A stretch of 64,000 bases of DNA from a virus (taxonomy: Duplodnaviria > Heunggongvirae > Uroviricota > Caudoviricetes): the IMG/VR virus record IMGVR_UViG_3300001598_000039, positions 1-64,000 of that record; one strand, 5' to 3'. Positions 1 to 64,000 of this stretch are shown piece by piece. Under the pieces are notes generated by a model that was given only the letters and a program-made list of their open reading frames with translations, made no database searches and had not been told where the DNA came from. Within the stretch, counting starts at the first letter, position 1; every line of letters starts with the position of its first letter. A program made the position numbers and the translations under genes.

Positions 1-1
1 T

Positions 2-35
2 ATTATAACAAAAGGCCGCTGCTCTGTTAACTTAG
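2..35 (-). promoter_or_regulatory. Class I early promoter copy reading leftward out of the window
   Basis: RC reads CTAAGTTAACAG-N-TTTTGTTATAAT; same box as 26 other copies. Confidence 0.55.
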
Positions 36-220
36 AGCGGGCAGCCTTTCTTGAAGAGCGGGCATGCCTTGCAGTCATCGTAGAGGAGGCATCCCTTCTT
101 GGCCAAAAGCTCAAGCTCAGCCTTCGACTCATCGTAGCTGATGACTTCGTTGTACTCAGCCTTGCGGTACTCTTGGTTCCGCTTGACCTTGGCGTCGTCG
201 ATAGGGAGGGGATCTAGCAT
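32..220 (-). CDS. Small early protein (62 aa) with C-terminal CxxC...C cluster
   Basis: Track ORF; class I promoter and AAAGGAA RBS upstream. Confidence 0.6.
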   Translation of the reverse strand: MLDPLPIDDAKVKRNQEYRKAEYNEVISYDESKAELELLAKKGCLLYDDCKACPLFKKGCPL

Positions 221-251
221 GGCACCGTTCCTTTCTTTAGGTTACGGCGCT

Positions 252-286
252 ATTATAACAAAAGCCGCTAGCGCTGTTAACTTAAG
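252..286 (-). promoter_or_regulatory. Class I early promoter
   Basis: RC CTTAAGTTAACAGCGCTAGCGGCTTTTGTTATAAT upstream of ATG at 220 with AAAGGAA RBS. Confidence 0.7.
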
Positions 287-287
287 A

Positions 288-680
288 TCAGCGCCATTCG
301 TAGTGGCCAGGCTGCCAAGTCCTGATGATGACACCATTGACCAAAGTGTCAACATAACAGCCAGGAACCCAGACTTGGACAGGCGCCCTTACGACGCCCG
401 GAGCAGCAATGACTGGCGCTGGAGCAGGCGCAGGAGATGCAACGACAACAGTCTGTGGCTGTACAGCTTGGCCGACAATGGCGCCAACTGTCGCGCCCGC
501 AAGAAGTCCAAGGCCAAATCCTGCATGGACCTCATGATGCGGAGGGCGATGCGGCGCTGGATGCCAAGCATGTGGAGCTGGCCGAGGCGGAGGGCAATTG
601 CGCGGTCCAGGACCATGGCCAGGGTTAGCGGATGCAAGAGCTGCGCAAAGCAGCGAGACAGCAAATATGAGGCGTTTCAT
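288..680 (-). CDS. Secreted Pro/His-rich protein (~130 aa)
   Basis: Start moved to internal ATG MKRLIFAVSLLCAALASA (signal peptide, AXA site) placed 6 nt after TATAAT; track ORF 288..752. Confidence 0.55.
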   Translation of the reverse strand: MKRLIFAVSLLCAALASANPGHGPGPRNCPPPRPAPHAWHPAPHRPPHHEVHAGFGLGLLAGATVGAIVGQAVQPQTVVVASPAPAPAPVIAAPGVVRAPVQVWVPGCYVDTLVNGVIIRTWQPGHYEWR

Positions 681-686
681 GGGAGG

Positions 687-720
687 ATTATAACAAAGTC
701 TTGGATGCTTGTTAACGTAG
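687..720 (-). promoter_or_regulatory. Class I early promoter (variant box), leaderless spacing to ATG 680
   Basis: RC ...GTTAACAAGCATCCAAGACTTTGTTATAAT then CCTCCC then ATG. Confidence 0.6.
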
Positions 721-951
721 CGTCGTCGCGACCTTATGGAACTTCCAGTCACCTAGTGACTCCTCAGAGTTATAGAAGCCCATCCACTTGTCGACGTCCG
801 CCGCGACGAACTTCCTGGCGTCTTCAATGTCTTCGACGACCTTCAAGCCGTCCTTGCCGATGTAGCCGGTCTTCGTGTAATGCTCAGGGTCATCCTTGCC
901 CGGACAGCCAAAGAGGACATATCTTTTCTGGTCAGAGGTCGCCATAGCCAT
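712..951 (-). CDS. Hypothetical early protein (79 aa)
   Basis: GAGGAG RBS 9 nt before ATG; co-transcribed behind the small basic ORF. Confidence 0.55.
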   Translation of the reverse strand: MAMATSDQKRYVLFGCPGKDDPEHYTKTGYIGKDGLKVVEDIEDARKFVAADVDKWMGFYNSEESLGDWKFHKVATTLR

Positions 952-956
952 TATCC

Positions 957-1105
957 TACTCCTCTAGACTGCGCTTGAGGTCGAGCTTGAGGCGTTGGCG
1001 AGCTGAAGCCTTGTCCTTCTTGGTCTTGAAGACTTTGGACTTCATGTCCTTCGGCGCAATGAACCGAGGGAGCTTAGGTGCCTGCTTTCTTTTGAGCGTC
1101 TTCAT
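957..1105 (-). CDS. Small basic Lys/Arg-rich peptide (~49 aa)
   Basis: ATG directly after the class I TATAAT; not in the >=60-aa track; coordinates approximate. Confidence 0.35.
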
Positions 1106-1111
1106 GGCCAT

Positions 1112-1145
1112 ATTATAACAAAGCGGTTGCGCTCTGTTAACTTAG
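1112..1145 (-). promoter_or_regulatory. Class I early promoter
   Basis: RC CCTAAGTTAACAGAGCGCAACCGCTTTGTTATAAT immediately followed by ATG. Confidence 0.65.
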
Positions 1146-1246
1146 GACTCGGACGTCTCTTTGTCCTTGAAGGCTTCGAGGATTGGGCACTTGAGGCTGC
1201 ACGCTTTGTCGATGAACTGGCATTCGCCGTTAGTCACCTTGCACAT
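1142..1246 (-). CDS. 34-aa Cys-rich peptide (C-x7-C-x8-C-x3-C)
   Basis: Read by eye; preceded by a GTGGTAAATAG late-like motif; stop codon overlaps the next promoter box. Confidence 0.3.
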   Translation of the reverse strand: MCKVTNGECQFIDKACSLKCPILEAFKDKETSES

Positions 1247-1322
1247 AGGCTTGGTGCATGCCGTCAGATAGATCTAGAACTTGCACTTGTCCATAACAAG
1301 GCTATTTACCACTTCAGAGCGG

Positions 1323-1447
1323 TCACCAGCCAAGCTTGTCGAGGATCCAGCCTGTGATTGACTTGCTGCCAGTCAAGAAGAGCATGACATCAATGAAGGC
1401 CAGCACTCCAAGGACTTTAGGGGCTACTGTTGCGACTGACGCGAGCA
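1323..1447 (-). CDS. ~41-aa hydrophobic peptide
   Basis: AGAAAGGAAC RBS then ATG downstream of the class I promoter at 1486-1520; coordinates approximate. Confidence 0.3.
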
Positions 1448-1485
1448 TGCTCGTTCCAGCTTGTTCCTTTCTTACGTTCCGGCCA

Positions 1486-1520
1486 TATTATAACAAAAGC
1501 CCTAGGTCTTGTTAACCTAA
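1486..1520 (-). promoter_or_regulatory. Class I early promoter
   Basis: RC CCTTAGGTTAACAAGACCTAGGGCTTTTGTTATAAT. Confidence 0.65.
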
Positions 1521-1551
1521 GGCTTTCGGCTTGCTGCGAGGACCATTGCCA

Positions 1552-2238
1552 TCAGAGAGTGCGCTCGTTGGTCTCGGTCGAGATGAGCTTCGCCGACCAA
1601 GATCCCCAGACCGCGGCGTCATGCGTACGGACAGCTTCGCCGGTCTGGTAAGTCTGGATGCCACACGCATTGGCCTCGATCGTGTGGTCCCAACTTTCGT
1701 TGTCAGGACACTGGCAGTCGACGATGCCCGTGAAGTAGCCAGAAAGGCTCTTGACCTTGTTGCATGAAGGGACGCCATCACCGCAGAAGTCGCAGCCTGT
1801 GCCCTTGATGTACTTGAGTGCGCCGTTGCCAGCAAACATGAGGGAGATGAACTTCTCATGAGCCGACTGCGTCGTACCGACGATGTTGGTGTCAAAGCCA
1901 GTCCAACAGACAGTAGGGACGCTCCGGTATGCCTTGGAGGTCGTCTTGCCCATCATGTTGAGGATGCCTTCATCGATCCAAATGCGGTGCTCGACCTTCG
2001 TCTTGCTGTTCTTGACGTCGATGTAGACCTTTGAGGGGCCCGCTTCGGCGTCAGCGTATTCGACGACCATGGTGCCTTTGAGCGACTGGCTTGCGTAAGT
2101 ACGGACGCCTTTGCTCACAAACGGCATCTTCGCCGACATGGTGAAGCTGTAGGTGTCAACGACTTCAGGCTCAGGCTGGTAGCCGTAGGCCATAATGCTT
2201 GCAGCGCACAGAAGCGCCGCCATCAGGAGTTTCTTCAT
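1552..2238 (-). CDS. Secreted protein (228 aa), N-terminal signal peptide MKKLLMAALLCAASIMA
   Basis: Track ORF; class I plus class II promoters upstream; AGGAAG RBS. Confidence 0.7.
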   Translation of the reverse strand: MKKLLMAALLCAASIMAYGYQPEPEVVDTYSFTMSAKMPFVSKGVRTYASQSLKGTMVVEYADAEAGPSKVYIDVKNSKTKVEHRIWIDEGILNMMGKTTSKAYRSVPTVCWTGFDTNIVGTTQSAHEKFISLMFAGNGALKYIKGTGCDFCGDGVPSCNKVKSLSGYFTGIVDCQCPDNESWDHTIEANACGIQTYQTGEAVRTHDAAVWGSWSAKLISTETNERTL

Positions 2239-2305
2239 TTGTTTGGTTCTTCCTTGTTAGTTTGTCTGTTGCGGTCCTCGCAACATCTTCATATTGTACG
2301 CTACC

Positions 2306-2339
2306 ATTATAACAAAGCTTAGGCCATCTGTTAACTTAG
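2306..2339 (-). promoter_or_regulatory. Class I early promoter (followed by a class II TACAAT box at ~2292-2300)
   Basis: RC CCTAAGTTAACAGATGGCCTAAGCTTTGTTATAAT then GGTAGCGTACAATATG. Confidence 0.65.
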
Positions 2340-2350
2340 GCCATCTTGCT

Positions 2351-2390
2351 AAAAAACAGCTGGCCAGAGGTTTTGCCCTCTGGCCAGCTG
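2351..2390 (-). terminator. Rho-independent terminator (14-bp perfect stem CAGCTGGCCAGAGG / CCTCTGGCCAGCTG followed by T6 on the minus strand)
   Basis: Read directly from the sequence. Confidence 0.7.
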
Positions 2391-2451
2391 CCGATTGATC
2401 AGCGTATCGTTGATAGATTGAGCAAGCGTACGCCGTTCAGTCGTTATGTCC

Positions 2452-2958
2452 TTATTGTACCTTGCCCTTGGACAAGTTCTTGATGAGCTCAACGTCATCC
2501 AAGGCCTTCACCAGGTCTTCGTAGGCCAGTTCGTCAGCCTTGATGGTGCCGTCAGTGATCTTCTCCCGGACTAGGCCATCCAGCATGTCTTTGGATCGCT
2601 TGATGAAGTAGCTTGTGGCAGCGACATACCGGCGGAAGTCCTCAGTTGCGGCGATCTCATCCTTCTCCTCTTTGCTGACCTGTGCTGAAGGCGAGTCCTT
2701 GACCTCGATTCGGTAGGCCTTGTCCTTAGGCTTGAAGGTGACCATGTAGTCCATGTCTGAAGCGGCATTGTGGAAGTGCGCTTTGGATAGGCCATCCTTC
2801 TTGAAGTCCTTCAGCTCTTCGCCGAATGCCTTGTCGAACTTAGGCCCGAACTTCTGCTCCTTGGCCATCCGGTACCATAGGCCTTCTGAGTCGATTCCAA
2901 CACACCAGACTCCGATGAGCTCAATGGTGTCTTCCGTCTTGTTGTCCTTGTCGTTCAT
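2452..2958 (-). CDS. Hypothetical protein (168 aa)
   Basis: Track ORF; late-like GCAGTAAATAAGG motif 12 nt upstream of ATG. Confidence 0.6.
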   Translation of the reverse strand: MNDKDNKTEDTIELIGVWCVGIDSEGLWYRMAKEQKFGPKFDKAFGEELKDFKKDGLSKAHFHNAASDMDYMVTFKPKDKAYRIEVKDSPSAQVSKEEKDEIAATEDFRRYVAATSYFIKRSKDMLDGLVREKITDGTIKADELAYEDLVKALDDVELIKNLSKGKVQ

Positions 2959-2980
2959 AGCTAGACCTTATTTACTGCTG

Positions 2981-3009
2981 GCCGGCCGAGTGGGTCTGCT
3001 CGGCCGGCC
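2981..3009 (-). terminator. GC-rich hairpin (GGCCGGCCGAG...CTCGGCCGGCC) just downstream of gene 3019..3333
   Basis: 11-bp stem; no clear T-run. Confidence 0.45.
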
Positions 3010-3018
3010 GGTTGGATC

Positions 3019-3333
3019 TCAGTCGAAGGTGTACTTCTGGCCGGCGAAGCTGAGCTCTTTCACCGTACCGAGGTTCAAGGTCCGGTACTGGTGGCCAATG
3101 ACGCCGGGCTTCACCAGCTCTTCGACGACCATCATGTCGCGCTTCCGGAGGGTCTCATGGCGCTTAGCCGTCGCTTCCGGTTGGCTGAAGGTCCGGCTGT
3201 CCTCAAGCTTCTTGGAGCGGTGGATCTGCATTGTCCGCAGCTCGCCAGTCGTCTTCTTGATGAACTTGACCGTGAGGATCTTGTTGGCGATGTTCTCCTC
3301 GATGAGGTTCCTGACGAAGTCGATCTTGTCCAT
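3019..3333 (-). CDS. Hypothetical early protein (104 aa)
   Basis: Class I promoter and AAAGGAAG RBS upstream. Confidence 0.65.
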   Translation of the reverse strand: MDKIDFVRNLIEENIANKILTVKFIKKTTGELRTMQIHRSKKLEDSRTFSQPEATAKRHETLRKRDMMVVEELVKPGVIGHQYRTLNLGTVKELSFAGQKYTFD

Positions 3334-3367
3334 TGCGTTCTTCCTTTCTTTTAGGTTTGGTGAGTCT

Positions 3368-3402
3368 ATTATAACAAACTTCCTGCGTTCTGTTAACTTA
3401 AG
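3368..3402 (-). promoter_or_regulatory. Class I early promoter
   Basis: RC GGCTTAAGTTAACAGAACGCAGGAAGTTTGTTATAAT; leader with AAAGGAAG before ATG 3333. Confidence 0.7.
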
Positions 3403-3509
3403 CCTTATGGCTACGGAGGCTCGTCCGCTTCGTTGAGTTCGCCGAGGTCGTCGTACATGTAGCTGTTCATCTGCTGTTTCCTTTCTGCCGTTTGCCGGCT
3501 GACGGTGCT

Positions 3510-3544
3510 ATTATAACAAAAGCTGGCTTGCCTGTTAACTTAAG
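3510..3544 (-). promoter_or_regulatory. Class I early promoter, leftward member of divergent pair
   Basis: RC GCTTAAGTTAACAGGCAAGCCAGCTTTTGTTATAAT; 32 bp from rightward copy at 3577. Confidence 0.65.
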
Positions 3545-3576
3545 CTTTCTGCTTCCGCTGGAGCTTTGTGAGATGC

Positions 3577-3611
3577 CTTAAGTTAACGCGGCCCTGAGGC
3601 TTTGTTATAAT
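3577..3611 (+). promoter_or_regulatory. Class I early promoter, rightward member of divergent pair
   Basis: CTTAAGTTAACGCGGCCCTGAGGCTTTGTTATAAT; RBS AAAGGAAG; ATG 3651. Confidence 0.75.
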
Positions 3612-3650
3612 GTAGCCATCGGAAGCACCAATAAAGAAAGGAAGTTCAAG

Positions 3651-3935
3651 ATGCAGTTCGGACGCAAGATCAGCGACACCCTGGAAGAGCACAAGTATGG
3701 CTTCTCGTTCATGCGGGATGACACCGGCGGGCAGCGTGTTAAGGCCTTCACTGGCCGCGGAGTGAGTGCCGAGGCTGCCCTGGAGGATGCCAAGGCCAAA
3801 GCCCGCAGCTATCGGTCGAGCTACGCCGAGGAGCTGAACCGCAAGGCCCGCGACAAGGCTGCCGCTCGTGGTGACCGGTACCGTCCCTCGGAGATTCGAG
3901 TGAGCATCGTCGGCCGCAGCGAATGGCCCATGTGA
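3651..3935 (+). CDS. Hypothetical early protein (94 aa)
   Basis: Class I promoter, AAAGGAAG RBS, hairpin terminator at 3961-3996. Confidence 0.7.
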   Translation: MQFGRKISDTLEEHKYGFSFMRDDTGGQRVKAFTGRGVSAEAALEDAKAKARSYRSSYAEELNRKARDKAAARGDRYRPSEIRVSIVGRSEWPM

Positions 3936-3960
3936 CCTCGCTCGAGCTGAGTGCCTGAGT

Positions 3961-3996
3961 GGCCCGGCGGCATGCCAAGCGCAGCTGCCGGGCTTT
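3961..3996 (+). terminator. Hairpin terminator (GGCCCGGCGGC...GCTGCCGGGCTTTGC)
   Basis: Stem followed by TTTG. Confidence 0.5.
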
Positions 3997-4011
3997 GCAT
4001 CTTGGCCCAAC

Positions 4012-4046
4012 GCTTAAGTTAACAAGCTCCAGGAGCTTTGTTATAA
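4012..4046 (+). promoter_or_regulatory. Class I early promoter
   Basis: CTTAAGTTAACAAGCTCCAGGAGCTTTGTTATAAT. Confidence 0.75.
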
Positions 4047-4098
4047 TATAACCATCGGAAGCCAAACAGCAACCTAACTGAAAGAAAGGAAGTTCAAG

Positions 4099-4401
4099 AT
4101 GAGCAAGATCAGCAAAGCCCTCGCGGAAGAGTACGCCTCCCTCAAGAAGGACACGGACGCCAAGCTGGCCCGGATGAAGGAGATCAGCGCCCTGTTCCTC
4201 CAGGAGCACCAGGAGACTCAGGCTGAGCACCTCGACTTCGACGGCGTCCTCAAGTCCGCGTGGTTCGAGAAGACCACCAAGAAGCTGGACCTCGCCGCGG
4301 TTGAGGCCAAGTTCGGCATCAAGATCACCGAGGACTGCTACAAGTTCACCACGGCTAAGAGCCACAGCATGACTGTGGACCGGAAGCTCCTTCTTGGCTA
4401 A
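4099..4401 (+). CDS. Hypothetical early protein (100 aa)
   Basis: Class I promoter, AAAGGAAG RBS. Confidence 0.7.
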   Translation: MSKISKALAEEYASLKKDTDAKLARMKEISALFLQEHQETQAEHLDFDGVLKSAWFEKTTKKLDLAAVEAKFGIKITEDCYKFTTAKSHSMTVDRKLLLG

Positions 4402-4422
4402 GCGCCAGGCGAGCTCCGCGGT

Positions 4423-4458
4423 TGGCTGGAGGGCAACGGCTCTCCAGCCCGTTTTTGC
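4423..4458 (+). terminator. Rho-independent terminator (GGCTGGAG...CTCCAGCC followed by CGTTTTTGC)
   Basis: 8-bp stem plus T-run. Confidence 0.65.
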
Positions 4459-4475
4459 TTTCTGCGGCGCCAAGC

Positions 4476-4510
4476 CTTAAGTTAACAAGGCCGCGAGGCT
4501 TTGTTATAAT
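4476..4510 (+). promoter_or_regulatory. Class I early promoter
   Basis: CTTAAGTTAACAAGGCCGCGAGGCTTTGTTATAAT. Confidence 0.75.
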
Positions 4511-4542
4511 AGCCATGTCCAGAGGACAAAAGGAGAAAGCCA

Positions 4543-4701
4543 ATGAGGACCTACACTGTTGCCATGATTGACACCCGCAGGAACTTCCGCCGCCTCATCG
4601 CGGTCCAGGGCTACAGCTGCATCGACGCCGGCGCCGCTGCCAGGAAGGCGCTCGGCCCGGAGGGCTACGACCGTATCGAGTCCATCCGCTGCATCGGGTG
4701 A
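4543..4701 (+). CDS. 52-aa peptide
   Basis: AAAGGAGAAAG RBS downstream of the class I promoter; not in track. Confidence 0.45.
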   Translation: MRTYTVAMIDTRRNFRRLIAVQGYSCIDAGAAARKALGPEGYDRIESIRCIG

Positions 4702-4704
4702 AAG

Positions 4705-4739
4705 CTTAAGTTTACAAGCGCCAGCAGGTTTGTTATAAT
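4705..4739 (+). promoter_or_regulatory. Class I early promoter (TTTAC variant)
   Basis: CTTAAGTTTACAAGCGCCAGCAGGTTTGTTATAAT. Confidence 0.7.
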
Positions 4740-4762
4740 AGCCTCAAAAGGAGATCACCGAC

Positions 4763-4903
4763 ATGCCTGACAAAGAAGAGTTCCACTTCGTCCATTGCTC
4801 CCGCTGCGGCGCCAGCCTCTGCAAGGAGACCGACACCTACCGCTTCGGCGAGGATGGCGAGCCCGTCTGCTACGACTGTGCCGAAGAGCCTGACCGAGGC
4901 TAA
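4763..4903 (+). CDS. 46-aa zinc-ribbon-like peptide (CxxC...CxxC)
   Basis: AAAGGAGA RBS downstream of the class I promoter. Confidence 0.45.
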   Translation: MPDKEEFHFVHCSRCGASLCKETDTYRFGEDGEPVCYDCAEEPDRG

Positions 4904-4934
4904 AGTTAACAGAGGGCCATGGCTTTGTTATAAT
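4900..4934 (+). promoter_or_regulatory. Class I early promoter (CTAAAG variant)
   Basis: CTAAAGTTAACAGAGGGCCATGGCTTTGTTATAAT. Confidence 0.65.
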
Positions 4935-4964
4935 GGCCTCGTAACGCAAGAAAGGACCAACCAG

Positions 4965-5099
4965 ATGAAAGCGCTCATCAAGACCTGCACCGTCATCGGC
5001 ATCATCGTCTTCATCAACTTCCTCATGGCTCTTGGCTCGCCTGTCTTCCAGCTCACGGCGGCGATCATCCTCTTCTGCCTGCTCTACCGGGCAGTCTAA
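4965..5099 (+). CDS. 44-aa membrane peptide (single TM helix)
   Basis: AAGAAAGGA RBS; hydrophobic sequence. Confidence 0.45.
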   Translation: MKALIKTCTVIGIIVFINFLMALGSPVFQLTAAIILFCLLYRAV

Positions 5100-5129
5100 G
5101 TTAACAAGCGGCCTAGACTTTGTTATAAT
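5096..5129 (+). promoter_or_regulatory. Class I early promoter; leaderless spacing (ATG 5136 is 6 nt after TATAAT)
   Basis: CTAAGTTAACAAGCGGCCTAGACTTTGTTATAAT AGCCTC ATG. Confidence 0.7.
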
Positions 5130-5135
5130 AGCCTC

Positions 5136-5834
5136 ATGGACAAGCAAGAAGCAGAAGAGTACGCCAGCCAGTTGGACAGCATCACGCTGAGCTACTGGCA
5201 TGCCAAGGACTCCAAGGACAAGGCTTATTGGAAAGGCCAGTACCACCTGGTGTGGCTGGCCCTCAAGATGGCCGGGTATAGGGTCAAGCGGAAGAGCATC
5301 CGCGACGAGTCCAGGAGGCTTGTCCGGGTTGAGCATACGGCGATCTGCTTGGCTGAAGAGGCGGCTAAGCCGAAGCGTTGCCGCAAGAGCGAGTTCGTCA
5401 AGGTCGACATCAGGCCTGACGGCAAGTCCGGGAAGCAGCTGACTGGCCGAAGTGGAGACTGCACGGTCCGGGCCCTTACCTATGCCTTCAAGGGCAAGTA
5501 CACATACGAGCAGGTCTTCCGCAAGCAAGTGGCCAAGGCACGCCTGGTGTATGGCAACCCACGCAACTGGAACTGCGATGGGACTTGGAACGCTGTCCTT
5601 GTGGAGAACGGCTTCCGTCGGATCAAGCTGCACCCTCACATGTCTCAGGACCGCCTGGCGGGAGTCCTCCGGTCGGTTGAAGAGCCCATTGTGACCGTAT
5701 CAAACAGCCACGCCTCGATCCTCGAGCATGGCCGTACGGTTGACTCTTGGGACAGCCGAGCCAAGCGGATCCTGGAGATCTACGCCCCTGATGCCGTCGC
5801 TGACCGAGTCAGCCGGATCCTCTCCTTAAGTTAA
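5136..5834 (+). CDS. Hypothetical early protein (232 aa); C-terminal half has Cys...His spacing reminiscent of a papain-like fold (speculative)
   Basis: Leaderless start 6 nt after TATAAT. Confidence 0.65.
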   Translation: MDKQEAEEYASQLDSITLSYWHAKDSKDKAYWKGQYHLVWLALKMAGYRVKRKSIRDESRRLVRVEHTAICLAEEAAKPKRCRKSEFVKVDIRPDGKSGKQLTGRSGDCTVRALTYAFKGKYTYEQVFRKQVAKARLVYGNPRNWNCDGTWNAVLVENGFRRIKLHPHMSQDRLAGVLRSVEEPIVTVSNSHASILEHGRTVDSWDSRAKRILEIYAPDAVADRVSRILSLS

Positions 5835-5860
5835 CAGAGCGAGCGGACTTTGTTATAATA
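5826..5860 (+). promoter_or_regulatory. Class I early promoter
   Basis: CTTAAGTTAACAGAGCGAGCGGACTTTGTTATAAT; the upstream gene's stop codon lies inside the box. Confidence 0.75.
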
Positions 5861-5891
5861 GCCTTGTCAAACGACAGACAGGAACTAGAAG

Positions 5892-6128
5892 ATGCCTAAG
5901 AGCAAGACGCCGGCGGAAGCCAAAGCCAAGAAGAAGGAAGCAGCCATGGAGAAGAGCCTGACGGCCCTCAAGGAAGCCAAGAGCATGCTTGGCACTCTCC
6001 TTGACGAATGTGAGCGCTTCAACGATGAGGTCGCTGAGCCCGACTGGTACCTGCGAGAGGACTACGAGAAGGCGGTCAAGTGCATCGACTCAGCCCTGCG
6101 GGCGATCAGCCTTGTCCAGAAGGCCTAA
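5892..6128 (+). CDS. Hypothetical early protein (78 aa)
   Basis: Class I promoter, GGAAC RBS. Confidence 0.65.
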   Translation: MPKSKTPAEAKAKKKEAAMEKSLTALKEAKSMLGTLLDECERFNDEVAEPDWYLREDYEKAVKCIDSALRAISLVQKA

Positions 6129-6158
6129 GTTAACAAGAGGCCGGAAGTTTGTTATAAT
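6125..6158 (+). promoter_or_regulatory. Class I early promoter
   Basis: CTAAGTTAACAAGAGGCCGGAAGTTTGTTATAAT. Confidence 0.7.
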
Positions 6159-6212
6159 AGTCACGTCAGCCGGAATACGGCAAAAACCAACAAAAACAAG
6201 GAGAAAGCAGAG

Positions 6213-6407
6213 ATGAAGTTCTACAACATGGGCAAGAAGGCGCTCAAGCATGATGTCAAGTGCGGCACGAAGGTCGTGATCCCGGCCGGCACGAAGAACG
6301 TCAAGATCGCCTTCCGCCAGAGCCACCTGACCCGCATCGATGACGAGACCGGCAAGGTTGTGAACATGAACGTGTACATGGTTGGCAGCAAGGTGTTCCA
6401 CGCCTAA
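6213..6407 (+). CDS. Hypothetical early protein (64 aa)
   Basis: AAGGAGAAAG RBS; terminator downstream. Confidence 0.65.
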   Translation: MKFYNMGKKALKHDVKCGTKVVIPAGTKNVKIAFRQSHLTRIDDETGKVVNMNVYMVGSKVFHA

Positions 6408-6453
6408 GCCAAATACGCTTTCAAGCGACGAGGACGGCAACCCCTCGACTCAC

Positions 6454-6495
6454 GGCCCGCTAGCCAGACCATCCAGCTAGCGGGCCATTTATGTC
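6454..6495 (+). terminator. Rho-independent terminator (GGCCCGCTAGC...GCTAGCGGGCC then ATTTATGTCTC), followed by a (CT)6 microsatellite
   Basis: 11-bp perfect stem. Confidence 0.65.
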
Positions 6496-6518
6496 TCTCT
6501 CTCTCTCCTTCCAGGCGC

Positions 6519-6553
6519 CTTAAGTTAACACGGCCGCGCTCTTTTGTTATAAT
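6519..6553 (+). promoter_or_regulatory. Class I early promoter
   Basis: CTTAAGTTAACACGGCCGCGCTCTTTTGTTATAAT. Confidence 0.7.
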
Positions 6554-6600
6554 AGCACTGTCCGCCGGAAACGGCAAACCAAGCAAAAAGGAGAAAGCCA

Positions 6601-6705
6601 ATGCCTAGCAACAAGACCGGAACGATTGCTGACTACTACCGTGACATGACCCCTGAGCAGGCCAAGCGCGAGCTTGAGGCCCTGTATGCCGGGAAAGCTG
6701 TATAA
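6601..6705 (+). CDS. 34-aa peptide
   Basis: AAAGGAGAAAG RBS after the class I promoter. Confidence 0.4.
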   Translation: MPSNKTGTIADYYRDMTPEQAKRELEALYAGKAV

Positions 6706-6764
6706 TAGACCATGACGCCGGTGATGGCGTTACGCTGACAAAAAGCCACCAGTTCGCAGCGGAT

Positions 6765-6808
6765 AGCCAGTCGGAGTACACGAACCACTCCGGCTGGCTT
6801 CTTTTTTG
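6765..6808 (+). terminator. Rho-independent terminator (AGCCAGTCGGAGT...ACTCCGGCTGGCT then T7)
   Basis: 13-bp stem plus T-run. Confidence 0.7.
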
Positions 6809-6822
6809 CTTCCAGCCCAAAG

Positions 6823-6857
6823 CTTAAGTTTACAGGAGCCAGCGGCTTTGTTATAAT
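6823..6857 (+). promoter_or_regulatory. Class I early promoter (TTTAC variant), leaderless to ATG 6864; duplicate of the 8292 copy
   Basis: CTTAAGTTTACAGGAGCCAGCGGCTTTGTTATAAT GGCCTC ATG. Confidence 0.7.
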
Positions 6858-6863
6858 GGCCTC

Positions 6864-7157
6864 ATGAGAGCGAACGTCAAAGAAGCCAACAAGCACCTCC
6901 TCAAGGCCATGAAGCCTTGCTACTTCGACCACATCCCGGTCGCCGAGATCCAGGCTGTCCTGAAGGAGCACCAGATCATGCTGGTGAATGAGGACGGAAC
7001 ACCATTTGAAGCCATCTTCTGCGGCCGCTCCGGACATACCCTGATTGACCTAGCGATCTGCGGTGTGTGCGGCGCCGTAGTTGACAACCACAAGCTCTTC
7101 CTCAGCTGGTACACCATGCCGAGCGGGCGCTATGAGATCACCACTTACCTGAGCTGA
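6864..7157 (+). CDS. Hypothetical early protein (97 aa), Cys-rich C-terminus
   Basis: Leaderless. Confidence 0.65.
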   Translation: MRANVKEANKHLLKAMKPCYFDHIPVAEIQAVLKEHQIMLVNEDGTPFEAIFCGRSGHTLIDLAICGVCGAVVDNHKLFLSWYTMPSGRYEITTYLS

Positions 7158-7161
7158 GCGG

Positions 7162-7196
7162 CTTAAGTTAACGCCGTCACCAGACTTTGTTATAAT
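7162..7196 (+). promoter_or_regulatory. Class I early promoter
   Basis: CTTAAGTTAACGCCGTCACCAGACTTTGTTATAAT. Confidence 0.7.
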
Positions 7197-7231
7197 GCTG
7201 CTGTCAACCGAAACTGAAAGGAAACATTAAA

Positions 7232-7426
7232 ATGCTTCGCAAGTACACGAACGAACTGCTAGAGAGAGTTGAAGCTGGAGAGCTGACCGCGGACGAAGTC
7301 CTGCGCTCGCTTGTCGATTTCCTGCCTGAGGACACCGTCGAGGAGTTCTGCATCAACGGCGACTACGCCGAGCTCTTCGAGGATGAGGAGGACGAGGACA
7401 TCGAAGAGGCCGACGACGAGGAATAG
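7232..7426 (+). CDS. Highly acidic 64-aa protein (C-terminal EDEEDEDIEEADDEE); DNA-mimic candidate
   Basis: Track ORF; own promoter; TAG stop. Confidence 0.6.
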   Translation: MLRKYTNELLERVEAGELTADEVLRSLVDFLPEDTVEEFCINGDYAELFEDEEDEDIEEADDEE

Positions 7427-7432
7427 CCCAAG

Positions 7433-7467
7433 CTTAAGTTAACGTCAGCTCGGCGACTTGATATAAT
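7433..7467 (+). promoter_or_regulatory. Class I early promoter (-10 region TTGATATAAT)
   Basis: CTTAAGTTAACGTCAGCTCGGCGACTTGATATAAT. Confidence 0.65.
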
Positions 7468-7502
7468 CATCTCATCGGACGAACCAAACAAAAGGCCAAC
7501 CA

Positions 7503-7700
7503 ATGAACCTCAGCAAGACCGACAAGTTCAACTTCATCTGCTACGGCTTCTGCGCCCTGACCGCACTTGCAGCGCTCATCTGCCATCTGGCGAACGGCGG
7601 AAGCATCACCAGCACCGGGCATCTCAGCGCGGCATGCGGCTGGGTCGTCGCGATTGCTGAGTCGCTCCATCGCATTGCCGACCGGAATGATGAGCCTTAA
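7503..7700 (+). CDS. 65-aa putative membrane protein
   Basis: Track ORF; hydrophobic core. Confidence 0.55.
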   Translation: MNLSKTDKFNFICYGFCALTALAALICHLANGGSITSTGHLSAACGWVVAIAESLHRIADRNDEP

Positions 7701-7730
7701 GTTAACGCCAACGCGCCAGTTTGTTATAAT
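7696..7730 (+). promoter_or_regulatory. Class I early promoter
   Basis: CTTAAGTTAACGCCAACGCGCCAGTTTGTTATAAT. Confidence 0.7.
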
Positions 7731-7802
7731 AGCAACGTAACGGAACACAAGAGCAACACTGAAACAACAAATCACAAACCCAACCGAAAGGAACGAAAGA
7801 CA

Positions 7803-8222
7803 ATGAACGAGACGAACACGAACGAGACCACCCAGAAGCAGACGAACAATGAGGTCTGGAAGCAGATCCGGGCCCTTGGCAAGGAGAAGAAGGCGAAGCG
7901 CGCCGAGGTCGTCAAGGCCGTCGACAAGCTCTGGGCCGACTATGCCAAGTGGCGCGACGAGGAGTGCGCCACGAAGATCGCGGAGCTCCGCAAGTTCATC
8001 ACAGACCGCCATGACGAGCGCGTCGCCAAGCGGGCCAACCGCGAGGCTGACAAGGCCAAGAAGGCCGAGGAGAAGGAGGCCAAGGCCAAGGAGCGCGCCG
8101 AGAAGAAGGCGAAGCGCGAGGCTGAGAAGGCTGCCAAGGCTGCCGAGAAGGCCGCGGCCAAGGCTAAGAAGGCGGAGGAGAAGGCTGCTGCCAAGGCCGC
8201 TAAGGCTGCCGAGGCCAAGTAA
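7803..8222 (+). CDS. Histone H1-like Lys/Ala/Glu-rich protein (139 aa) with AKKAEEKAAAKA repeats
   Basis: Composition resembles H1/Hc1/AlgP-type KA repeats; terminator downstream. Confidence 0.65.
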   Translation: MNETNTNETTQKQTNNEVWKQIRALGKEKKAKRAEVVKAVDKLWADYAKWRDEECATKIAELRKFITDRHDERVAKRANREADKAKKAEEKEAKAKERAEKKAKREAEKAAKAAEKAAAKAKKAEEKAAAKAAKAAEAK

Positions 8223-8250
8223 GACGCCAACCTGACCACATGTTTCCTAT

Positions 8251-8279
8251 GGCCGGTCCGCAAGGACCGGCTTTCTTTG
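8251..8279 (+). terminator. Terminator hairpin (CCGGTCC...GGACCGG then CTTTCTTTG)
   Basis: Stem plus T-rich tail. Confidence 0.55.
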
Positions 8280-8291
8280 CCTCTGCCAAAG

Positions 8292-8326
8292 CTTAAGTTT
8301 ACAGGAGCCAGCGGCTTTGTTATAAT
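8292..8326 (+). promoter_or_regulatory. Class I early promoter (identical over ~45 bp to the 6823 copy)
   Basis: CCAAAGCTTAAGTTTACAGGAGCCAGCGGCTTTGTTATAAT. Confidence 0.7.
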
Positions 8327-8350
8327 AGCCACAGAAACGGAGATCCCAAC

Positions 8351-8632
8351 ATGCCAGACAAGGTCTACTTCATCTCGAACGACAGCGGCTTCCTCATGCG
8401 GAAGGGAACGCCCAAAGGCAAGCCCATGTTCAGGCAATGCTCGAACCCGGAGAAGGCATGGTGCACAGCCAACCGTGACGAAGCCGAGACCAAGGCCGCT
8501 GAGCTGCGTCGCAAAGGCTACATCAACAAGTGGCGCGACGGAGACGGCATCTGCGAGGTCAACAACAGCGACCATATCTTCGACGACTGCCTCGCCCTTA
8601 ACCAGCCCGCCAATGAGCCGAGCCACTCATGA
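8351..8632 (+). CDS. Hypothetical early protein (93 aa)
   Basis: Track ORF with GGAG RBS. Confidence 0.65.
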   Translation: MPDKVYFISNDSGFLMRKGTPKGKPMFRQCSNPEKAWCTANRDEAETKAAELRRKGYINKWRDGDGICEVNNSDHIFDDCLALNQPANEPSHS

Positions 8633-8722
8633 GCGCCAAGCCAATGGAGCTAACATCCGCCGGCCAAGTGAGGGCCTCATGAGCTCCAAGGCAAGTCTAG
8701 ATGAAAGCCAAAGCTGAGCGGC

Positions 8723-8757
8723 CTTAAGTTAACGCAAGCCAAGACCTTTGTTATAAT
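8723..8757 (+). promoter_or_regulatory. Class I early promoter
   Basis: CTTAAGTTAACGCAAGCCAAGACCTTTGTTATAAT. Confidence 0.7.
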
Positions 8758-8790
8758 AGCGCTGTCACAAACCTCCAGAAGGAGAACGAA

Positions 8791-9000
8791 ATGCCAAACA
8801 CCAAAGCCAAGCCCGCAGACCTCAAGCGCCAGCAAGCCAACAAAGCCATTGTCGCCAAGCTCGCCGAAATGGTTGAAGCCCATCCTGAGCTCCGCTTCCA
8901 ACAGATCCTCCAGGACATGGACATCATCAAGCCTAGCGAGGACCGCTTCTATGAGGAGCCGGACGTCACGCTCTCCCGAATGCTCGACTTCATCGCTTAG
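8791..9000 (+). CDS. Hypothetical early protein (69 aa)
   Basis: AAGGAGAAC RBS. Confidence 0.65.
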   Translation: MPNTKAKPADLKRQQANKAIVAKLAEMVEAHPELRFQQILQDMDIIKPSEDRFYEEPDVTLSRMLDFIA

Positions 9001-9013
9001 CCTGGACAGCAGA

Positions 9014-9048
9014 CTTAAGTTAACGAAGCCAAGAAGCTTTGTTATAAT
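9014..9048 (+). promoter_or_regulatory. Class I early promoter
   Basis: CTTAAGTTAACGAAGCCAAGAAGCTTTGTTATAAT. Confidence 0.7.
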
Positions 9049-9086
9049 CTTGCCAGAAACGGCAACCTAACTGAAAGGATGAAACA

Positions 9087-9203
9087 ATGCTGAAGCTCAT
9101 AGACCGAATCTTCTCCGGAATCCAAGACCTGGCGCAGTCCTGTCCCGAGTCCGCTAAGGCAGTCGACTTCATGTTCTCCTCAACATCTCACAACTTTGCC
9201 TGA
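9087..9203 (+). CDS. 38-aa peptide
   Basis: AAAGGATGAAAC RBS; not in track. Confidence 0.4.
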   Translation: MLKLIDRIFSGIQDLAQSCPESAKAVDFMFSSTSHNFA

Positions 9204-9207
9204 ACCA

Positions 9208-9435
9208 ATGAAAGCCATCATCCTCATAGCCATTCTAGCCGTCGCCGGCTTCCTGCTGTCGAACCGCTACAACCATGCTGACCTCCATCAAGACCATGAG
9301 GCGCTAGCAAGCCATGTCTTCGCGCTCGAGGCTATCGCCGAAGACACGAATGCCAGAGTCCGCGACAACCAAGCCAAACTCACCAAACTCCTGCAGATCG
9401 CCGAATCCTGCCGGAACCAAGACCTTGACCGCTAA
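9208..9435 (+). CDS. 75-aa N-terminally membrane-anchored protein
   Basis: Internal ATG of track ORF 9196..9435; MKAIILIAILAVAGFLL. Confidence 0.5.
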   Translation: MKAIILIAILAVAGFLLSNRYNHADLHQDHEALASHVFALEAIAEDTNARVRDNQAKLTKLLQIAESCRNQDLDR

Positions 9436-9465
9436 GCCTAGACTTCCAATTTCTCCTTGCCCGTG

Positions 9466-9668
9466 CATCCACGCCTGCGTGGCGCGCGCCTGCGCGCGTT
9501 CTAGGAATATCTATCTAGGTTTAAGATATAATAGGAGAAGATAGGATAGGATCTTATTATTTTTAGAAGTCTAGGTTTAGAATCTAGATTTTTTAAGAAT
9601 CTAGGTCTTAAGAATCTAAACTTAAAGTCTTTAGAAGTTTAACGCATGCGAGCACGCCTGCGCGCGTA
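9466..9668. repeat. AT-rich (~25% GC) 143-bp island carrying TCTAGG / AGAATCTAG iterons, bounded by GC-rich direct repeats CACGCCTGCGCGCG
   Basis: Seen directly; no ORF. Confidence 0.6.
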
Positions 9669-9671
9669 AGG

Positions 9672-9706
9672 CCTAAGTTAACAGAAGCCGGACAGTTTGT
9701 TATAAT
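9672..9706 (+). promoter_or_regulatory. Class I early promoter
   Basis: CCTAAGTTAACAGAAGCCGGACAGTTTGTTATAAT. Confidence 0.7.
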
Positions 9707-9751
9707 CCTACTGTCGCAAACCTCTGGAACTTAGTGAAAGGACTAAAGCCA

Positions 9752-10189
9752 ATGTCGGAGAACCACGCCCATTATTTGCCCGCCAATCTCCCGCCTAGCA
9801 TCAAGGCCAAGCTCGATGCCGGCGAGCGCCTTTCTGGACCACTCTTCGTCGGCCAAGGCTTCACCCACTCCGTTGGATCTGACTCCTATGGCGGCTACGT
9901 CGTCTCCATCGCTACCCTCCCGAACCGCAAGCCTATCGTCGGCCTTGTCTCCGCCGACAGCGTCATGCACGGCGACTGGACCGAAGGCACGATGGACAAC
10001 AGCGTTGACCTCGCCCAAGCCAAGCCCGAACAATGGATCACCACCTACGGCAAGAACAAAATCACAGGCGCGCCCAAGTGGTGGTTCTGCAGCGCAACCG
10101 GCGACCGCAAGAATCCTGTTGGCTACCGCATCGGCAAGTGCGGCTACTCCTGGAACGGCGCCTACTCCTACCGCGACCCCTCTTTCTGA
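9752..10189 (+). CDS. Hypothetical early protein (145 aa)
   Basis: ATG with AAAGGA RBS; the track start at 9734 is GTG. Confidence 0.6.
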   Translation: MSENHAHYLPANLPPSIKAKLDAGERLSGPLFVGQGFTHSVGSDSYGGYVVSIATLPNRKPIVGLVSADSVMHGDWTEGTMDNSVDLAQAKPEQWITTYGKNKITGAPKWWFCSATGDRKNPVGYRIGKCGYSWNGAYSYRDPSF

Positions 10190-10201
10190 GGCCAACCGCC
10201 G

Positions 10202-10230
10202 GGCTTCCGAGGCCCTCACCTTCGGAAGCC
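10202..10230 (+). terminator. Hairpin (GGCTTCCGA...TCGGAAGCC)
   Basis: 9-bp stem. Confidence 0.45.
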
Positions 10231-10361
10231 AATAATTCTATCATCCCACCCGCTCCTAATCCGCTCGGCTTCTCCAGCCAACCTTCCGTGCAACCCAATC
10301 CTAAGGCCGGCGAATGCAAAGCCAAACCTTGCGCGCCTGCGTAGCGCGCCCGAGCGCGAAG

Positions 10362-10396
10362 CCTAAGTTAACGAGACCCCATGCCTTTGTTATAAT
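10362..10396 (+). promoter_or_regulatory. Class I early promoter
   Basis: CCTAAGTTAACGAGACCCCATGCCTTTGTTATAAT. Confidence 0.7.
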
Positions 10397-10441
10397 AGCA
10401 CTGTCATCAAGCTCCAGAACTTAATGAAAGGACCAAACCAA

Positions 10442-10558
10442 ATGGACAACCCCTACCGCACCAACTATGCCCTCCTCTTCCTCGCCGGCCTTGCAACCGC
10501 GGTCCTCGTAAACCTGACTGCCTTCCTCATCGGCATGTCCGTCATCCTCGCCCGCTAA
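10442..10558 (+). CDS. 38-aa membrane peptide
   Basis: AAAGGACCAAAC RBS; hydrophobic. Confidence 0.4.
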   Translation: MDNPYRTNYALLFLAGLATAVLVNLTAFLIGMSVILAR

Positions 10559-10577
10559 CCAACAAGGAATCTAGACC

Positions 10578-10829
10578 ATGACCACTACCCCTACTCCCAT
10601 CGCCCTTCCCGTAGGCCTTCTTGCCCTCGAATCCACCTCGTCCATAGGCCGCACCTGCATCACCACTCCAGGCCGAGCGCTGACTGGCTGGGACATCTTC
10701 TTCCGCCTCGCCGACGCCTCTGGCATGCAGCCCAACGACTTCGGCAACGCCTACGATCCCCTTGTCTGCTGCGACCATGTCATGCTCGACACGCGCCTGC
10801 TAGCGCCTACGACACGCCCGAGCGCATAA
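10578..10829 (+). CDS. Hypothetical protein (83 aa)
   Basis: AAGGAA RBS. Confidence 0.5.
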   Translation: MTTTPTPIALPVGLLALESTSSIGRTCITTPGRALTGWDIFFRLADASGMQPNDFGNAYDPLVCCDHVMLDTRLLAPTTRPSA

Positions 10830-10902
10830 CGACGCGCGACAGGCCTTCCTCGGCTGCCAGCCAAGCCATCCTTCAACCTAGCCAGGCAGCTAGGCGACAG
10901 GC

Positions 10903-10937
10903 GCTAAGTTAACAAAAAGCACCAGGCATGTTATAAT
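10903..10937 (+). promoter_or_regulatory. Class I early promoter (degenerate -10 region CATGTTATAAT), leaderless spacing to ATG 10944
   Basis: GCTAAGTTAACAAAAAGCACCAGGCATGTTATAAT. Confidence 0.55.
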
Positions 10938-10943
10938 ACAAGC

Positions 10944-11186
10944 ATGCAGGACAGCCACATCCAAACCTATGAGGCCACTAGCCGGACCCTAGACCCTACC
11001 CGGCTATACCAAGCCTTGCGAGCCAGGCAGCTAGCCAACGATCCAGAGGCCAAGCAGTCAAGCTCGCCGGACAGCCTAGCGCCAGACCCTAGCCTGCTGC
11101 CCGAGGCCAACCTGTCAGCCAGCCAACCGCGGGTCCTAGGGCCTGGCCGACAGCCCGGCGACCGGTCCGAGGGCTTGTTAACTTAA
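10944..11186 (+). CDS. Doubtful ORF (80 aa, low complexity, CTAG-rich); may be a non-coding early transcript
   Basis: Repeats AGCCAGGCAGCTAG; ends at the 30-bp palindrome. Confidence 0.25.
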   Translation: MQDSHIQTYEATSRTLDPTRLYQALRARQLANDPEAKQSSSPDSLAPDPSLLPEANLSASQPRVLGPGRQPGDRSEGLLT

Positions 11187-11203
11187 GGCCTTAAGTTAAC
11201 AAG
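11174..11203. repeat. 30-bp perfect palindrome CTTGTTAACTTAAGG|CCTTAAGTTAACAAG, i.e. two facing class I -35 boxes; a third box without a -10 sits at ~11230-11247
   Basis: Seen directly. Confidence 0.8.
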
Positions 11204-11299
11204 GCATGTGCCAGGTGAGCCGAAAGCCTAAGTTAACAAGGCCATCCGGGCTGTGCCCGGCTAGCCAGGTGCCCGGGTGACGCGGGTTATAGGGCTGGC

Positions 11300-11520
11300 G
11301 CCAGGTGTCCTGGACTGGTCGTGGTGTCCAGGAGGTGTCCAGGGGGTGTCCAGTGGTTAGAGTCTGGCGTAGTTGGATGGTCGCGTATGGCGTATGGTGT
11401 ATGGTGTGTCTCGCGCTTAGCGCTTAGAGAGAGAGTCTGATGTGCAAGTGTATGGCGCCTAGTGTCTAGCATCTGGAGTATGGCTTAGCGCTTAGCGGCA
11501 TCAATGGCTTTCTACATAGT
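11300..11520. repeat. Short tandem repeat cluster: GGTGTCC(A/T)G x4, (C/T)GTATGG x3, CGCTTAG x2 (twice), (AG)5
   Basis: Seen directly inside a ~930-bp non-coding GT-skewed region 11190-12125. Confidence 0.7.
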
Positions 11521-12111
11521 ATTGGCCTAGTCTCTGCATGTGTCCGTCTGTGTATGCTTGCCTGCGTAGGCGATCTTTTTAGTCAGGCCTTGTTTGTAAG
11601 CCTTTGCCTTCAGTTGCTAGCATGAGTCTAGATCACTAGCATGTCTTTGGTGTATGCTTCTATGTCTGCTATGGCCTATGTTGTCTAGTGTGTTTCCCTG
11701 GGTAGCGGGCATTCCTCCAGGCCTATACCTAGTACCTCTCTGGCGAGGTTCTTCAATTGGGCCTAGTCTTGGCGTGAAGTGGTCATCCTTCTTTTTGCTA
11801 TGGGCCTTTTCACTGCTGTTGGTTTGGTTTCGGCCCTGGACTGGGAAGCCTGAATTTGAAGTTTGGGGTTTCTTGGCATGGGACAGCTGGCTTGCGTTAA
11901 ATAAAGTCTAGCAAGGAAAGGCTAGCTTATGAGGATCAAGGAGTATTTGAACGCGGGTGGGTTTCGGCTGGAGAAGGTTGCGGTTGACTTGGACAAGGTT
12001 GACTGCATCTAGAAGCCATTAGAAGATGGCATTGGCTGCATTGTCGTCATCTAGGGCCAGAAGTACCCGGTACGAGAGAGCTATGAGGCGGTCTTGAGGG
12101 ACTTGGCTGGC

Positions 12112-12122
12112 GAGGGTAAATA
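12112..12122 (+). promoter_or_regulatory. Class III late-like motif GAGGGTAAATAA, 5 nt before ATG 12128
   Basis: Consensus (A/G)(A/G)GTAAATA(G/A) shared by 8 sites. Confidence 0.5.
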
Positions 12123-12127
12123 ATGGC

Positions 12128-13045
12128 ATGATGACGCAACAGCAGTTGAACTACGCCTATTGGCAGAGGATGCGGCAGCAGGAGCTGTACCGCAGGTATC
12201 GTGCTACGATGATGGGAGGGCAGTCGGCGCCTGAAAGGTATGTGAAGGTCGCGTTTGCGATGTCTGGCGGAGAAGGCCAGATCATGTGCGAGGGCGTAGA
12301 TGTGGGGACATCGGGCAAGATGGTCGCGGTTGGTGGAAGTGTGACTGTCGAGGCGAAGCCGGCGCCTGGGTATCGGTTTGTGCGGTGGAAAGATGATGCT
12401 AGCGCTGGTGCGGTGAGGACGTTCAGCAATGTCGTCGAGGACACGTCGGCGGAAGTCGAGCTGGAGTACACGCAGTCTGAGGCTGGGCTTTGGACGGAGA
12501 CTTGGGAGGGCGTGACACGGATCTTTGAGCGGCATCCAGGATGCAGAGACAACTGGGAGCTGCTGAAGTCCGACGGGTCGCATGACCCAATGACATGCGT
12601 CGTCTACAACCCATCGCGCGGAGCGTGGATGTATGAGGATGCTGGGTCTCCTTACCATTCGGCGGAGGCCAAGCGGACGGACCGGGCGTTTGACGTCGAT
12701 GTCCCAGAGGGAGAAGGACGAGTCGCTCGGACGATCCATTTCGTCTGGACGGCTACGCCGGACGCTGCGATGCTGACAGTCAAGGCATTTGAGGATGGCC
12801 ATCAGGCTGAGTCTGAGGACTTGGTCTTGGAGAACATCCGATATGACGAGGGCGACCCGAAGCGCAGGCTCAGCTACAACACGCCGTGGCTGATGCAGAA
12901 GGGCCAGGAAGTGACGTTGAAGGCTTCGGGCAAGAATGGCATGCAGTTCAGCCATTGGGAAGACAGCAGCACGTCGCCGACGCGTGACGTCACAATGGAC
13001 AGCGCCAAGTCTTTGGAAGCGCACTTCGTCTACAGGAAGCCGTAA
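12128..13045 (+). CDS. Late protein (305 aa) with N-terminal leader MMTQQQLNYAYWQRMRQQELYRRY shared with the gene at 35970
   Basis: Track ORF; paralogous N-terminus. Confidence 0.7.
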   Translation: MMTQQQLNYAYWQRMRQQELYRRYRATMMGGQSAPERYVKVAFAMSGGEGQIMCEGVDVGTSGKMVAVGGSVTVEAKPAPGYRFVRWKDDASAGAVRTFSNVVEDTSAEVELEYTQSEAGLWTETWEGVTRIFERHPGCRDNWELLKSDGSHDPMTCVVYNPSRGAWMYEDAGSPYHSAEAKRTDRAFDVDVPEGEGRVARTIHFVWTATPDAAMLTVKAFEDGHQAESEDLVLENIRYDEGDPKRRLSYNTPWLMQKGQEVTLKASGKNGMQFSHWEDSSTSPTRDVTMDSAKSLEAHFVYRKP

Positions 13046-13057
13046 GCTAGGCTGAGC

Positions 13058-13423
13058 TTACGCGCCGAAGTCCGGACGGACTTTGAATAGGGCCTTGAGG
13101 TAGTTGGCTATCAAGCCGAAGTACTGAGGCCCATATCTTTTGGCGTCATGCTCGAGGATGCTTGAGAAGGCTTCACGGCAGTCGATCGGGCCTATGGCTT
13201 TGAGGCCTTTGAGCGAGAGGTCTAGGAAAGCTTGGGCTGCGGTCTGGAAGCCTTGCTGCCGAGGGCAGGAGAGGATGTAGGCGGAATGCGGCCAGCCGGC
13301 GTCATTCTTGACGTAGGTGAAGGCGAGGAAAGGCACATGGCCAGGCATAGAGGTGAAGTCGACGACTACGGCTTGGCATGGCGGCTTGGCGCAGAGAGTA
13401 GACAGCTGGATGTTGGCGCTCAT
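13058..13423 (-). CDS. Hypothetical protein (~121 aa), last gene of a 7-gene coupled operon
   Basis: Start at internal ATG overlapping the upstream stop (ATGA). Confidence 0.5.
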   Translation of the reverse strand: MSANIQLSTLCAKPPCQAVVVDFTSMPGHVPFLAFTYVKNDAGWPHSAYILSCPRQQGFQTAAQAFLDLSLKGLKAIGPIDCREAFSSILEHDAKRYGPQYFGLIANYLKALFKVRPDFGA

Positions 13424-13953
13424 AGACTTGTTTCGGCAGCGAGGGTTGCGAGTTCGGCGTGCAGGTTCTGGCAAGCAAGGGCGGCTGATGCCCATGGCAC
13501 GTCTTCAGCTTGGTAGGAATGGATGGCTTTGGATGCGTCGACGCCATAGAGCATGGAGCATTCGAGGCACGACTTGGCGTAGGCGCTGTGCGTTGCGCAT
13601 GTGAGGAGCGTAGCTGCATAGAAGCTATGCGGCATGGTGGTGCCATAGTCATCTTTGCATGCGGTGCAGGATTCATAGTTGGCATAGCCGAAGAGCAGGG
13701 TGAACGGCGAAGTAGGGTGCTTGCAGTGGATGGCGAATGGCGCAGCTTGAGTGGCGGTGTAGCGCTGCACTGGAGAGACGGCGTCCCAAGTCCGCTTGAC
13801 TGACATGAACTCTTGGCGCGCCTTGAAGATCGTGCTGCTCTGCTCCCAGGTCAGGCTTTCGGCGGAGATCTTCCCATCACGCTCGGCTGGAGTGAAGTGG
13901 CTGCCGGCGATCTCCCATCCAAGCAGCTGGAATGGCTGGATTGCGATGCTCAT
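13420..13953 (-). CDS. Hypothetical Cys-rich protein (177 aa)
   Basis: ATGA overlap coupling. Confidence 0.55.
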   Translation of the reverse strand: MSIAIQPFQLLGWEIAGSHFTPAERDGKISAESLTWEQSSTIFKARQEFMSVKRTWDAVSPVQRYTATQAAPFAIHCKHPTSPFTLLFGYANYESCTACKDDYGTTMPHSFYAATLLTCATHSAYAKSCLECSMLYGVDASKAIHSYQAEDVPWASAALACQNLHAELATLAAETSL

Positions 13954-14420
13954 CTGCCGAATGCCCTCTCAATAGCGTGGACGGCTGAACGCGCAGCATC
14001 ATGCAGGGCGTCGATGATTGTTTGGCGAAGCAATCCAGTGTTGGCATACATGCAACCATCATTGAACTTTTTGGTGTGGACAGCTGCAACTAGCGCTTCT
14101 TCTTTGCTCTTCTTGACGTACTGCTCAGTCGTGACTACTGGCAAGTTTGGGTCTTCGCCTCTCACTGACAGCTCCATGCGCAACTGCGCGATGCTTGACC
14201 ATACCTTTGCCATGTCTGGCACAGCGCTGTAGCCAATGCCGTCGAGCGACTTTGACGTCGCTTGGTAGGTGCAGATGCAGGCATAGCCGCTTGCGTCAAG
14301 CAGAATGAACGGGCTCAGCTCAGAGTCCGAGTGGAGTGGCGGGACGGCCGATGATGACGGCATGCGCGACGTCTGGGTTGCGCTTGGTGATGGCGGCTGC
14401 TGTCTGCTAGTCTGCTGCAT
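13950..14420 (-). CDS. Hypothetical protein (156 aa)
   Basis: Overlapping coupling. Confidence 0.5.
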   Translation of the reverse strand: MQQTSRQQPPSPSATQTSRMPSSSAVPPLHSDSELSPFILLDASGYACICTYQATSKSLDGIGYSAVPDMAKVWSSIAQLRMELSVRGEDPNLPVVTTEQYVKKSKEEALVAAVHTKKFNDGCMYANTGLLRQTIIDALHDAARSAVHAIERAFGR

Positions 14421-14877
14421 AGATGGCCTTCAGGCTCTTGCATTGGCTGAAGACGCCGTGTTCGGCCTCTTCAAGGTGTGGAGGGAGCTCGATGATCTCA
14501 AGAGCCGAGCAGTTGGCAAAGGCGTAGCAGCAGATCTTGGTGATGCTGTCTGGGAGCTTGACGAGCTTGAGCTTGGTGCAATGGGCAAAGATGAATGCCG
14601 GAAGCTCGGTGATGCGCGCTTTGACTGTTGCTCGCTGCAGTCGCCTACATCCGAGGAAAGCCTCTTGCCCGATGCTTTCAACTGTCTTCGGGATGGTGAC
14701 TGCCTGCAAGCCGCTGAACTTGGCGAGCGCGCCGTCTTCGAGGCGCTTGAGAGCAGCCGGGACCTTAGCGGACGTAGCTGCACGCTTGATGTCATCTGAT
14801 GTCGCGTACCGGCTTAGGCTAGCCGTGCTGCCAAGCACTTGTGCCAGCACTTCGTTTGGAGTCTGCATCTTAGGCAT
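14407..14877 (-). CDS. Leucine-rich-repeat protein (BspA-type LRR)
   Basis: Repeats of the type AFANCSALEIIELP / VFSQCKSLKAI. Confidence 0.6.
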   Translation of the reverse strand: MPKMQTPNEVLAQVLGSTASLSRYATSDDIKRAATSAKVPAALKRLEDGALAKFSGLQAVTIPKTVESIGQEAFLGCRRLQRATVKARITELPAFIFAHCTKLKLVKLPDSITKICCYAFANCSALEIIELPPHLEEAEHGVFSQCKSLKAIYAAD

Positions 14878-15430
14878 TATTTACGTCCTGGAGCTGGTGC
14901 ATCTTCACTGCTAGGTTAGACAGGCGGTCAGAAAGGCGGAAGTCAGAGAGGACTGCTTCTGCCCATAAGATTTCTGGCACTTGGTGCTGCTCGATGAAGT
15001 GGCTTGGGTCAAGGCCCGTCTTCAGTTGCGATGTGATGCAGGCCTTAGCGTACTCAGCTGGAGTGAAGGCGTCAATGAGGTGCATCTGGTAGAAGCTGCT
15101 TGTCATGTCAGCGTCATGCTCATCCTTGAACTTGCCACATGTGAAGACACTAGAGTCAGCGAAGAGCAGCATGTAAGGCATGACTGGATGGCCGACCTTG
15201 ACGATGAACGGCCTGCGCCTTGTCCTAGACCTCAACTGGACTGCTGAAGTCTTCCCATCATGGAGGCCGTACAACGGGCAGCTGAAGGCGTTAGAGCAGT
15301 CCAGCCACTCACGGTACATCTTGCCATAGAATGCCTTGTGCATGGCGCACTCATAGCTCTCGCAGTGCTCGTTCGTCACGAGGTCGACTTTGAAGCCGAA
15401 CAAGTGGAAGACCTTGCTTGAGCTATTCAT
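14870..15430 (-). CDS. Hypothetical protein (~186 aa)
   Basis: Start moved to ATG with AAGGAGAA RBS. Confidence 0.55.
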   Translation of the reverse strand: MNSSSKVFHLFGFKVDLVTNEHCESYECAMHKAFYGKMYREWLDCSNAFSCPLYGLHDGKTSAVQLRSRTRRRPFIVKVGHPVMPYMLLFADSSVFTCGKFKDEHDADMTSSFYQMHLIDAFTPAEYAKACITSQLKTGLDPSHFIEQHQVPEILWAEAVLSDFRLSDRLSNLAVKMHQLQDVNNA

Positions 15431-15713
15431 AGCAGTTCTCCTTGAACCAATACCTTCTGGCCAGATGTGTCTTGTTCCACGGATCAACGTGAGCAGGATT
15501 GATGCAGACGACATGCGGCCAACGCTCGACATCTTCCAAGTCAGCGCCATTTGCTGCAAGGAACTTCATGCACAGCTCGTCAGACGCAAAGTGCGCAACT
15601 GTCTCATAGATGCCGCTTGGCTCTCTTGCCTGGCGCAGCTCATATGCTTTAAGCGGCGCTTCGCTGCACCATCCGCAGACAATCCTGTATGTTCTGTACT
15701 TGTGCCTGATCAT
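15423..15713 (-). CDS. Hypothetical Cys-containing protein (96 aa)
   Basis: ATGA coupling. Confidence 0.5.
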   Translation of the reverse strand: MIRHKYRTYRIVCGWCSEAPLKAYELRQAREPSGIYETVAHFASDELCMKFLAANGADLEDVERWPHVVCINPAHVDPWNKTHLARRYWFKENCYE

Positions 15714-16264
15714 CGGCTGTGCAGAAGCAGCTCGACTGTTGGGTCAGCTGATATCGCGCCTTTGAAGATCCCTGAGGCTTTATGCAGCCGCTTCAGCTGG
15801 TTGATGTAATGGCGGTCAGACCTTCCAGCTGCTTTGCGGATGATTGCAAGCGCATGCTCAGGCGCAATGATGTCTGCTTGTCCCTTGATGCTGAGCGACA
15901 TGCACGCCTCTCCATAGGACTTGTATGGCTTCACTGCAGCAATGAACTGGCAGATGTCGTTGGCTTCCATCGCGAAGCTGATCAGGCTTGCGTCTTTCGG
16001 CGTAGCGACATACCTGTAGCTGCGCTTCGATGCGCCGTCTGGGTACTCCTCAAACTGGAGCTGGCGGATGTAGCGGCCTTCAACCAGGCCTTCGAATGAG
16101 GTCTTGCACTGGCCCGGCGGCGTATCAGGAAGGACGGTGTCATGCACATCTTTCCAGGTCACCGACTTCGGCCACGAGTCGACGACATACTTCAGCATCC
16201 GCATGTACAGGAGGTCAAGATGCTTATGGGCAAACTGGCTGGTGTCAATCTTGTCGCTAGTCAT
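15710..16264 (-). CDS. Hypothetical protein (~185 aa), first gene of the operon
   Basis: Leaderless ATG 6 nt after TATAAT; the track start 16309 is upstream of the promoter. Confidence 0.55.
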   Translation of the reverse strand: MTSDKIDTSQFAHKHLDLLYMRMLKYVVDSWPKSVTWKDVHDTVLPDTPPGQCKTSFEGLVEGRYIRQLQFEEYPDGASKRSYRYVATPKDASLISFAMEANDICQFIAAVKPYKSYGEACMSLSIKGQADIIAPEHALAIIRKAAGRSDRHYINQLKRLHKASGIFKGAISADPTVELLLHSR

Positions 16265-16270
16265 GACTCC

Positions 16271-16299
16271 ATTATACAACAACTGGGCGTTGTTGTCAA
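16271..16299 (-). promoter_or_regulatory. Consensus sigma70 promoter TTGACA-N17-TATAAT; its spacer contains the inverted repeat CAACAAC-GCCCA-GTTGTTG, which is also the hairpin just downstream of the PARP gene
   Basis: Seen directly on the minus strand. Confidence 0.7.
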
Positions 16300-16332
16300 C
16301 GCCCAGCATGCATCAGGTCTAGCTCAGTTGGA

Positions 16333-17562
16333 TCAGACCTTGAGCTCGACCAGGAAGTGGATCGTCGTCTGGTCTTCGCGATAGACCACCACCTCATCTT
16401 CACGGAGGTATGGGCCTTTATGGGCATGCACATGCGTTGTGCCAGGCTTGCGTTTTTGCAGCTTGTCCCATGTCATGCCGCTGCAGCTGCTGATCTCACT
16501 TCCGGTGCTGACGTTCAAGGCGCCCTTGTCTTCATCGACAGCGACGTCGAACACCGCCATCAGGCCGACATCAGACGTGCCACCTGACCAATACGAACCA
16601 CGAAGCGATGTGTAGTTGATGGACTTCGCCGCTTTTGGTGCAAAGTAAAGGCCCGCGCCCAACATTTTTCCAGTTACGTGGGCGTTGTTCTTGAGCAGCA
16701 GCCCATTCTTGATGATGTTCCACCAGTTCTCATTGCGCGAGCCGTGGAAGAACATCTTCGGCTCTTTGACGCCGTTGCTGCGGCAGAAGGCGTCAAACTT
16801 GTCCTGCGTCGTCTTGTTGATGATCCGCCAGGCCTGCTTGTAGCGAGAGCCAACCATGCCAAGGTGCTTGACGATCTGGTCTTTCTCCTGGTCGGTGACT
16901 TTGCGGAAGTCCAAGCCGAACTTCTCCAAGATCGTCTCTGTCTTTGACGAAGCGCCATCGCCGTTTGTCTTGGCCTTTGCAGCATTCGTCTCGAACTGCG
17001 TCTTGACGATGTTGAAGAGGTTCTGCTCGCGAGTCAAGATCGAAGGGATGTCGCTGTTGCTCTTGGCGAAGAACTTCGAGACGTCCGTCATCTTACGAGG
17101 CAGCGTACGGAAGAGCGTCATCAGCGTATCATTGAAGGACTTGTAGTCGCCGTCCTGCGTGTACAGCTTGTCGATCAGCTCTTGCGCCTTGTCGATCATG
17201 GTCTGCGTGATGTGGCCTTCATCAATGGTGTAGTTCTTCTTGATGACCTCATTGGCGTAGACACGCAGCTGCTTGACGAACTTGCGGACATCGACGTCTT
17301 GGATGTCGGCAAAGCCATCTGCACCGGTGCTGACTGAGCCATCGTCCTTCTTGACGAGCTCAGTCTGGTCGACGTAGCCTTTCTTCAGCTTGTTCTTCAG
17401 GATGCGGTCATACTCTTTGGCGTCATAGTGCTGGGTCGAAGGGTTCTGCCCGCCAATGCGCCCGTACTTCACCATGAAGCCGTTTCCGTCGGTGTCTGGC
17501 TGGATCTCATAGAACTTGTTGTTGTTGGCGCTTGTGACGCAGACTAAGTACTTGGCTTCCAT
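16333..17562 (-). CDS. Poly(ADP-ribose) polymerase-like protein (WGR domain plus PARP catalytic domain)
   Basis: N-terminal WGR (KYGRIGG); catalytic FFHGSRNENWWNIIKNGLL...GAGLYFAPKAAKSINYT. Confidence 0.8.
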   Translation of the reverse strand: MEAKYLVCVTSANNNKFYEIQPDTDGNGFMVKYGRIGGQNPSTQHYDAKEYDRILKNKLKKGYVDQTELVKKDDGSVSTGADGFADIQDVDVRKFVKQLRVYANEVIKKNYTIDEGHITQTMIDKAQELIDKLYTQDGDYKSFNDTLMTLFRTLPRKMTDVSKFFAKSNSDIPSILTREQNLFNIVKTQFETNAAKAKTNGDGASSKTETILEKFGLDFRKVTDQEKDQIVKHLGMVGSRYKQAWRIINKTTQDKFDAFCRSNGVKEPKMFFHGSRNENWWNIIKNGLLLKNNAHVTGKMLGAGLYFAPKAAKSINYTSLRGSYWSGGTSDVGLMAVFDVAVDEDKGALNVSTGSEISSCSGMTWDKLQKRKPGTTHVHAHKGPYLREDEVVVYREDQTTIHFLVELKV

Positions 17563-17597
17563 TTGTTAGGTCTTTCTGTATGTCAGGTGGTATGCTG

Positions 17598-17609
17598 CTA
17601 TTTACTTCT
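17598..17609 (-). promoter_or_regulatory. Class III late-like motif GAAGTAAATAG upstream of the PARP gene (35-nt leader)
   Basis: Matches the class III consensus. Confidence 0.5.
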
Positions 17610-18107
17610 TCAGTGGAACGCTTGCTGATGCTCAGGATTGCTGGCATTGAGCTTGTCGTACTTGAGGACAAGACAGTTGATGATGGAGTCTGAGACGAAC
17701 GATGGTGTCGTGAAGCTGCTGCTCAGCGCCATGACTTTGGTAATGACTTCATACTGCTTGAGGAAGTGGTCGTACTGCGACGACTCAACAAGGTCAGTCA
17801 AGAACCATACTTTGGTTGGAGGCATGAGCTTGAACTTGACTAGTGACTCATATGACCATGTCCGCCAGTGCGCGTTTGCCTGGTATCGCTTGCATGCTCT
17901 GATGTATTGGGCGACCAAGTCGACAAAGCCATCTGCGTCGAGTCCGCCTGCCAAAGAGACGTACAGCGACACTTCAGCTCTAGACTCAAACGTCAGCTGT
18001 GCCACTTTTGAGCCTCGCTCTCTTCTTCTCGATCTCCTGGAGCGCTCGCTCAAAGTATGCCGTCCGAGCACGGTCTCCGCCATCCCATATGAGCTTCTTC
18101 TCCTCAC
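17610..18107 (-). CDS. Hypothetical protein, C-terminal part; possibly the +1-frame continuation of 17986..18426
   Basis: Protein-like only downstream of the overlap; the Arg-rich N-terminus is probably not translated. Confidence 0.4.
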   Translation of the reverse strand: MRRRSSYGMAETVLGRHTLSERSRRSRRRERGSKVAQLTFESRAEVSLYVSLAGGLDADGFVDLVAQYIRACKRYQANAHWRTWSYESLVKFKLMPPTKVWFLTDLVESSQYDHFLKQYEVITKVMALSSSFTTPSFVSDSIINCLVLKYDKLNASNPEHQQAFH

Positions 18108-18426
18108 GGAGCATGCTCTTGAAGATGTTCAGGAACTTCACTCCGCTGATCAAAAGGTCAAAGAAGTCTGTCTCGAGAGCCGTCTGCAGCAAGTACTCAT
18201 TGTTGTCCGGCATGACCTCTTTGTACTGTATCGCCTGCGCATCGCGCTCTTTGACACGCTGGTCAGTGTAGGCCTTGAACTCCCGCGAGTACTTCGCCTG
18301 CTCTCTGAAGAAGCCAACAAGCTCGAGTGCGGAGAACAGAGGCGCACCAGCAAGAGCATACCTCATGCTGAACTCAGGCATAGACTTGCTGCTAGTCAGG
18401 TGCTCGTAGAGTTGGCGGTTCTTCAT
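17986..18426 (-). CDS. Hypothetical protein (146 aa), leaderless
   Basis: TGATACAAT ATGCCAT ATG architecture. Confidence 0.6.
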   Translation of the reverse strand: MKNRQLYEHLTSSKSMPEFSMRYALAGAPLFSALELVGFFREQAKYSREFKAYTDQRVKERDAQAIQYKEVMPDNNEYLLQTALETDFFDLLISGVKFLNIFKSMLREEKKLIWDGGDRARTAYFERALQEIEKKRARLKSGTADV

Positions 18427-18453
18427 ATGGCATATTGTATCACGCGGGCGCGT

Positions 18454-18465
18454 AGAAGTAAATAG
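18454..18465 (+). promoter_or_regulatory. Class III late-like motif TAGAAGTAAATAG, 8 nt before ATG 18473
   Basis: Consensus match. Confidence 0.5.
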
Positions 18466-18472
18466 TCCTACT

Positions 18473-19003
18473 ATGGCAAAGTCACGCTACTTCAAGTTCT
18501 ACAACGCCAACCCATTTGGCAAAGCTCTTCCAGACTGTGCAATCCGCAGCACCAGCTTAGGCCTGAACATCCCTTATGCTGAAGTCTGCAAGCGCCTACA
18601 CTGCCGGTTCAAAGATGGACAAGGGCTTGTACGTGACACCGGAGTCGACCTCTACAAGATCCAGGACACCTTCGACAAGTACTTCGAGGAAGTGGAGAAC
18701 TTTGACTCTGAGCTGAACCGCCCGCCTGAGTTTGATGACTTCGTTGACCCATTCTACGACACCGGCGAGTTTGAGGACATCAGCAACCAGCCTACGCTTG
18801 AAGAGTGGATCGAGCAGTATGAAGGAACAGGCCCTTATCTGGTGAGCCTTGATTCGCCAAAGCGTGACAGCGGCCATCTGGTCTACGTCTGTACCAACAC
18901 GCCATGCTTCTATGACACATGGGACTGCTCTAAGCTCCATGTTGATGCCTTCATGCGGATCAAAGGGATCCGCGACAACGAGGCGACGAAGAACTACCGC
19001 TGA
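18473..19003 (+). CDS. Hypothetical acidic protein (176 aa)
   Basis: Track ORF. Confidence 0.6.
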   Translation: MAKSRYFKFYNANPFGKALPDCAIRSTSLGLNIPYAEVCKRLHCRFKDGQGLVRDTGVDLYKIQDTFDKYFEEVENFDSELNRPPEFDDFVDPFYDTGEFEDISNQPTLEEWIEQYEGTGPYLVSLDSPKRDSGHLVYVCTNTPCFYDTWDCSKLHVDAFMRIKGIRDNEATKNYR

Positions 19004-19332
19004 CCGAGTTCGGCTAAGAACTTTGACGCCTTTGTGCTGATCACCGACGTGCCGCCAGTCTCAAGGTCCCATGTCTTGAACAGGCCTTGAAGTTGGATGA
19101 GGCTGTCTATGACCATTCCTTTGCTGAGGCCATGCTTAGTGCTCATCAGCATAGCATATTCCGCAGCAGTCTCGCAGTCAAGCACCGACTTGAAGACATC
19201 ACAGACTTCCATTGTGATAGCGCTGCCATCGCCACTCAAGCGCGGCTCATGGACTGGAACTTCGCCAATGTCTCTGGCATAGTTGCGCGTGGCGACATGC
19301 CTCCAATCAGCTGGCTTGAAGTCAGAGCTCAA
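18994..19332 (-). CDS. Hypothetical protein (112 aa)
   Basis: Track ORF; coupled to the upstream gene. Confidence 0.55.
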   Translation of the reverse strand: MSSDFKPADWRHVATRNYARDIGEVPVHEPRLSGDGSAITMEVCDVFKSVLDCETAAEYAMLMSTKHGLSKGMVIDSLIQLQGLFKTWDLETGGTSVISTKASKFLAELGQR

Positions 19333-19804
19333 TCCGCTGCTCCTTTGGAAGCGCCCAGACTTTCCTCCTGATCTTCAGCAGTTCAGGAAGCTCAATTGAA
19401 GTCTTGCCAGTTGCATAGGCGAACTTCAGCATCTTTTGGCCTACTTTTGATGTTGGGTCGTTCTTGAGCACATAGTCCTGCAGCTTTGTGTAGATGCCAT
19501 TAGGGTCACTGAGCATGCCATACTCGACCATCGCTTCGCACATGATGGCGGCGTGCTCGTCAGCAGATGGCTTCAAGAACTTCAGTTGGTTGAGCGCGGC
19601 GAAGAAGTGATTGACATAGTCTATGTTGAGATGCGCAAGCCCGGCGAACAGGTGCGCCAAGAAGCTCTTGTCTTGGAATGAGCATGTGACTCCATTCAAG
19701 CTGCACGTCATCTTGTACTTGGTGACGCTCATGTTGTGGTCCAAGTCTTCAGCTTGGGCAATGATGTCTCTGATGAGCCTGTTGATGTGCTGTTTGGCAG
19801 TCAT
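19322..19804 (-). CDS. Hypothetical protein (160 aa), leaderless (TGTTATAAT TGGAAC ATG)
   Basis: Extended -10 placed 6 nt before ATG. Confidence 0.6.
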   Translation of the reverse strand: MTAKQHINRLIRDIIAQAEDLDHNMSVTKYKMTCSLNGVTCSFQDKSFLAHLFAGLAHLNIDYVNHFFAALNQLKFLKPSADEHAAIMCEAMVEYGMLSDPNGIYTKLQDYVLKNDPTSKVGQKMLKFAYATGKTSIELPELLKIRRKVWALPKEQRIEL

Positions 19805-19893
19805 GTTCCAATTATAACACAGGCGCAGCTAGGTGTTCTGCCTAATTGCGCCGTTCACTTGTGACTATATGCCTAGTGCTCTTGGCGAGTGTC

Positions 19894-20166
19894 TCAGCCT
19901 TTACTCTCAGGCGGAACTTCTTTTGGCCGTGCCTTGATGGCGTTGATCTCATCCTGGATGTAGAAGATCGCCTTCTCCAGGTCTTCGACCGGATTCCACT
20001 TCGAGTCGTACCGGGCTAGGTACTTGATTGCGGAGCCGATGGAGAAGTTAGACTTCCATGCTCTGATCACTTTGATTGGCTCGTACGTCATGTCATCCAT
20101 GCGGTAGTGTGCTGGATGGTTGACCATGTCTGCTTTAGTCTCGTTGCTCTTGCTCTTCATAGGCAT
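19894..20166 (-). CDS. DUF3310-family phage protein
   Basis: VNHPAHY...IKVIRAW...GSAIKYLARY...VEDLEKAIFYI matches the DUF3310 signature. Confidence 0.65.
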   Translation of the reverse strand: MPMKSKSNETKADMVNHPAHYRMDDMTYEPIKVIRAWKSNFSIGSAIKYLARYDSKWNPVEDLEKAIFYIQDEINAIKARPKEVPPESKG

Positions 20167-20177
20167 ATCATACCACT

Positions 20178-20783
20178 TCAACGGATGAACTTCGCCTGCG
20201 CAAGCAAGTCTGTCTTCTGCTTCCAGATGGTGTAGCCAATCTTGATGAGGGTCTCATTTGAAGTTCCAAGCAGCTTGCTTACCAGCCATGTGACGAACCG
20301 GTTGTCCTGGTCATGCAGGATCATCTCTCGCCTATGGGCATCATAGCACCTAATGATCGCAGGCAGGTTGCTCTCGGCGACCCTGGCGAATGCCTCGAAC
20401 ACCGACTTCCGGATCTCATCCTTAGCTTCCCAGCCGTTTGTCATTGGCATGGACTTGTACAGCTTGAACATGACAGTTGGTGTCACAAGATGCCGGTACT
20501 TCCTGAAGATGTCCTTGAAGATTGTCCTGACTTCGGCATAGCTGAAGTTCAAGACGATGAAGCTCAGCAAGAATGCGAACGCGCCTTCATTCAGCTCGAT
20601 TCCCTCGACATCAAGCCGCATCTGCAGCTGGGCATAGCTCTTCAAGCTGTGCCAGTCAAATGCCTCGACGAAGTCGGCGAAGCTGTCACCAAGCGCATGC
20701 TTCCTTGCGTCATCATTGAACCTGATGTTCGCTTCATCTAGCAGAAGCCAGTCTGGGATGTTGTATTGGCCAAACTCTATCAT
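20178..20783 (-). CDS. Hypothetical protein (201 aa)
   Basis: ATGA coupling with the upstream gene. Confidence 0.6.
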   Translation of the reverse strand: MIEFGQYNIPDWLLLDEANIRFNDDARKHALGDSFADFVEAFDWHSLKSYAQLQMRLDVEGIELNEGAFAFLLSFIVLNFSYAEVRTIFKDIFRKYRHLVTPTVMFKLYKSMPMTNGWEAKDEIRKSVFEAFARVAESNLPAIIRCYDAHRREMILHDQDNRFVTWLVSKLLGTSNETLIKIGYTIWKQKTDLLAQAKFIR

Positions 20784-21751
20784 AAGGCGTCACCGCAGCG
20801 CATTACACGATTGAGGACATCTGGGCGCTTGGCCGCAATGTCTCTGACGACATCAGCCTTGTTGGCAGACTCAAGCAGGTACAAGATGCAGTCTTCATCT
20901 AGCTCTAGGCCAGCGATTGCCATCCGCATCAGCAGCTCGCTTGCAGTCTTGGCTTCATCAAGCATGAGCGTCAGCTCTTTGAACTGATCTGCGCCAGCGT
21001 AGAGCCATTCTGTTGCCTGTTTGAGGCCGCATCTGCTGCAGCAAGAGTAGACGACCGTTCCATAATGCTCCATGACGAACTTCGCCATGTACCTCTTCTC
21101 TTCGATGAGGTCGCTGTCTAGCAGCTGCTTTATGAAGTTCGTCCTAGTCCTGCCAGCAGTGGCGTCAATCTTGGCAAGCATCAAGTACTTGGTCTTCGCT
21201 GAAAGCTGCCTGAAGAAGTCAAGCTGCCAGATGCGGTCGTCAAACAAGCTGTACGGCGCCATCCCATGGATTGGAAGCGACGCGACTGTGCGGCCTTCAG
21301 CAAAGCTCGCATCACCGATCAGCATGCTTGGAACTTTGGAGAAGTCGCATTCGCCGCTAGATAGCTGCTCCAAGAAGCGAGAGTCGAGGAACTGCTGGGT
21401 GCTCTGCGACATCTTCGACTTGTATGGATGGCTCTCCACCTTATGGTTCTTCAAGAAGCGCCTGAACGGATTCTTCACTCGTTCATGCACCGGCGCAATG
21501 CACATCTGCCAAGCGAACTTTGCCGCCTGCTGGTGGTTCATATGCTCCAGCAGCTTGGCCATGCGTTCGACATGTTGCTCTTTTGCCTTGCATGCAACAT
21601 CCGCTTGGAAGAGCCTTCCACTGAGCCAGCTCTTAGCTAGGACATCAACAACCTGCCGGTCTGTCAAGTTCCCCAAGAACCAGAAGACAGAGTCCAAATT
21701 GGCTCCATCTTCAATGATGCGGTCTAGTGTACGGTGCAATGGCATGTCCAT
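20780..21751 (-). CDS. Hypothetical protein (~324 aa), leaderless (TGGTATAAT GGCGTC ATG)
   Basis: Start moved to the ATG after the -10; the track start is TTG. Confidence 0.6.
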   Translation of the reverse strand: MDMPLHRTLDRIIEDGANLDSVFWFLGNLTDRQVVDVLAKSWLSGRLFQADVACKAKEQHVERMAKLLEHMNHQQAAKFAWQMCIAPVHERVKNPFRRFLKNHKVESHPYKSKMSQSTQQFLDSRFLEQLSSGECDFSKVPSMLIGDASFAEGRTVASLPIHGMAPYSLFDDRIWQLDFFRQLSAKTKYLMLAKIDATAGRTRTNFIKQLLDSDLIEEKRYMAKFVMEHYGTVVYSCCSRCGLKQATEWLYAGADQFKELTLMLDEAKTASELLMRMAIAGLELDEDCILYLLESANKADVVRDIAAKRPDVLNRVMRCGDAL

Positions 21752-21782
21752 GACGCCATTATACCACAATCAGCAGTTCTTG

Positions 21783-22703
21783 TCAATAGGTGTTCATGGA
21801 GTAGTACTGCCTGTCATTGCAGTACAGCTCTCCGAGGCCGTCAAACTCGCCGACGCCATGGTACTTGCGCATCTGGTACGGCCAAAGCGACCTGTAGTCG
21901 AACTCTGTCCGGTCGCCATCTTTGAGGTATGCTCTAAGGCGCTCTCTGATCGCAGCCGGGTCATGGCTTGCAAGCAGGTCAAACTCCTCTTTCCGAACTT
22001 CGGTGGTGAGAGTCTGCGGGTTGACGATCAACTTGAAAGCCTCGCCATTCAGCACCTTGCAGCGACTGCTTGGCTTACGGTCAGGAACGTCTACACACTT
22101 GAGGTGGAAGAAGCCATGCACGGCGTCGCGATGCCTGCTGAGGCCAACACTTCCTTTGACAGGCACGCAGATGCTGAACTCCTTGTCTCCGTCGCTGAAC
22201 GTCAAGTCAATGTAGTCAGCGTACTCGCTCTCGTCGAACTTCAAGTCAACGCAGTTGAACTTCTTGTAGACTGGATCGCTGTCATCAAAGAAGAGCGGCC
22301 TGACTTCCATGATGAAGTCTCGTACGAGCTTGGACTTGAAGTCGTGCTCATCATACGCCCGATGCAGCTTGTCAAAGCGCTCAACTGACAGGCATCCGAC
22401 TTCTATGCTCTTGTTCACCTCACTGGCGCAAAGGCTCAAGTAGTGCTCATGCAAGCCGCGGAGAAGAGTCTCATGGCGTTCCAGCAAGTCAACGCACTTC
22501 CTAAGGTCGTCGATCCTGTCAAGTACTGAGACCTTGTCATCAAGCAGCTCAGACTCTGCTTTCCAGGTGTCGTGTATGAAGCCTTCACAAAGTCGGTTGA
22601 CCTTGCTTGAGGCAAGGCCATCTGCAGTCTTTGTCACCGCATCAGCTGCTTCACTGAACATCCTGTTGATAGACCCACAATCAATCACACGGCTGCTCGT
22701 CAT
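21783..22703 (-). CDS. Hypothetical protein (306 aa)
   Basis: GGAG RBS. Confidence 0.6.
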   Translation of the reverse strand: MTSSRVIDCGSINRMFSEAADAVTKTADGLASSKVNRLCEGFIHDTWKAESELLDDKVSVLDRIDDLRKCVDLLERHETLLRGLHEHYLSLCASEVNKSIEVGCLSVERFDKLHRAYDEHDFKSKLVRDFIMEVRPLFFDDSDPVYKKFNCVDLKFDESEYADYIDLTFSDGDKEFSICVPVKGSVGLSRHRDAVHGFFHLKCVDVPDRKPSSRCKVLNGEAFKLIVNPQTLTTEVRKEEFDLLASHDPAAIRERLRAYLKDGDRTEFDYRSLWPYQMRKYHGVGEFDGLGELYCNDRQYYSMNTY

Positions 22704-23067
22704 AGTTGTCTCCAGGCTTCATCCACTTGCAGTACCGCCCATGATGATGGCGGTCAAAGAACACAAACTTCCATCCTTGCTTGAACTCCATCACAGCTCG
22801 GACTGGACGATGCTCATTCTTGATCCCAGCCGCGCCAGCCACTATCCACCAGCTGTCAGTAAGCGGCTCAGGCTTGTAGGAGTCGTCACCGCTGACAGAC
22901 GCCATCATCAGCTTCTTGGCGTCGTACTTTGGCTTCACTTTGTCTGCCACAAACTCCACTTCTTGCAGGCGAGTTACGACTTTCCCGTTAGCATCAAGCT
23001 CACGGTATGTAAGCTTGACTGGAGGGAACTTCAAAGATGGTGATGTCATCTGCTCAGTACTCATCAT
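22681..23067 (-). CDS. Hypothetical protein (~128 aa)
   Basis: Start at MMSTEQ with AAGGGA RBS; overlaps the stop of the vWA gene. Confidence 0.5.
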   Translation of the reverse strand: MMSTEQMTSPSLKFPPVKLTYRELDANGKVVTRLQEVEFVADKVKPKYDAKKLMMASVSGDDSYKPEPLTDSWWIVAGAAGIKNEHRPVRAVMEFKQGWKFVFFDRHHHGRYCKWMKPGDNYDEQPCD

Positions 23068-24577
23068 CACGTCCCTTGCTAGGCTTGAAACGCAGCTTCT
23101 GTCCCCACTTGCAGAAGTTCTCATTGCCATCTGCAGTGAGAATCCACAAAACCGGGTAAGGAGGAGGATTTTCCGGCGCGTCTCCAAAACTGTCCGTCAT
23201 GTAGATGAAACAATCACTCACGATGCCATGCTGCTTGACGTAGTCGAATGGCGGGCAGAATGACGTTCCGCCAAAGCCTTTCCACTTGAAGGACTTGACG
23301 TCATCAATGGGGAACGGGTTGGTGTCATCATACTCCTTGTAGTCCGACACTTCCGCATCACACTGGATGAGATGGAGCTCATAGCCACCAAATGTCTTGA
23401 GGAGAGACACAAGCTCACTCATGAACTTTGGGATGTCTCCAGTACAAGAACCAGACGTGTCGATCGCAACGGTGACATTGATGCGCTCTTGACGGCGGGA
23501 CTGCAAGTACAGGCCATTGTAGACATGCCTGCGGCTTGGAGGAAGCCAGCGCCGAGACCCGTTGTAGCATGAGGTCACAAACTGCGATAGGACTTCCTGC
23601 CAGCGGATCTCCGGCTTCTTGAGGTTGTCCACAATCTGGGAGATATGGCTAGGAAGATGCCCCTGGATGCGTTCACACTGCTGAGCGGCAGAGATCGCTG
23701 CCTCTCGCACCTTCTCAACCGTCGACTCGCTGATGCCAGGCTGGTAGTCAGGGTCGAAGCCGACGTCGCCGTATTTGTCCTTGATCGGCCATTCACCTTC
23801 ACCATTGCCATTGCCGCTGCTGCCAGACTTCTTCTGCTTCTTCTTGCCGCCGCTCTTGTTGTCGCCATCCTGGTCATCTTGATCGTCTTGGCCATTGCCA
23901 TCCTGCTGCTTCTTGCGAGGGTCCTTCGACTCTTCGGAGACATGCTCCTTGTGCAGATGCTTGTCGAACTGGCCAGAAAGCTGCTTGTGGCTCTTCTTGC
24001 TCTGAGACTCGCTGCTTCCATCGCCGTCATCAGAGTCGTCCGACCCATCTGATCCGCCAGAACTTCCTTCATTTGACTTGCCTGACAAGCCGGCAGCCTT
24101 CATCATCTGCTTGCGGCCGCCCTTCTTCTGCTGCTGGAGAAGCCACTCATAGCACTCTTCTGCCGACTTTCCACGAAGCTCTGGAGGCTGCACGACGCCA
24201 TCTTCAGGCATCTTGAGCTTGTCTTGTGACAGGAGGTTGTTGACCTCCATGTCAGTTGCGATGTTGAAGATCTCCTGCTCACGGTTCTGCAAACGGGCAA
24301 AATGCATCAGGATGCAGTGCCAAGTCTCATGGGCAAGGACGAACTCCTGCTCGTCTGGCGTAAGGCCAGACCAGAAGGCGATGTCACAGTAGATGTTGGT
24401 GCCATCGGTGCAAGCCGTCCTGACTCGCATGTCTCGGACAGGAACAAGGTCCATCCGCATCAAGACGCCGCCGGTGAACGGGTACTTGAGAAGCAGCTTC
24501 TGCCGGTTGACTGCCAGCAGAGACCGCATCTTCGACTTCAGCTCTTTCAGCTCTTCAGCGCTAAGTTGTTTTGCCAT
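23054..24577 (-). CDS. Zn-metallopeptidase (HExxH: LAHETWHCILMH) fused to a vWA/MIDAS domain (DTSGS); DUF2201-like partner of MoxR
   Basis: Motifs read directly; start moved to MAKQLSAEEL with AAAGGACAA RBS; own TAGTACAAT promoter. Confidence 0.75.
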   Translation of the reverse strand: MAKQLSAEELKELKSKMRSLLAVNRQKLLLKYPFTGGVLMRMDLVPVRDMRVRTACTDGTNIYCDIAFWSGLTPDEQEFVLAHETWHCILMHFARLQNREQEIFNIATDMEVNNLLSQDKLKMPEDGVVQPPELRGKSAEECYEWLLQQQKKGGRKQMMKAAGLSGKSNEGSSGGSDGSDDSDDGDGSSESQSKKSHKQLSGQFDKHLHKEHVSEESKDPRKKQQDGNGQDDQDDQDGDNKSGGKKKQKKSGSSGNGNGEGEWPIKDKYGDVGFDPDYQPGISESTVEKVREAAISAAQQCERIQGHLPSHISQIVDNLKKPEIRWQEVLSQFVTSCYNGSRRWLPPSRRHVYNGLYLQSRRQERINVTVAIDTSGSCTGDIPKFMSELVSLLKTFGGYELHLIQCDAEVSDYKEYDDTNPFPIDDVKSFKWKGFGGTSFCPPFDYVKQHGIVSDCFIYMTDSFGDAPENPPPYPVLWILTADGNENFCKWGQKLRFKPSKGRDDEY

Positions 24578-24696
24578 AAAGCGGGTTGTCCTTTGATTGG
24601 TGTACGGTGCTATTGTACTACATGCAAGGCTAAATGTTAACCCGGCATGGCGCACTCGCGCCAGAGGCCGGGAGAACAACTACAAATCAGAGCCGC

Positions 24697-25845
24697 TTAG
24701 AAGCGGTAGCGCTGGCGGAGCGCCTTGCCATGGGCATCGGACCACTGCTGGTACATCTTGTGCTGGAAGAGGTACTCGCAGGCCTGGTCGCCAGGGAAGC
24801 TCTTCGTGCCCTGCATAGCAGCCATCATCGCCATCGACGCGAAGTCGGAGGAGAGCGCCATGCAGATGCGGTAGAAGCCATCAACGCGACGTGCCTGGTC
24901 ATCGTCATTCTCGCCGCGCCAGACGAGGTACGTCATGGCAGAGCAGAGGGCGTAGATTCGGTCAGGCTGTGTCGGGATGACGATCTTCGCCTTGGGGTCA
25001 GTCATCATCTGGAGCACCGAGCCGAAGTTCTTGTTGATCTTGTGGAACTCGACGAACTCAACCCCAGCACGGTTGCCGACAAGGCCATACACCAGCGAGC
25101 GGATGAGGCTTTCGTCAGAGCCATGGAAGATGTTCAGCATACGGCTGACGCGCTCCCAAGCGCGAGGCGTCGGCCAACCACGCTCCAAGTTCTCGCCTTC
25201 CTGGTGGAACAGGTAGTTCGGACGGAATGCGATGAAGCCGGTGACAGACGGGTGGATGTCGTTCTTCTGCGCCCAACGAGACCACTGCTCCCAGTTGGAC
25301 TCAAGCTCGACGTGCATGAAGCGGTTTGCAAGAGCCGCAGACATCGTGGTGGCGACCGCACGGTCTTCGACACGGTTGCCGGCGCCGACGATGTACCAGC
25401 CATCAGGGATCTTGTAGTTCTCACCAAGACGGCGGTCGAGGATGAGCTCATACGCAGCGACCTGCAGCGAACGGTCAGCGGCGGTGATCTCATCGAACAG
25501 GATGATGCCACGAGACTTAGGGTCACGAGGAAGGTCGCCAGTGATGAACCACTCGACGGACTTGTCCTCTTTGTTAGGGACAGGCAGTCCCTTGAGGTCA
25601 ACCGGCTCGCGCTGTGCCAAGCGGATGTCAATGAAGCCGATGCCAAGCTGCTGGGCGACCGACTTGATGACTGTCGACTTGCCGCAGCCGGGAGCTCCCC
25701 AGACCATCAGCGGCGGAATGGTAGCCGCATCTTCTGGATGCTCGGCCAAGGCGTTGCAGTTCATCTTCAGGATGAGGCCGAGCTGCTCAGCCCAGATGCA
25801 GTTGTGGTTGTCGATCGCGGTTGCGCTCTTCTCTGTCTTGCTCAT
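24697..25845 (-). CDS. MoxR-family AAA+ ATPase
   Basis: Walker A GAPGCGKST, Walker B ILFDEI, sensor region; MoxR/AAA_5-like. Confidence 0.8.
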   Translation of the reverse strand: MSKTEKSATAIDNHNCIWAEQLGLILKMNCNALAEHPEDAATIPPLMVWGAPGCGKSTVIKSVAQQLGIGFIDIRLAQREPVDLKGLPVPNKEDKSVEWFITGDLPRDPKSRGIILFDEITAADRSLQVAAYELILDRRLGENYKIPDGWYIVGAGNRVEDRAVATTMSAALANRFMHVELESNWEQWSRWAQKNDIHPSVTGFIAFRPNYLFHQEGENLERGWPTPRAWERVSRMLNIFHGSDESLIRSLVYGLVGNRAGVEFVEFHKINKNFGSVLQMMTDPKAKIVIPTQPDRIYALCSAMTYLVWRGENDDDQARRVDGFYRICMALSSDFASMAMMAAMQGTKSFPGDQACEYLFQHKMYQQWSDAHGKALRQRYRF

Positions 25846-25886
25846 AGTGTTCCTTGTTTGTAGTTGTTCTGTAGCTTGATGGAGAC

Positions 25887-25915
25887 ATTATACAACGTGC
25901 CGCGGTTCTTGTAAA
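25887..25915 (-). promoter_or_regulatory. Sigma70-like promoter TTTACA-N17-TATAAT for the MoxR gene, preceded by a terminator hairpin at 25919-25945
   Basis: Seen directly. Confidence 0.65.
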
Positions 25916-25972
25916 CTTAAAAGGCGCCGTCCTTCCGGAGGCGCCTCAATTGAGCTCAGCTCTAGCTTGTCC

Positions 25973-26236
25973 TTAGCGCGGTGGCAGCCAGATCTGGCAG
26001 CAGTTGACCTCATAGCCAAACTTCCTGGTCAAGAAGTTGTACACAAACGTCTCGACGACGTCATAGTAGTCAGCTTTGCCTTCCTGCGACCAGATTGCCT
26101 CCGGCAGGTCCAGCGTGAACTGTCGTGGAAGCTGGTCCGCGTACTCATGACGCCCACGGTAGGACCGGACCGGCGTCCCGTCGAAGGCGATGTTGGTGAT
26201 CAAGGCCTGATAGCCCTGTTCAGTGTCTGTCATCAT
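25973..26236 (-). CDS. Hypothetical protein (87 aa)
   Basis: AGGAGAGAGCA RBS; TGTACAATAT -10. Confidence 0.6.
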   Translation of the reverse strand: MMTDTEQGYQALITNIAFDGTPVRSYRGRHEYADQLPRQFTLDLPEAIWSQEGKADYYDVVETFVYNFLTRKFGYEVNCCQIWLPPR

Positions 26237-26304
26237 TGCTCTCTCCTGATGGAAAGTTGGCGATATGCCACGGACGCCCGCGGCTAGTTGATATTGTACA
26301 TGCC

Positions 26305-26898
26305 TCAGCCGATGTTCTTGACCCGGAACTTCTTGAAGAAGTCATTAGTCCGCAGGAACTTGAGCAAGTACTCGATCAGCTCTTGCTCAGAGACGATCTT
26401 GTAGTTCCATAAGTCAACGCCGACGTTCAGGTTCAAGACACGGTGCTCTTCGTCAATGGTTATGACCTTGCCAGAATGCCTGTGCCCATGGACATGGATG
26501 TCACCAACTTTGAATGTTCCAGCTGCCCTAGAGTCATAGGATGGGTAGTGTGACACCGAGACGTCAGGGAACAGCTTCCCAAGGCTTGTCCGCATGCTCT
26601 TGCACAGGCATGGCGTCTTGTTGTTCAGGTCGTGGTTGCCTTGCAGGTTGACGAATGTTGGCTTGATCTGCTTGATGTACTCTGCTGGGTTGACCTTCAT
26701 GCCTTCGACGCCGCGGTCATCGCCATACTGGCAGAAGTCGCCGACATGGATGATGATGTCTTCTTCCTTGGCGCGCTCATTGCAGCTCCTGACCAAGGCG
26801 GCGTTCATCTTCTCCACCGTCTTGAATGGGCGGTGGCTGTACTCGAGGATCTTGGACATACCAAGATGGAAGTCAGCTGTGAAGAAACGTCGTGCCAT
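26305..26898 (-). CDS. Calcineurin-like metallophosphoesterase
   Basis: GDFCQYGD, GNHD and HGH motifs; leaderless TGATACAAT ATGACCT ATG. Confidence 0.75.
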   Translation of the reverse strand: MARRFFTADFHLGMSKILEYSHRPFKTVEKMNAALVRSCNERAKEEDIIIHVGDFCQYGDDRGVEGMKVNPAEYIKQIKPTFVNLQGNHDLNNKTPCLCKSMRTSLGKLFPDVSVSHYPSYDSRAAGTFKVGDIHVHGHRHSGKVITIDEEHRVLNLNVGVDLWNYKIVSEQELIEYLLKFLRTNDFFKKFRVKNIG

Positions 26899-26911
26899 AG
26901 GTCATATTGTA

Positions 26912-28078
26912 TCACGCCTTGGAGCTGCTGTAAAACTCATCTGCCAGCTTCTTGTCTTTCGTTGAATCCACCAAGTTCTCCGGCTTGAGCGTCTTGTTGA
27001 GCTGCTCCAAAAGGCCTTTCTGCTCGGCGGTCAAGTTGGTCAACGGCTCAATTATGACTCTAGCCACTAGGTCGCCAACGCCTGAGGCACTCTTGATGCC
27101 GCCATAAGGTACTACAAGTGGATGCCCAGCGGTTGTGCCTGGGCTCATCTTGGCCTTCTTGTAGCCATACGCCGTAGGCACATCTACATCGCCGCCAAGC
27201 GATGCTAGCAGAGGCGATACATGCAAGACAGTCTGCAAGTCGTTGCCCGTTGTGCGCTTGAAGAGGCCAGACTCGTCTTCTCCTACGATGCAGACGATGT
27301 ACATGTTCCCATCGGCTCCTCCGCAAACTCCACACTCTCCTTTGCCGGCAAGCCTGAGGCGCGTTCCATCGGCTACTCCCTGTGGGATCTTGACTTCGAC
27401 ATCTTTACGGACTTTGAGGCGACGCTCTCCATTGCACTTCTTGCAGACATGCGCGCTGATTCCTGTTCCGCCGCAATGCCGGCATGTTGTGACTTGCTGC
27501 ATGAAGCCAAACGGCGTGCGCTGCTGAGAGACCTCTTGGCCAGACCCTCCACAATGAGGGCACTCTTCAAGCTTAGTCCCTTTCTCAATGCCAGTCCCGC
27601 CACAGCAGTCGCACGGCACAGTCGCACTGACTTCAAACTTCTTGGTGCAGCCATAGAGCATCTCTTTGAAGTTGATCTTCATGTGGAGCTGCATGTTCCG
27701 CCCATCTACTGGAGCATTGACATCTGGCATCTCCCGCTTAGGCTGCTCTCGATGCATTCCAAACGGGTCAAAGCCAAACCCTCTGAACTGCGATGCCTGG
27801 CGCCGCATGAAGTCGCGCAGGTCATCGTCATCCATTCCAAAGCCGTTTCCATGAGGCCCATCAAAGCCGAACTCATCGTACTGCTTCCGCTTCTCCGGGT
27901 CAGACAGCACTTCGTATGCCTCGCTGATGGCAGCAAACTTGTCTTTCGCAGCCGGGTCATCAGGATTGCGGTCAGGATGGTGCTTCATCGCGAGCTTGCG
28001 GTAGGCCTTTTTCAGGTCATCCGCACTCACGTCTTTGCTTACGCCAAGAGTCTTGTAGTAGTCTTCTTTCTGTGCCAT
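26912..28078 (-). CDS. dnaJ: DnaJ/Hsp40 co-chaperone (J domain with HPD, four CxxCxGxG zinc fingers, C-terminal domain)
   Basis: [13 protein letters not shown]...HPDRN; [32 protein letters not shown]. Confidence 0.85.
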
Positions 28079-28191
28079 GGCTTGCTTGCCCATTCAGTCT
28101 CAGTATGCCTATTCTACACCACCTGCCACCAAATGTTAAAGGCCGCCACCCGTAGGCAGTGGCCATCACCAACCACAAATTGGTCATTTCC

Positions 28192-29430
28192 TCACTTGGC
28201 AGCCGGCTTAGCGACTCCGTTGAGCTTCTCCAGCGTCATCGTGTTGATGAGCATGTTCAGCGGATTGGATGCAGCCTGACCATCGGCTCCACCAAGAGTC
28301 ATCATCGTCGGGAGCTTGAGGCCAGCAATGCCCTTGCCGAGGTTCTCCCACTTGGCCTTGGCAATTCCAAGCTCGAGGTCAAGCTGGGCACGCTGCAACT
28401 CAGTAATGGCGCCGCTCTTCTCAATGGCGATCTTCTTAGCCTCAGCCGTAGCGATCTGCTGTTCCGCTTTCAGCTTGATTGCCTCAAGGTTAGCCGCTTC
28501 AGTCTGCTTCTGGATCTCCGCGACCTCACGGAGCTTCTCCGCTTCGATCTTGGCGACTTCCTTCTGCTTCTGGACTTCAATCGAGGCGACTTCCTTCTCC
28601 TTAGCGGCCTTGATCAGCATCTCCTGCTTCTCAAGCTCCTGGACAGTCACTTTCTTCTGGGCAGCGATCTCCGCGAGCTTCTTCTCCTTTTCAGCAGCCT
28701 GGACAGCATTTGCCATTTCCGCCTCGGCCTTTCCTCGCTGCTCAGCGATCTGCATCTGGTAGTTCGCTTCGACTTTCACCTTCTCAGCTTCGAGCTTCTG
28801 CTGCTCAGCAAGAGCAAGGCGCTTGGCAAGGTCAGCTTCTTTCTGCTTGGCGAACTGCACCTGGGTCTCATTGTCGTACCGCGGCAGTCCAGCACAAGTG
28901 AAGCTCACAACATCGATGCCTTCAGCAAGCAGGTTAGGCTCATGGACGATCGCATCATGGATCTTCTTGGCGAACTCTGGGAACTTCTCCACAGACTCCG
29001 ACGGCGTGTACTGGGAAGCAATGCACTGGGCGACAGTCTGGAGTGATGTCCTCACCTTTGCCCAGATCTTCTCATCATCGCCTTCGACCTGCTGGTGGAG
29101 CCTGATGATCTGCTCGTCATTGGTCGAGTCGATCCGGTAGCCGATCTGGCAGTTGAGCCGCGCAGTCGTCTTGTTGCTGAACTGCATCTCGATGGCGTCG
29201 CGCTCTCCCTCATTGCAGATCTCCACACTGGCTTTCGGGTACTCCCAAATGCGCGGCCAGGGCCTAGCATACCAGCCACCATCGCGACGGACCTCAATGC
29301 CGCCATCGACATTCTGGATGATCTGAAGGTTCTGGACGTCGTTGACATGAAGCATCTTGAAGAACCCAATAAGCGCGAGGATCCCACAAAGGATCACCGT
29401 GATGAACACTCCTGCGAATCTGTTAGTCAT
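28192..29430 (-). CDS. SPFH/band-7 (stomatin/prohibitin-like) membrane protein with a long coiled-coil
   Basis: N-terminal TM helix, SPFH core, KAEAE repeat-rich coiled coil. Confidence 0.7.
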   Translation of the reverse strand: MTNRFAGVFITVILCGILALIGFFKMLHVNDVQNLQIIQNVDGGIEVRRDGGWYARPWPRIWEYPKASVEICNEGERDAIEMQFSNKTTARLNCQIGYRIDSTNDEQIIRLHQQVEGDDEKIWAKVRTSLQTVAQCIASQYTPSESVEKFPEFAKKIHDAIVHEPNLLAEGIDVVSFTCAGLPRYDNETQVQFAKQKEADLAKRLALAEQQKLEAEKVKVEANYQMQIAEQRGKAEAEMANAVQAAEKEKKLAEIAAQKKVTVQELEKQEMLIKAAKEKEVASIEVQKQKEVAKIEAEKLREVAEIQKQTEAANLEAIKLKAEQQIATAEAKKIAIEKSGAITELQRAQLDLELGIAKAKWENLGKGIAGLKLPTMMTLGGADGQAASNPLNMLINTMTLEKLNGVAKPAAK

Positions 29431-29472
29431 AGTCTCTGTTGTCTTTCTGTTTGGTGTGGTTGGTTAGTTTGG

Positions 29473-29622
29473 TCAGTTGCTGCCCTTTTCTGCCTTGCTG
29501 GTGTCCTTGCCGTGGATGCGGAAGAACTCCTTTATGCCAAGGTAGATCACCTGGGCAGCGAAATAGATGAATCCGGCGCTGAATACGGCCAACGCCAAGC
29601 CGATGATGATGCGTGCTAGCAT
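29473..29622 (-). CDS. 49-aa membrane peptide
   Basis: Internal ATG with AAGGA RBS. Confidence 0.4.
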   Translation of the reverse strand: MLARIIIGLALAVFSAGFIYFAAQVIYLGIKEFFRIHGKDTSKAEKGSN

Positions 29623-29623
29623 G

Positions 29624-29794
29624 TCAGTCCTTGTGGTTTGTGGTGTAGATAGGCTTCGGAGTTGGAGTGACATCTTGGTAGCCCATCCTGTTGAAGAGCT
29701 TGTTGAGCTCCTTCAAGTCCTTCGCATAGATGAAGTCGCCATTTGGCATCTCGCAGCAGCAATGGGTCTTCTCCTCTGTCACTATAACTCTCAT
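29624..29794 (-). CDS. 56-aa peptide with a CCC motif, leaderless
   Basis: TATACAAT ... ATG; not in track. Confidence 0.3.
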   Translation of the reverse strand: MRVIVTEEKTHCCCEMPNGDFIYAKDLKELNKLFNRMGYQDVTPTPKPIYTTNHKD

Positions 29795-29826
29795 TGGTTC
29801 CATTGTATACCTCTTTAGAGCAGATG

Positions 29827-30270
29827 TTAAGCCAGAACTGAGGCCAGGTACTTCGATGCGGCGCTCATGTCCATGGACCCTCGGAATGGCGCCAAGGTCT
29901 TCATGGCTTGGCCCATGTTCTTCTTCACCTTCTCGATGCCGGCATCCTGGAGGGCCTTCTGGATTGCGGCCTCCATCTCTTCCTGCGTCATCTGCTTCGG
30001 AAGGTATGTCTTGAGGACTTCAAGCTCAGCCTTCTCCTTTGAGCTCAAGTCGGTCCGCCCAGCAGCATCAAACTGGCTGATGCTGTCTTGATGGCTCTTC
30101 ACAGCCTTCTGCACCGCCTTGATGCAGGCTTCAGACGTCACCGGCTTGCCAGCATTGATGGTTTGGTTCTTGATGTCGGACATCAGAGCGCGCAAGCAGT
30201 CCCGCTTGACCACGTCTTTGGCAAGCATGGCCGTCTTGATGTCGGATTGGATCTGGTCGTATAGTTCCAT
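29827..30270 (-). CDS. GatB/YqeY-domain protein
   Basis: Overall similarity to the YqeY family; TTAACT-N17-TATAAT promoter and AGGAGAGAACA RBS. Confidence 0.65.
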   Translation of the reverse strand: MELYDQIQSDIKTAMLAKDVVKRDCLRALMSDIKNQTINAGKPVTSEACIKAVQKAVKSHQDSISQFDAAGRTDLSSKEKAELEVLKTYLPKQMTQEEMEAAIQKALQDAGIEKVKKNMGQAMKTLAPFRGSMDMSAASKYLASVLA

Positions 30271-30486
30271 TGTTCTCTCCTATGAGGACATTATAATATG
30301 GAAGCAAGTAGAAGTTAAGCCGCCTAGCTGACAGGCGGCTCCTCGATGCCATCATTCTTTAGCCTCTGTCTGGTTGCTCAGCAAAGAGGGTGGCGCGCTA
30401 GTCCTTCCTGCTGCCGCACGCCGTAGCAGCACATGTTTCGTCATGGATGGTTAGTTTGGTTTGCAGTTTGGCATCTCAAATCTAGG

Positions 30487-32013
30487 TCAGGCCGCGAGGA
30501 CCTCAGAGACCTTTGCGTAGCGCGGCGTGTCAAGCATCTCCTTGAGCACCTGCCAGGGGTCAGTGCTGTTCGACATGACCATCTTGAGGACGTTCTGCGA
30601 GTAGCCGCTGACAAGGGCGACTCCAGCTTCGTTCTGCGTCAGAGGGATCGTGCCGGTCCGCGAAGCGACATTCCAATAGATCAGGCGAGGAAAAGCATAG
30701 CCAGCGGCCTTGAACTTACGGCCAATCTCCTTGAAGAGCGCGGTCTCATTTGCGCTGTAGCGGCCAGCTCCATAGCTGTAGGTGCCCTGATTGAACTCCA
30801 TATCGGAGACGATGAGCACATCAGGGATGTCTTCTTGCTTGAGCTGGTTGTCAACAGCAGTCTTCAAGATGAGGTCAAACACCGCGGCGATGTTGGTACT
30901 GCCGCCCCAATCCATGCGCTCGACCGTGTTGAGCTTCTGTGCAAGCGTCTTGCAGTTCTTGAGGCTGACAAGAGCAGGGCTGTCACTGAAAGTCATGACC
31001 TTGTCCGCGAACGGGCCAGTCAGGTGCTCAGACGTATAGATGCCAAGCGCGATCGAGACATCAATTGCACGCATCCTCGACTTGTTGTCGACCTGTGTCC
31101 ACATCGATCCAGACACATCAGCAACCGTAAGGAGGTTGCGCTCGAGGTTGACAGCTGGAAGCGCCTTCCAGAGAGCTTCGAGCGTCGCATCAGGGCGAGA
31201 CATTCCAGGAGTGCTGTACTTGTAGACGATGTCCGTAGGGAAGTTCGCTGCAGAGTTGATCTTGGCTTCGCCGGACTCGACCTTGTCAAGGAACTTCTGG
31301 CGACCCGCAGGGTCATGCTTCAGGAACGCATCCTTGTAGCGGATGTTGGCCTTTGAAGGGACGCTCTGGTAGTTGATGTCAGTCCACTTGTTGGCAGACA
31401 TCTTCTTCTCCACGACGTCGATCTTCGCGCGGAGCGAAGAGAGCGCCTTGCGGTAGTTCTTAGGCTGCATGCCGAACGCCTTGCAGAGCCTGTTTGCAAG
31501 CGCCCTAGTGGTATCGGACGAGGTGTTGATCGAAGGCATCCACTTGGCCAGCAGCGAGATGCTAGGCTTGCCATCAGCGAGGTCAGCAATGTCCTGGTGG
31601 AACTGCTTGCTGATGAACTGGATGACGTCATCTTCAAGCGAAGTGTCCATAAGGCAGAAGAGGTCATCATAGCGGCCGTACTCTGCAAGAAGAGGAATGA
31701 GCTTCAGCGCGTCTTCCTTGTCATACTGTGCCAGCCACTTGAACATGATGCGGAACGACCGGCGCTCACCAAGACCACCACGGACGTCACGGAGCATGAA
31801 CATCCAGCGGATAGCGTACTCTTTGTTCTCCGCGAACGCTTCTGCGAACTTGTGCTCGATCTCCTTCTCACCGAGCTTGCGCAGTGACGAGACTGCGAAG
31901 TTGAGGTCAAGCAGCTTCTTGCCTGAAGTTGCGTAGCCTACTGCGCCATTCTCCGTGATAGAGACTTCTGCTGCGAGCGTATTGTCCAGTGCCTTAGCGA
32001 ATGTGTCGTTCAT
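30487..32013 (-). CDS. vWA-domain protein of the TROVE/Ro60-like DUF2828 type
   Basis: MIDAS DVSGSM; N-terminal helical repeats; start moved to MNDTFAKAL with AAGGAA RBS and a 70-nt leader from GGTGTACAATAC. Confidence 0.55.
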   Translation of the reverse strand: MNDTFAKALDNTLAAEVSITENGAVGYATSGKKLLDLNFAVSSLRKLGEKEIEHKFAEAFAENKEYAIRWMFMLRDVRGGLGERRSFRIMFKWLAQYDKEDALKLIPLLAEYGRYDDLFCLMDTSLEDDVIQFISKQFHQDIADLADGKPSISLLAKWMPSINTSSDTTRALANRLCKAFGMQPKNYRKALSSLRAKIDVVEKKMSANKWTDINYQSVPSKANIRYKDAFLKHDPAGRQKFLDKVESGEAKINSAANFPTDIVYKYSTPGMSRPDATLEALWKALPAVNLERNLLTVADVSGSMWTQVDNKSRMRAIDVSIALGIYTSEHLTGPFADKVMTFSDSPALVSLKNCKTLAQKLNTVERMDWGGSTNIAAVFDLILKTAVDNQLKQEDIPDVLIVSDMEFNQGTYSYGAGRYSANETALFKEIGRKFKAAGYAFPRLIYWNVASRTGTIPLTQNEAGVALVSGYSQNVLKMVMSNSTDPWQVLKEMLDTPRYAKVSEVLAA

Positions 32014-32119
32014 ATCTGTTTCCTTTGTGCACGACGCGCTTGTTTTCCAGTGGTAGTGGGATTGTGTTCGTTGCTGGGTGCGTCGTATGGTTGTATTGTA
32101 CACCAGAAGCCAATTGAAG

Positions 32120-32467
32120 TTAAGCCAGCTTTCCAGAATGGAGGAGCTTAAGGGCGGAGTTGACTTTCGATGCGATGCCGTCCGCATTCTTGGCGTTCAG
32201 GTATGTGTAGATGACGTGCTTCCGGATGTCAGCATCAAGAGGTATCATGGCGCCATCAACATAGTTGCGCATGTCTAGGATCTCAAAGTAGAAGTACTGG
32301 CCGCCGCGCTTCTTGTTCACATACTTGCCGTACTCGATGTAGGGTGACATCTTGTCCTTCCCTCTGAAGCTGATGATGCTGACGTCGTCGATGTCGTCGT
32401 TCCCAACATTGGTCGGCTTGTAGTTGAGCTTCTTCAAGAAGTCTAGCTTGTCAATTGGTTCTGCCAT
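32120..32467 (-). CDS. Hypothetical protein (115 aa), leaderless
   Basis: GCGTACAAT ACTATAGTT ATG. Confidence 0.6.
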   Translation of the reverse strand: MAEPIDKLDFLKKLNYKPTNVGNDDIDDVSIISFRGKDKMSPYIEYGKYVNKKRGGQYFYFEILDMRNYVDGAMIPLDADIRKHVIYTYLNAKNADGIASKVNSALKLLHSGKLA

Positions 32468-32494
32468 AACTATAGTATTGTACGCGCCTGGGCG

Positions 32495-32506
32495 TAGGGT
32501 AAATAG
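32495..32506 (+). promoter_or_regulatory. Class III late-like motif TAGGGTAAATAG (32-nt leader, AAAGGAAG RBS)
   Basis: Consensus match. Confidence 0.5.
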
Positions 32507-32538
32507 GCCTAGACATCAGCATACAAAGGAAGCATACA

Positions 32539-33144
32539 ATGGCAGTTTCATTCAAAGAGGAGTTCAAAGACGTCCTTGAGCCTGAGCGCAAGATCACTAG
32601 CTTCGGCATCAGCCCACTAAACAACCTTCAAGAGCTCCGCTTCTACGCCGGCGGCCACAAGTTCAGCCAACTCTGCGGCTTCAAGTTCAAGTCGAAGTTT
32701 GACTCGCCTGTCGCTAAAGAAGACCCATACTTCCAAGTCTCCTTCGTATGCAAGCTCCGCTCTAAGATCTGGCGCGAGCAGAACACCAACACCTCTCGCT
32801 GGTATGTATTTGTCCGCACAAGCCCAGTGCAAGTGCGTGTCCTCAGCAAGAAGACGCTGCTTGAAGAGTACGGTTTTGACTTGGACAAGTTCTTCGACTC
32901 AGACCTCTTCAAGAAGTTTGTCCCTCAGTTCCAGAGCGCTGTGAAGAATGGTGTGGAGAAGATCATCCCAGAGTTCATCGACCGAGAGCTTGTCGCTAAG
33001 GGTGGCGAAGAGAAGAACAAGGTAGAGATCGACTTGGCAAAGAACTACCAGCGCGCCATCAGCGATTCGATCCCTTACATCGCCAAGACGTACGTTGAGG
33101 ACAAGAACTACACATTGAACGACCTTGACTTCAAGTGGAAGTGA
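32539..33144 (+). CDS. Hypothetical protein (201 aa)
   Basis: Track ORF; same frame as the next three ORFs. Confidence 0.6.
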   Translation: MAVSFKEEFKDVLEPERKITSFGISPLNNLQELRFYAGGHKFSQLCGFKFKSKFDSPVAKEDPYFQVSFVCKLRSKIWREQNTNTSRWYVFVRTSPVQVRVLSKKTLLEEYGFDLDKFFDSDLFKKFVPQFQSAVKNGVEKIIPEFIDRELVAKGGEEKNKVEIDLAKNYQRAISDSIPYIAKTYVEDKNYTLNDLDFKWK

Positions 33145-33147
33145 CCG

Positions 33148-34731
33148 ATGAACGAGTCGATCCTAGACAAGCCGCAAGACGGCCTTTGCCCAGAGATATG
33201 GGAAAAACAGCCTGATGGCAGTTGGACAATGCATGATGCCGTCCGCCAGAAGCTCATCGCTTTGGCAGTAAGCGTCCTTGAGTCTGCGCATCTGCCAACA
33301 CACAACATCATCTTGCGCTTGACCGGGTCGCTCACATCGAACTCCTACACACCGGTATCTGATGTTGATGTACACATTAGCGGCTTCAGAGTCAGGGAGT
33401 TCCAAGAGATGACATAGAAGCGCATCAGCGAAGTCCTAGATGCGATGAAAGCCGCTAGCCATGACGATGTCTTCATTGGCCAGCACCCGATTGAGCTCTA
33501 CTACCAAGTGAGCGAGTTCCAAGACTTCATGTCGGTTGGATGCTATGACCTACTTGAAGGACGCTGGGAAGTTGGCCCGGAGATGACCGACAAGGAGTTT
33601 GACCCGTACAGTGAGTACTTCGACGTCGACATGCGCGGAGTCAAGTCCATCATGGCGGACGTCCGCAACACTATCCTCCGGCCGTATGAGAAGCTGGTCG
33701 CCTACAAGAACAGCTCAGACCAAGACTTCAGAGATGAGCTTGCAGTCAAGATCACTGCAGACCTAGAAGAGGCGGTCAAGCTGTTCGAGTAGCTGCGGAA
33801 CTACAGGAAGGTGTACAGCAGCCCTAAGAGCAGAGAAGAAGCGCTGAAGCGCCGGAGCTCGATGAAATGGAAGGTAGCTGACTCAACATTCAAGCTGATG
33901 GACAAGTTCGGCTACCTTGGAATCATGCGGGCCTACAAGCAGGCCCTTAACTCAGGCATCCAGCCGGACCAGTTCCCAAAGTTGGCCGAGTGGTTGCTTG
34001 GAAAGATGAAAGAGACAACTATGAAAGCACTTAACGACAGTGAGTACAGCATAAGCCTTGATGAGTCACAAGTCGACGAAAGCGGCGACACCATCAAAGC
34101 AGCTGTGCTTGCGGCGCTTCTTGCCATCCCTGGCGTATGCGGAGCTGAGCAGATCAAGCCGGCTCTCAACAGCAAGCAGCCTCTAGCAGCAGTTGAGCAA
34201 GTCCGTGCCAAAGCAAGCCCTAAGGCATCCTATAGCGGCTACTCATACTCCCATGCCACCAACATTGTTGCGTTGACCCTCTTTTGGGAAGCCCAGAACC
34301 AAGGCAAAGAAGGAATTGACCGTGTTGCGTCAGTCCTCTTGAACCGCTGCGACGGAGATGAGAAGAAGCTCCCTCTCGCTTGCCTCAAGAACGCGTACAG
34401 CTCAAAGGCAAAGCGCTACGTCTGGCAGTTCAGCTGCTGGGATGAGAAGGGGATCCACAAGATCCAGCGATCGACGCAGCGTCCAGGCAACTACCGCATC
34501 TTCATCCCGCGTGAGGTGAAAGCTGGAAAGCAAGCCTCAATCGACGTCTGGAAGTACTGCAATGAAGTCGCAGTCAAGCTCTGCGACGGCAAGTTCAAGA
34601 CGCTCGGAGACTGGACTGAGTACTACAACCCCGCTAGAGTGACACCAACTTGGGCTGACGAGCTGACTTCGGTCGAGACCTTCGGCAACCACAAGTTTGG
34701 CATCCTCAAGCGCCATGCGGCTTACACCTGA
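33148..34731 (+). CDS. One reading frame interrupted by two TAG codons (33415-33417, 33790-33792). N-terminal minimal nucleotidyltransferase whose catalytic domain spans the first TAG, plus a C-terminal SleB-like cell-wall hydrolase
   Basis: GS...SDVDVHI before the TAG and HDDVFIGQ third-carboxylate strand after it; the downstream segments lack ATG and RBS; Hydrolase_2 signature TLFWEAQNQGKEGIDRVASVLLNR...QFSCW. Confidence 0.55.
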
Positions 34732-34889
34732 TGCACAAAGAAGAAGTAGACCGCCTGCTTGACCAACTGGAGTACGCCGTCAAGAGCGACTCCTATGTCC
34801 TGTCCTACAGTGACATTGACTCTATCATCAACAGGCTTGACCGCCTTAGAGAGCACATCAACGCAACCTATGGAGCAAGAGGAAGATGA
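34731..34889 (+). CDS. 52-aa coiled-coil peptide
   Basis: TGATG and ATGA overlaps on both sides. Confidence 0.4.
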   Translation: MHKEEVDRLLDQLEYAVKSDSYVLSYSDIDSIINRLDRLREHINATYGARGR

Positions 34890-35173
34890 GCGACCAGCTT
34901 TCAGCAGATCCGGCTCTAGATGAGCCATTGACACTCATGGACTTGCTCAAGACGCCTGATCCAATGCTCTCGGTCCTCTACCCGGATACGCCTCCATCCT
35001 ACTTTGCAGACAAGGGAGACGTCTTCACTAAGCCAAAGAACCCAATTGAGCGCTACCAAGACGCTCCGATCAAGCCTTACATCAAGACCCGTGACTTCAA
35101 CAACAGCGAGGACGAGCCATACCTCAACAAGCCAAAGCCTGGCATTGAGATCGGCATTAAGGTCTCGTTCTGA
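34886..35173 (+). CDS. Hypothetical Pro-rich protein (95 aa)
   Basis: GAGGAAG RBS. Confidence 0.55.
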   Translation: MSDQLSADPALDEPLTLMDLLKTPDPMLSVLYPDTPPSYFADKGDVFTKPKNPIERYQDAPIKPYIKTRDFNNSEDEPYLNKPKPGIEIGIKVSF

Positions 35174-35930
35174 GCAAATGGGCGATCATCATGTCCTTGA
35201 TCTCACTCTGCATGTCAGGGAGCTCAATGAGCTTTCCTGATGTTTCGGTGAGATGGTTCAAGTAGAGCTTGAACTTGGCGTACTGCGGAACATAATGCCC
35301 ATACTTCAGCAGGTACTCATAGAGGTTCAGCTGGAGTGCGTAGTGGAAGAAGTTGGTGTCGTCGACATGGTCAATGGGGTCTAGCCCATACTTGTCGTAC
35401 TTGTTCTCCGTGTCGATCGAGGCATTCGTCTTGTGGTCGATGATGATGTACGTCTCAGGGTCTTTCCTTGACTTGGCGAAGAGATCGATTGTTCCAGCTA
35501 TGCGAAGGTCAGGGTCAAAGACGATCTTCTCTACCCCAAGGATGTCTAGCTTGTTCCTGAATGCAGTCGCCATCTTGACAGCGTTCTTGAAAGTCGCAAC
35601 TTCCTTGGCATTCTCCGCGGTGTTCCGTATCTCCCGTCCTAGCTCAACGTCTTCGCAGACTTCGTGGCAGCGTGTGCCAAACTTGCATGACGCCGCTCCT
35701 TTGGCTTTCCATTTGGCCTGGATCTCTTCGACGGTCAAGCCTTCGCGCTTGGCGCATCGAGCGGTGATCTCGCCAGTCGGGTCGAATGGCTGGAAGAACT
35801 GGCCGATGAATCCGGTGCCACTAGTGTACTGGATCTCCTTGCCATTGATGGTTGACGTGTAGCGGTGGCTGAGCTCTTCAAAGATGATCTCGACTCCCGC
35901 AGGGTTCTTGGCTTTGCTGCATGCTGGCAT
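35157..35930 (-). CDS. PD-(D/E)XK nuclease (Cas4/YqaJ-like exonuclease fold)
   Basis: GTIDLF ... IIDHK motif; start moved to the leaderless ATG (TGGGTACAAT AAGACCATT ATG). Confidence 0.6.
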   Translation of the reverse strand: MPACSKAKNPAGVEIIFEELSHRYTSTINGKEIQYTSGTGFIGQFFQPFDPTGEITARCAKREGLTVEEIQAKWKAKGAASCKFGTRCHEVCEDVELGREIRNTAENAKEVATFKNAVKMATAFRNKLDILGVEKIVFDPDLRIAGTIDLFAKSRKDPETYIIIDHKTNASIDTENKYDKYGLDPIDHVDDTNFFHYALQLNLYEYLLKYGHYVPQYAKFKLYLNHLTETSGKLIELPDMQSEIKDMMIAHLLRTRP

Positions 35931-35952
35931 AATGGTCTTATTGTACCCAGAT

Positions 35953-35964
35953 GGAAGTAAATAG
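35953..35964 (+). promoter_or_regulatory. Class III late-like motif TGGAAGTAAATAG, 6 nt before ATG 35970
   Basis: Consensus match. Confidence 0.5.
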
Positions 35965-35969
35965 CCAAG

Positions 35970-37247
35970 ATGAACGCCCAACAACTCAACTATGCCTACT
36001 GGCAGCGCATGCGGCAACAGCAGCTGTACCGCGCCTATGTCGCAGGCGGATACGGCCAAGCACGCAACTCCTATGACAAGATCGCCAAGGTGTCGGATGA
36101 CTGGTTCTTGAACTACATCGAGTACGACGCCAAGAAGATCAGCCCGGACAAGGCTAATGCGGTGTTCAAGACTCAGCCAACTGCAGTTGCTGGAGGGATG
36201 TGCACAGGAGTCCATAAGGGCAGCATGCATCTCCGCCAGCTCGACTGGTACTACAATGAAGAGGCGGAGTTCATCATCCGGATGAAGAAGTGCGTTGAGA
36301 CTGGAGTCTTGTACGACAGCATCGGCGTCACAGCAGCATCTCCAAAGCTGACTTGGCAGACCGTCAAGGACAACATTGAGAGCAAGCGCTACAATGAGTA
36401 CTATGACATCCTCCCATATTTGACCGTCGATGGTGTGAACGAGCGAGGCATCTTTGCCCAAAGCAACGTCGTAGAAGTCAATGGGATCGAGCATATCAAC
36501 ATCAATCCAGGCAAGATTGACTGCTGTTGTTCAGTTATGCTCGTCCGCTTCATCCTTGACCATGTTGGGAGCATTGATGAGCTAGAGTCTTACCTCGGCA
36601 AGCTCCATCTCTACAACGCTCCGCGTGACAAGATCGCCTACAACAACCATGTGCTGGTAGCTGACAAGCTAGGCAACACCAAGATCATTGAGTTCAAGGA
36701 GTCAAGCTTTGAGGTCATCAGTGGCTTCAACGTCATGACGAACTTCAGGACGAATGGCGGCTTCCATACTGTTGGCTCTGGCGCTGCGATCAGCGCAGAC
36801 TGGTCATCCATCGAACCAAATGGCATCGGTGTTGAGCGTTGGGAAGCTGGCGCGCGCTTCGTCAACTACCGCCATAGTGGTGACCTTGAGAGCTTCAAGA
36901 ACCTGCGTAACGTCCTCAACTACACTAACGCCTACAGCAGGCCTGTTGTCAAAGGCCAAACTTGGCTGACAGACAACTTGTCTGGAGACTTGACCGTCAG
37001 CGATGCGCTTGACTACCATAACGGGACGATACTTCCTGAGCGGAAAGCCGTCTATGATGCCGCATTGGATGGCTACAGAGAGATGTATGACACCCGCTCC
37101 CGTACCGATGGGAACAAGACATGGCTCACCACTCATGGCGCCATCTATGACTTGGCGAACCTGTCATGCAACATCCAGACACAGCAAGACACCTGCTGGA
37201 ATGTCCAATTTGATGGGACGGTCACTAAAGACCAAACTGCAGCTTGA
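35970..37247 (+). CDS. Ntn-hydrolase of the choloylglycine hydrolase / penicillin V acylase type, with an N-terminal pro-leader shared with gene 12128
   Basis: CTGV...HLRQLDWYY (Cys nucleophile, Arg/Asp pair) after a ~77-aa leader starting MNAQQLNYAYWQRMRQQQLYRAY. Confidence 0.6.
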   Translation: MNAQQLNYAYWQRMRQQQLYRAYVAGGYGQARNSYDKIAKVSDDWFLNYIEYDAKKISPDKANAVFKTQPTAVAGGMCTGVHKGSMHLRQLDWYYNEEAEFIIRMKKCVETGVLYDSIGVTAASPKLTWQTVKDNIESKRYNEYYDILPYLTVDGVNERGIFAQSNVVEVNGIEHININPGKIDCCCSVMLVRFILDHVGSIDELESYLGKLHLYNAPRDKIAYNNHVLVADKLGNTKIIEFKESSFEVISGFNVMTNFRTNGGFHTVGSGAAISADWSSIEPNGIGVERWEAGARFVNYRHSGDLESFKNLRNVLNYTNAYSRPVVKGQTWLTDNLSGDLTVSDALDYHNGTILPERKAVYDAALDGYREMYDTRSRTDGNKTWLTTHGAIYDLANLSCNIQTQQDTCWNVQFDGTVTKDQTAA

Positions 37248-37249
37248 CA

Positions 37250-38032
37250 TCAGCTTGCGACTGAGAAGGCGAACTCCTTCTTCAGCTTAGGCAGCATGTC
37301 ACTAAGCACAAACTTTGTCCGCGAGTCTCGAGATGGGACTTTGAACTTCGATCCAGAGACATTGGCGTCATGCCTGTAGTAGATGAAGGCGCCAGGCCAG
37401 TTGAACTGTTTGAACTTGATGGCACATCCATAAGCGGCATTCACTTTCTTCAGGTGGTCAGCGACTTTGACGTGCGACATGGAGTATGGGTTGATGAAAC
37501 TAGTGTAAGGCAAGAAGCTGCTGTCTGCAATGAGTGACTGGAACAGTGCGATGTGGCCAACTGATCCGTAACTGTTCATGTAGTCATAGAGCTCTTTTGT
37601 CTTGGCGACGTAGACAAAGCCTGTAGTGTACCCGCATGCACCAAAGCCTTTCACTTCAGCAGCTTCAGCTTGCGCTTCAGCCGCAGCGCCACTCCAGATG
37701 AAGTCATCATCGTCGATGCGGGTTGCGATCATCTTTGACCCTGGCTGCCATCTTGCCTTCAGCTCTTGCTCAAGGCAGCTGTACCTGATGACGGATGCCT
37801 TGAATGGCATTGGAGCAAGAGCCTTCTGCAGAGCTTGGACTCGGTCTAGCGCCAGCCAATCATGAACCGCAAGAAGCAGCTCAAAGCTCTTGTTGGTCTG
37901 GTTGGCTAACGATGGAAGCAAGTTTGACTTAAGCAGCTGCAGGCGCTGCTTGTACATCTGGTCTGAGAGCAATGTGCCGACGTCGAATCCAAATGGCGTG
38001 CACAGGAACCTAGTTATGATGATGTGCTTCAT
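37250..38032 (-). CDS. Putative glycosyltransferase-like protein (260 aa)
   Basis: Gene context only; ATGA coupling to the GT2 gene. Confidence 0.4.
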   Translation of the reverse strand: MKHIIITRFLCTPFGFDVGTLLSDQMYKQRLQLLKSNLLPSLANQTNKSFELLLAVHDWLALDRVQALQKALAPMPFKASVIRYSCLEQELKARWQPGSKMIATRIDDDDFIWSGAAAEAQAEAAEVKGFGACGYTTGFVYVAKTKELYDYMNSYGSVGHIALFQSLIADSSFLPYTSFINPYSMSHVKVADHLKKVNAAYGCAIKFKQFNWPGAFIYYRHDANVSGSKFKVPSRDSRTKFVLSDMLPKLKKEFAFSVAS

Positions 38033-39546
38033 AGGTAGAAGTTGTTCTGCTTCAGGAGCTCAACCTTAGACTCGATGATCGCCAGCCTCTGCGCTTCAAC
38101 ACATGGCGTCTCATAGGACTCATGCATCAAGTCAGCGATGAGGTAGTAGACTGCTGCTTGGCGTGCTGTGTCGATCGCTGCATGTTGGCAGCTGTTCGGG
38201 TTGTCTCCAATGGTGTAGACGAAGAGCGGCTCATCCATGACAGCAAGCGACTTGCACTTGTCGTATGTCCTGAGGCTCCAGATGACGTCGTTGAACCTGA
38301 TGCGGTCTGGGATGAACTGCGGGCAAAGCTCCGTCTTAACACAACTAGTCGCCGGTTGGCATAGACGGACAACATCCTTGAGCGCATGCCCGTCAAATTT
38401 GGCAAGGCGCCGCACTCCATCACGGACATCATATCGGGCGCACTTCACCAAGTCAGGCGAACCGGATGCGATGATGAGCTTATGCAGATGCTCTAGAGCA
38501 GTGTCCGAGACATAGTAGTCGTCGCTGTCCAAGAACAACGTGTAGGCCGCTCCAGGAACATGCCTAAGTGCAACATTGCGTGCGCCTCCTCCATAGGCTT
38601 TCTTGTCTAGGAGCTCGTACTCGACTTTAGTTGGCCAGTTGGCTGCAATCTTCTTCAGCAACTCCGCCGTGCCATCAGTAGAAGCGTCGTCGACTAGCAC
38701 AACTTTGAAGTGCTTGAACGTCTGGCTCATGATGCTGTCTATGCACCGTTCCAGAAAGGCTTCGCTGTTGAAGGTCGGTATGATGATCCTGAAGAATGGA
38801 GAGTCATCACCAACCGCATACGGGACATTCAGCTTCCAGCCAACATAGGACTCAAGGTATCTGGCGCGCGACTGCATGCTCCTGTTGTCTGTGCAGAGGC
38901 CTCCATTTCTGCTGAACCTCAGGTTCTCCAGCAGCTTGACCCCGTCATTGGCGACTCTGACTAGCGGGACATTGTTCTCTTGCGCCCAAACAGCGGTTAT
39001 CTCGTCATCCCCAAAGTTCTTTGGCCTAGCAAGATACAATGACTTCCTCAAGCCAATCTCCTTAGGGCAGCACATCGCGACTCCCATGCCAACACGATGA
39101 CAAGGAAGGTCAGTGTCGTAGTCTAGCTGGAACAAGTGGACGGTTCGGTTCAAGAAGCTGATCCTGCCATTGGTGATGCCGTTGTAGACATGGCCATGGT
39201 ATGAGCAGATCGCCTTCCTCCCGTACTTGTCGACTTTGGCCTTCAAGCTTGCAATGTAGTTCGGCGGGTAGTCAATGTCGTCGTCCACAGTCGCGTAGTA
39301 GCCATCAAAGTCGCCGGCCCAGTACATCTTGTTGTTGCATCCAAGGTCTCTGATGCCAGTCTTTGCGTTCGCCAGGACAGTGATGATCTTCTTTGACTTA
39401 GGGAGCTCAGGAGGCACTTCGTCATAGCCATTCAGGCAGATGCAGAGCCTGTCGCACTGAGGCAAGAGCTCAGCTACAGCGTTCAGCAGTCCTTGCTTGC
39501 GCTGAGGTTGAGATGCGATCGCGACTGTGACTTCATTAGTGGCCAT
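38029..39546 (-). CDS. Two-domain glycosyltransferase (C-terminal GT2 domain)
   Basis: IIIPTFNSEAFLERCIDSIMSQTF...VVLVDDASTDGT. Confidence 0.75.
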   Translation of the reverse strand: MATNEVTVAIASQPQRKQGLLNAVAELLPQCDRLCICLNGYDEVPPELPKSKKIITVLANAKTGIRDLGCNNKMYWAGDFDGYYATVDDDIDYPPNYIASLKAKVDKYGRKAICSYHGHVYNGITNGRISFLNRTVHLFQLDYDTDLPCHRVGMGVAMCCPKEIGLRKSLYLARPKNFGDDEITAVWAQENNVPLVRVANDGVKLLENLRFSRNGGLCTDNRSMQSRARYLESYVGWKLNVPYAVGDDSPFFRIIIPTFNSEAFLERCIDSIMSQTFKHFKVVLVDDASTDGTAELLKKIAANWPTKVEYELLDKKAYGGGARNVALRHVPGAAYTLFLDSDDYYVSDTALEHLHKLIIASGSPDLVKCARYDVRDGVRRLAKFDGHALKDVVRLCQPATSCVKTELCPQFIPDRIRFNDVIWSLRTYDKCKSLAVMDEPLFVYTIGDNPNSCQHAAIDTARQAAVYYLIADLMHESYETPCVEAQRLAIIESKVELLKQNNFYL

Positions 39547-40207
39547 GGCAAGATATCCTGAAGAACTGGTTGTTGATGCTGAACTCCGATGTCAAGTAGC
39601 CAGGAGCAAAATGGCGCTTCCAGCAGGCATAGTTGAAGCTGAGCTGGTCACGATGGCTTCCTTTGATGAGCTCTGTTGCCCAAAGGTTGTCTAGCAGGAC
39701 GCAGTCCGAGTCATTGTGCCGCCGAAGCATGATGTTCGACTCAACCATCCCGAGGTCTTTTGGGTACCCTTCGGCTTGGTATCGTGCCATTTGGGATGAG
39801 ACTTCTTCCGCACTAGCCTTGCCAAGGTCAATGCATGCCTGCGCTTCGGCATAGATACAATGCCTGCTAGGATGGATCCTAGTGTAGAATGGTGTCCGCT
39901 CAAGGTTGTACTGCTTGATGAACTTTGAAAGATCACCAATGATAGATATATTCCCGTCTACCCAGATCGAAGTATCATACTCTCTTAGGTACCGGTGCGG
40001 ACAGATCTTCACAACACGCTGCTGCTTGACCAGCGAGAGGTACCGCAAGTCTTCTGGAATCTGGCGGAACTGCCAAACCGGCGCACATGCTGGTCTGTCG
40101 CTGAAGCAGATGAAGTCAATGCCTTCACACTCAGCTGGGACATGGAGCTTGTCATAGCCGCCAGTGATGCACGTGTAGCAGACGATGTTGTTCATGCCTT
40201 GTTCCAA
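39536..40207 (-). CDS. DUF616/TOD1-like putative glycosyltransferase; paralog of the gene at 59867
   Basis: NIVCYTCITGGYD signature. Confidence 0.5.
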   Translation of the reverse strand: MEQGMNNIVCYTCITGGYDKLHVPAECEGIDFICFSDRPACAPVWQFRQIPEDLRYLSLVKQQRVVKICPHRYLREYDTSIWVDGNISIIGDLSKFIKQYNLERTPFYTRIHPSRHCIYAEAQACIDLGKASAEEVSSQMARYQAEGYPKDLGMVESNIMLRRHNDSDCVLLDNLWATELIKGSHRDQLSFNYACWKRHFAPGYLTSEFSINNQFFRISCHGH

Positions 40208-41184
40208 ATCTGTTCACCGTACTGATCAAGGAACTTGAACAGGTCACACTTCCAGTTGTCCATATCACCATCGCCTTTGCGCAGCGACTCGGTGTTCTTG
40301 TCATAGCAGCTCAAAGCGGAGTTCAGCGGATAGTGTATTGGCTTGAACTCAGTCTTGATTGGGACAATTGTTGCATCGACAGGCACCACTCTGGTCATCT
40401 TTCCAGTGTACCAGTTGAGGATCATGTCAGCAAACTCAAACCGGCTTGCCATGTTAGGAATGCCTGTACAGCCACCACATATGTTCACAATGCCTCGCTT
40501 GCGCTGGTAGATTGCACGGAGAAGCATTGTGCAGAAGCGCTCGGTCGATGTTGGTATGGACATCTGGTCATCAGGAACAGCAAGCAGAGGGTTCTTTGTC
40601 CCAGGAACAAGCTCTCCAAGCGCTTTCTTCATGTTCCGGACGAACTTGTGGACAAAGGACTTAGACTTATGCTGGCCATAGAGCCACGACGTACGGGCAA
40701 TGCACCATCTTCCAGACGGCATCGCCAACCTTACGTTCTGCTCTCCTAAGAGCTTATGGAGGCCATACTGGTTCGTTGGGAACTCATCTCTGCGGAGCGT
40801 GTTGTCCTCGTGTTCGCTGAACTCAGAGAAGACATAGTCCGTCGAGACGTGGATGAGATGCGTCTTCTTGAACTCACAGGCTTCAGCAATGTACTTAGGC
40901 ACCAGCGCGTTCATGATGTAGGACTGGTGTTCACCATCTCCTTCCGCGGCAGTCGTGTCAGTGAACGCTGCACAGTTGATGCAGAAGTCATAGTGGATTG
41001 ACTTCATGAAGTACGCAGACAGAGCGTAAGGGACATCCAAAGAGATGTCCTTATGCGTCAGCCCGGTGACGACTCCAATCTTAGACTTTGGCGTAGCTGC
41101 CATCTTTGACAGCATCTCATGGACATCGTGCCCGAGCATCCCATCAGCACCAAGCACCAGTATGTCTAGCTTCTTGTTGAACAT
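40192..41184 (-). CDS. RmlD-like NAD(P)-dependent sugar reductase (dTDP-4-dehydrorhamnose reductase family)
   Basis: ILVLGADGMLG, VSTDYVF, YxxxK, RTSWLYG. Confidence 0.7.
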   Translation of the reverse strand: MFNKKLDILVLGADGMLGHDVHEMLSKMAATPKSKIGVVTGLTHKDISLDVPYALSAYFMKSIHYDFCINCAAFTDTTAAEGDGEHQSYIMNALVPKYIAEACEFKKTHLIHVSTDYVFSEFSEHEDNTLRRDEFPTNQYGLHKLLGEQNVRLAMPSGRWCIARTSWLYGQHKSKSFVHKFVRNMKKALGELVPGTKNPLLAVPDDQMSIPTSTERFCTMLLRAIYQRKRGIVNICGGCTGIPNMASRFEFADMILNWYTGKMTRVVPVDATIVPIKTEFKPIHYPLNSALSCYDKNTESLRKGDGDMDNWKCDLFKFLDQYGEQIWNKA

Positions 41185-41185
41185 G

Positions 41186-41521
41186 TCAGAACCTTATCAA
41201 CACATCTTGCGGCTTCAAGTCTCGCATCGAGCTTGCAAGCCATTCCTCAAGCTTCTCTTTCGACCCAAACCGACGTATGTCATTCTTCCGCGTCTCGCGT
41301 CGTTCCGCTGCAACCGTTCGGACAAGCCATCCAAGAGCATGCGGACTTTGTGCTTGCCATTCGCCAACGTTCGTCTCAAAGTAGCAGACAAGCGCATTTG
41401 GGTCGCACGTCTTCAGGTAGTCAATGAGCTTCTGCACAGTCAGCATGTTCTTGACACACCAAGCACGTTCTTCAGCCTTAGTCCTGAATGGCCAGCCGCG
41501 AGGCTTCTTGGCATCGCTCAT
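41186..41521 (-). CDS. Hypothetical protein (111 aa)
   Basis: Track ORF within the operon. Confidence 0.5.
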   Translation of the reverse strand: MSDAKKPRGWPFRTKAEERAWCVKNMLTVQKLIDYLKTCDPNALVCYFETNVGEWQAQSPHALGWLVRTVAAERRETRKNDIRRFGSKEKLEEWLASSMRDLKPQDVLIRF

Positions 41522-42249
41522 CGGTACCAGACCTTTCCTGTATCCTTGTAGGACTCTAACTGCTCTTCCATCCAGGTGTCATAGTCTGCACCATGCTCAT
41601 CCTTCTCTGACAGTAGGACGGTATCTTGGCCTTTAAGGAATGGCTCTAGCATCTTCGCCATGCCGCCGCCAGCAGCATAGTCGGCCTTAGCGGCTTCAAC
41701 AAACCGAGGCAAGACCGTCTTGATGCCAACACACACTTCGCTGTCTTTGTTGTATGCAGCACCACCAATGTAGTACTGGAAGATGTTCTTAGTCAAAGGC
41801 GTACCATCAACATATTCCGCCGGCGAGTAGAAGCCGTGCAAGAAGCCGCGAGGGATGAAGACTTTGTTTGCGACCTCGCCACTCAAAGCGAACAACTTCG
41901 CTGAACCGAACGTCTTTGAGTCTGGGCGTGCGTCGATGATGAAGTCATAAATCAGTCCAGAGACGCATTCGACGAACTTCGACTGGCAGTAGATGCCTTT
42001 CTGGGCATGCAAGCCACGGCAGACATTTGGGATGGACGTAGACCGATTGATCTGCCTAAGCCAATGGAGGTCAGCAAACCAGATCGGGATGTTGTCAACC
42101 GGCCATTGCCCAAAAGACTTCATGACCTCGGTGAACGAGCCTCTGCTGTCCGCATTTACCTTGGGCATGATAGAAAACACTTGCGACATCTCGTCGCCCT
42201 CAACAGCAGCGAACTCCGTGCAGTAGTGGATGAACTCAGAACTAGCCAT
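41518..42249 (-). CDS. RmlC-like cupin (dTDP-4-dehydrorhamnose 3,5-epimerase family)
   Basis: HAQKGIYCQSKFVECVSGLIYDFIIDARPDSKTFG...IPRGFLHGF; leaderless promoter GATGTACAAT inside the end of the NAD kinase gene. Confidence 0.65.
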   Translation of the reverse strand: MASSEFIHYCTEFAAVEGDEMSQVFSIMPKVNADSRGSFTEVMKSFGQWPVDNIPIWFADLHWLRQINRSTSIPNVCRGLHAQKGIYCQSKFVECVSGLIYDFIIDARPDSKTFGSAKLFALSGEVANKVFIPRGFLHGFYSPAEYVDGTPLTKNIFQYYIGGAAYNKDSEVCVGIKTVLPRFVEAAKADYAAGGGMAKMLEPFLKGQDTVLLSEKDEHGADYDTWMEEQLESYKDTGKVWYR

Positions 42250-42263
42250 GGCCATATTGTACA

Positions 42264-42986
42264 TCAGCCAAGGTACTGGTCATTCACCATCGTGCTGTTC
42301 CTGAGCTTGCGGCATTCTGGGCACATGAATGCGTCGTACCCAACGACAGACATGTTCTGGCAGGCGCTCTCTATGGTCACGCTCTGGCCAGCCTTAACCT
42401 TGACCTCTTTCACCAGCTTGTCGAATGTAAGCTGGACGTCAAAGTCTCGCCGGAAGATGACTTCTGCCTTGTCCTGCTGCCTGATGACCAAGTTGTTGAT
42501 GCCATACGTAGGAGCAATGAACCCTATGCCAATACCTTCGGTGAAGATGAGCCTAGCGACAGACTTGAAGTAGGCGTGGCTTCCAAGAGGAGTTGCAGCA
42601 ATGAGGCCATCTGCCATGACATTCTCCATGTACAGGCGGCCATTCACTTTGAGGTCAAACCTAAGGCATGACGTCAAGTCTAAGTTCTTCAAGGTGAGCT
42701 CAGACATAGCCACTTCAGACCAATCTAGCCCTCCAACCTGGCACCTGATGAGTGGCTGGACAGTGATCTTGAAGCTCGCATCAGCCTTTCCAGTGCCAAG
42801 GAAGTCATTCAAGATGTTGGCATGCTTTTGGCACAGCCCATAGTTCCTGATTGGAGCTATGGCTTTCTTGAAGTTCTTTGCTCTTGCCTTAGAGAGAAGC
42901 GTTCCGTCGCCGCCATATGCGATGGCAATGGACTTGTTCTGCTCTTCGAACTTCTTGATCAGGCTTTCTGCGGTATCACTCATCAT
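42264..42986 (-). CDS. NAD+ kinase
   Basis: GGDGT and DGLIAATPLGSHAY motifs. Confidence 0.75.
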   Translation of the reverse strand: MMSDTAESLIKKFEEQNKSIAIAYGGDGTLLSKARAKNFKKAIAPIRNYGLCQKHANILNDFLGTGKADASFKITVQPLIRCQVGGLDWSEVAMSELTLKNLDLTSCLRFDLKVNGRLYMENVMADGLIAATPLGSHAYFKSVARLIFTEGIGIGFIAPTYGINNLVIRQQDKAEVIFRRDFDVQLTFDKLVKEVKVKAGQSVTIESACQNMSVVGYDAFMCPECRKLRNSTMVNDQYLG

Positions 42987-43848
42987 CGCTGTAGTAGAGG
43001 AGGCTCATGTCATCGTGGTGCATCCAGCCTGTGATGTCTGTCTTGCAGTGCGCTCGGACATCAGCGACAGCCTTTGCTCCTAAGATCTGCTCAATCGCCT
43101 TCTCTAGGCGCTTGCAGTCGCATGGATCCGTCTTCAGGAACTCAATGCTCTCCCAGTCCGGCTTCTGGAGAGTGCCTTTAGCCGTAAGCCAACCAGCAAC
43201 ATATCCCCATTTGTAGCCCTTCTTGACTCCTTTGAAGGCCATAGGGAATTGCTCGTTCAGCGCCTTCGAGTCGATCGGACGAAGGACAATATGCCAGCCA
43301 TTCCTTGTAGGGACTAGGAACGCGTCGTCCGGTGTCTTTCCACAGGCGACTAGCGCATCCTTGACATAGTTGAAGACATCATCCTTGGTGACGCCATACA
43401 TCTCATCATTGTCCAGGTCGATGATCCACTTCTTGTCGCGGCTCTTGTGCATGCGGCACAGCGCTGACCTGAGGATGTGCTGGAACTTGATCGTAGGATT
43501 GTCCAAGCTGTCAAGGCAGAGCTTCAGCAAGTCAATCATGCAGTCTCTGACGGACCTAACCTGCGGCAAGATGTATGCGCGGGCATGATTTGACCTGCAG
43601 AGGTCGATGATAGTTGAGCGCTTCTTGTCATAGTACTCAACCGAAGACACCTCATACGTCTTGATCAGCCGGTTGGTCTCATTTGATCCATACTCAGTCC
43701 CGCGGACGTCTTTAGCACGGCGCAGGATCTGGATGATGTACCGGTCATAGGTGTCATTGATCTCCTTGCCGTCCTTCTTGCCACCGGTCTTGACTGCTTT
43801 CTTGAACTCAAGGTGTGGCCGAAACAAGTCAAAGTTGTCTATCGTCAT
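42976..43848 (-). CDS. Hypothetical protein (290 aa), leaderless (GGTGTAGAAT AGTTCC ATG)
   Basis: Track ORF. Confidence 0.6.
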   Translation of the reverse strand: MTIDNFDLFRPHLEFKKAVKTGGKKDGKEINDTYDRYIIQILRRAKDVRGTEYGSNETNRLIKTYEVSSVEYYDKKRSTIIDLCRSNHARAYILPQVRSVRDCMIDLLKLCLDSLDNPTIKFQHILRSALCRMHKSRDKKWIIDLDNDEMYGVTKDDVFNYVKDALVACGKTPDDAFLVPTRNGWHIVLRPIDSKALNEQFPMAFKGVKKGYKWGYVAGWLTAKGTLQKPDWESIEFLKTDPCDCKRLEKAIEQILGAKAVADVRAHCKTDITGWMHHDDMSLLYYSDDE

Positions 43849-43929
43849 GGAACTATTCTACACCGCCGGTGAGCAAAAGTTAAGCCGCACCCTTGCGAGC
43901 GCGGCTCTTTGATTCATAGAGGATAGCGC

Positions 43930-44850
43930 TTAGTCCCAAAGAGACAAAGCGTTGTCCTTCAGGTAGTTCATGACGCTATTCACCGCTACTTGGCAGCGCT
44001 GGCTGATCTTGTCGTACTGCAGACAGTCATATGTCCCAGGGTAGATCGGGAGAGGATAGTCTTTAGCCATGCCAACGGTATGGTCAGCTTTGTCCTCGAT
44101 GCCATGGTTGGTGTACCAAAGGACTAGCTTGCAGTTGAGGACAAGGCGTTCCAAGTCGGCTTTGTAGAGCTTCGAAGCGAGCTTGTCGACTTCATCCGGA
44201 TAGAGCTTCGCGAGCTGGCCATCGTCTTTGCCCTTTGCCTTCTTGGCGACGTCTGGGTTCTTCTTGTTGTACTCAGCTCTGGCGCGCTCGACGTACTGCA
44301 TTGGAAGGCCGTGCGAGTCGTAGAGATATGGGATGCGCTCGATCAAGTCCAAGAACAGCTGGTAGCCTTGGTTCCAAGTCACGCGGTCATCGTATCCTCT
44401 GAACATGCGCTGGAACGCCCACTTGATGGTGTACTTGAGGTCGCCGAGCATAATGAACGGCCGCTTGATTGCCCACCAGACAGTCTCATACCATGGCTCT
44501 TCATTGCGCCAAGCTTCGAGCTGCTCACTGAAGTCATCATACTCCTTGCGCTTGCCATCTTTGCCTTGGCAGATGATCCCACTGGCGTAGTCATAGTAGT
44601 ACTTGTACTGCTTGTTGGCCATGCGGATGTAGTCCTTCAGCTCCTTAAGAGCCTCCGGATGGCCTTTCGCCTTGAAGCGCTTCATTGTGACCTTCTTGGC
44701 CTTGCCGGTCTTAGCATCAGTCTCGATCCTGATGATCCGGAAGTCACGGAGATCTTGTTCACCGCGCTTCTTGGCCGCGGCAATGCTCTTCTTTGCTCGC
44801 TCAGTCTCTTCAGTGATGAACTTGGCGTCGCCTTCTGTCATGACTTTCAT
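43930..44850 (-). CDS. Hypothetical protein (306 aa)
   Basis: Track ORF. Confidence 0.6.
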   Translation of the reverse strand: MKVMTEGDAKFITEETERAKKSIAAAKKRGEQDLRDFRIIRIETDAKTGKAKKVTMKRFKAKGHPEALKELKDYIRMANKQYKYYYDYASGIICQGKDGKRKEYDDFSEQLEAWRNEEPWYETVWWAIKRPFIMLGDLKYTIKWAFQRMFRGYDDRVTWNQGYQLFLDLIERIPYLYDSHGLPMQYVERARAEYNKKNPDVAKKAKGKDDGQLAKLYPDEVDKLASKLYKADLERLVLNCKLVLWYTNHGIEDKADHTVGMAKDYPLPIYPGTYDCLQYDKISQRCQVAVNSVMNYLKDNALSLWD

Positions 44851-44865
44851 AAGTCTGTCCCTTGT

Positions 44866-45063
44866 TCAGCGGCGCAGCATTTGGCCGTTTGCCTTGTAGA
44901 CAACCGTCTTGCCGTTCCGCATGGTGATAGCAACCTTAGCATTGTTGCCTGATCCTGTCACTTGCGCATTGACGATCTCATCAGACACCCGAAAGCGGCG
45001 GATGATCTGCTTAGTGTCATTGTAGAGGTCGCAAGCTTTGCCTTTGAAGTTGGTGTAGTACAT
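44866..45063 (-). CDS. Hypothetical protein (65 aa)
   Basis: Track ORF. Confidence 0.5.
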   Translation of the reverse strand: MYYTNFKGKACDLYNDTKQIIRRFRVSDEIVNAQVTGSGNNAKVAITMRNGKTVVYKANGQMLRR

Positions 45064-45114
45064 AGTCTAGTGTCCTCAGTCTACTTACTGTTCAGTCCTT
45101 GCTCAAATTGTACC

Positions 45115-46089
45115 TCAGCAGATGAAGCATGAAGCTATCGCCAAGTCAATCTCCTTCGCCCGTTTCTTCATCTTCGCCTCTTGGCTTTTCGTCAATGGGT
45201 CTTTCACAAGCTCCCATGTATCGGTGTCAAGATAAGTGTTTGGGTTGAAGGTTGTGTCTTCAAAGTAGCCGCAGTAGCCGCGGGCATTCATGACGACCAA
45301 ACATGTTGACCCATCTTTGCGCTCAATTGGGATCGCCTTCTGGTCATGGATGTGGCCGCAACACCAAGCTTTGATCGACGGATGCTTCTCTATAAACCAC
45401 TCTAGTTGGCTGACATAGGACGCATTGACGCAGCTGTCTCGGTACGATGACTGAATGCAGCGGTCAGTCGGGCAATGATGAGTAAGGATCACAACAGGCT
45501 TTGGTTGGTCGCCAGCTTCATTAGCCGCAAGCTCCTCTTCAAAGCGCTCTATTGTCCGGTTGAACCAGCGGAGGTAGTGCTCAGGCGAAAGCTTGGTGTA
45601 GGTGAACTGGTCATCCTGGCCAAGGAAAGGCGCCTTTGCGTATGGAGCGAAGTGCCAATCATTCATCCCTCGATGTGGATGGACTGCAAGCCGCATGTTC
45701 AGCTGTTGGTCGTTCTCGCTTGGAGTCGCGCAGTATGGGAGCTTGTAATCTGTGTAGAGTGTGCTTCCCAAGAAGATGATGCCATTGACTTCCTTCTTGT
45801 AGACTCCAACATTGACATCGAGGTAGGTGATCGCCGACTCAGCTGGAAATGCCGCTGACAACTCATTCTTGAGATCCTGGATGCAGACTCCAGACCGGCG
45901 AGTGTAAGCAAGATGGTTGCCTGAGACAATCAGCCCATTCTGAATGTTCTTTTTTGCCCATTTGATGACCTGCGCGGTGTCTCCTGACGTATCGCCGCAC
46001 AGGACAGTGAAAACATCATTGTTCCTGAGACTGAACGAATGGGCGGCGTTCACATCGAGATGCAAGTCTGAAAGCACACGGATCTTCAT
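45115..46089 (-). CDS. Calcineurin-like metallophosphoesterase (324 aa)
   Basis: GDTSGD, GNH and GHIHD motifs; leaderless GCATGATATAAT AGGCTT ATG. Confidence 0.7.
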   Translation of the reverse strand: MKIRVLSDLHLDVNAAHSFSLRNNDVFTVLCGDTSGDTAQVIKWAKKNIQNGLIVSGNHLAYTRRSGVCIQDLKNELSAAFPAESAITYLDVNVGVYKKEVNGIIFLGSTLYTDYKLPYCATPSENDQQLNMRLAVHPHRGMNDWHFAPYAKAPFLGQDDQFTYTKLSPEHYLRWFNRTIERFEEELAANEAGDQPKPVVILTHHCPTDRCIQSSYRDSCVNASYVSQLEWFIEKHPSIKAWCCGHIHDQKAIPIERKDGSTCLVVMNARGYCGYFEDTTFNPNTYLDTDTWELVKDPLTKSQEAKMKKRAKEIDLAIASCFIC

Positions 46090-46101
46090 AAGCCTATTAT
46101 A

Positions 46102-46596
46102 TCATGCTTGTGGCTTGCGGTCAAAGTCCCAATCTTGCCATGGCCCAGGATAGCTCTTCCATTCATGGTAGGTGTCAATCTCATACTCTGCGGTGAAACG
46201 AGTGTTTTCCTCGAAAGAGAGCATGATTGTATGCCCGTCATAGCCGTACTTCTCCAAGACGCTGTACATGTAGCCAACAATCAGCACTCTGCATGCCTCA
46301 TTGAACATCTCTCGTTCCTCGCGGTCAAACATCTGGCCGTACTTGCTGTCAATGATGGTCTTGCACAGCTCTTTCCAGCCTTGCTCTTTGATGTAGGTGT
46401 CGCGATGCTTGTTTCCAGCGCAAGTCACATAGCTCCTGTCAAGGCAGATTTCCCTCGAAAGCCCTTTGACCAGAGTCTTGAGCTTGTCAAACTCCTCTTC
46501 AGTATAGTCCTCCTCATCAACTGTGCAGTCTAGGCAGACATGCTTGAACGTGATGACCAAGTCTGGATATGCTGTTGTCTTGCGCCTACGAGGCAT
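46102..46596 (-). CDS. Hypothetical protein (164 aa)
   Basis: Track ORF. Confidence 0.55.
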   Translation of the reverse strand: MPRRRKTTAYPDLVITFKHVCLDCTVDEEDYTEEEFDKLKTLVKGLSREICLDRSYVTCAGNKHRDTYIKEQGWKELCKTIIDSKYGQMFDREEREMFNEACRVLIVGYMYSVLEKYGYDGHTIMLSFEENTRFTAEYEIDTYHEWKSYPGPWQDWDFDRKPQA

Positions 46597-46597
46597 T

Positions 46598-46837
46598 TCA
46601 GTTTCCCTTCTTCCTAGAGAATGTCTGCATCAGGAGTATGGCAATGCACCATACGAAGCATGAGGCGAAGTAGACTTCAACAACAAGCGCCAATGGCAGC
46701 CAAAGCGGCGAAAGTACCCAAATCCAAGGCCAGGTAAGTATACCTAACAGCTTGAAGGCAACAAAATGGACCGCAAGCAATGCGGAGAACAAGAAGTTTG
46801 GCCCAGTTATGCTCCATTTTGATGGTGTAGAATGCAT
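46598..46837 (-). CDS. 79-aa membrane protein with 2-3 TM helices (holin-like candidate), leaderless
   Basis: GGGTATAAT GTTGCT ATG; hydrophobic. Confidence 0.5.
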   Translation of the reverse strand: MHSTPSKWSITGPNFLFSALLAVHFVAFKLLGILTWPWIWVLSPLWLPLALVVEVYFASCFVWCIAILLMQTFSRKKGN

Positions 46838-46864
46838 AGCAACATTATACCCGTGGGCGATAGG

Positions 46865-46876
46865 CGAAGTAAATAA
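46865..46876 (+). promoter_or_regulatory. Class III late-like motif GCGAAGTAAATAA ahead of the fibre genes
   Basis: Consensus match; GAAGGG RBS before ATG 46907. Confidence 0.5.
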
Positions 46877-46906
46877 AAACACGCCACGAACGAAGGGCCT
46901 AACGAA

Positions 46907-49900
46907 CATGTCTACATACACAGATCTTCACAACAGAGTCAAAGAAACGCTCAACGTTGACTTCCACTCACGCATTACGCCCCAACGCGCTCGCTTCCTG
47001 AACGAGGAGAATGAGTACTGGGGAACTTTCTCCGGAACGCTCTCAGCGGATGACATCGACGTCAATGGCGGAACTCTCACCAATGTGAAGGTCAACCATG
47101 CGACACTTAGCGACGTCACACTGAAGACAAGCGACGGAACTTCGATCGACATGAACTCGCTGGCGAATGACGTCCAGCAGATCTCCGCTGTCGCTTACAC
47201 AGAGATCCCTAAGATCTACGGCGACATCCGCTACCTTTCAGGCCAGATCAGCTCATCTGACACTAAGTTCGAGGAGTTCAAAGCTGAGACGAACGGCAAG
47301 TTCGACTATGTGAGCGCAGCGATCAGCAACGAGGTCGCAGATAGAATCAGCGCCGATACAGCTATCTATGAGACGGTTGATTCAGTCTCATGCAAGCTCT
47401 CTACAGACTATGTTGCCCGCATCGCCACCGAGAAGAGCGAGCGAGTCGCCTTCGACAACCAGCTTGACACCAAGATCGACCAGCGCGTTGATGCGGAAGC
47501 AGCCGCTCGTGCAGCGGCTGACACAGAGCTTTCAGACAGCTTCCTGTCTGCGCTCTACCATGACAAGCACTACACGCTGAACCCAGTCGACACGACGGTC
47601 TACCCATACGTCACGAAGGAGTTCGCCGTCAACATCATCACCAACAAGCTTGCAGATGCGCTAGTCTATGACCAAGTCAATGGCAAGCAAGTCGGCAAGA
47701 TTGAAGGCGACGTTGATTCGTTCACTTTCACCGCTTTCGGCAACATTGATGAAGAGTACAAAGTTGGCCTTGTTCCTGGATATGGCTATGACTTCAAGAA
47801 CGGCGTCACCCAGCTCTACACAATCAATGGCTACCAGCTCGTCGTTGAGAAGGGCACAACCCTCACTTCAACTAAGATCACTCTCAAGCCAACGGCGACT
47901 GAGTACTATAAGCTCAATTGGGACAAGACTGCAGAAGAACGCCTGATGCTTGGCCGCATCACCGCTGCATACGCAAACCCAGCGAACAAGGTGCTCAGCG
48001 GCTTCGTCACGGTCAACACGACTGACTCGACGATGGCGGCATTCAACGTCCAGTACGCTGAGTTCAACAACACAACAAAGACGGACATCAGCGTCACCAA
48101 CAGCGACGTCATCACCTACAACGGTGACAACACCTTCGACTTCAAGAAGAACATCGCTGACTACAAGTACATCTCCCTCAGCAACACTTTGGCTGAAGGC
48201 GCTCCTATCTTCGGCAAGGTCTACGAGATCGACGTCGACAAGGAAGGCGAGACATTGAAGTCTGTCCGAGTCAAGCTTCTGGACAAGGTTGACAAGGTTG
48301 AGCTCACTCAGGAGAACGGCTTCAAGGCTGAAGTCTCTGGTGACCTCTCAAGCACCACTTACCTCAGTGCATCTGACAGCCTGGTGTTCCATGAGCGCAA
48401 GGAGGCGATCCGCTACAAGTACGGCTTCTATGATGAGACCGACACATCTTTCGCAACTCCAGTCGGCTACATCGCAATCACAGACCTCAACACCAAGATG
48501 TCTGATGACTTCGACTGCACGCTCAGTGCTGACTTGACGACGATCGAGAAGATCCCTGAGCTCAAGCGCAAGTTCGAGCTCACCCGTACGCCTGGCACAA
48601 GCAAATGGACAACCGGCCAGACGGTTGAGGGCAATGTCATCACCATCGAGTTCGACAAGGAAGCAAAGACCTTTGACTACACGATCGTCACAGCGGTCCA
48701 CCACAAAGTCATTCAGGCGAGCTTCATCACCAACAACACGACGGTGTTCGTCGATGAGGACTTCTCCGAGGACATCGCGAAGTCGCAAGCAGTTGTGCTT
48801 GACTTCACTGGTTCGCCGCATGAGCTGATCCCAGAGAAGACCTTCCGCGTCAACGTCGGAGAGAAGGTCACCGAAGTTGGCCCAACCTGGGTGTTTGACC
48901 CTAAGACGGCCGGTATGGATGTCGTCAAGATGGTTGTCCCCAACAAGAAGGCGGACGACATCAGCCGCGAAGAGGTCATCGTCACCAAGTTTGAGACTGG
49001 AACGCTTGGTGGAAGCGTCCAGGTGAAGTTCATTGATGAGCTTGGCCGTGACATCCGGGTCTACAATGAGAAGAGCCTCACTTATCGCGTCCCAACCAAC
49101 ACTTACACGACCTTCAAGATCCAAGAGGTCCAGCCTGACATCTTCTTGCTGGTGGACCTCAATGAGAACTCTCAGGAAGGCCGCCTCGCAAAGCTGCGCG
49201 AGGACCTCAACAATGAGATCAGTGCCCGCAAGGATGACTCTGAGTTCCTCTCAGCAGGACTTAGCGGACTCAGCGGCCAAGTTGAAGACCTCAGCGCCGA
49301 AGTCTCAGGCATCATTACGCGCGACCGCAAGGACCTTACGTACTTCGGTGAGCTCAACTATGTCGACGACACGGTTGACAAGCACCTGAGCTGCTTCCTC
49401 CGCAACCAGTCGCGTTGGTACGGCCAGGATGACTACAAGTTCCACTACGGCTTCATGTACCGCCTGTCAGCCGAGCAGTCGCACTTGATTGACTCGACTG
49501 GAGCAACTAACTACCTCGGCGTCAACGACTACATCATCTTCAACAAGGAGCGCACGCTCAGCGACGTCACCTTCAACGACATGGTGATGATCCGCGACGC
49601 CGCGGGTGAAGCTGCAGCAATGCAGAAGTGGGTGTGTGACAACTTCGTCACTCTCAGCGGTGGTAATGAGATCCGCGGCACAAATACATTCACTGGAGTA
49701 CTTTCAGCTAAGGATGCCAAAGTCGACTACCTCAGCGCGGCAAAGGTAGATGTGGTCAACCTCAGCGGCTCCTACTACGACTTCACCAGCGGAAAGATCC
49801 ACGACCTCGAGGTCACTGGAAAGCTGACAGTCCATGAGACTGAGACCGAAGCCGACATCGACAAGCTCTCAGCGAACACCGCAATGATCACTTCAGCTGG

Positions 49901-50042
49901 CATCAGCGTCGAAGTGGTTGGCAAGTCGACAGTCACATCTGCTGAAGTCACAAACCTCACCGCGACAGCAGCTAAGGTCACAAACCTAACGGCTGACTCG
50001 CTCAACAACATCTACATTGGAGACCGCAGCAAGACTCTCTAG
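46907..50042 (+). CDS. Large tail-fibre-like protein (1045 aa); ends at an in-frame TAG
   Basis: Track ORF from the internal ATG MSTYTDL; 25-aa LSxGLSGxxxDLSAEVSG-type repeats near the C-terminus. Confidence 0.7.
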
Positions 50043-51278
50043 AGCATCATCGACCTGTCAGTTGACAACCTCAGCGCGCAGATCAGTGCAACGTCATGTG
50101 ACCTCTCCAATTGGCTCAACAACCTTCAGCTCAGTGTTGGAGGAGTCAGCGCCATTGTTGATGCGCTGAGCACGGGGCTTTCAGGAAAGATCGATGCGCT
50201 TGAACTGAGCGTCAATGGAGTCTCCGGCTTGGTTGACCAACTCAGCGGAGAGCTCAATACGACATCTGGACTCCTCAGCAACCAAATCACCGCTCTCTGG
50301 GCGGATGTGAAAGGTGGAGTCAACTACAAAGGCCACCTCAAGTCCTACCGCGACGCTGAAGAGAAGACTGTTGACCTGTCAGCGATCTACCTCCACAGCT
50401 TCAGCGAGTACACACCAGGGACGCTCCTGAACAATGGCTGGATGTACTGCTTCACAACGGAAGAGGCTACGAAGAAGTACACGACGAAGGATGGCATTGC
50501 TCTTGAAGACCGTGACTACATCATCGTCCACAGCCATAGCGACCTCTCGGCAGTCCCAGTCTCAGCAATTGGCCGCTCGACGATTGACATCATCGACGCA
50601 GCTGATGATGACTATGTCCGCATCGACCTCCTCGCTAAGGTCTCCGCTGACCTGTCAACAGACTACAGCGGCAAGATCAACAACCTGACGCTCAGCGTCA
50701 GCGGCATCAGCGGAGTTGTCAACAGCCTTTCCGCTGGACTCTCCGGCAAGATCGACAGCCTCGAGCTGAGCGTCAATGGAGTCAGCGCGGTAGTCAATGC
50801 TCTCAGCAATGGCCTCTCTGTCAAGATTGACGCATTGGAGCTCAGTGCAAACGGCATCAGCAATGTGGTTGATGCGGTCAGCGCCGGGCTTTCGACGAAG
50901 ATCGATGCCCTTGAGCTCAGTGCAAATGGCATCAGTGGCATCATCGATGCCCTCAGCGCAGGATTGAGCGGCAAGATCGACGCGCTTGAGCTCAGCACAA
51001 ACGGCATCTCCGGCGTAGTTGATGCGTTGAGCGCCGGCCTCTCTGGAAAGATTGACCAGCTCGAGCTCAGCGTCGCAGGAATCAGCTCGCGGTTTGATGG
51101 CCTCAGCGACCACCTCTCATTCACCCTCAGCGGAATCAGCAGGGAGAAGGATGCGGTCCATGACATCAGCTCGGACAACCTGATCATCACTGACGAGCAG
51201 GTCTCTCCTGGACATGTCCACAACCGCTACTACATGACCTTCCTCAGCGGAACTTTGGTGCTGAACCCAATCGCATAA
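50043..51278 (+). CDS. Fibre segment in the same frame as 46907..50042, separated only by TAG 50040-50042. It carries a 25-aa (75-bp) tandem repeat array, and coding continues upstream of the first possible start (TTG 50229)
   Basis: Repeat unit ELSVNGVSAVVNALSNGLSVKIDAL x>=7; no in-frame ATG or GTG between the TAG and 50229. Confidence 0.55.
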   Translation, partial: SIIDLSVDNLSAQISATSCDLSNWLNNLQLSVGGVSAIVDALSTGLSGKIDALELSVNGVSGLVDQLSGELNTTSGLLSNQITALWADVKGGVNYKGHLKSYRDAEEKTVDLSAIYLHSFSEYTPGTLLNNGWMYCFTTEEATKKYTTKDGIALEDRDYIIVHSHSDLSAVPVSAIGRSTIDIIDAADDDYVRIDLLAKVSADLSTDYSGKINNLTLSVSGISGVVNSLSAGLSGKIDSLELSVNGVSAVVNALSNGLSVKIDALELSANGISNVVDAVSAGLSTKIDALELSANGISGIIDALSAGLSGKIDALELSTNGISGVVDALSAGLSGKIDQLELSVAGISSRFDGLSDHLSFTLSGISREKDAVHDISSDNLIITDEQVSPGHVHNRYYMTFLSGTLVLNPIA

Positions 51279-51316
51279 CCAGGGCAAACGACAGAATCTA
51301 AAAGGTAAGTAAGAAC

Positions 51317-54300
51317 ATGAGCACATACACGCAGGAACAACCAAACATCTTCATCCTGAACGACAAGAACATTGTCCATGGGCTGAATGGTGATACGCCG
51401 CTTGGCCATAACCCAATCCCATCCCTGAGCTTGCATGTTGAGTCGTACAAGACTCTCAGCGGAATGGCAGATGGCATCAGCGCAGTGGTTGATTCGCTCT
51501 CATCAGGCCTCAGCGGAAAGATTGACCAGCTTGAACTCAGTGCGAACGGCATCAGTGGATACGTTGACAAGCTGGAGCTTAGCGCTTCTGGCATCAGCGG
51601 AATCGTCAATAGCCTTAGTGCTGGCCTCAGCGGAAAGATTGACGCCTTAGAGCTCTCAGTCAAAGGCGTAAGTGCAGTTGTTGATGCTCTAAGTGCTGGC
51701 CTCAGTGGAAAGATCGATGCAGTCCAGCTCTCTGTTGCTGGACTCTCTAACTACACCAAAGACCTTGCACTCAGTGCAACCGGACTCAGCGACAGCATCT
51801 CAGCGTTGGCGCTCAGCGTCAACGGAGTGAGCGGAGTCGTAGATGCCAACAAGGCTGCTTCAGAGCAGCGCGATGTGTATCTCTCAGGAGTCATCTCCAA
51901 CATCATCTCAGCTGACCTCTATGCCCTGAGTGGGGAAGTTTCTGCAGTTTCAAGCGCTCTTGACCTCAAGATCGAGACACTTTCGACTGACCTCAGCGAT
52001 ACTGTGAACAAGCAGTTTGTCCACATCAGTGGCGACACGATTGGTGGATCGCTCTCTGTTTCTGGCACAACGACAATCAGCAGCGACCTGATCGCGAAGA
52101 AGTCACTCTACGTCGGAACAAATGTGACTACGACCGAGGACGTCAACACAATCGTCCTTGGCGACCGCACTTCTCCTGCTGGCCGTGATTCCTTCGTGTG
52201 GAACGGCAACAACGGCGCGGTCTATGATGTCACAACTCATGGCACACACGGCACGTTCAACATCAATCCTGAAGGCGGACTCAATGGCCTCTACATTGGC
52301 CAAGAGACTCTGTCGACAACGTTCAGCAAGTACCAGCTTACTGCAACAATGCCAACAGACCTCAGCGACTTCACTAATGGCGCTGGATATGCGCTTTCGG
52401 CTGATGTCCCAACTAAGGTCTCCCAGGTCGAGAACGACGCCGCATTCCTGAGTGCCGAAGACTTTGACCTCAGCTCAGACACCACAAACCACAAGATCAT
52501 CCTTGTTGCTGGAGACAAGACATACTCTATCGACACGACAGACTTCATCAAGTCCCGGATGATCTACAAGGCGCAGATCACCACAAACCTCTCTGGTGAG
52601 AAGGTCCTCCGCCTTTGGTTCAGCGCTTCTGAGACAGACTTCATTGACATCGTCCTCACAGACCTCGTCAAGATCTACACAGCCGGCTACGGCATCAGCG
52701 TGGACAACGAGTACCGCATCCATGTCACAGACGTCATCGCCAAGAAAGTTGACCTTGATGCAGTGAGCGGCGCAGTCGACACAATCAACAACTCGACGGT
52801 GCCTTACCTCAGCGGAGTCATCAGCGGAACGCTCAGTGACATCACTGACCTCCGCCTCTATGCTGACAGCCTCAGCAACACGACGGTCATCGATCCTGGC
52901 GAGAAGTACCCAACTTACAAGGGAACGATCCCAACGCTCTCAAGTGCGATCGCCAAGCTCCGTGATGAGATCGGCAGCGGAATGACGCTTGCTGGCCACA
53001 TCCAGCTTGCACGCAACACAAGCAGCCCTTACGTCCCAACTTACAATGATGACACGCTCTCTGGCATCTTCCGCTACTTCAACCTTGCTGAACAAGGCAA
53101 GCTCCGCAGCGGAAACGTCTATGAGGTGAGCATCACTGGCCTCGACTACACAAGCACGACCGACCTGCAGAACTCCTTCTTCATGACGAAGGACGCAACA
53201 CCAATCAAGCTTGCGCATCGTGACCACATCATCATCCACAGCCATGACGGTGGTGACATCCGCCTTGAAGACGTCGCCAACTACATGGAGGTCATCCCGG
53301 CGGTCCGCTACTTTGAGTACTACAGACTGAGCGGCGCTACTGACGCTCTCTGTGCAGCGGTCGACTACCTCTCAGGAACGCCGTCTAACAAGGTGATGAT
53401 CAGCACAGACTGCACTCTCGAAGCGCTCTCAGCTGAAGGCTATCCTTACAACACCGGCGACATCCTGATCATCAAGAGCACGATTCTCCCATCGATCGGG
53501 ACGAATCCGGCCAAGTACCAGCATACCGCATACGTCTACGACGATGAAGTTGATGACTTCAAGCAGATGGATGACAACTATGCTCTTGACCATGTCTACG
53601 TCAACAATGAGTTCACATACTCTGGCCCATGGACGAAGATCGGCAACATCGACAAGCAGAGCACAGACATCATCTCTGTTGCAACGACACAATGCTCGCT
53701 GACGGACATGTTCAAGCAGATCTTCTCTAAGAAGGAAGCTCCAACAAAGACCAAGACTCCTGCTGAGACGCTGACAGTCAAGAACGGCACTGCGACATTG
53801 AACTCCTACTATGAAGCAGGAACAACAATCACGCCGGCACTCACAGCGAACATCAGCCGTGGCTGCTTCACTCCATGGCATGTCCTCAGCAGTGGCCTTG
53901 ACACATATCGCCAGAATCCAACTGGCCTGTCTGACTTCACACTCCAGATCACTGACACCTATGGCCAGTCTGTGACAAGCAGCTACACATCAGCCGACAC
54001 CCGCACTGGAGCACAGCTTACTGGTGAGACCAACAACTACAACATGCTTTCGACGTTGACACCGGTCAAACTGGTCATCGACAAGGACTATGTTGCTACA
54101 GCTAAGGTCACTTACAACACCAGCAACTTCGCTTTGGACAATGAGGGTGAGACGACTACACTCAAGTTCGATGGAACTACGCTGACGAAGACCTCTGGTA
54201 CGGTCATCCCATACTACAAGGTGTTCTACGGCACAAAGACTTCGAAGGCGCAGGACATGTCGACTTGCGACTCAGCGTACATCCGTGGAACAGGCATGGC

Positions 54301-54580
54301 ATCTACGACTTCGACTGCTGGTAACGGCACAAAGGTCACTATCAGCTTGCCAGTCGGAACGCTCCGCGTCGTAATCGCCTACCCAAGCCGCTTCACAAGC
54401 AACCTTGCATCCGTTACGGACAAGAACGGCATGGGAGCAAACGTCCGCAGCGCGTTCAATGCATCTCCAATCCTCCGCACAGTGAAGGACGCCGGCAACA
54501 GCGATGTTGAGTACAAAGTCTTCTACACAGACTTCGCATCTCCAACGGACAAGGCTAATGAGTACACCGCAACAATCTAA
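51317..54580 (+). CDS. Large tail-fibre-like protein (1087 aa) with the same 25-aa repeats at its N-terminus
   Basis: Track ORF; AAAAGGTAAG RBS. Confidence 0.7.
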   Translation: MSTYTQEQPNIFILNDKNIVHGLNGDTPLGHNPIPSLSLHVESYKTLSGMADGISAVVDSLSSGLSGKIDQLELSANGISGYVDKLELSASGISGIVNSLSAGLSGKIDALELSVKGVSAVVDALSAGLSGKIDAVQLSVAGLSNYTKDLALSATGLSDSISALALSVNGVSGVVDANKAASEQRDVYLSGVISNIISADLYALSGEVSAVSSALDLKIETLSTDLSDTVNKQFVHISGDTIGGSLSVSGTTTISSDLIAKKSLYVGTNVTTTEDVNTIVLGDRTSPAGRDSFVWNGNNGAVYDVTTHGTHGTFNINPEGGLNGLYIGQETLSTTFSKYQLTATMPTDLSDFTNGAGYALSADVPTKVSQVENDAAFLSAEDFDLSSDTTNHKIILVAGDKTYSIDTTDFIKSRMIYKAQITTNLSGEKVLRLWFSASETDFIDIVLTDLVKIYTAGYGISVDNEYRIHVTDVIAKKVDLDAVSGAVDTINNSTVPYLSGVISGTLSDITDLRLYADSLSNTTVIDPGEKYPTYKGTIPTLSSAIAKLRDEIGSGMTLAGHIQLARNTSSPYVPTYNDDTLSGIFRYFNLAEQGKLRSGNVYEVSITGLDYTSTTDLQNSFFMTKDATPIKLAHRDHIIIHSHDGGDIRLEDVANYMEVIPAVRYFEYYRLSGATDALCAAVDYLSGTPSNKVMISTDCTLEALSAEGYPYNTGDILIIKSTILPSIGTNPAKYQHTAYVYDDEVDDFKQMDDNYALDHVYVNNEFTYSGPWTKIGNIDKQSTDIISVATTQCSLTDMFKQIFSKKEAPTKTKTPAETLTVKNGTATLNSYYEAGTTITPALTANISRGCFTPWHVLSSGLDTYRQNPTGLSDFTLQITDTYGQSVTSSYTSADTRTGAQLTGETNNYNMLSTLTPVKLVIDKDYVATAKVTYNTSNFALDNEGETTTLKFDGTTLTKTSGTVIPYYKVFYGTKTSKAQDMSTCDSAYIRGTGMASTTSTAGNGTKVTISLPVGTLRVVIAYPSRFTSNLASVTDKNGMGANVRSAFNASPILRTVKDAGNSDVEYKVFYTDFASPTDKANEYTATI

Positions 54581-54593
54581 GGAACACTAAACT

Positions 54594-56612
54594 ATGGCAT
54601 TCACACCAGACAACCCGATCCCAACAACGCTGAGCTCGATTCCACGCCTCGACTTCGCGGTGGGATTTGCACCACAGACGGCGTTTCCGCTGAACGTGCT
54701 CGGGTACTTTGAACACTACAATGAGGCGCTTTCCGCTGCTGAAATGGCGAAAGACGCTGGATCTAGCGAATCGCGGTACTACATTGGCCAGCAACTGACG
54801 GTGTTTGACCGCACTACTGGCAAAGTGAAGACATACTACATCTCACCAGAGCATACCTTGGTAGAGCTTCCTGATGAGAAGACGATTGGTGACAACTTTG
54901 TCTGGCTCAGCGGCAACAACACCGCCGCCCGCAACCACCTAGTCTGCGGCAACAATGAGCTTAGCGGCAACAACCGCTTCATCTATGGCCAAACGGACAT
55001 CTCAGCCACGCAGGTTTCAGACTACTTCTACTTTGGCACGCCTGAATCCGGCCTAAGCGCGGTTAAGTCGACAGCAACACTCAGCTCCAACATGTTCGAC
55101 TTCACGCTGATGAATGCGGACGTCGCCAATGGCATGGGCGAGCTGAAGTCTAAGAACTACTCTCACGCTGAAGGCGATGCCACTAGTGCGCTTGGTATGT
55201 GCAGCCATGCTGAAGGTTGCTCAACTATCGCCAAGATGCCATACTCTCATGCCGAAGGTTTTGAGACAATGGCAGGTGATCCAACACAAGGATTCTCTGC
55301 AGGCCAAGCGAACCATGCTGAAGGCTACCAAACGAGTGCGTTTGGCGGTTCGGCAAACCACGCTGAAGGCTACAAGACATATGCTGACTCTGCCTATGCT
55401 GCTCACGCAGAAGGAATTGAGACAAGCGCAACTGGCTTGGCATCTCACGCTGCTGGCGTAAGTGCGGCGGTCTCAGCACAGTATGCCTATGGATGGAACG
55501 GCGACACTGGAGTCATTTACAAAGACCACGGCCAAGGCACGTTCAACCTTAACCCAATCGACGGCCTTAAGGGGATCTACATCGGTGACAAGACTCTCAG
55601 CGGAATCATCTCAGCGGAGATCAGCGCGGTCTCATCTCTCCTTGAACTGAGTTCGAACGGCATCAGTTCAGTCGTCAAAGCGCTCTCAACTGGTCTCTCT
55701 ACTGAACTCAGCAACCTTGAGCTGAGCGTCAGCGGCATCAGCTCAATCACCAATTCGCTCAGCACCGGCCTCTCAACCGCGATCGATGCTAAGGTTTGGG
55801 TCCTCGATCCTGAAGCGACATCAACTCCAATGTCAGCTGGAGCAAACACTGACCTCTCTATCATCAAGCTGACCGAGACTGAGTACGGCGCAATTGCATC
55901 TGATCCAACTCTCTCCGCGCAGCTCAATGACGGCAACAAGCTGTACATCATCTCCGCAGACTACATCAATGCCTACGGCGAGTCTATCCGCAACTTGGTG
56001 CTTCCAACTGATGCGACTGAAGACTATGCTGCAACAAAGGGCTATGTTGACACAACCGCAAGCCAGACTTCTGGAGCGCTCGAGCTCAGTGTTGGCGGCC
56101 TTTCAAACTACGTCAACCTGCTGGCACTGAGCGCAAACGGCATCAGCGGAGTTGTCAGTGCATTGGAGCTCAGCACAAATGGCATCAGTGCGGTGGTCAA
56201 GTCACTTAGTTCTGACCTGTCTGACGCAATCAACAGCAAGCTCTGGATCTACGACCCAGCCGCAATTGCATCACCAGTCTCAGCTGGAGCTGCAAGCAAC
56301 CTCTCAGTCATCAAGATTGACAAGGACAGCTACGATGAGATCATTGCTGACTCTACTCTGTCAACTCAGCTGCTCAGTGGCGACCGCCTCTACATTGTGG
56401 AGTCTGAGTACAACGACAGCTACGGCAAGCAGATCAAGAATGTCGGTGCTCCTACTGAAGATGATGATGCGGTGACGCTCTCGTATGTTGACACCAAGTT
56501 GGCGACATTCAAGAGCCTCTACACCCAGCTTACAGGAATCAGCCAAACGTCGCAGCTGTCTGACATTATCGACGCGGTGGTTGCAATCAAGAATGCTCTG
56601 AGCGACTTCTGA
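54594..56612 (+). CDS. Tail-fibre protein with xHAEG repeats and the 25-aa repeats
   Basis: YSHAEGDATSALGMCSHAEGCS...ANHAEGYQT...ANHAEGYKT...AAHAEGIET. Confidence 0.7.
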   Translation: MAFTPDNPIPTTLSSIPRLDFAVGFAPQTAFPLNVLGYFEHYNEALSAAEMAKDAGSSESRYYIGQQLTVFDRTTGKVKTYYISPEHTLVELPDEKTIGDNFVWLSGNNTAARNHLVCGNNELSGNNRFIYGQTDISATQVSDYFYFGTPESGLSAVKSTATLSSNMFDFTLMNADVANGMGELKSKNYSHAEGDATSALGMCSHAEGCSTIAKMPYSHAEGFETMAGDPTQGFSAGQANHAEGYQTSAFGGSANHAEGYKTYADSAYAAHAEGIETSATGLASHAAGVSAAVSAQYAYGWNGDTGVIYKDHGQGTFNLNPIDGLKGIYIGDKTLSGIISAEISAVSSLLELSSNGISSVVKALSTGLSTELSNLELSVSGISSITNSLSTGLSTAIDAKVWVLDPEATSTPMSAGANTDLSIIKLTETEYGAIASDPTLSAQLNDGNKLYIISADYINAYGESIRNLVLPTDATEDYAATKGYVDTTASQTSGALELSVGGLSNYVNLLALSANGISGVVSALELSTNGISAVVKSLSSDLSDAINSKLWIYDPAAIASPVSAGAASNLSVIKIDKDSYDEIIADSTLSTQLLSGDRLYIVESEYNDSYGKQIKNVGAPTEDDDAVTLSYVDTKLATFKSLYTQLTGISQTSQLSDIIDAVVAIKNALSDF

Positions 56613-56668
56613 TAAGCCGCCAACGTACGCAACAATGGCCAAGCTGCAAAGCTTGGCCATTTGTGTCT

Positions 56669-57307
56669 TCAGCGGATGGCTTGCGGTGATGGATCAGCTG
56701 CAACAAACCTGTCGTAGTTGGCATCAAAGAACTCTTTGTAGCCAGTCTTGGCGTCGCCATTTGGCGCGATGTTCTGGTAGTCTCCAAAGATTGTTGTGAT
56801 CGCACCGACTCTTTCGCTGTAGCCATCCAAATGCTGGACATTGGCGACTCGCACGCAGACGATAGTCCTTGTCAAGTATGGCCCAAGGCTAGATTTGAGC
56901 GCCCAAAGCTCGGAGTCTCTGAACCAAAGGTAGTCGTTCATGTCCAAGATGAAGACTAACGTATGCTTAGCTTCAATGAACTTATTGATTGTAGGCTCGA
57001 CCTCCTGCGTGAAGCTGTACAAGTTGTCCTTCTTAAGGTGACAGCGCCGCATGTTCAGCTTGAAGTTCAATGCCTGGATGTCACTCCCGTCCGTGACAAT
57101 AGTCCAATTGTTGGTGTTGCAGTAGAGTGACCTGAACTCACCGGGTGAGTCTAGAAAGAGCTTTACGGGCATCACTCCTGTCATGTAGTTAAGCACGCGG
57201 CTGCCATTGAACGGAGACTTGTAGACTTTGTACGGCTCAAGCCTAGACATGCTTAGGGCGTCATTTGCCCAGCATTCGGAGCCAAGAGGGAATATGAACT
57301 TAGACAT
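56669..57307 (-). CDS. Hypothetical protein (~212 aa) in the glycosyltransferase operon
   Basis: Start moved to MSKFIFPLGS, overlapping the upstream stop. Confidence 0.5.
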   Translation of the reverse strand: MSKFIFPLGSECWANDALSMSRLEPYKVYKSPFNGSRVLNYMTGVMPVKLFLDSPGEFRSLYCNTNNWTIVTDGSDIQALNFKLNMRRCHLKKDNLYSFTQEVEPTINKFIEAKHTLVFILDMNDYLWFRDSELWALKSSLGPYLTRTIVCVRVANVQHLDGYSERVGAITTIFGDYQNIAPNGDAKTGYKEFFDANYDRFVAADPSPQAIR

Positions 57308-58136
57308 GTTGGATCCTCCATAATGGGTTGAGGTGGTCAGCGACCGGGTCTTGGATCTGTGATTTTGGCCCGTGCCTGAAATAGCTAGGAACGAAGACAC
57401 GGTCATAGCTGTCAGGATGCCAAGCGTTTCCAATGAAGCCGGCCCAATAGCTGAATGTACTGTTGCATAGGACTTTGTGCTTGAACATCCCTAGCATCAG
57501 CAAGTCTTCATGTGCAGCTTGGCCTGATATGAAGTGGACTGCATCAAAGTGCTCTCCAAACAGCTTTCCATAGAGCTTGGCGTTCAGGGAATTGTCGTCT
57601 GACAGGACATAGAGGTCAGTCAGCTCATTAGAGTTCGACTGCTGCATCAGCTTAAAGCAGCGAGCAAAGTAGGTGCTTCGGTCAAAGTAGTCAAATGGGC
57701 TGTCTGGATTGATGTAGTCTCCATTGCGGATATGGATTGCTGCGGAATGGTCGAAGTCGAGGTAGATGTTCCTCTCTCTCATTCGCTTCCAAGCTGGAGA
57801 TTGGAGTATGGTCTCTTTGCAGAACTCCTCAACCATGTCCAACGTGAAGTCAAGTCCAAACCGTTGGTGGTAGCAGCTAGTGAAGTCCGTCACATTATGG
57901 CTTATGCTAGATGGCGGCGTAGGCTCGCTCGGATCAGCAATCAGATGATCTAAGCCAAGATCCACTAGAGCTGGCATTTGGTTGAAGTCATCGATCGCCT
58001 TGTTTCGCAGCATCTTCCAACCAGTGGTGTCTCCGCAGCGCTTGTCCGCCGCATAGGTGATCATCAATGGGTACAGCTGGTTAGCAAGACGGCCATAGAT
58101 GTTGTTGCACTCAAAGTATGCTAGCTGTCTCTTCAT
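57300..58136 (-). CDS. GT11-family alpha-1,2-fucosyltransferase-like glycosyltransferase
   Basis: HIRNGDY and NSTFSYWAGF motifs. Confidence 0.65.
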   Translation of the reverse strand: MKRQLAYFECNNIYGRLANQLYPLMITYAADKRCGDTTGWKMLRNKAIDDFNQMPALVDLGLDHLIADPSEPTPPSSISHNVTDFTSCYHQRFGLDFTLDMVEEFCKETILQSPAWKRMRERNIYLDFDHSAAIHIRNGDYINPDSPFDYFDRSTYFARCFKLMQQSNSNELTDLYVLSDDNSLNAKLYGKLFGEHFDAVHFISGQAAHEDLLMLGMFKHKVLCNSTFSYWAGFIGNAWHPDSYDRVFVPSYFRHGPKSQIQDPVADHLNPLWRIQHV

Positions 58137-59032
58137 GTCAAGTAGTCCTTCACCATCGCTTCAACATCGCATGCCATGCCGGTGTCAGCAGTATTGGTTG
58201 CACGATACGCTGGCTTTGCCTCGAAGTCCGCGACAACTAGCGGCAGATGCACAAAGTTCGCTCCAGAATGGATGAACGCCCAGATGATGCAAGACGTAAG
58301 GCGCTCAAGCAAGTAGCCTCCAACTCGACAGTTCATCTGCAACAAGCGGTCTCTTCCATATGTAGCGAGCAACGTCAGCATAGTTGGCTTGATGATGCTC
58401 CACCAGCACTCGAACAGTGACTTCCTCATGGTGAAGATTGTCCCAAAATGGACGGCTCGCTCAGCTAGTGCTTTCGACAAGCCGGCTTGAAGGTTGAGCG
58501 GGACATTCTGCCGCAAGATGCTGATCGCCGTCTTGACTTCGTCTAGAGTTATGCCTACGCCATCCTCTTCAAGCTGGATCCAAAAGTACTCCGCGATGTC
58601 AGATGGATTGTCATTGAAGTGCTTGCTGTTGCGATCTTGGCGGTAATGCTCGATGAATGGGCATGGCGCGAGGCCATCAACTTTGTGGTGTTCCATGAAT
58701 GCCAGCTGCTCGCTTGGACCAAAGACAATGCTTGGGTCAACTAGTTCGGTCTTGACCGGCAAGATCCCATGGTCGACCTTGGTTGTGAAGAACCGGCGGT
58801 AGTGGCAGAAGCCAACGTAGTCTGGGCGCCCAAAGTCATTTAGATGCTCAGCGACGTGCCAGACCGTGTTGAACTCACTTACAGGCAAGCCATACCGCTC
58901 AAATGATCCATCTGCTCGCCCTGCATGGAGAGCGGCGTTGCATTTTGGAGTCGTCCCAATCCTGATGAACGGCAGATGCCAATCGTCTCGTCGCTTGAAG
59001 TCCGTCGCGAAGACTTGGATTGTTGGTGCCAT
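58133..59032 (-). CDS. DUF4422-family putative glycosyltransferase
   Basis: GFCHYRRFF motif; paralog at 60654. Confidence 0.55.
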   Translation of the reverse strand: MAPTIQVFATDFKRRDDWHLPFIRIGTTPKCNAALHAGRADGSFERYGLPVSEFNTVWHVAEHLNDFGRPDYVGFCHYRRFFTTKVDHGILPVKTELVDPSIVFGPSEQLAFMEHHKVDGLAPCPFIEHYRQDRNSKHFNDNPSDIAEYFWIQLEEDGVGITLDEVKTAISILRQNVPLNLQAGLSKALAERAVHFGTIFTMRKSLFECWWSIIKPTMLTLLATYGRDRLLQMNCRVGGYLLERLTSCIIWAFIHSGANFVHLPLVVADFEAKPAYRATNTADTGMACDVEAMVKDYLT

Positions 59033-59033
59033 G

Positions 59034-59864
59034 TCAGCTTCTGCTCCAGATCAGGTCAGACGGGAAACAGCTGCTCTGTAGTTTGACTGCATCATATTTG
59101 GACGCATCTGCTCCAGCAACAAGCGACTTCATCTCTTCCATGGTGAAGATCTGCTTCTGCTGCGTGCCTTGTGTGCGCCCGCAGTCAAGCTCGCTGAACT
59201 GCTTCTTGGCATAGAGGCCTTTGAAGAAGTGCTCACAGTAGTTGCCATACAGCTCGTACTCGCTGATGATGCAGCTAGTCTCATTGTTCCCAGTATAGAC
59301 GGTGCTTTCAAATGTGAAGTCGGCGAACTGCTGCGGAGACATGCCGTACCGCTTCAGCATGTCATCTAAGATGCTCTTCTTGAACAGGCCAAGATCGGCA
59401 ATGTATGACTCTCCGGCTTCGCGCTGTACTTGGCCGCCAGTAAGCTTGCTGATGAAGTTGATGTAGTACTGGTTGTCATCCTTGCCGAGGTATTGGATCG
59501 GACGGCCATCTTCGCCAAACAACTTGAAGTCTCTGATGAACACCAAGTCAGAGTCGCAGATGAAGACGTACTCAGTCTTGGTCTTGTCTTGGAGCAGCTT
59601 TAGAAGCTGCTGGAGCACCCAATTTGGCCTGAACTTCGACTTCCTGAGGTCAACAAATGGAAGGACGTCTAGGTCGTTGAACAAGAAGACCTTATGGCCA
59701 GCGACTTCGCCATCTTTGGCTTCTCCTTTGTTCGGCATGGAGATGTAGAAGTCTCCGATTGCGTTCTGAGTTCCTGGAATGTCAATATACTTCAAGATGG
59801 ACTCAACTACGAGCCCAACCTTGTTCAGGTCTTTGATGGTTGTGGGGATGAATACGTCTGTCAT
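59034..59864 (-). CDS. Hypothetical protein (~277 aa) in the glycosyltransferase operon
   Basis: Start moved to MTDVFIPTT. Confidence 0.5.
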   Translation of the reverse strand: MTDVFIPTTIKDLNKVGLVVESILKYIDIPGTQNAIGDFYISMPNKGEAKDGEVAGHKVFLFNDLDVLPFVDLRKSKFRPNWVLQQLLKLLQDKTKTEYVFICDSDLVFIRDFKLFGEDGRPIQYLGKDDNQYYINFISKLTGGQVQREAGESYIADLGLFKKSILDDMLKRYGMSPQQFADFTFESTVYTGNNETSCIISEYELYGNYCEHFFKGLYAKKQFSELDCGRTQGTQQKQIFTMEEMKSLVAGADASKYDAVKLQSSCFPSDLIWSRS

Positions 59865-59866
59865 GG

Positions 59867-60661
59867 TCAGTCTTTCAGGTAGAGGCACTCCACTTGCTCG
59901 TTGAACATCCATTTGATGTCCGGCTTGGTGATGTCATAGAAGATGTTCATGTTTGGCGAATTTGGCCGGTTTGGGTTCCCGTTGTGCCAGTACCATTGCA
60001 TGTAGCTCGAGCGCAAGATCTGCTCACTTACCGGCAGTACCTTGATTTGGTTGAACCAGACGTTGAGCACATAGGTGTAGACAGTCTGGTCAAGGCGCTC
60101 GATCGCGGTCTCAGTCCCTAAGTACTTAAGGAACGCCATGCTAAGTGCTTCAAAGTCACTGTTCAGTTTGCCTCGACGGACAATCTTGAAGCAGCCTTGG
60201 AATAGCCCTCTGTAAGTAAGGTCGTAGTGAGAGTCCGCCAGCATCTTGAAGAACTTCTCCGCTTGGGCCAGCGGGTAGTTCCGTCCGGCAAGCCATGCAT
60301 TGTACTCTGGCGCGAACAGTGACCTCAGAGGATGAGGCATCAGGCACATGTCGTAGCCGCCGTCATCCATCAGTTTGACCAACTTTGCCAACGGGCGCTT
60401 CACTTCGATGTTGGCGTCGATGTAGATGCAGATGTCTGAAGTCACATACTTGAAGAGGTTGAAGCGGATCGCATAGCAGCGGTCAAAGACACTCATGCCA
60501 AGAAGGCTCTCGTCATAGACTACCTTCCAAGTAGACGACTTCAAGTTTGGGTCATCTGTGACAAGCACATACTCACAATTCGGGTCTTTCTCCTTGACTT
60601 CGTGGACGCACTCGTAACCATTGATGATGTAGCAGAGGATGCTGTACTTTGGCTTAGGCAT
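59867..60661 (-). CDS. DUF616/TOD1-like putative glycosyltransferase (paralog of 39536..40207)
   Basis: YSILCYIINGYE signature. Confidence 0.5.
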   Translation of the reverse strand: MPKPKYSILCYIINGYECVHEVKEKDPNCEYVLVTDDPNLKSSTWKVVYDESLLGMSVFDRCYAIRFNLFKYVTSDICIYIDANIEVKRPLAKLVKLMDDGGYDMCLMPHPLRSLFAPEYNAWLAGRNYPLAQAEKFFKMLADSHYDLTYRGLFQGCFKIVRRGKLNSDFEALSMAFLKYLGTETAIERLDQTVYTYVLNVWFNQIKVLPVSEQILRSSYMQWYWHNGNPNRPNSPNMNIFYDITKPDIKWMFNEQVECLYLKD

Positions 60662-61466
60662 TAGGCTTCTCCCATTTGATGTGCTTGCCGGCGTCGATGG
60701 TCATTAGCGGGAACTTGGTGAATTGCAGTCCGCTTGCTTCAAGACAATGGAAGAAGCATGACGTGTACCGCTCAAAGACGTACGCCAGCCAGTATGGATG
60801 CATCTTCTTCTGGTCAACTCCAGCATGGTCAAGCTCTTCTAGCAACTGTTTGGCTGCCGGGAATGCGATCGAGCCAAACAGCCTGAACAGCTCAGTCTTG
60901 CATGTGAAGATGTTGCATAGGTAGTTGGTGCTCTCTTTGAATGCCTCTTCCATCTTGGTCTTCAGCGTCTGAGGAGTGCACTCCAAGAAGATCTCAAATG
61001 CCCGCTGTGGCCATCCTTTAGGCAAGATGTCCTCTCTAGTCAAGAGCTCAATCTGCTCCCAAATGTAGGTAAATGGTGTCTTTGTCTTGTCTAGGACGTC
61101 GAATGCTGGATGCAGGATGCCATTGGTCTTAGACATCAAGATCGCTTGCAGTTGCTGTTCAGGAGTAAGGATGTAGTCTCGATCAAGCTGCTCAGCTTTG
61201 ATGTTCAACAGCGGTCCATTGACTTGCGCCGAAGTGAAGAAACGGCGGTACTGGCAATAACCAATGTAGTCACAGCCAAAGTCCTGCAAGTTGTACCACA
61301 ACCAGAAGAGCTTTGGTGTCTCATCTGGCCGCACAACTCGGTCAAAGATGAAGTTTTGACACTTGATGGCGCAGTCTGACTCTTGACCTCCAAACCGAAT
61401 GAACGGCAAGTTCCAGTCAACACCATGCCGGTGGTCGCATGCAAAGATCCTGATTGTAGGGTTCAT
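60654..61466 (-). CDS. DUF4422-family putative glycosyltransferase, leaderless (GCGTACAAT ATGCCTG ATG)
   Basis: IGYCQYRRFF motif; start moved from the GTG at 61487. Confidence 0.55.
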   Translation of the reverse strand: MNPTIRIFACDHRHGVDWNLPFIRFGGQESDCAIKCQNFIFDRVVRPDETPKLFWLWYNLQDFGCDYIGYCQYRRFFTSAQVNGPLLNIKAEQLDRDYILTPEQQLQAILMSKTNGILHPAFDVLDKTKTPFTYIWEQIELLTREDILPKGWPQRAFEIFLECTPQTLKTKMEEAFKESTNYLCNIFTCKTELFRLFGSIAFPAAKQLLEELDHAGVDQKKMHPYWLAYVFERYTSCFFHCLEASGLQFTKFPLMTIDAGKHIKWEKPNA

Positions 61467-61487
61467 CAGGCATATTGTACGCGGCAC

Positions 61488-63458
61488 TCAAAGGCTGTCA
61501 ATGCTCTCAACTGCACCTTCAGCATTGACCAACTTCATGAACTCGGCTCCAGTCAAGACCTTGATTCCAAGCTCCTTGGCCTTCCTGTTCTTCGAAGATC
61601 CGGACTCGGTGTCATCGGTCACTAGATAGGTCAGCTTCTTGTTGACTCCACTCTTGACTTCGTATCCAGCAGCCTCAGCCAAATGCTCAGCTTCAGACCG
61701 AGGAACAGAAAGCGACCCGGTGAAGCATACTGAGCCCTTCAGCGCAGGCTTTGCGCCAGACGTGTCTCCGGTGCACTCGGCGGGCTTGTATCTAGGGCTA
61801 TGAATGAACTTATTGAGGTCAGCAACGGCATCTCCAAGGTCATCTAGGAACCTGCTAAGAGCGCTGTCACCTACGCCATTCGGCAGGCCGAGCACTTTGA
61901 TAGATTCATCAAACCACACCGACATGTCTGTTCCAGCTTCGACCTGCTCTAAGATCTTGTCAAGGCCAAAATGGTCAACAATCTTACCAACCGTCGTCTC
62001 AGCAATGCCATGGAAGTTCAGTGAAGCAAAGATGTCCTTCTTCCGGCTAGTGAAGACCTTACTGTCAAGCTCATCGTAGAGGCCAACTTCAGATTTATGC
62101 TTGCTGTCCGGCTTGAAGGCTATCAGGTCATCATAGCTGAAGATCCCAAACCGCTCAAGAGTTGCAACTGAGCAGTTCTTGACATCAAGCCGCTTGATGA
62201 AATGCTCAATCTGCAGCAGTTTCTGGTCTTTGCAGCATTTGTTCTTGCACCGCAAGTTGACACCATCGCGCTCAAGCTTAGTTCCGCAACAGGTGCAGAA
62301 CTCTGGAACGGGGACATCAATGCACTGCGCGCCGCTTTCAACGACTCCAAGAAGCTTCGGTATGACGTCGCCTGATCGGCAGATCGAAACAATGCTTCCA
62401 AGCTTGACGCCTTTCTTAGCCATGAAGTCAAGGTTATGTAGTGTGCACTTGCCAACCATGACTCCACCAATCTCAATCGGGTCTAGGATGCCAACTGGGA
62501 CGTAGTAGCCATCTTTGCTTGGACCCTGGAACTCGACTTCAAGGAGTTTGGTGTCGAACCGCTGCAAGTTTGTCTTGAAGGCGACCTGCGCATCAGGACG
62601 GTAAGTGTCTTCATTGCGGTATGACCCATCAGAGATGACTAGACCATCAGTATCATAGGGGAAGTCTTGCGTCGCGAAGCTGAAGAGCTCATCAACAACA
62701 TCTTCTTTGACCGCAGGCACAAGCTTCTTGTTCTTCTTTCCCTTCTCCACGGAGTATCTGTAGGAGTCGATGTCATAGAAGATGTGCCATGCAGTCTCAA
62801 ACCCATTCTCCTCAAGGAAGGCAAACTGCTCATCCTTAGTGTACTTGTCTCCAAGCACGGTGTAAGCAACAAAAGAGACGTCTTGGATGTCCTTAGGATC
62901 CCAATCTCCTCGGTTGATCAGCCCAGCAACGACGTTTCGAGCAGCCTTCATGTTTCGCTGCTTCTGGATGTCTTTCTTAACTACCAATTCGCCGCGGATG
63001 TAGGTCTCTTCTTCAGCGTTGATCTTCTGCTTGAGGCCGTTGATGTAAGGAGCTTTGTCCGTGATGTCACTTCCAACCATGCCATCGCCACGCGTCGCAA
63101 AAGATACTAAGCTTCCTCCAACATACTTTGCGATGCCAGAGATGCCGTCGATCTTGGCTGAGACATTCACCTTGCCAGTAGTATGCTTCGCTAGGTACTT
63201 GCAAACCTTGTCAGGCTCTTCATACTTTAGCTTGTCGAGGCTGCCCGCAATCCAGCGATGGGTGACCTTCTTAGCAGAGCTGCTTTCGGCTGAGACATCG
63301 TTCAGCGCATCACGGAATGAGTCGTACTCCTCTGCGCTGATGTTTGCCTGAAGCTGCTCTAGAAGAGCATCGAACTCCTGGTCAGACATGGTTGGCGACC
63401 CGGCTCGGTAAGCCGCGTTTGCCGCAATGAGGTCTTCTTTGGCTTTGGTGATGTCCAT
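61488..63458 (-). CDS. ligA: NAD+-dependent DNA ligase (LigA)
   Basis: KxDG adenylation motif (SAKIDGISG), Cys4 zinc finger CTCCGTKLERDGVNLRC, HhH and C-terminal BRCT-like region; leaderless GGTATAGAAT AGACTC ATG. Confidence 0.8.
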   Translation of the reverse strand: MDITKAKEDLIAANAAYRAGSPTMSDQEFDALLEQLQANISAEEYDSFRDALNDVSAESSSAKKVTHRWIAGSLDKLKYEEPDKVCKYLAKHTTGKVNVSAKIDGISGIAKYVGGSLVSFATRGDGMVGSDITDKAPYINGLKQKINAEEETYIRGELVVKKDIQKQRNMKAARNVVAGLINRGDWDPKDIQDVSFVAYTVLGDKYTKDEQFAFLEENGFETAWHIFYDIDSYRYSVEKGKKNKKLVPAVKEDVVDELFSFATQDFPYDTDGLVISDGSYRNEDTYRPDAQVAFKTNLQRFDTKLLEVEFQGPSKDGYYVPVGILDPIEIGGVMVGKCTLHNLDFMAKKGVKLGSIVSICRSGDVIPKLLGVVESGAQCIDVPVPEFCTCCGTKLERDGVNLRCKNKCCKDQKLLQIEHFIKRLDVKNCSVATLERFGIFSYDDLIAFKPDSKHKSEVGLYDELDSKVFTSRKKDIFASLNFHGIAETTVGKIVDHFGLDKILEQVEAGTDMSVWFDESIKVLGLPNGVGDSALSRFLDDLGDAVADLNKFIHSPRYKPAECTGDTSGAKPALKGSVCFTGSLSVPRSEAEHLAEAAGYEVKSGVNKKLTYLVTDDTESGSSKNRKAKELGIKVLTGAEFMKLVNAEGAVESIDSL

Positions 63459-63476
63459 GAGTCTATTCTATACCAG

Positions 63477-63965
63477 TCAAGCGTTCTTGTTAACTTTGCT
63501 TTCGGCGAACTCTGTGAACTCCTTGAAGTAAGGAATCTGCTCAAGGAGGATGTCAATGAACTGGTGCCATTCGATGAGCTTGTGGTTCTTGCGCTGCCTG
63601 AACATATTGAGCAACACCTCGTAGTTCATCGAGCAGGTCGCTTTGTACAGATAGCCGGACGGGACATTCTGGCGGATCAAGCGGAAGGCACCATAGTCTT
63701 TAGTCTCGACGTAGGAGTCACGGACATCATTGAGCACCTCAGTCAGCTGAGCACGAGCCGCAATTAGACGTTCCTTCAACTCAGTTGGAATGTTGACATA
63801 CTCCAGGTCATCCATGCCAAAGTCCTTGTCTTCGTACGGCCTTGATGCTCCTTTGTGTTGGAAGCTGCATGAGTTACGGGTGACCGACTGCTTGTATGTG
63901 TCAAACTCAGCCCACCAGTAGAAAGGCGCAGTGATGTCCATCGTCACATGGATCTGGCGAAGCAT
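63477..63965 (-). CDS. Hypothetical protein (162 aa); the N-terminal boundary is uncertain near the window end
   Basis: Track ORF. Confidence 0.5.
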   Translation of the reverse strand: MLRQIHVTMDITAPFYWWAEFDTYKQSVTRNSCSFQHKGASRPYEDKDFGMDDLEYVNIPTELKERLIAARAQLTEVLNDVRDSYVETKDYGAFRLIRQNVPSGYLYKATCSMNYEVLLNMFRQRKNHKLIEWHQFIDILLEQIPYFKEFTEFAESKVNKNA

Positions 63966-64000
63966 CTTGCGGTGTTCAGACCCAGCGGTGATCAGCCGGC

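Follow-up and report, generated by a model that had tools for sequence, protein, structure and literature searches.

A co-oriented twelve-gene stretch of an uncultivated jumbo phage most likely comprises several separate accessory modules

Twelve genes lying side by side in a viral genome, among them genes for a MoxR-class ATPase, a DnaJ and a Ro60-like protein, raise the question of whether they encode one multi-component system or several independent ones. An earlier note had proposed the former, a candidate single system that possibly acts on NAD+ or ADP-ribose together with a nearby PARP. The whole stretch of DNA analysed, here called the window, is 64,000 nt long, and the twelve minus-strand open reading frames named in that note are all present and occupy exactly 21783..32013. 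Twelve genes in one direction are ordinary for a phage and carry no signal by themselves. Domains, motifs, folds, promoters, terminators and gene-neighbourhood statistics were computed, and all biochemical activities and targets are inferred. The reading favoured here, with a probability of about 0.65, is that the stretch consists of at least four independent modules and not of one system; these are most likely a protein-remodelling, an RNA-surveillance, a co-chaperone and a membrane-scaffold module. Profile searches upheld the names DUF2201 HExxH-vWA, MoxR-class AAA+, metallophosphoesterase, full-length DnaJ, YqeY, DUF2828 and WGR-PARP, and the SPFH and TROVE-like names require the qualifications given below. 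All genes, promoters and terminator-like elements given with coordinates are on the minus strand.

The first line of evidence is the predicted transcriptional organization, in which promoters and terminators were recognized purely as sequence-pattern matches. The pattern TTNACW-N17-TANAAT occurs 32 times in the window, compared with 0.08 copies expected, and the twelve genes are served by seven of these copies plus one extended -10 element in front of p87. The claim that each gene has its own promoter thus holds for eight genes, with predicted sigma-70-like elements, but not for SPFH, p66, unk128 and unk306, which have no match of their own. At four junctions, hairpin-plus-T terminator-like elements abut the next -35. 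One follows the DUF2828 gene (30317..30341), its T-tract extending into the -35 of the YqeY promoter (30290..30318); another follows SPFH (28138..28164) and abuts the DnaJ promoter (28111..28139); a third follows p87 (25919..25947), with the MoxR promoter next (25887..25915); and a hairpin at 24639..24672 precedes the promoter of the peptidase-vWA gene (24612..24640). The remaining promoters serve p59 (29802..29830), the metallophosphoesterase (26906..26934), whose gene is leaderless, and the DUF2828 gene (32095..32123; TTAACT-17-TACAAT), which has a leader of about 80 nt. Part of this leader (32031..32086) can fold into a 7-bp stem with compensatory changes relative to the related locus L016, a comparison of two sequences only. 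The predicted elements would therefore divide the genes into some eight transcription units, with terminator hairpins at the borders of four. The promoter pattern was not found on the plus strand between 44 and 63 kb, where large tail-like open reading frames lie. Because this structural-type region lacks the promoter, the cluster shares its promoter class with the early-type region at 1-11 kb, and the stretch is best explained as an early/middle-type accessory region.

Gene order in related loci is the second line of evidence. Synteny, which the earlier note had offered as a check on its proposal, persists in relatives for sub-blocks but not for the whole cluster. The sub-blocks kept are MoxR with the peptidase-vWA gene, p66 with SPFH, and the phosphoesterase either with p87 or beside DUF2828; even in the closest relative, L172, with a MoxR of 82% identity, the two genes that follow the vWA gene are missing. 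The PARP lies outside the cluster (16333..17562, 409 aa; Pfam PARP, PF00644, 68 bits; Pfam WGR, PF05406, 32 bits; phrog_23333) and has an H-Y-E triad in its FHGS, GLYF and DEVVVY motifs. It is a genuine WGR-PARP, 4.2 kb from the cluster as had been supposed, but some nine unrelated genes, including one on the opposite strand, stand between, and no conserved link exists elsewhere: a PARP occurs in only 12 phage records, where it is unlinked to the cluster genes. When the cluster proteins were compared with PADLOC-DB 2.0, the matches did not exceed 20 bits, were confined to fragments or to the P-loop level and were not significant, and both matches to the MoxR-like ATPase were far under a significant score. 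No NAD-consuming or NAD-sensing partner was found within the cluster.

These results bear most directly on the proposal that all twelve products and the PARP form one counter-defence or host-takeover system, acting for example on NAD+/ADP-ribose signalling. The genes are indeed co-oriented and contiguous, MoxR-vWA pairs, TROVE proteins and ADP-ribosyltransferases are recurrent parts of conflict systems (PMC7159879), and one viral locus, L084, carries a PARP about 8 kb from DUF2828. However, the components are found apart in relatives and in further lineages, the cluster is split by the predicted promoters and terminators, and the distant PARP, the PADLOC scores and the lack of an NAD partner inside the cluster all point the same way. 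The single-system reading is not supported; it is highly improbable and already largely refuted by the synteny results.

The putative protein-remodelling module comprises a MoxR-class AAA+ ATPase (24697..25845, 382 aa; phrog_1297, 290 bits) and a Zn-metallopeptidase-vWA fusion (23054..24577, 507 aa; phrog_1314, 289 bits), both PHROG matches being strong. The ATPase scores 29.7 bits against Pfam AAA_5 (cut-off 22) and 25.9 bits against AAA_3, the MoxR-proper profile, just below the cut-off of 27, and it has an intact Walker A (GAPGCGKST, aa 50) and Walker B (IILFDE, aa 114). The top PDB folds for its model (pLDDT 75) were NorQ, CHU_0153 and CbbQ, all of the MoxR class, with TM-scores of only 0.23-0.38 and a sequence identity to the nearest solved MoxR-class folds of 13-18%, while its sequence profile best matched midasin AAA modules. 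Its closest homologues, at 55-66% identity, are found in gut MAGs of Lentisphaerota and Kiritimatiellae; relatives occur in 845 phage records, with identities of at most 37% in cultured phages. In the fusion protein, the DUF2201_N peptidase domain (122 bits; HETWH) and the DUF2201 vWA domain (63 bits; DTSGS MIDAS motif) are joined by a Gly/Lys/Ser/Asp-rich linker of about 110 aa.

Gene neighbourhoods bear out the earlier assignment of the vWA-peptidase as the partner of MoxR, its gene lying downstream of MoxR on the same strand in 60 of 71 IMG/VR viral loci and 72 of 80 bacterial loci. Other cluster genes occurred in none of the 80 bacterial MoxR loci, whose neighbourhoods include DnaB, FtsA, FtsZ and Pol III genes, and the genes upstream of the bacterial pairs are homologous neither to each other nor to anything in the window. 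Among 151 MoxR-related loci no conserved third gene was found. Near the pair in the window, neither Pfam nor PHROG nor PADLOC gave a match for p87, unk128 or unk306. The unk128 gene (22681..23067) overlaps the end of the vWA gene, and its site is not kept in L172; unk306 (21783..22703) is absent from L172, and L100 carries a partial homologue of it at 6.7 kb upstream of MoxR. The MoxR and Zn-peptidase-vWA genes are a self-contained two-gene unit that bacterial chromosomes carry as well. The NorQ-NorD, CbbQ-CbbO and RavA-ViaA pairs suggest by analogy that the ATPase hexamer may grip the MIDAS face of the vWA domain and remodel a bound client at the expense of ATP. In the fusion protein, this remodelling may hand the client over to the HExxH peptidase or activate the latter.

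The candidate co-chaperone module is a type I DnaJ of 393 aa (26912..28093), with Pfam scores of 96 bits for DnaJ, 48 for DnaJ_CXXCXGXG and 90 for DnaJ_C, an HPD motif and four Cys-rich zinc motifs. Against NCBIfam DnaJ_bact it scores 336 bits, under the equivalog cut-off of 377. Full-length DnaJ is rare among phage records and is found mostly in megaphages. It would recruit the host DnaK for folding the large proteome of the phage.

A different function has been considered for these two modules, in which the MoxR/peptidase-vWA pair and DnaJ fold, assemble and proteolytically mature the structural proteins of the virion. For this domain architecture in group 2.2 jumbo phages, Iyer et al. proposed a part in virion assembly and not in remodelling of the host or of clients (PMC7824862), and in Acidianus two-tailed virus such a role of the MoxR-vWA pair has been shown. 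Jumbo phages also have large structural proteomes, and the window codes for proteins of more than 1,000 aa with weak tail-like matches. However, the pair is common in bacterial chromosomes outside any phage context, and in the window it is placed among non-structural accessory genes and shares its promoter class with the early-type region instead of the structural block. A role in virion assembly is possible, if on the unlikely side. It bears on what two of the modules do and does not conflict with the independence of the modules.

The putative RNA-surveillance module centres on a protein of 508 aa, counted from MNDTF (30487..32013), that matches Pfam DUF2828 (131 bits) and the DUF7788 vWA domain (176 bits; DVSGS MIDAS motif) and belongs to phrog_850, annotated 'RNA-binding protein'. 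In its AlphaFold model (pLDDT 83) a helical-repeat region appears to be closed by the C-terminal MIDAS vWA domain. The best PDB folds in Foldseek, over about 500 columns, were 9kop (E 4e-9) and 9l5y (E 4e-8), both Ro60 of the Thermus phage phiLo, and 2nvo (E 4e-5), the Deinococcus Rsr. The earlier name 'TROVE-like' is thus justified by fold, with Ro60/TROVE structures as the best matches, but not by Pfam membership, as only DUF2828, DUF7788 and VWA_2 were returned and TROVE was not matched; by sequence profile the likeness to phiLo Ro60 is marginal (E=0.06). A tRNA gene lies within 1 kb of DUF2828 in 50 of 80 viral loci, compared with 5 of 71 MoxR loci, and in Klebsiella, Stenotrophomonas and Bacillus phages DUF2828 stands inside or beside tRNA arrays. 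In related contigs it adjoins the phosphoesterase, RNA ligases and HAD_SAK_2. The Thermus phage Ro60 binds phage Y-like RNAs and the host PNPase (PMC12135203). By analogy with it, the DUF2828 protein is probably a Ro60/TROVE-like ring protein that binds tRNA-like or damaged small RNAs and probably modulates host exoribonucleases. The window holds no tRNA or tmRNA; no Rfam family reached its gathering score, and none had E<=1 between 21 and 33.5 kb. The intergenic region downstream of DUF2828 is no more structured than shuffled sequences (z=-0.25), and no Y-like RNA was found within the window. Because both Y-like RNA and tRNA are absent from the window, a Ro60-type mechanism would be without an RNA partner here.

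Two further proteins are possible helpers of DUF2828, namely the phosphoesterase, through RNA end-healing, and YqeY, through a tRNA-binding-type domain. The former is a calcineurin-like metallophosphoesterase of 197 aa (26305..26898; Metallophos_2, 29 bits; Metallophos, 23 bits; phrog_547), with the metal-binding motifs DxH, GD, GNHD and HGH at aa 9, 53, 87 and 133-139. The latter is a YqeY/GatB-C-like protein of 147 aa (29827..30270; phrog_1460) that scores 125 bits and covers positions 2-141 of the 143 in the PF09424 profile. Only 31 phage records contain YqeY, and Bacillus phages with both YqeY and DUF2828 have about 55 kb between the two. Homologues of the phosphoesterase adjoin DUF2828 in L016, L107 and L171 and adjoin p87-MoxR in L172. 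The p87 gene (25973..26236, 87 aa), of no recognized family, follows the phosphoesterase, as do its homologues in L172 (54%) and L107 (43%). A protein of about 95 aa at the same position in L016 and L171 was considered as a p87 counterpart and rejected, as it is not homologous.

The recurrence of such neighbours suggests a looser form of coupling, specific to this phage lineage, in which a loosely linked RNA/protein quality-control island is made up of the MoxR/peptidase-vWA pair, the phosphoesterase and its small partner, the Ro60-like vWA protein and, perhaps, DnaJ; MoxR might also remodel the vWA domain of the Ro60-like protein. The blocks adjoin in several permutations in the window, L172, L107, L016, L171 and L014: the order is MoxR-vWA-phosphoesterase-p87-DUF2828 in L107 and DnaJ-phosphoesterase-p95-DUF2828 in L016, MoxR-vWA and DUF2828 occur together at a distance in L014, and SPFH similarly accompanies MoxR-vWA in L012. 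In L001, L015, L016, L107 and L171, DUF2828 has a metallophosphoesterase of one type or another no more than two genes away, and both DUF2201 and DUF2828 end in a MIDAS-bearing vWA domain, the canonical MoxR client interface. However, the contigs with permuted blocks are all related to one another, so that the neighbourhoods they share do not count as separate observations. Outside this family, none of the 80 viral DUF2828 loci has MoxR, DnaJ, SPFH or YqeY within 10 kb, only 1 of 71 MoxR loci has DUF2828, and DUF2828 is never near the bacterial MoxR-DUF2201 pairs (80 loci); within the window the blocks have separate predicted promoters and terminators. Partial coupling of this kind is unlikely. 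Functional coupling could explain the permuted recurrence of the blocks as well as common descent does. A more specific version, with MoxR serving the peptidase-vWA and DUF2828 proteins as two clients and forming, with the phosphoesterase, DnaJ and YqeY, an ATP-gated quality-control island that shields phage tRNA or mRNA from host RNA-targeting defences, is improbable. It draws on the permuted blocks in at least five related contigs and on the MIDAS vWA domain in both candidate clients.

Under the favoured reading of independent modules, the last is a putative membrane scaffold. The SPFH/Band-7-like protein (28192..29430, 412 aa) has an N-terminal membrane helix and a long charged Ala/Glu/Lys-rich segment, read as coiled coil. 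Its SPFH name is indirect and comes from close homologues, 14 of 23 of which, at 60-74% identity, match Band_7 (PF01145; best E 1e-8); the sequence itself has no Pfam match, even at E<=10. One homologue is named HflC in one source, and cultured phage records gave no match. Upstream lies p66 (29473..29622), a small single-pass membrane protein of probably 49 aa from MLARIII. Homologues of p66 stand immediately upstream of SPFH in L001, L011, L012 and L013, so that the pair is kept in four of five relatives, and its neighbouring genes vary freely. The small protein and the scaffold would both sit in the host membrane. The adjacent p59 (29624..29794) is an orphan micro-protein with no homologue in any locus compared; its likely start is the second ATG, 7 nt past the -10 of its promoter, which would make it leaderless and probably 56 aa long.

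In conclusion, this part of an uncultivated jumbo-phage genome most likely encodes a number of accessory modules that are transcribed separately, and every one is of a type reported before from large phages. Contigs related to it measure 281-292 kb. The hosts probably belong to the Lentisphaerota or Kiritimatiellae of the gut or rumen, and the genes plausibly have auxiliary functions or act in the interaction with the host. A 2021 survey of jumbo phages had already reported the MoxR/peptidase-vWA pair, DnaJ, TROVE proteins and PARPs, and treated the parts as separate chaperone and RNA-repair adaptations (PMC7824862).

Each module can be compared with known systems. The DUF2828 protein resembles Ro60/Rsr-Y RNA ribonucleoproteins, especially phiLo Ro60 (9KOP/9L5Y; PMC12135203), in being phage-encoded, in its predicted helical repeats capped by a MIDAS vWA domain and in a tie to tRNA-like RNA biology, which for DUF2828 is a genomic association with tRNA arrays; it differs in matching DUF2828/DUF7788 instead of TROVE in Pfam and in having no Y-like RNA, tRNA or Rfam family in the window. 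The SPFH protein shares with the HflK/C, QmcA and YqiK types an N-terminal membrane anchor, a long charged segment interpreted as coiled coil and, directly upstream, a gene for a small membrane protein, a likeness in which the SPFH domain is detected in close homologues and the window protein stays below every Pfam threshold. In contrast to these types, its partner p66 has no NfeD match and the scaffold has no cultured-phage match. Like the ternary conflict systems (Kaur, Burroughs, Iyer and Aravind, 2020; PMC7159879), the MoxR pair combines a MoxR-vWA core with an enzymatic domain on the vWA protein, but it is phage-borne and showed no third component of the VMAP, inactive STAND, FtsH or beta-propeller type, the absence of VMAP being judged solely from the lack of a conserved third gene. 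With NorQ-NorD, CbbQ-CbbO and RavA-ViaA it shares an AAA+ hexamer and a MIDAS-bearing vWA adaptor, NorQ having been solved with the NorD vWA domain; the partners there have no peptidase domain, and nothing here corresponds to clients of those systems such as NO reductase or Rubisco. The group 2.2 jumbo phages (Iyer, Anantharaman, Krishnan, Burroughs and Aravind, 2021; PMC7824862) have the same two genes in the same order, the first for a MoxR-class ATPase and the second for a vWA protein that begins with an HExxH peptidase domain; the present copy differs from theirs in being nearest to genes of Lentisphaerota and Kiritimatiellae MAGs and in the additional low-complexity linker of its partner.

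The region 21783..32013 carries twelve co-oriented ORFs on the minus strand, exactly the span that an earlier note had interpreted as a candidate multi-component anti-defence or host-manipulation system. This interpretation is not upheld: about eight transcription units are predicted for the cluster versus the twelve claimed, and synteny is confined to sub-blocks. Most of the domain calls, in turn, were borne out by profile searches (Pfam). On the minus strand, these identified a DUF2201_N putative metallopeptidase with a DUF2201 vWA domain (23054..24577), an AAA_5/AAA-type ATPase (24697..25845), Metallophos_2 (26305..26898), a complete DnaJ (26912..28093), YqeY (29827..30270), DUF2828 with DUF7788 (30487..32013) and, outside the cluster span, WGR with PARP (16333..17562). 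On motif inspection, Walker A and B, HETWH, both DxSxS MIDAS motifs, the HPD and zinc-finger motifs, the phosphoesterase motifs and the PARP H-Y-E triad are all intact. The NCBIfam search made no additions apart from DnaJ, and megablast returned zero DNA matches to cultured phages.

The organization of the cluster is best seen in its promoters and terminators. The pattern TTNACW-N17-TANAAT has 32 matches in the window, compared to 0.08 expected. The claim that each gene possesses its own promoter is only partly correct, as such a site precedes seven genes, and p87, the 87-aa protein gene after the phosphoesterase, has an extended -10, but no site was found for the SPFH gene, the small membrane protein gene p66, or unk128 and unk306, the two family-less genes downstream of the peptidase-vWA gene. 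At four junctions, a GC-rich terminator-like hairpin and T-tract on the minus strand run straight into the next promoter, with the T-tract forming or abutting the TT of the following -35 (TTAACA/TTTACA). These hairpins lie after DUF2828 (30317..30341), SPFH (28138..28164), p87 (25919..25947) and MoxR (24639..24672), and the overlap creates compact terminator-promoter cassettes between genes. The same pattern was not found on the plus strand at 44-63 kb, the location of 1,000-aa-class, weakly tail-like ORFs. Judged by these pattern matches, the cluster resembles a series of early- or middle-type cassettes, each under separate control. Additionally, 11 of the 32 promoter-like sites are followed, 6-7 nt past the -10 hexamer, by an ATG that opens a long ORF (for example 26906..26934, 29802..29830, 21758..21786, 18434..18462, 16271..16299 and 63465..63493). 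This spacing implies that many genes, the phosphoesterase and the orphan micro-protein p59 among them, have leaderless mRNAs.

The promoter class at 16-32 kb is a looser one. Within 1..10937, twenty near-identical sites of the form cTTAAG-TTAACA-N11-TTTGTTATAAT occur on both strands, each before a short ORF. They lie on the minus strand below about 3.6 kb and on the plus strand above about 4.0 kb, forming divergent sets, and this part of the window looks like a dense early-gene region.

Blocks of the cluster recur near each other in varied order on related contigs, namely MoxR-vWA-phosphoesterase-p87-DUF2828 in L107, DnaJ-phosphoesterase-p95-DUF2828 in L016, MoxR-vWA...DUF2828 in L014 and SPFH...MoxR-vWA in L012. 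Such recurrence could indicate a partial coupling of the blocks within this phage lineage. However, because the contigs are related, it may instead represent an inherited neighbourhood without functional linkage, and coupling is considered unlikely. The idea that p87 belongs to one family with p95, the protein of approximately 95 aa whose gene separates the phosphoesterase from DUF2828 in L016 and L171, was rejected.

The MoxR ATPase and the peptidase-vWA protein form one of these blocks. The nearest solved folds of the ATPase are NorQ, CHU_0153 and CbbQ, all of the MoxR class, albeit with low TM-scores. While an IMG/VR scan with MoxR as a single protein gave no match, alignment-based scans provided the loci for comparison. 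At 60 of 71 IMG/VR loci, MoxR is followed downstream by the peptidase-vWA gene, with both on one strand. In bacterial genomes this arrangement occurs at 72 of 80 loci, and none of the 80 (0/80) contains other cluster genes. No third gene is conserved upstream of MoxR in the bacterial loci, and the idea of one was rejected. Part of the bacterial contexts are clearly chromosomal, with genes for DnaB, FtsA, FtsZ and Pol III. In the closest relative, L172, MoxR is 82% identical and the gene order is phosphoesterase-p87-MoxR-vWA-DUF3310, without unk128, unk306 and two more genes. No functional studies of DUF2201 were found in literature searches. Most likely, the pair would act like NorQ-NorD or CbbQ-CbbO, with the ATPase ring gripping the vWA adaptor at its MIDAS face; remodelling of a bound client would then be coupled to the fused HExxH peptidase. 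Iyer et al. proposed virion maturation, which is a possible role here. Somewhat more likely is a general function in protein remodelling or one directed at the host, because the pair is abundant in bacterial chromosomes and its promoter class is non-structural.

The relatives of this pair also bear on the host. The closest homologues of the ATPase (55-66%) come from Lentisphaerota (Victivallales) and Kiritimatiellae MAGs of ruminant or gut origin, followed at 46-50% by cultured Halomonas, Marinobacter and Marinospirillum chromosomes. In a neighbour-joining tree, which carries no bootstrap values, the window copy is sister to the bacterial clade and nested within viral diversity. Homologues of SPFH and DUF2828 (50-75% identity) occur on contigs from IMG/VR, ENA and Logan that reach 281-292 kb, and the window's own proteins were also found on Logan and JGI contigs. 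Together, these observations point to an uncultivated jumbo phage, probably with Lentisphaerota or Kiritimatiellae as hosts, and to exchange of the MoxR pair between phage and presumed hosts.

Among the bacterial contigs (L173-L252), MAGs from ruminants and the gut that belong to Victivallales, Lentisphaeria and Kiritimatiellae carry the closest MoxR/DUF2201 pairs, a hint to the phage host. Some of these MAGs have two to four copies on separate contigs (e.g., RGIG3456 and SIG94); therefore, some may be phage contigs binned into MAGs. Two short ORFs, 33148..33417 and 33445..33792, adjoin each other on the plus strand and are possibly a single split gene. In the first, a GS...SDVDV nucleotidyltransferase-like motif is accompanied by an under-threshold NTP_transf_2 match (E=0.065), and homologues of both occur together 5-8 kb downstream of MoxR in L101, L104 and L106, the last two being contigs of 414-434 kb. 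Elsewhere in the window, 37250..44850 and 56669..63458 encode RmlD- and RmlC-like dTDP-sugar enzymes, a weak NAD-kinase-like match and several glycosyltransferases (GT2, GT11, DUF4422). Further auxiliary genes are that for a second metallophosphoesterase, at 45115..46089, and that for an NAD-dependent DNA ligase, at 61488..63458.

The SPFH label given previously is supported indirectly, through homologues: direct sequence searches of the candidate against Pfam and PDB gave no match, but 14 of 23 homologues (60-74% identity) match Band_7, and the protein has an N-terminal membrane helix. The p66 gene adjoins SPFH in four of five relatives, in varying company that includes tRNA arrays, NAD-salvage genes and RNA ligases, and together the two may form a membrane scaffold. 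In the stretch 6361..9997 of L013, a 281-kb relative, genes for NadR-like CTP_transf+NUDIX, NAD synthase, PTH2 and an isochorismatase/nicotinamidase-type protein directly precede p66-SPFH, a candidate NAD-salvage set missing from the window. In the stretch 599..7141 of L011, the p66-SPFH pair has a tmRNA (tag GNEYRCAA) and 15 tRNA genes a few kb upstream, and two RNA ligase genes downstream. Full-length DnaJ is rare in phage records and mainly found in megaphages; it could serve to recruit host DnaK. YqeY is present in 31 phage records and WGR-PARP in 12, unlinked where both occur. YqeY was rejected as a conserved neighbour of DUF2828, the two being about 55 kb apart in Bacillus phages with both.

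The TROVE-like label for the DUF2828 protein is supported by fold but not by sequence. It has no TROVE Pfam match, and the family profile reaches the Thermus phage Ro60 at E=0.06 only. The best fold matches of its AlphaFold model (pLDDT 83), however, are two phiLo phage Ro60 structures and Deinococcus Rsr (E of 4e-9, 4e-8 and 4e-5), and by this model the protein is a Ro60-like ring. The family is very large, with more than 7,000 database matches. Within 10 kb of 80 IMG/VR DUF2828 loci (L020-L099), MoxR, vWA-peptidase, DnaJ, SPFH and YqeY are absent (0/80), the phosphoesterase occurs twice and PARP once. Of these loci, 50 have a tRNA gene no more than 1 kb away, compared to 5/71 for MoxR control loci, and 70 have one within 3 kb. 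Likewise, the gene is inside or beside a tRNA array in Klebsiella KP2025, Stenotrophomonas DLP_6 and Bacillus phage Nate (L017-L019). In the window's own lineage, DUF2828 repeatedly adjoins a phosphoesterase, RNA ligases and HAD_SAK_2 (L001, L015, L016, L107, L171). The 64-kb window has no tRNA genes, no RNA partner was found in it by ARAGORN or Rfam (at gathering score, and at E<=1 over 21-33.5 kb), and the 3' intergenic region gave no sign of one by its folding z-score. By analogy with the Thermus phage Ro60, which has phage Y-like RNAs as ligands and tempers host PNPase (PMC12135203), the tRNA-array linkage suggests a similar role for DUF2828 centred on tRNA or tRNA-like RNA, with the phosphoesterase and YqeY as plausible helpers. 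Literature searches found no functional studies of DUF2828.

The DUF2828 mRNA 5' leader (32031..32086, minus strand) contains a possible 7-bp stem, ACGACGC/GCGTCGT, round an A/C-rich loop. L016 has GAGGCGC/GCGCCTC in the equivalent place (about 1990..2070), and the loops share CAGCAAC, ACGAAC and GAAAACAA. This hairpin with compensatory changes was seen only in the window and L016 and is regarded as unproven because it is missing from L171, L014 and L015. A called 414-aa gene in L014 (2613..3857) has an in-frame stop under code 11, possibly through recoding of the stop codon or an error in gene calling.

Overall, no priority is warranted for the cluster as a candidate multi-component anti-defence system. 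There is modest value in adding an uncultivated gut/rumen jumbo-phage lineage to the carriers of the MoxR/peptidase-vWA pair. The most useful by-products are the linkage of DUF2828 to tRNA genes and the compact cassettes of terminator and promoter, with their many apparently leaderless genes. Given the fold evidence that the DUF2828 family is Ro60-like and the clear genomic signal placing phage DUF2828 at tRNA arrays, a function centred on tRNA or Y RNA can be tested directly in phages that are cultivable.

With respect to known systems, a 2021 jumbo-phage survey already reported the MoxR and metallopeptidase-vWA pair and sporadic DnaJ, as well as TROVE proteins with RNA-repair enzymes and PARPs, treated as separate adaptations (PMC7824862). 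The MoxR-vWA "ternary" conflict systems need a third component (Kaur et al., PMC7159879), which was not detected here, and PADLOC gave only sub-significant matches for the cluster. On these grounds, the parts of the cluster are of known kinds, and it is the phage lineage that is new.

What the first reader, a model, noticed from the sequence alone, without database searches (positions are those of the whole stretch)
33148..34731. In-frame TAG codons split a nucleotidyltransferase catalytic domain and join it to a SleB-like cell-wall hydrolase
ORFs 33148..33417, 33445..33792 and 33811..34731 share one frame and are separated only by TAG at 33415-33417 and 33790-33792. The GS...SDVD part of the minimal nucleotidyltransferase motif lies before the first TAG, and the predicted third-carboxylate strand (HDDVFIGQ) lies after it. 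The downstream segments have no ATG or RBS; the first candidates are GTG or TTG with no spacer. This pattern fits amber suppression or recoding in late genes, for example by a phage or host suppressor tRNA expressed late, and not three independent genes. Early genes such as 7232..7426 and 8791..9000 still end in TAG, which fits late-specific readthrough.
Basis: partly seen in the sequence, partly recalled or inferred. Interest (0 to 1): 0.85.

Follow-up and report, generated by a model that had tools for sequence, protein, structure and literature searches.

The report
Phage late genes read through TAG
An uncultivated T4-like phage carries a few TAG "stop" codons inside its tail-fibre and cell-wall-hydrolase genes that are almost certainly translated as glutamine; this trick is already known from gut phages but is seen here at a very early, sparse stage.

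Summary
33148..34731 (+) is one 527-codon frame interrupted only by TAG at 33415-17 and 33790-92. More than 20 metagenomic homologues encode the whole thing as a single 500-620 aa protein, aligned without a break across both TAGs. The product has an N-terminal nucleotidyltransferase-fold domain, a helical domain, a hydrophobic helix and a C-terminal SleB-like hydrolase.

A sister strain (about 96% DNA identity) keeps TAG1 but has CAG (Gln) at TAG2. All three segments show pN/pS of 0.03-0.07. A third in-frame TAG (50040-42) splits a 1456-codon tail-fibre gene. The sister strain and a 53%-identical homologue both have Gln there. The 62 start-less codons after that TAG still evolve mostly synonymously. 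Conversely, the sister strain has an in-frame TAG where the window has CAA (55329-31).

So TAG is read through, most likely as Gln, in late-type genes. Six other genes still end in TAG. No tRNA gene was found in 83.1 kb of this strain, whose genome is incomplete, so the source of suppression is unknown.

This is a sparse new member of the known TAG-to-Gln recoded phages, with mid G+C content. It is not a new mechanism.

The parts
33148..34731 (+). Single gene of 527 codons. It has an N-terminal Pol-beta-like nucleotidyltransferase-fold domain (about residues 10-150; G60, S61, D72, D74, E116), a helical domain (153-297), a hydrophobic helix (314-325, AAVLAALLAIPGV) and a C-terminal SleB/CwlJ-like cell-wall hydrolase (about 360-527; E381, N399, R400).
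   Evidence: There are 22 or more full-length single-protein homologues. Pfam PF07486 scores 27 bits, exactly the cut-off. Foldseek matches SleB 4fet (prob 1.00, TMt 0.69) and a series of nucleotidyltransferases (LinB, KNTase, ANT, MNT, TUT7).
33415..33417 (+). In-frame TAG no. 1 (codon 90), followed by A. It is shared with the sister strain.
   Evidence: The relative's ORF is also cut here (89 aa plus 428 aa). Homologues have N, T, Q or G in this column.
33790..33792 (+). In-frame TAG no. 2 (codon 215). The sister strain has CAG (Gln) here, and the closest homologue P0001 has Gln.
46908..51278 (+). Tail-fibre-like gene of 1456 codons counted from ATG 46908 (the open frame starts at 46752), interrupted by one in-frame TAG.
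   Evidence: The relative's ORF P0088 is 1489 aa without interruption. The C-terminal end motif is conserved in homologues.
50040..50042 (+). In-frame TAG no. 3, followed by A. The sister strain has CAG (Gln), and the 53%-identical homologue P0064 has Gln.
   Evidence: No start codon of any kind occurs for 62 codons and no ATG for 133 codons after it. Those 133 codons differ from the relative by 17 synonymous and 1 non-synonymous change.
55329..55331 (+). CAA (Gln) codon in the third fibre-like gene (54594..56612). The sister strain has an in-frame TAG at this position.
   Evidence: L024 18521-18523, 'HAEGY*TRAFGG' against 'HAEGYQTSAFGG'.
32498..32505 (+). GGTAAATA motif 34 nt upstream of ATG 32539, the first gene of the + strand block 32539..35173 that contains the hydrolase gene. 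It is a candidate T4-type late promoter.
   Evidence: RGTAAATA occurs 8 times against 0.76 expected. Most copies lie within about 40 nt upstream of a co-oriented predicted start; the copy at 1303 is about 190 nt from the nearest one.
46868..46875 (+). AGTAAATA motif 33 nt upstream of ATG 46908, ahead of the fibre gene block 46908..56612. It is a candidate late promoter.
7424..7426 (+). TAG used as a true terminator of early-region gene 7232..7426. The next gene's CTTAAGTTAAC motif starts 7 nt later.
   Evidence: The 77-codon extension has a negative coding score.
8998..9000 (+). TAG used as a true terminator of early-region gene 8791..9000.
   Evidence: TAA follows 5 codons later, and the CTTAAGTTAAC motif is at 9014.

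Best explanation
In this phage lineage, TAG codons inside a few late-type genes are decoded by amber suppression, most probably as glutamine. The hydrolase gene 33148..34731 therefore yields one 527-aa two-domain protein, and the fibre gene 46908..51278 yields one 1456-aa protein.

Shown:
- The frames are continuous.
- The interrupted genes are single proteins in relatives.
- The sequence after each TAG is under purifying selection.
- TAG exchanges with CAG or CAA between strains.

Inferred:
- The inserted residue is Gln.
- Suppression comes from a tRNA with anticodon CUA, either phage-encoded in the unsampled part of the genome or host-encoded, or from near-cognate tRNA-Gln.
- Because standard-code genes still end in TAG while the TAG-containing genes sit behind late-promoter-like motifs, readthrough acts as a gate or dose limiter on late proteins (fibres and wall hydrolase), as proposed for code-15 phages.
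For: 1. Homologues covering 100% of the joined product are single ORFs, and the alignment has no gap at either TAG.
2. Sister strain ERR11637157 (95.4-95.9% identity over window 23452-55704) differs by 963 synonymous and 129 non-synonymous codon changes. The only sense/stop exchanges are TAG to CAG at 33790 and at 50040.
3. The reverse case also exists: TAG in the relative against CAA in the window at 55329.
4. pN/pS is 0.07, 0.03 and 0.03 for the three hydrolase segments, and 0.02 and 0.06 for the fibre before and after its TAG.
5. The 62 codons after TAG 50040 contain no ATG, GTG or TTG, yet show 5 synonymous and 1 non-synonymous differences. The 133 codons before the first ATG show 17 and 1.
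6. All in-frame stops are TAG, never TAA or TGA. Every in-frame TAA or TGA junction in the window is followed by an ATG within 2-35 codons, as expected for ordinary neighbouring genes.
7. The same TAG-cut ORFs appear in both the JGI and the Logan assemblies, and TAG1 appears in a second sample.
8. Catalytic residues of both domains are conserved, and the AlphaFold model is confident across TAG1.
9. The phenomenon and its bias towards structural and lysis genes are documented (Borges et al., doi 10.1101/2021.08.26.457843; proteomic proof of TAG = Gln in PMC9523058; strain-level gain and loss of in-frame TAG in doi 10.1101/2023.08.07.552389).
Against: - No tRNA of any kind was found by ARAGORN or Rfam in the window or in the 19.1 kb that extends this strain's genome, 83.1 kb in all. 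None was found in the relative's contigs either.
- No release-factor or Gln-tRNA-synthetase gene is on record.
- Only 3 in-frame TAGs occur in 2 of about 85 genes, far fewer than in described recoded clades.
- Six genes still terminate in TAG, so TAG cannot be a full-time sense codon.
- TAG1 aligns mostly with N or T in homologues, not Q.
- The late timing rests on gene class and a promoter-like motif only.
- There is no peptide evidence.
Confidence: 0.85

Rival explanations
1. Readthrough is real but is not a phage-driven code switch. The phage has no suppressor of its own and depends on a host amber-suppressor tRNA, or on leaky near-cognate decoding by normal tRNA-Gln(CUG). Suppression is then constitutive and partial, and the TAGs are tolerated or act only as dose reducers.
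For: - No tRNA gene was found in 83.1 kb of the strain.
- In-frame TAGs are very sparse, and TAG is still used as a terminator.
- Three of the four in-frame TAGs are followed by A. From my own knowledge, this is the context known to favour suppression in E. coli. None of the six terminator TAGs is followed by A.
Against: - The contig is a partial genome. Its gene content is T4-like and its closest UvsX match is only 29% identical, to 170-220 kb cyanophages. T4-like phages often carry tRNA clusters, so a phage suppressor may lie in the unsampled part.
- Two TAGs in a single gene would cut the yield to the square of the suppression efficiency, which is costly if suppression is only leaky.
Confidence: 0.3
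2. The TAGs are plain nonsense mutations: pseudogenes in a decaying or defective phage population, or hitch-hiking deleterious alleles.
For: CAG to TAG is a single C-to-T transition. The sister strain has intact codons at two of the three sites.
Against: - pN/pS is 0.02-0.07 downstream of every TAG.
- TAG1 is retained in two strains that differ at about 4% of sites.
- There are four independent events in three large late genes, all TAG and none TAA or TGA. All three polymorphic sites pair with Gln codons, one of them CAA, which is two steps from TAG.
- There are no frameshifts.
- A fibre lacking its conserved C-terminus, or a hydrolase cut at residue 89, should be lethal.
Confidence: 0.05
3. 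These are three (and two) genuinely separate genes under the standard code. A split gene has its pieces translated independently, by re-initiation at ATG 33445, at GTG 33811 or ATG 33862, and at TTG 50229, and the pieces perhaps assemble afterwards.
For: An ATG lies 9 codons after TAG1, and a GTG lies 7 codons after TAG2. Public gene callers annotate the pieces separately.
Against: - No homologue is split.
- TAG1 cuts inside the nucleotidyltransferase fold, between the DxD strand and the E116 strand.
- ATG 33445 has essentially no Shine-Dalgarno pairing (-0.6 kcal/mol, against a gene median of -4.5), and GTG 33811 has zero spacer.
- The 62 start-less codons after TAG 50040 are conserved at the protein level.
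- The sister strain fuses the pieces with Gln.
Confidence: 0.05
4. The TAGs are a sequencing or assembly artefact.
For: None specific. This is metagenomic consensus sequence.
Against: - Identical TAG-cut ORFs occur in two assemblies (JGI and Logan), and TAG1 occurs in an independent sample.
- Logan contigs are 100% identical to the window over 16.6 kb.
- Random errors would not be restricted to TAG at Gln positions.
Confidence: 0.01

Closest known systems
TAG-to-Gln ('genetic code 15') recoded phages: crAss-like, Lak, Garnet, Amethyst and others (Ivanova 2014, from memory; Borges et al., doi 10.1101/2021.08.26.457843; Peters et al., PMC9523058)
   Same: In-frame TAG occurs at Gln positions and is concentrated in structural and lysis genes. 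Replication and early genes remain readable in the standard code. Close relatives use the standard code.
   Different: - Here only 2 of about 85 genes (3 codons) are affected, against 26-71% of genes in the described clades.
- G+C is 53%, against the low G+C proposed as the precondition.
- TAG still ends 6 of about 84 genes.
- No suppressor tRNA, release factor or synthetase was found in 83 kb.
- The lineage is a deep-branching T4-like phage from unknown, apparently non-catalogued samples.
Agate phages: a TGA-recoded genome and a standard-code genome sharing more than 90% ANI (Borges et al., section 7)
   Same: The code state differs between nearly identical genomes. [quoted passage not shown]
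   Different: The codon differs (TGA to Trp). Here both strains already carry in-frame TAGs, but at partly different sites.
Phage I57_PsAC1 in the infant gut, which gains in-frame TAG over time as 'synonymous' changes in structural genes (doi 10.1101/2023.08.07.552389)
   Same: Strain-level turnover between TAG and Gln codons occurs in late genes.
   Different: That phage is already heavily recoded and infects Bacteroides. Here only a handful of sites exist.
Laboratory amber mutants grown on supE hosts, such as lambda Sam7 and T4 am mutants (own knowledge)
   Same: CAG-to-TAG changes in late or lysis genes are rescued by a Gln-inserting suppressor.
   Different: Those are artificial conditional-lethal mutants. 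Here the TAGs are natural, occur at different sites in two wild strains and are maintained under purifying selection.
Programmed stop-codon readthrough that makes two isoforms, such as Q-beta A1 (own knowledge)
   Same: A stop inside a structural gene could give both a short and a long product.
   Different: In Q-beta the short product is the functional coat protein. Here the short products (89 aa of a split catalytic fold; a fibre without its conserved C-terminus) are unlikely to be functional.

Membership tests
Stop-codon-recoded (TAG to Gln, code 15) phages | In-frame TAG inside conserved genes whose homologues read straight through | tested here: met
   Hydrolase gene. Fibre gene.
Stop-codon-recoded (TAG to Gln, code 15) phages | Recoded TAG corresponds to Gln in relatives | tested here: met
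   33790 and 50040 pair with CAG in the 96% relative, and the relative's TAG pairs with the window's CAA. P0001 and P0064 have Q. The exception is TAG1, whose column is N, T, Q or G in distant homologues.
Stop-codon-recoded (TAG to Gln, code 15) phages | Sequence downstream of the in-frame stop is under purifying selection, meaning it is translated | tested here: met
   pN/pS is 0.02-0.07. There are 17 synonymous and 1 non-synonymous changes in the 133 ATG-less codons after TAG 50040.
Stop-codon-recoded (TAG to Gln, code 15) phages | Phage-encoded suppressor tRNA (anticodon CUA), often with a release factor or an aminoacyl-tRNA synthetase | tested here: inconclusive
   No tRNA was found in 83.1 kb of this strain or in about 61 kb of the relative. 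About 4.7 kb of the 87.8-kb contig and the rest of a probably larger genome could not be fetched.
Stop-codon-recoded (TAG to Gln, code 15) phages | In-frame stops biased towards structural and lysis (late) genes | tested here: met
   All four sites lie in fibre-like genes or the wall hydrolase. There are none in about 15,000 codons of the other genes. Both operons sit behind the RGTAAATA motif.
Stop-codon-recoded (TAG to Gln, code 15) phages | A substantial fraction of genes recoded, with a clear gain in coding density under code 15 | tested here: not met
   Only 2 of about 85 genes are affected. The gain is limited to joining 5 ORFs into 2. This is a sparse or incipient state.
Stop-codon-recoded (TAG to Gln, code 15) phages | Peptides with Gln at TAG positions | not testable with these tools
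   Needs (meta)proteomics.
Pol-beta-like nucleotidyltransferase fold (N-terminal domain) | hG[GS]...DxD motif plus a third carboxylate on a later strand, and the NTase fold | tested here: inconclusive
   - G60, S61, D72 and D74 are invariant, and E116 is 90% or more conserved.
- Pfam PF01909 and PF22600 reach only E = 0.1, below the cut-off.
- Foldseek hits are consistently nucleotidyltransferases but weak (E 0.04-0.4, prob up to 0.99 for MNT).
- Activity and substrate are unknown.
SleB/CwlJ cell-wall hydrolase (Pfam PF07486 Hydrolase_2) | Domain match and conserved catalytic Glu | tested here: met
   PF07486 scores 27.0 bits, equal to the cut-off. Foldseek matches 4fet and 4f55 (SleB catalytic domain) with prob 1.00 and TMt 0.59-0.69. 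E381, N399 and R400 are invariant.

The most novel reading that the evidence does not exclude
This is a snapshot of the very first steps of an amber-to-glutamine code change, in a mid-G+C (53%) T4-like environmental phage. A handful of Gln codons in fibre and wall-hydrolase genes flip between CAG/CAA and TAG among strains that are 96% identical. TAG still terminates other genes, and the phage itself may carry no suppressor tRNA. If so, recoding can start without prior loss of TAG through low G+C, and possibly by exploiting host or near-cognate suppression.
Probability: 0.3. Interest if true: 0.6.

Novelty: new member of a known kind. Interest (0 to 1): 0.45.

Why it matters
- **Annotation.** Standard-code gene calling chops this phage's fibre and hydrolase genes into fragments. 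Public catalogues already hold the 89-, 115-, 289-, 349- and 1044-aa pieces.
- **Biology.** It extends TAG-to-Gln readthrough to a phage lineage and base composition outside the low-G+C gut clades where it was described. It also offers a pair of near-identical strains in which individual TAG/Gln flips can be followed. That pairing is useful for asking how a code change begins and who supplies the suppressor.
- **What it does not do.** It does not reveal a new mechanism.

Tried and rejected
- **Fetching the source contig failed.** P0002's 87,761-bp JGI contig is not retrievable. The exact 32-mer at the window end is absent from IMG/VR. Both metagenome-contig scans found no close relative. The GTDB genome scan found nothing.
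- **Walking outwards worked instead.** Logan contigs L002, L026 and L025 extended the strain to 83.1 kb. No tRNA was found there.
- **Fetching the relative's version of the TAG-terminated genes at 14-19 kb failed.** Only the same sample came back.
- **Isolate phages gave little.** Megablast of the locus found nothing. tblastn gave only 26-28% matches of the N-terminal domain, to Caulobacter phage Cr30 and 735-kb megaphages.
- **IMG/VR relatives are distant.** They are only 25-35% identical and carry no tRNA-CUA.
- **The T4 late-promoter consensus TATAAATA is absent**. A variant, RGTAAATA, is enriched.
- **Shine-Dalgarno strength discriminates poorly in this genome.** The gene median is -4.5 against -2.5 kcal/mol at random positions, so I gave the 'no RBS' argument little weight.
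- **Pyrrolysine or selenocysteine was considered and dropped.** The sister strain has Gln codons at these sites, and there is no other support.
- **Sample accessions were not found in the paper library**, so habitat and host remain unknown.

Full report
**1. Observation**

The + strand frame starting at ATG 33148 runs for 527 codons to TGA 34729-34731. It is interrupted only by TAG at 33415-33417 (codon 90) and at 33790-33792 (codon 215). This frame has no TAA or TGA, while the other two + frames of the same stretch have 23 and 34 stops. The coordinates and the single shared frame are therefore confirmed.

Two details in the finding are inaccurate:
- The middle segment does contain an ATG, at 33445, nine codons after TAG1. 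The last segment has GTG 33811 and ATG 33862.
- The conserved third acidic residue of the nucleotidyltransferase motif is E116 in HPIELYYQ, not the unconserved 'HDDVFIGQ'. It is still downstream of TAG1, so the catalytic fold is indeed split.

**2. It is one gene**

I searched the joined product, with X at the two TAGs, against 5.8 billion proteins. This returned 47 homologues, and more than 20 of them (500-620 aa) cover 100% of the query as single ORFs. In the 22-sequence alignment there is no gap or loss of similarity at either TAG.

- Invariant or nearly invariant residues lie on both sides of each TAG: G60, S61, D72 and D74 before TAG1; H113, E116, S129, G131, C132, W140 and more between the TAGs; R220, A232, D245 and more, through E381, N399 and R400, after TAG2.
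- Pfam gives Hydrolase_2 (SleB/CwlJ, PF07486) at 27.0 bits, exactly the cut-off, for residues 385-517. It gives only sub-threshold nucleotidyltransferase hits.
- An AlphaFold2 model built on the alignment has mean pLDDT 79, and above 90 for most of residues 10-150, across TAG1.
- Foldseek against the PDB gives the SleB catalytic domain (4fet, 4f55; prob 1.00, TMt 0.59-0.69). It also gives a long, consistent but weak series of Pol-beta-type nucleotidyltransferases: LinB, kanamycin NTase, ANT/AadA, CdnC, MNT antitoxins and TUT7.

The product has an NTase-fold domain plus a helical domain, a hydrophobic helix (314-325) and a SleB-like hydrolase. I did not establish its biological role (endolysin, virion-associated lysin or something else).

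**3. Comparison with a sister strain**

The 90%-identity cluster of the C-terminal fragment contains a 428-aa member, P0048, from Logan contig ERR11637157_8867. Its DNA (L001 plus L024) is 95.4-95.9% identical to window 23452-55704.

- In that strain the gene keeps TAG1 but has CAG (Gln) where the window has TAG2.
- Across the gene the two strains differ at 58 codons: 50 synonymous, 7 non-synonymous, and the TAG/CAG site.
- pN/pS is 0.07, 0.03 and 0.03 for the three segments.

Everything downstream of both TAGs is therefore maintained as protein-coding sequence.

**4. The same thing happens in the tail-fibre genes**

A scan of every stop codon flanked by high-scoring open coding sequence on both sides gave TAA and TGA junctions that are each followed by an ATG within 2-35 codons. 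These are ordinary neighbouring genes. It also gave TAG junctions at 33790 and 50040 that are not.

TAG 50040-50042 splits a 1456-codon fibre-like gene (46908..51278) that has LSxxLSGKID repeats.
- The 53%-identical homologue P0064 reads 'RSKSLQDILDLSVDNLSTQISATSC' against the window's 'RSKTL*SIIDLSVDNLSAQISATSC'.
- The sister strain's ORF, P0088, is 1489 aa without interruption, with Q (CAG) at that codon.
- After this TAG there is no ATG, GTG or TTG for 62 codons and no ATG for 133 codons. Yet those stretches differ from the relative by 5 synonymous and 1 non-synonymous change, and by 17 and 1, respectively. Only readthrough can explain this.

The converse also occurs. The sister strain has an in-frame TAG in the third fibre-like gene ('HAEGY*TRAFGG') where the window has CAA (Gln) at 55329-55331.

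Over 32 kb of aligned coding sequence there are 963 synonymous and 129 non-synonymous codon differences. The only sense/stop exchanges are these TAG/Gln ones. True terminators exchange only TGA with TAA.

In total there are four in-frame TAG sites in three late-type genes of two strains. One is shared, and all three polymorphic sites pair with Gln codons.

**5. TAG is not a full-time sense codon**

My codon-model gene calls give 87 ORFs, ending in TGA 51 times, TAA 27 times and TAG 9 times. Three of the nine TAGs are the in-frame ones. The other six look like real terminators:
- 956..1111 (-)
- 7232..7426 (+)
- 8791..9000 (+)
- 14407..14877 (-)
- 15423..15713 (-)
- 18994..19332 (-)

For these six, the extension beyond the TAG is either only 5-7 codons long or scores as non-coding (three have negative scores). 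The exception is 14407..14877, whose 28-codon extension scores +0.32 because it overlaps the next gene. There is no in-frame TAG in about 15,000 codons of the other genes, against 3 TAG beside 91 CAG/CAA codons in the four late genes.

Three of the four in-frame TAGs are followed by A, and none of the six terminator TAGs is. This is a small sample (Fisher p of about 0.03, my arithmetic). From my own knowledge it fits context effects on amber suppression.

**6. Gene classes**

- The first 11.3 kb holds small genes, each preceded by CTTAAGTTAAC. The motif occurs 26 times against 0.43 expected. Apart from one - strand copy at 11177, it is co-oriented with the genes and switches strand at about 3.55 kb. 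It is very probably a phage-specific early promoter or regulatory element.
- A second motif, RGTAAATA, occurs 8 times against 0.76 expected. Most copies lie within about 40 nt upstream of a co-oriented gene start. It precedes 32539 (the block containing the hydrolase gene) and 46908 (the fibre block).
- RGTAAATA resembles the T4 late promoter TATAAATA (own knowledge), which is itself absent from the window.
- The replication and repair genes are T4-like but very distant: UvsX at 29% identity to cyanomyoviruses, a gp15-like protein, gp46/47-like proteins, DnaB, primase and an NAD-dependent ligase.

The 'late gene' label is therefore plausible but inferred.

**7. Who suppresses?**

No tRNA or any Rfam family was found in:
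- the window;
- the 6.9 kb (L002) and 12.2 kb (L026) that extend the same strain to 83.1 kb;
- the relative's contigs.

No release-factor or synthetase domain is on record for any called gene. The source contig is 87.8 kb, and the gene content suggests a larger genome, so a phage-encoded tRNA-CUA cannot be excluded. This is the main open point.

**8. Relatives without TAG**

The next relatives are 53-57% identical at the protein level (samples ERR3345681 and ERR3345674). They are syntenic and have no in-frame TAG in these genes. The trait therefore appears to be recent and lineage-specific.

**9. Comparison with what is known**

TAG-to-Gln recoding concentrated in structural and lysis genes is established for crAss-like, Lak and other gut phages. 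In those phages the early and replication genes stay in the standard code, and closely related genomes can differ in code.
- It has been validated by proteomics (PMC9523058).
- In-frame TAGs have been seen to come and go as 'synonymous' changes in structural genes.

The present case meets the comparative criteria. It differs in four ways:
- The density is very low: 2 of about 85 genes, against 26-71% of genes in described clades.
- G+C is 53%, against the low G+C proposed as the precondition.
- TAG is still used as a terminator.
- No suppressor has been detected so far.

I therefore file it as a new, sparse and possibly incipient member of a known kind.

**10. Verdict**

The interpretation (amber readthrough of one gene) is supported with about 0.85 confidence. 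Gln as the inserted residue is likely. Late-specific timing and a phage-encoded suppressor are unproven. Interest is moderate, at 0.45.

Noticed in passing
window 276..11237: The motif CTTAAGTTAAC (up to 1 mismatch) occurs 26 times against 0.43 expected. All copies lie in the first 11.3 kb. They are on the - strand up to 3544 and on the + strand from 3577, apart from one - strand copy at 11177, and they mostly precede a small gene. This is probably a phage-specific early promoter or regulatory element of a divergent early region.
   Followed up: partly
window 1303, 2969, 12115, 17599, 18457, 32498, 35956, 46868: RGTAAATA occurs 8 times against 0.76 expected. Most copies lie within about 40 nt upstream of a co-oriented gene start; the copy at 1303 is about 190 nt from the nearest predicted start. 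It resembles the T4 late promoter TATAAATA, which is itself absent from the window. It also precedes the PARP-like gene and a gene with InlB B-repeats.
   Followed up: partly
window 16333..17562 (-): This is a phage-encoded protein with a WGR domain and a poly(ADP-ribose) polymerase catalytic domain (Pfam PF00644, E = 8.5e-19).
   Followed up: no
window 23054..32187 (-): This is a cluster of unusual accessory genes: a DUF2201 metallopeptidase/VWA-like protein with a MoxR-type AAA ATPase, a full DnaJ, a YqeY-like protein and a TROVE/Ro-like RNA-binding protein (phrog_850; Pfam DUF2828).
   Followed up: no
window 37250..43848 (-) and 56669..61466 (-): There are two blocks of sugar-modification genes: dTDP-sugar isomerase, an RmlD-like epimerase, a rhamnosyltransferase and several glycosyltransferases including DUF4422. 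They flank the fibre genes, which suggests glycosylation of virion proteins or of the host surface.
   Followed up: no
window 34087..34125 (residues 314-326 of the hydrolase protein): A conserved, weakly hydrophobic Ala/Leu/Gly-rich helix (AAVLAALLAIPGV) sits between the cytoplasmic-looking NTase/helical part and the SleB-like domain. It could be an internal membrane anchor or an export (SAR-like) segment. Some homologues add LysM domains at the C-terminus.
   Followed up: no
window 33418, 33793, 50043; L024 18524: Three of the four in-frame TAGs are followed by A, and none of the six terminator TAGs is. This may be a context effect favouring suppression over termination. The sample is small.
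   Followed up: partly
window 1: Window position 1 coincides exactly with the end of an independent Logan contig of the same sample (L003). Two related strains (L004, L027) continue for 445 nt beyond it. This may be an assembly break at a strain-variable or repeated point rather than a genome end.
   Followed up: partly
window 46752..46907: The fibre ORF is open from 46752, and public callers start it at TTG 46752 or at an upstream ATG in the relative. However, all homologues begin at MSTYTDLHN, which is ATG 46908, 33 nt after the AGTAAATA motif. ATG 46908 is therefore the likely true start.
   Followed up: partly
L028 2283..2537 (relative ERR3345681): The closest full-length homologue, P0001, is called with an 85-aa N-terminal extension that no other homologue has. 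This is probably an over-extended start call rather than a real domain.
   Followed up: no
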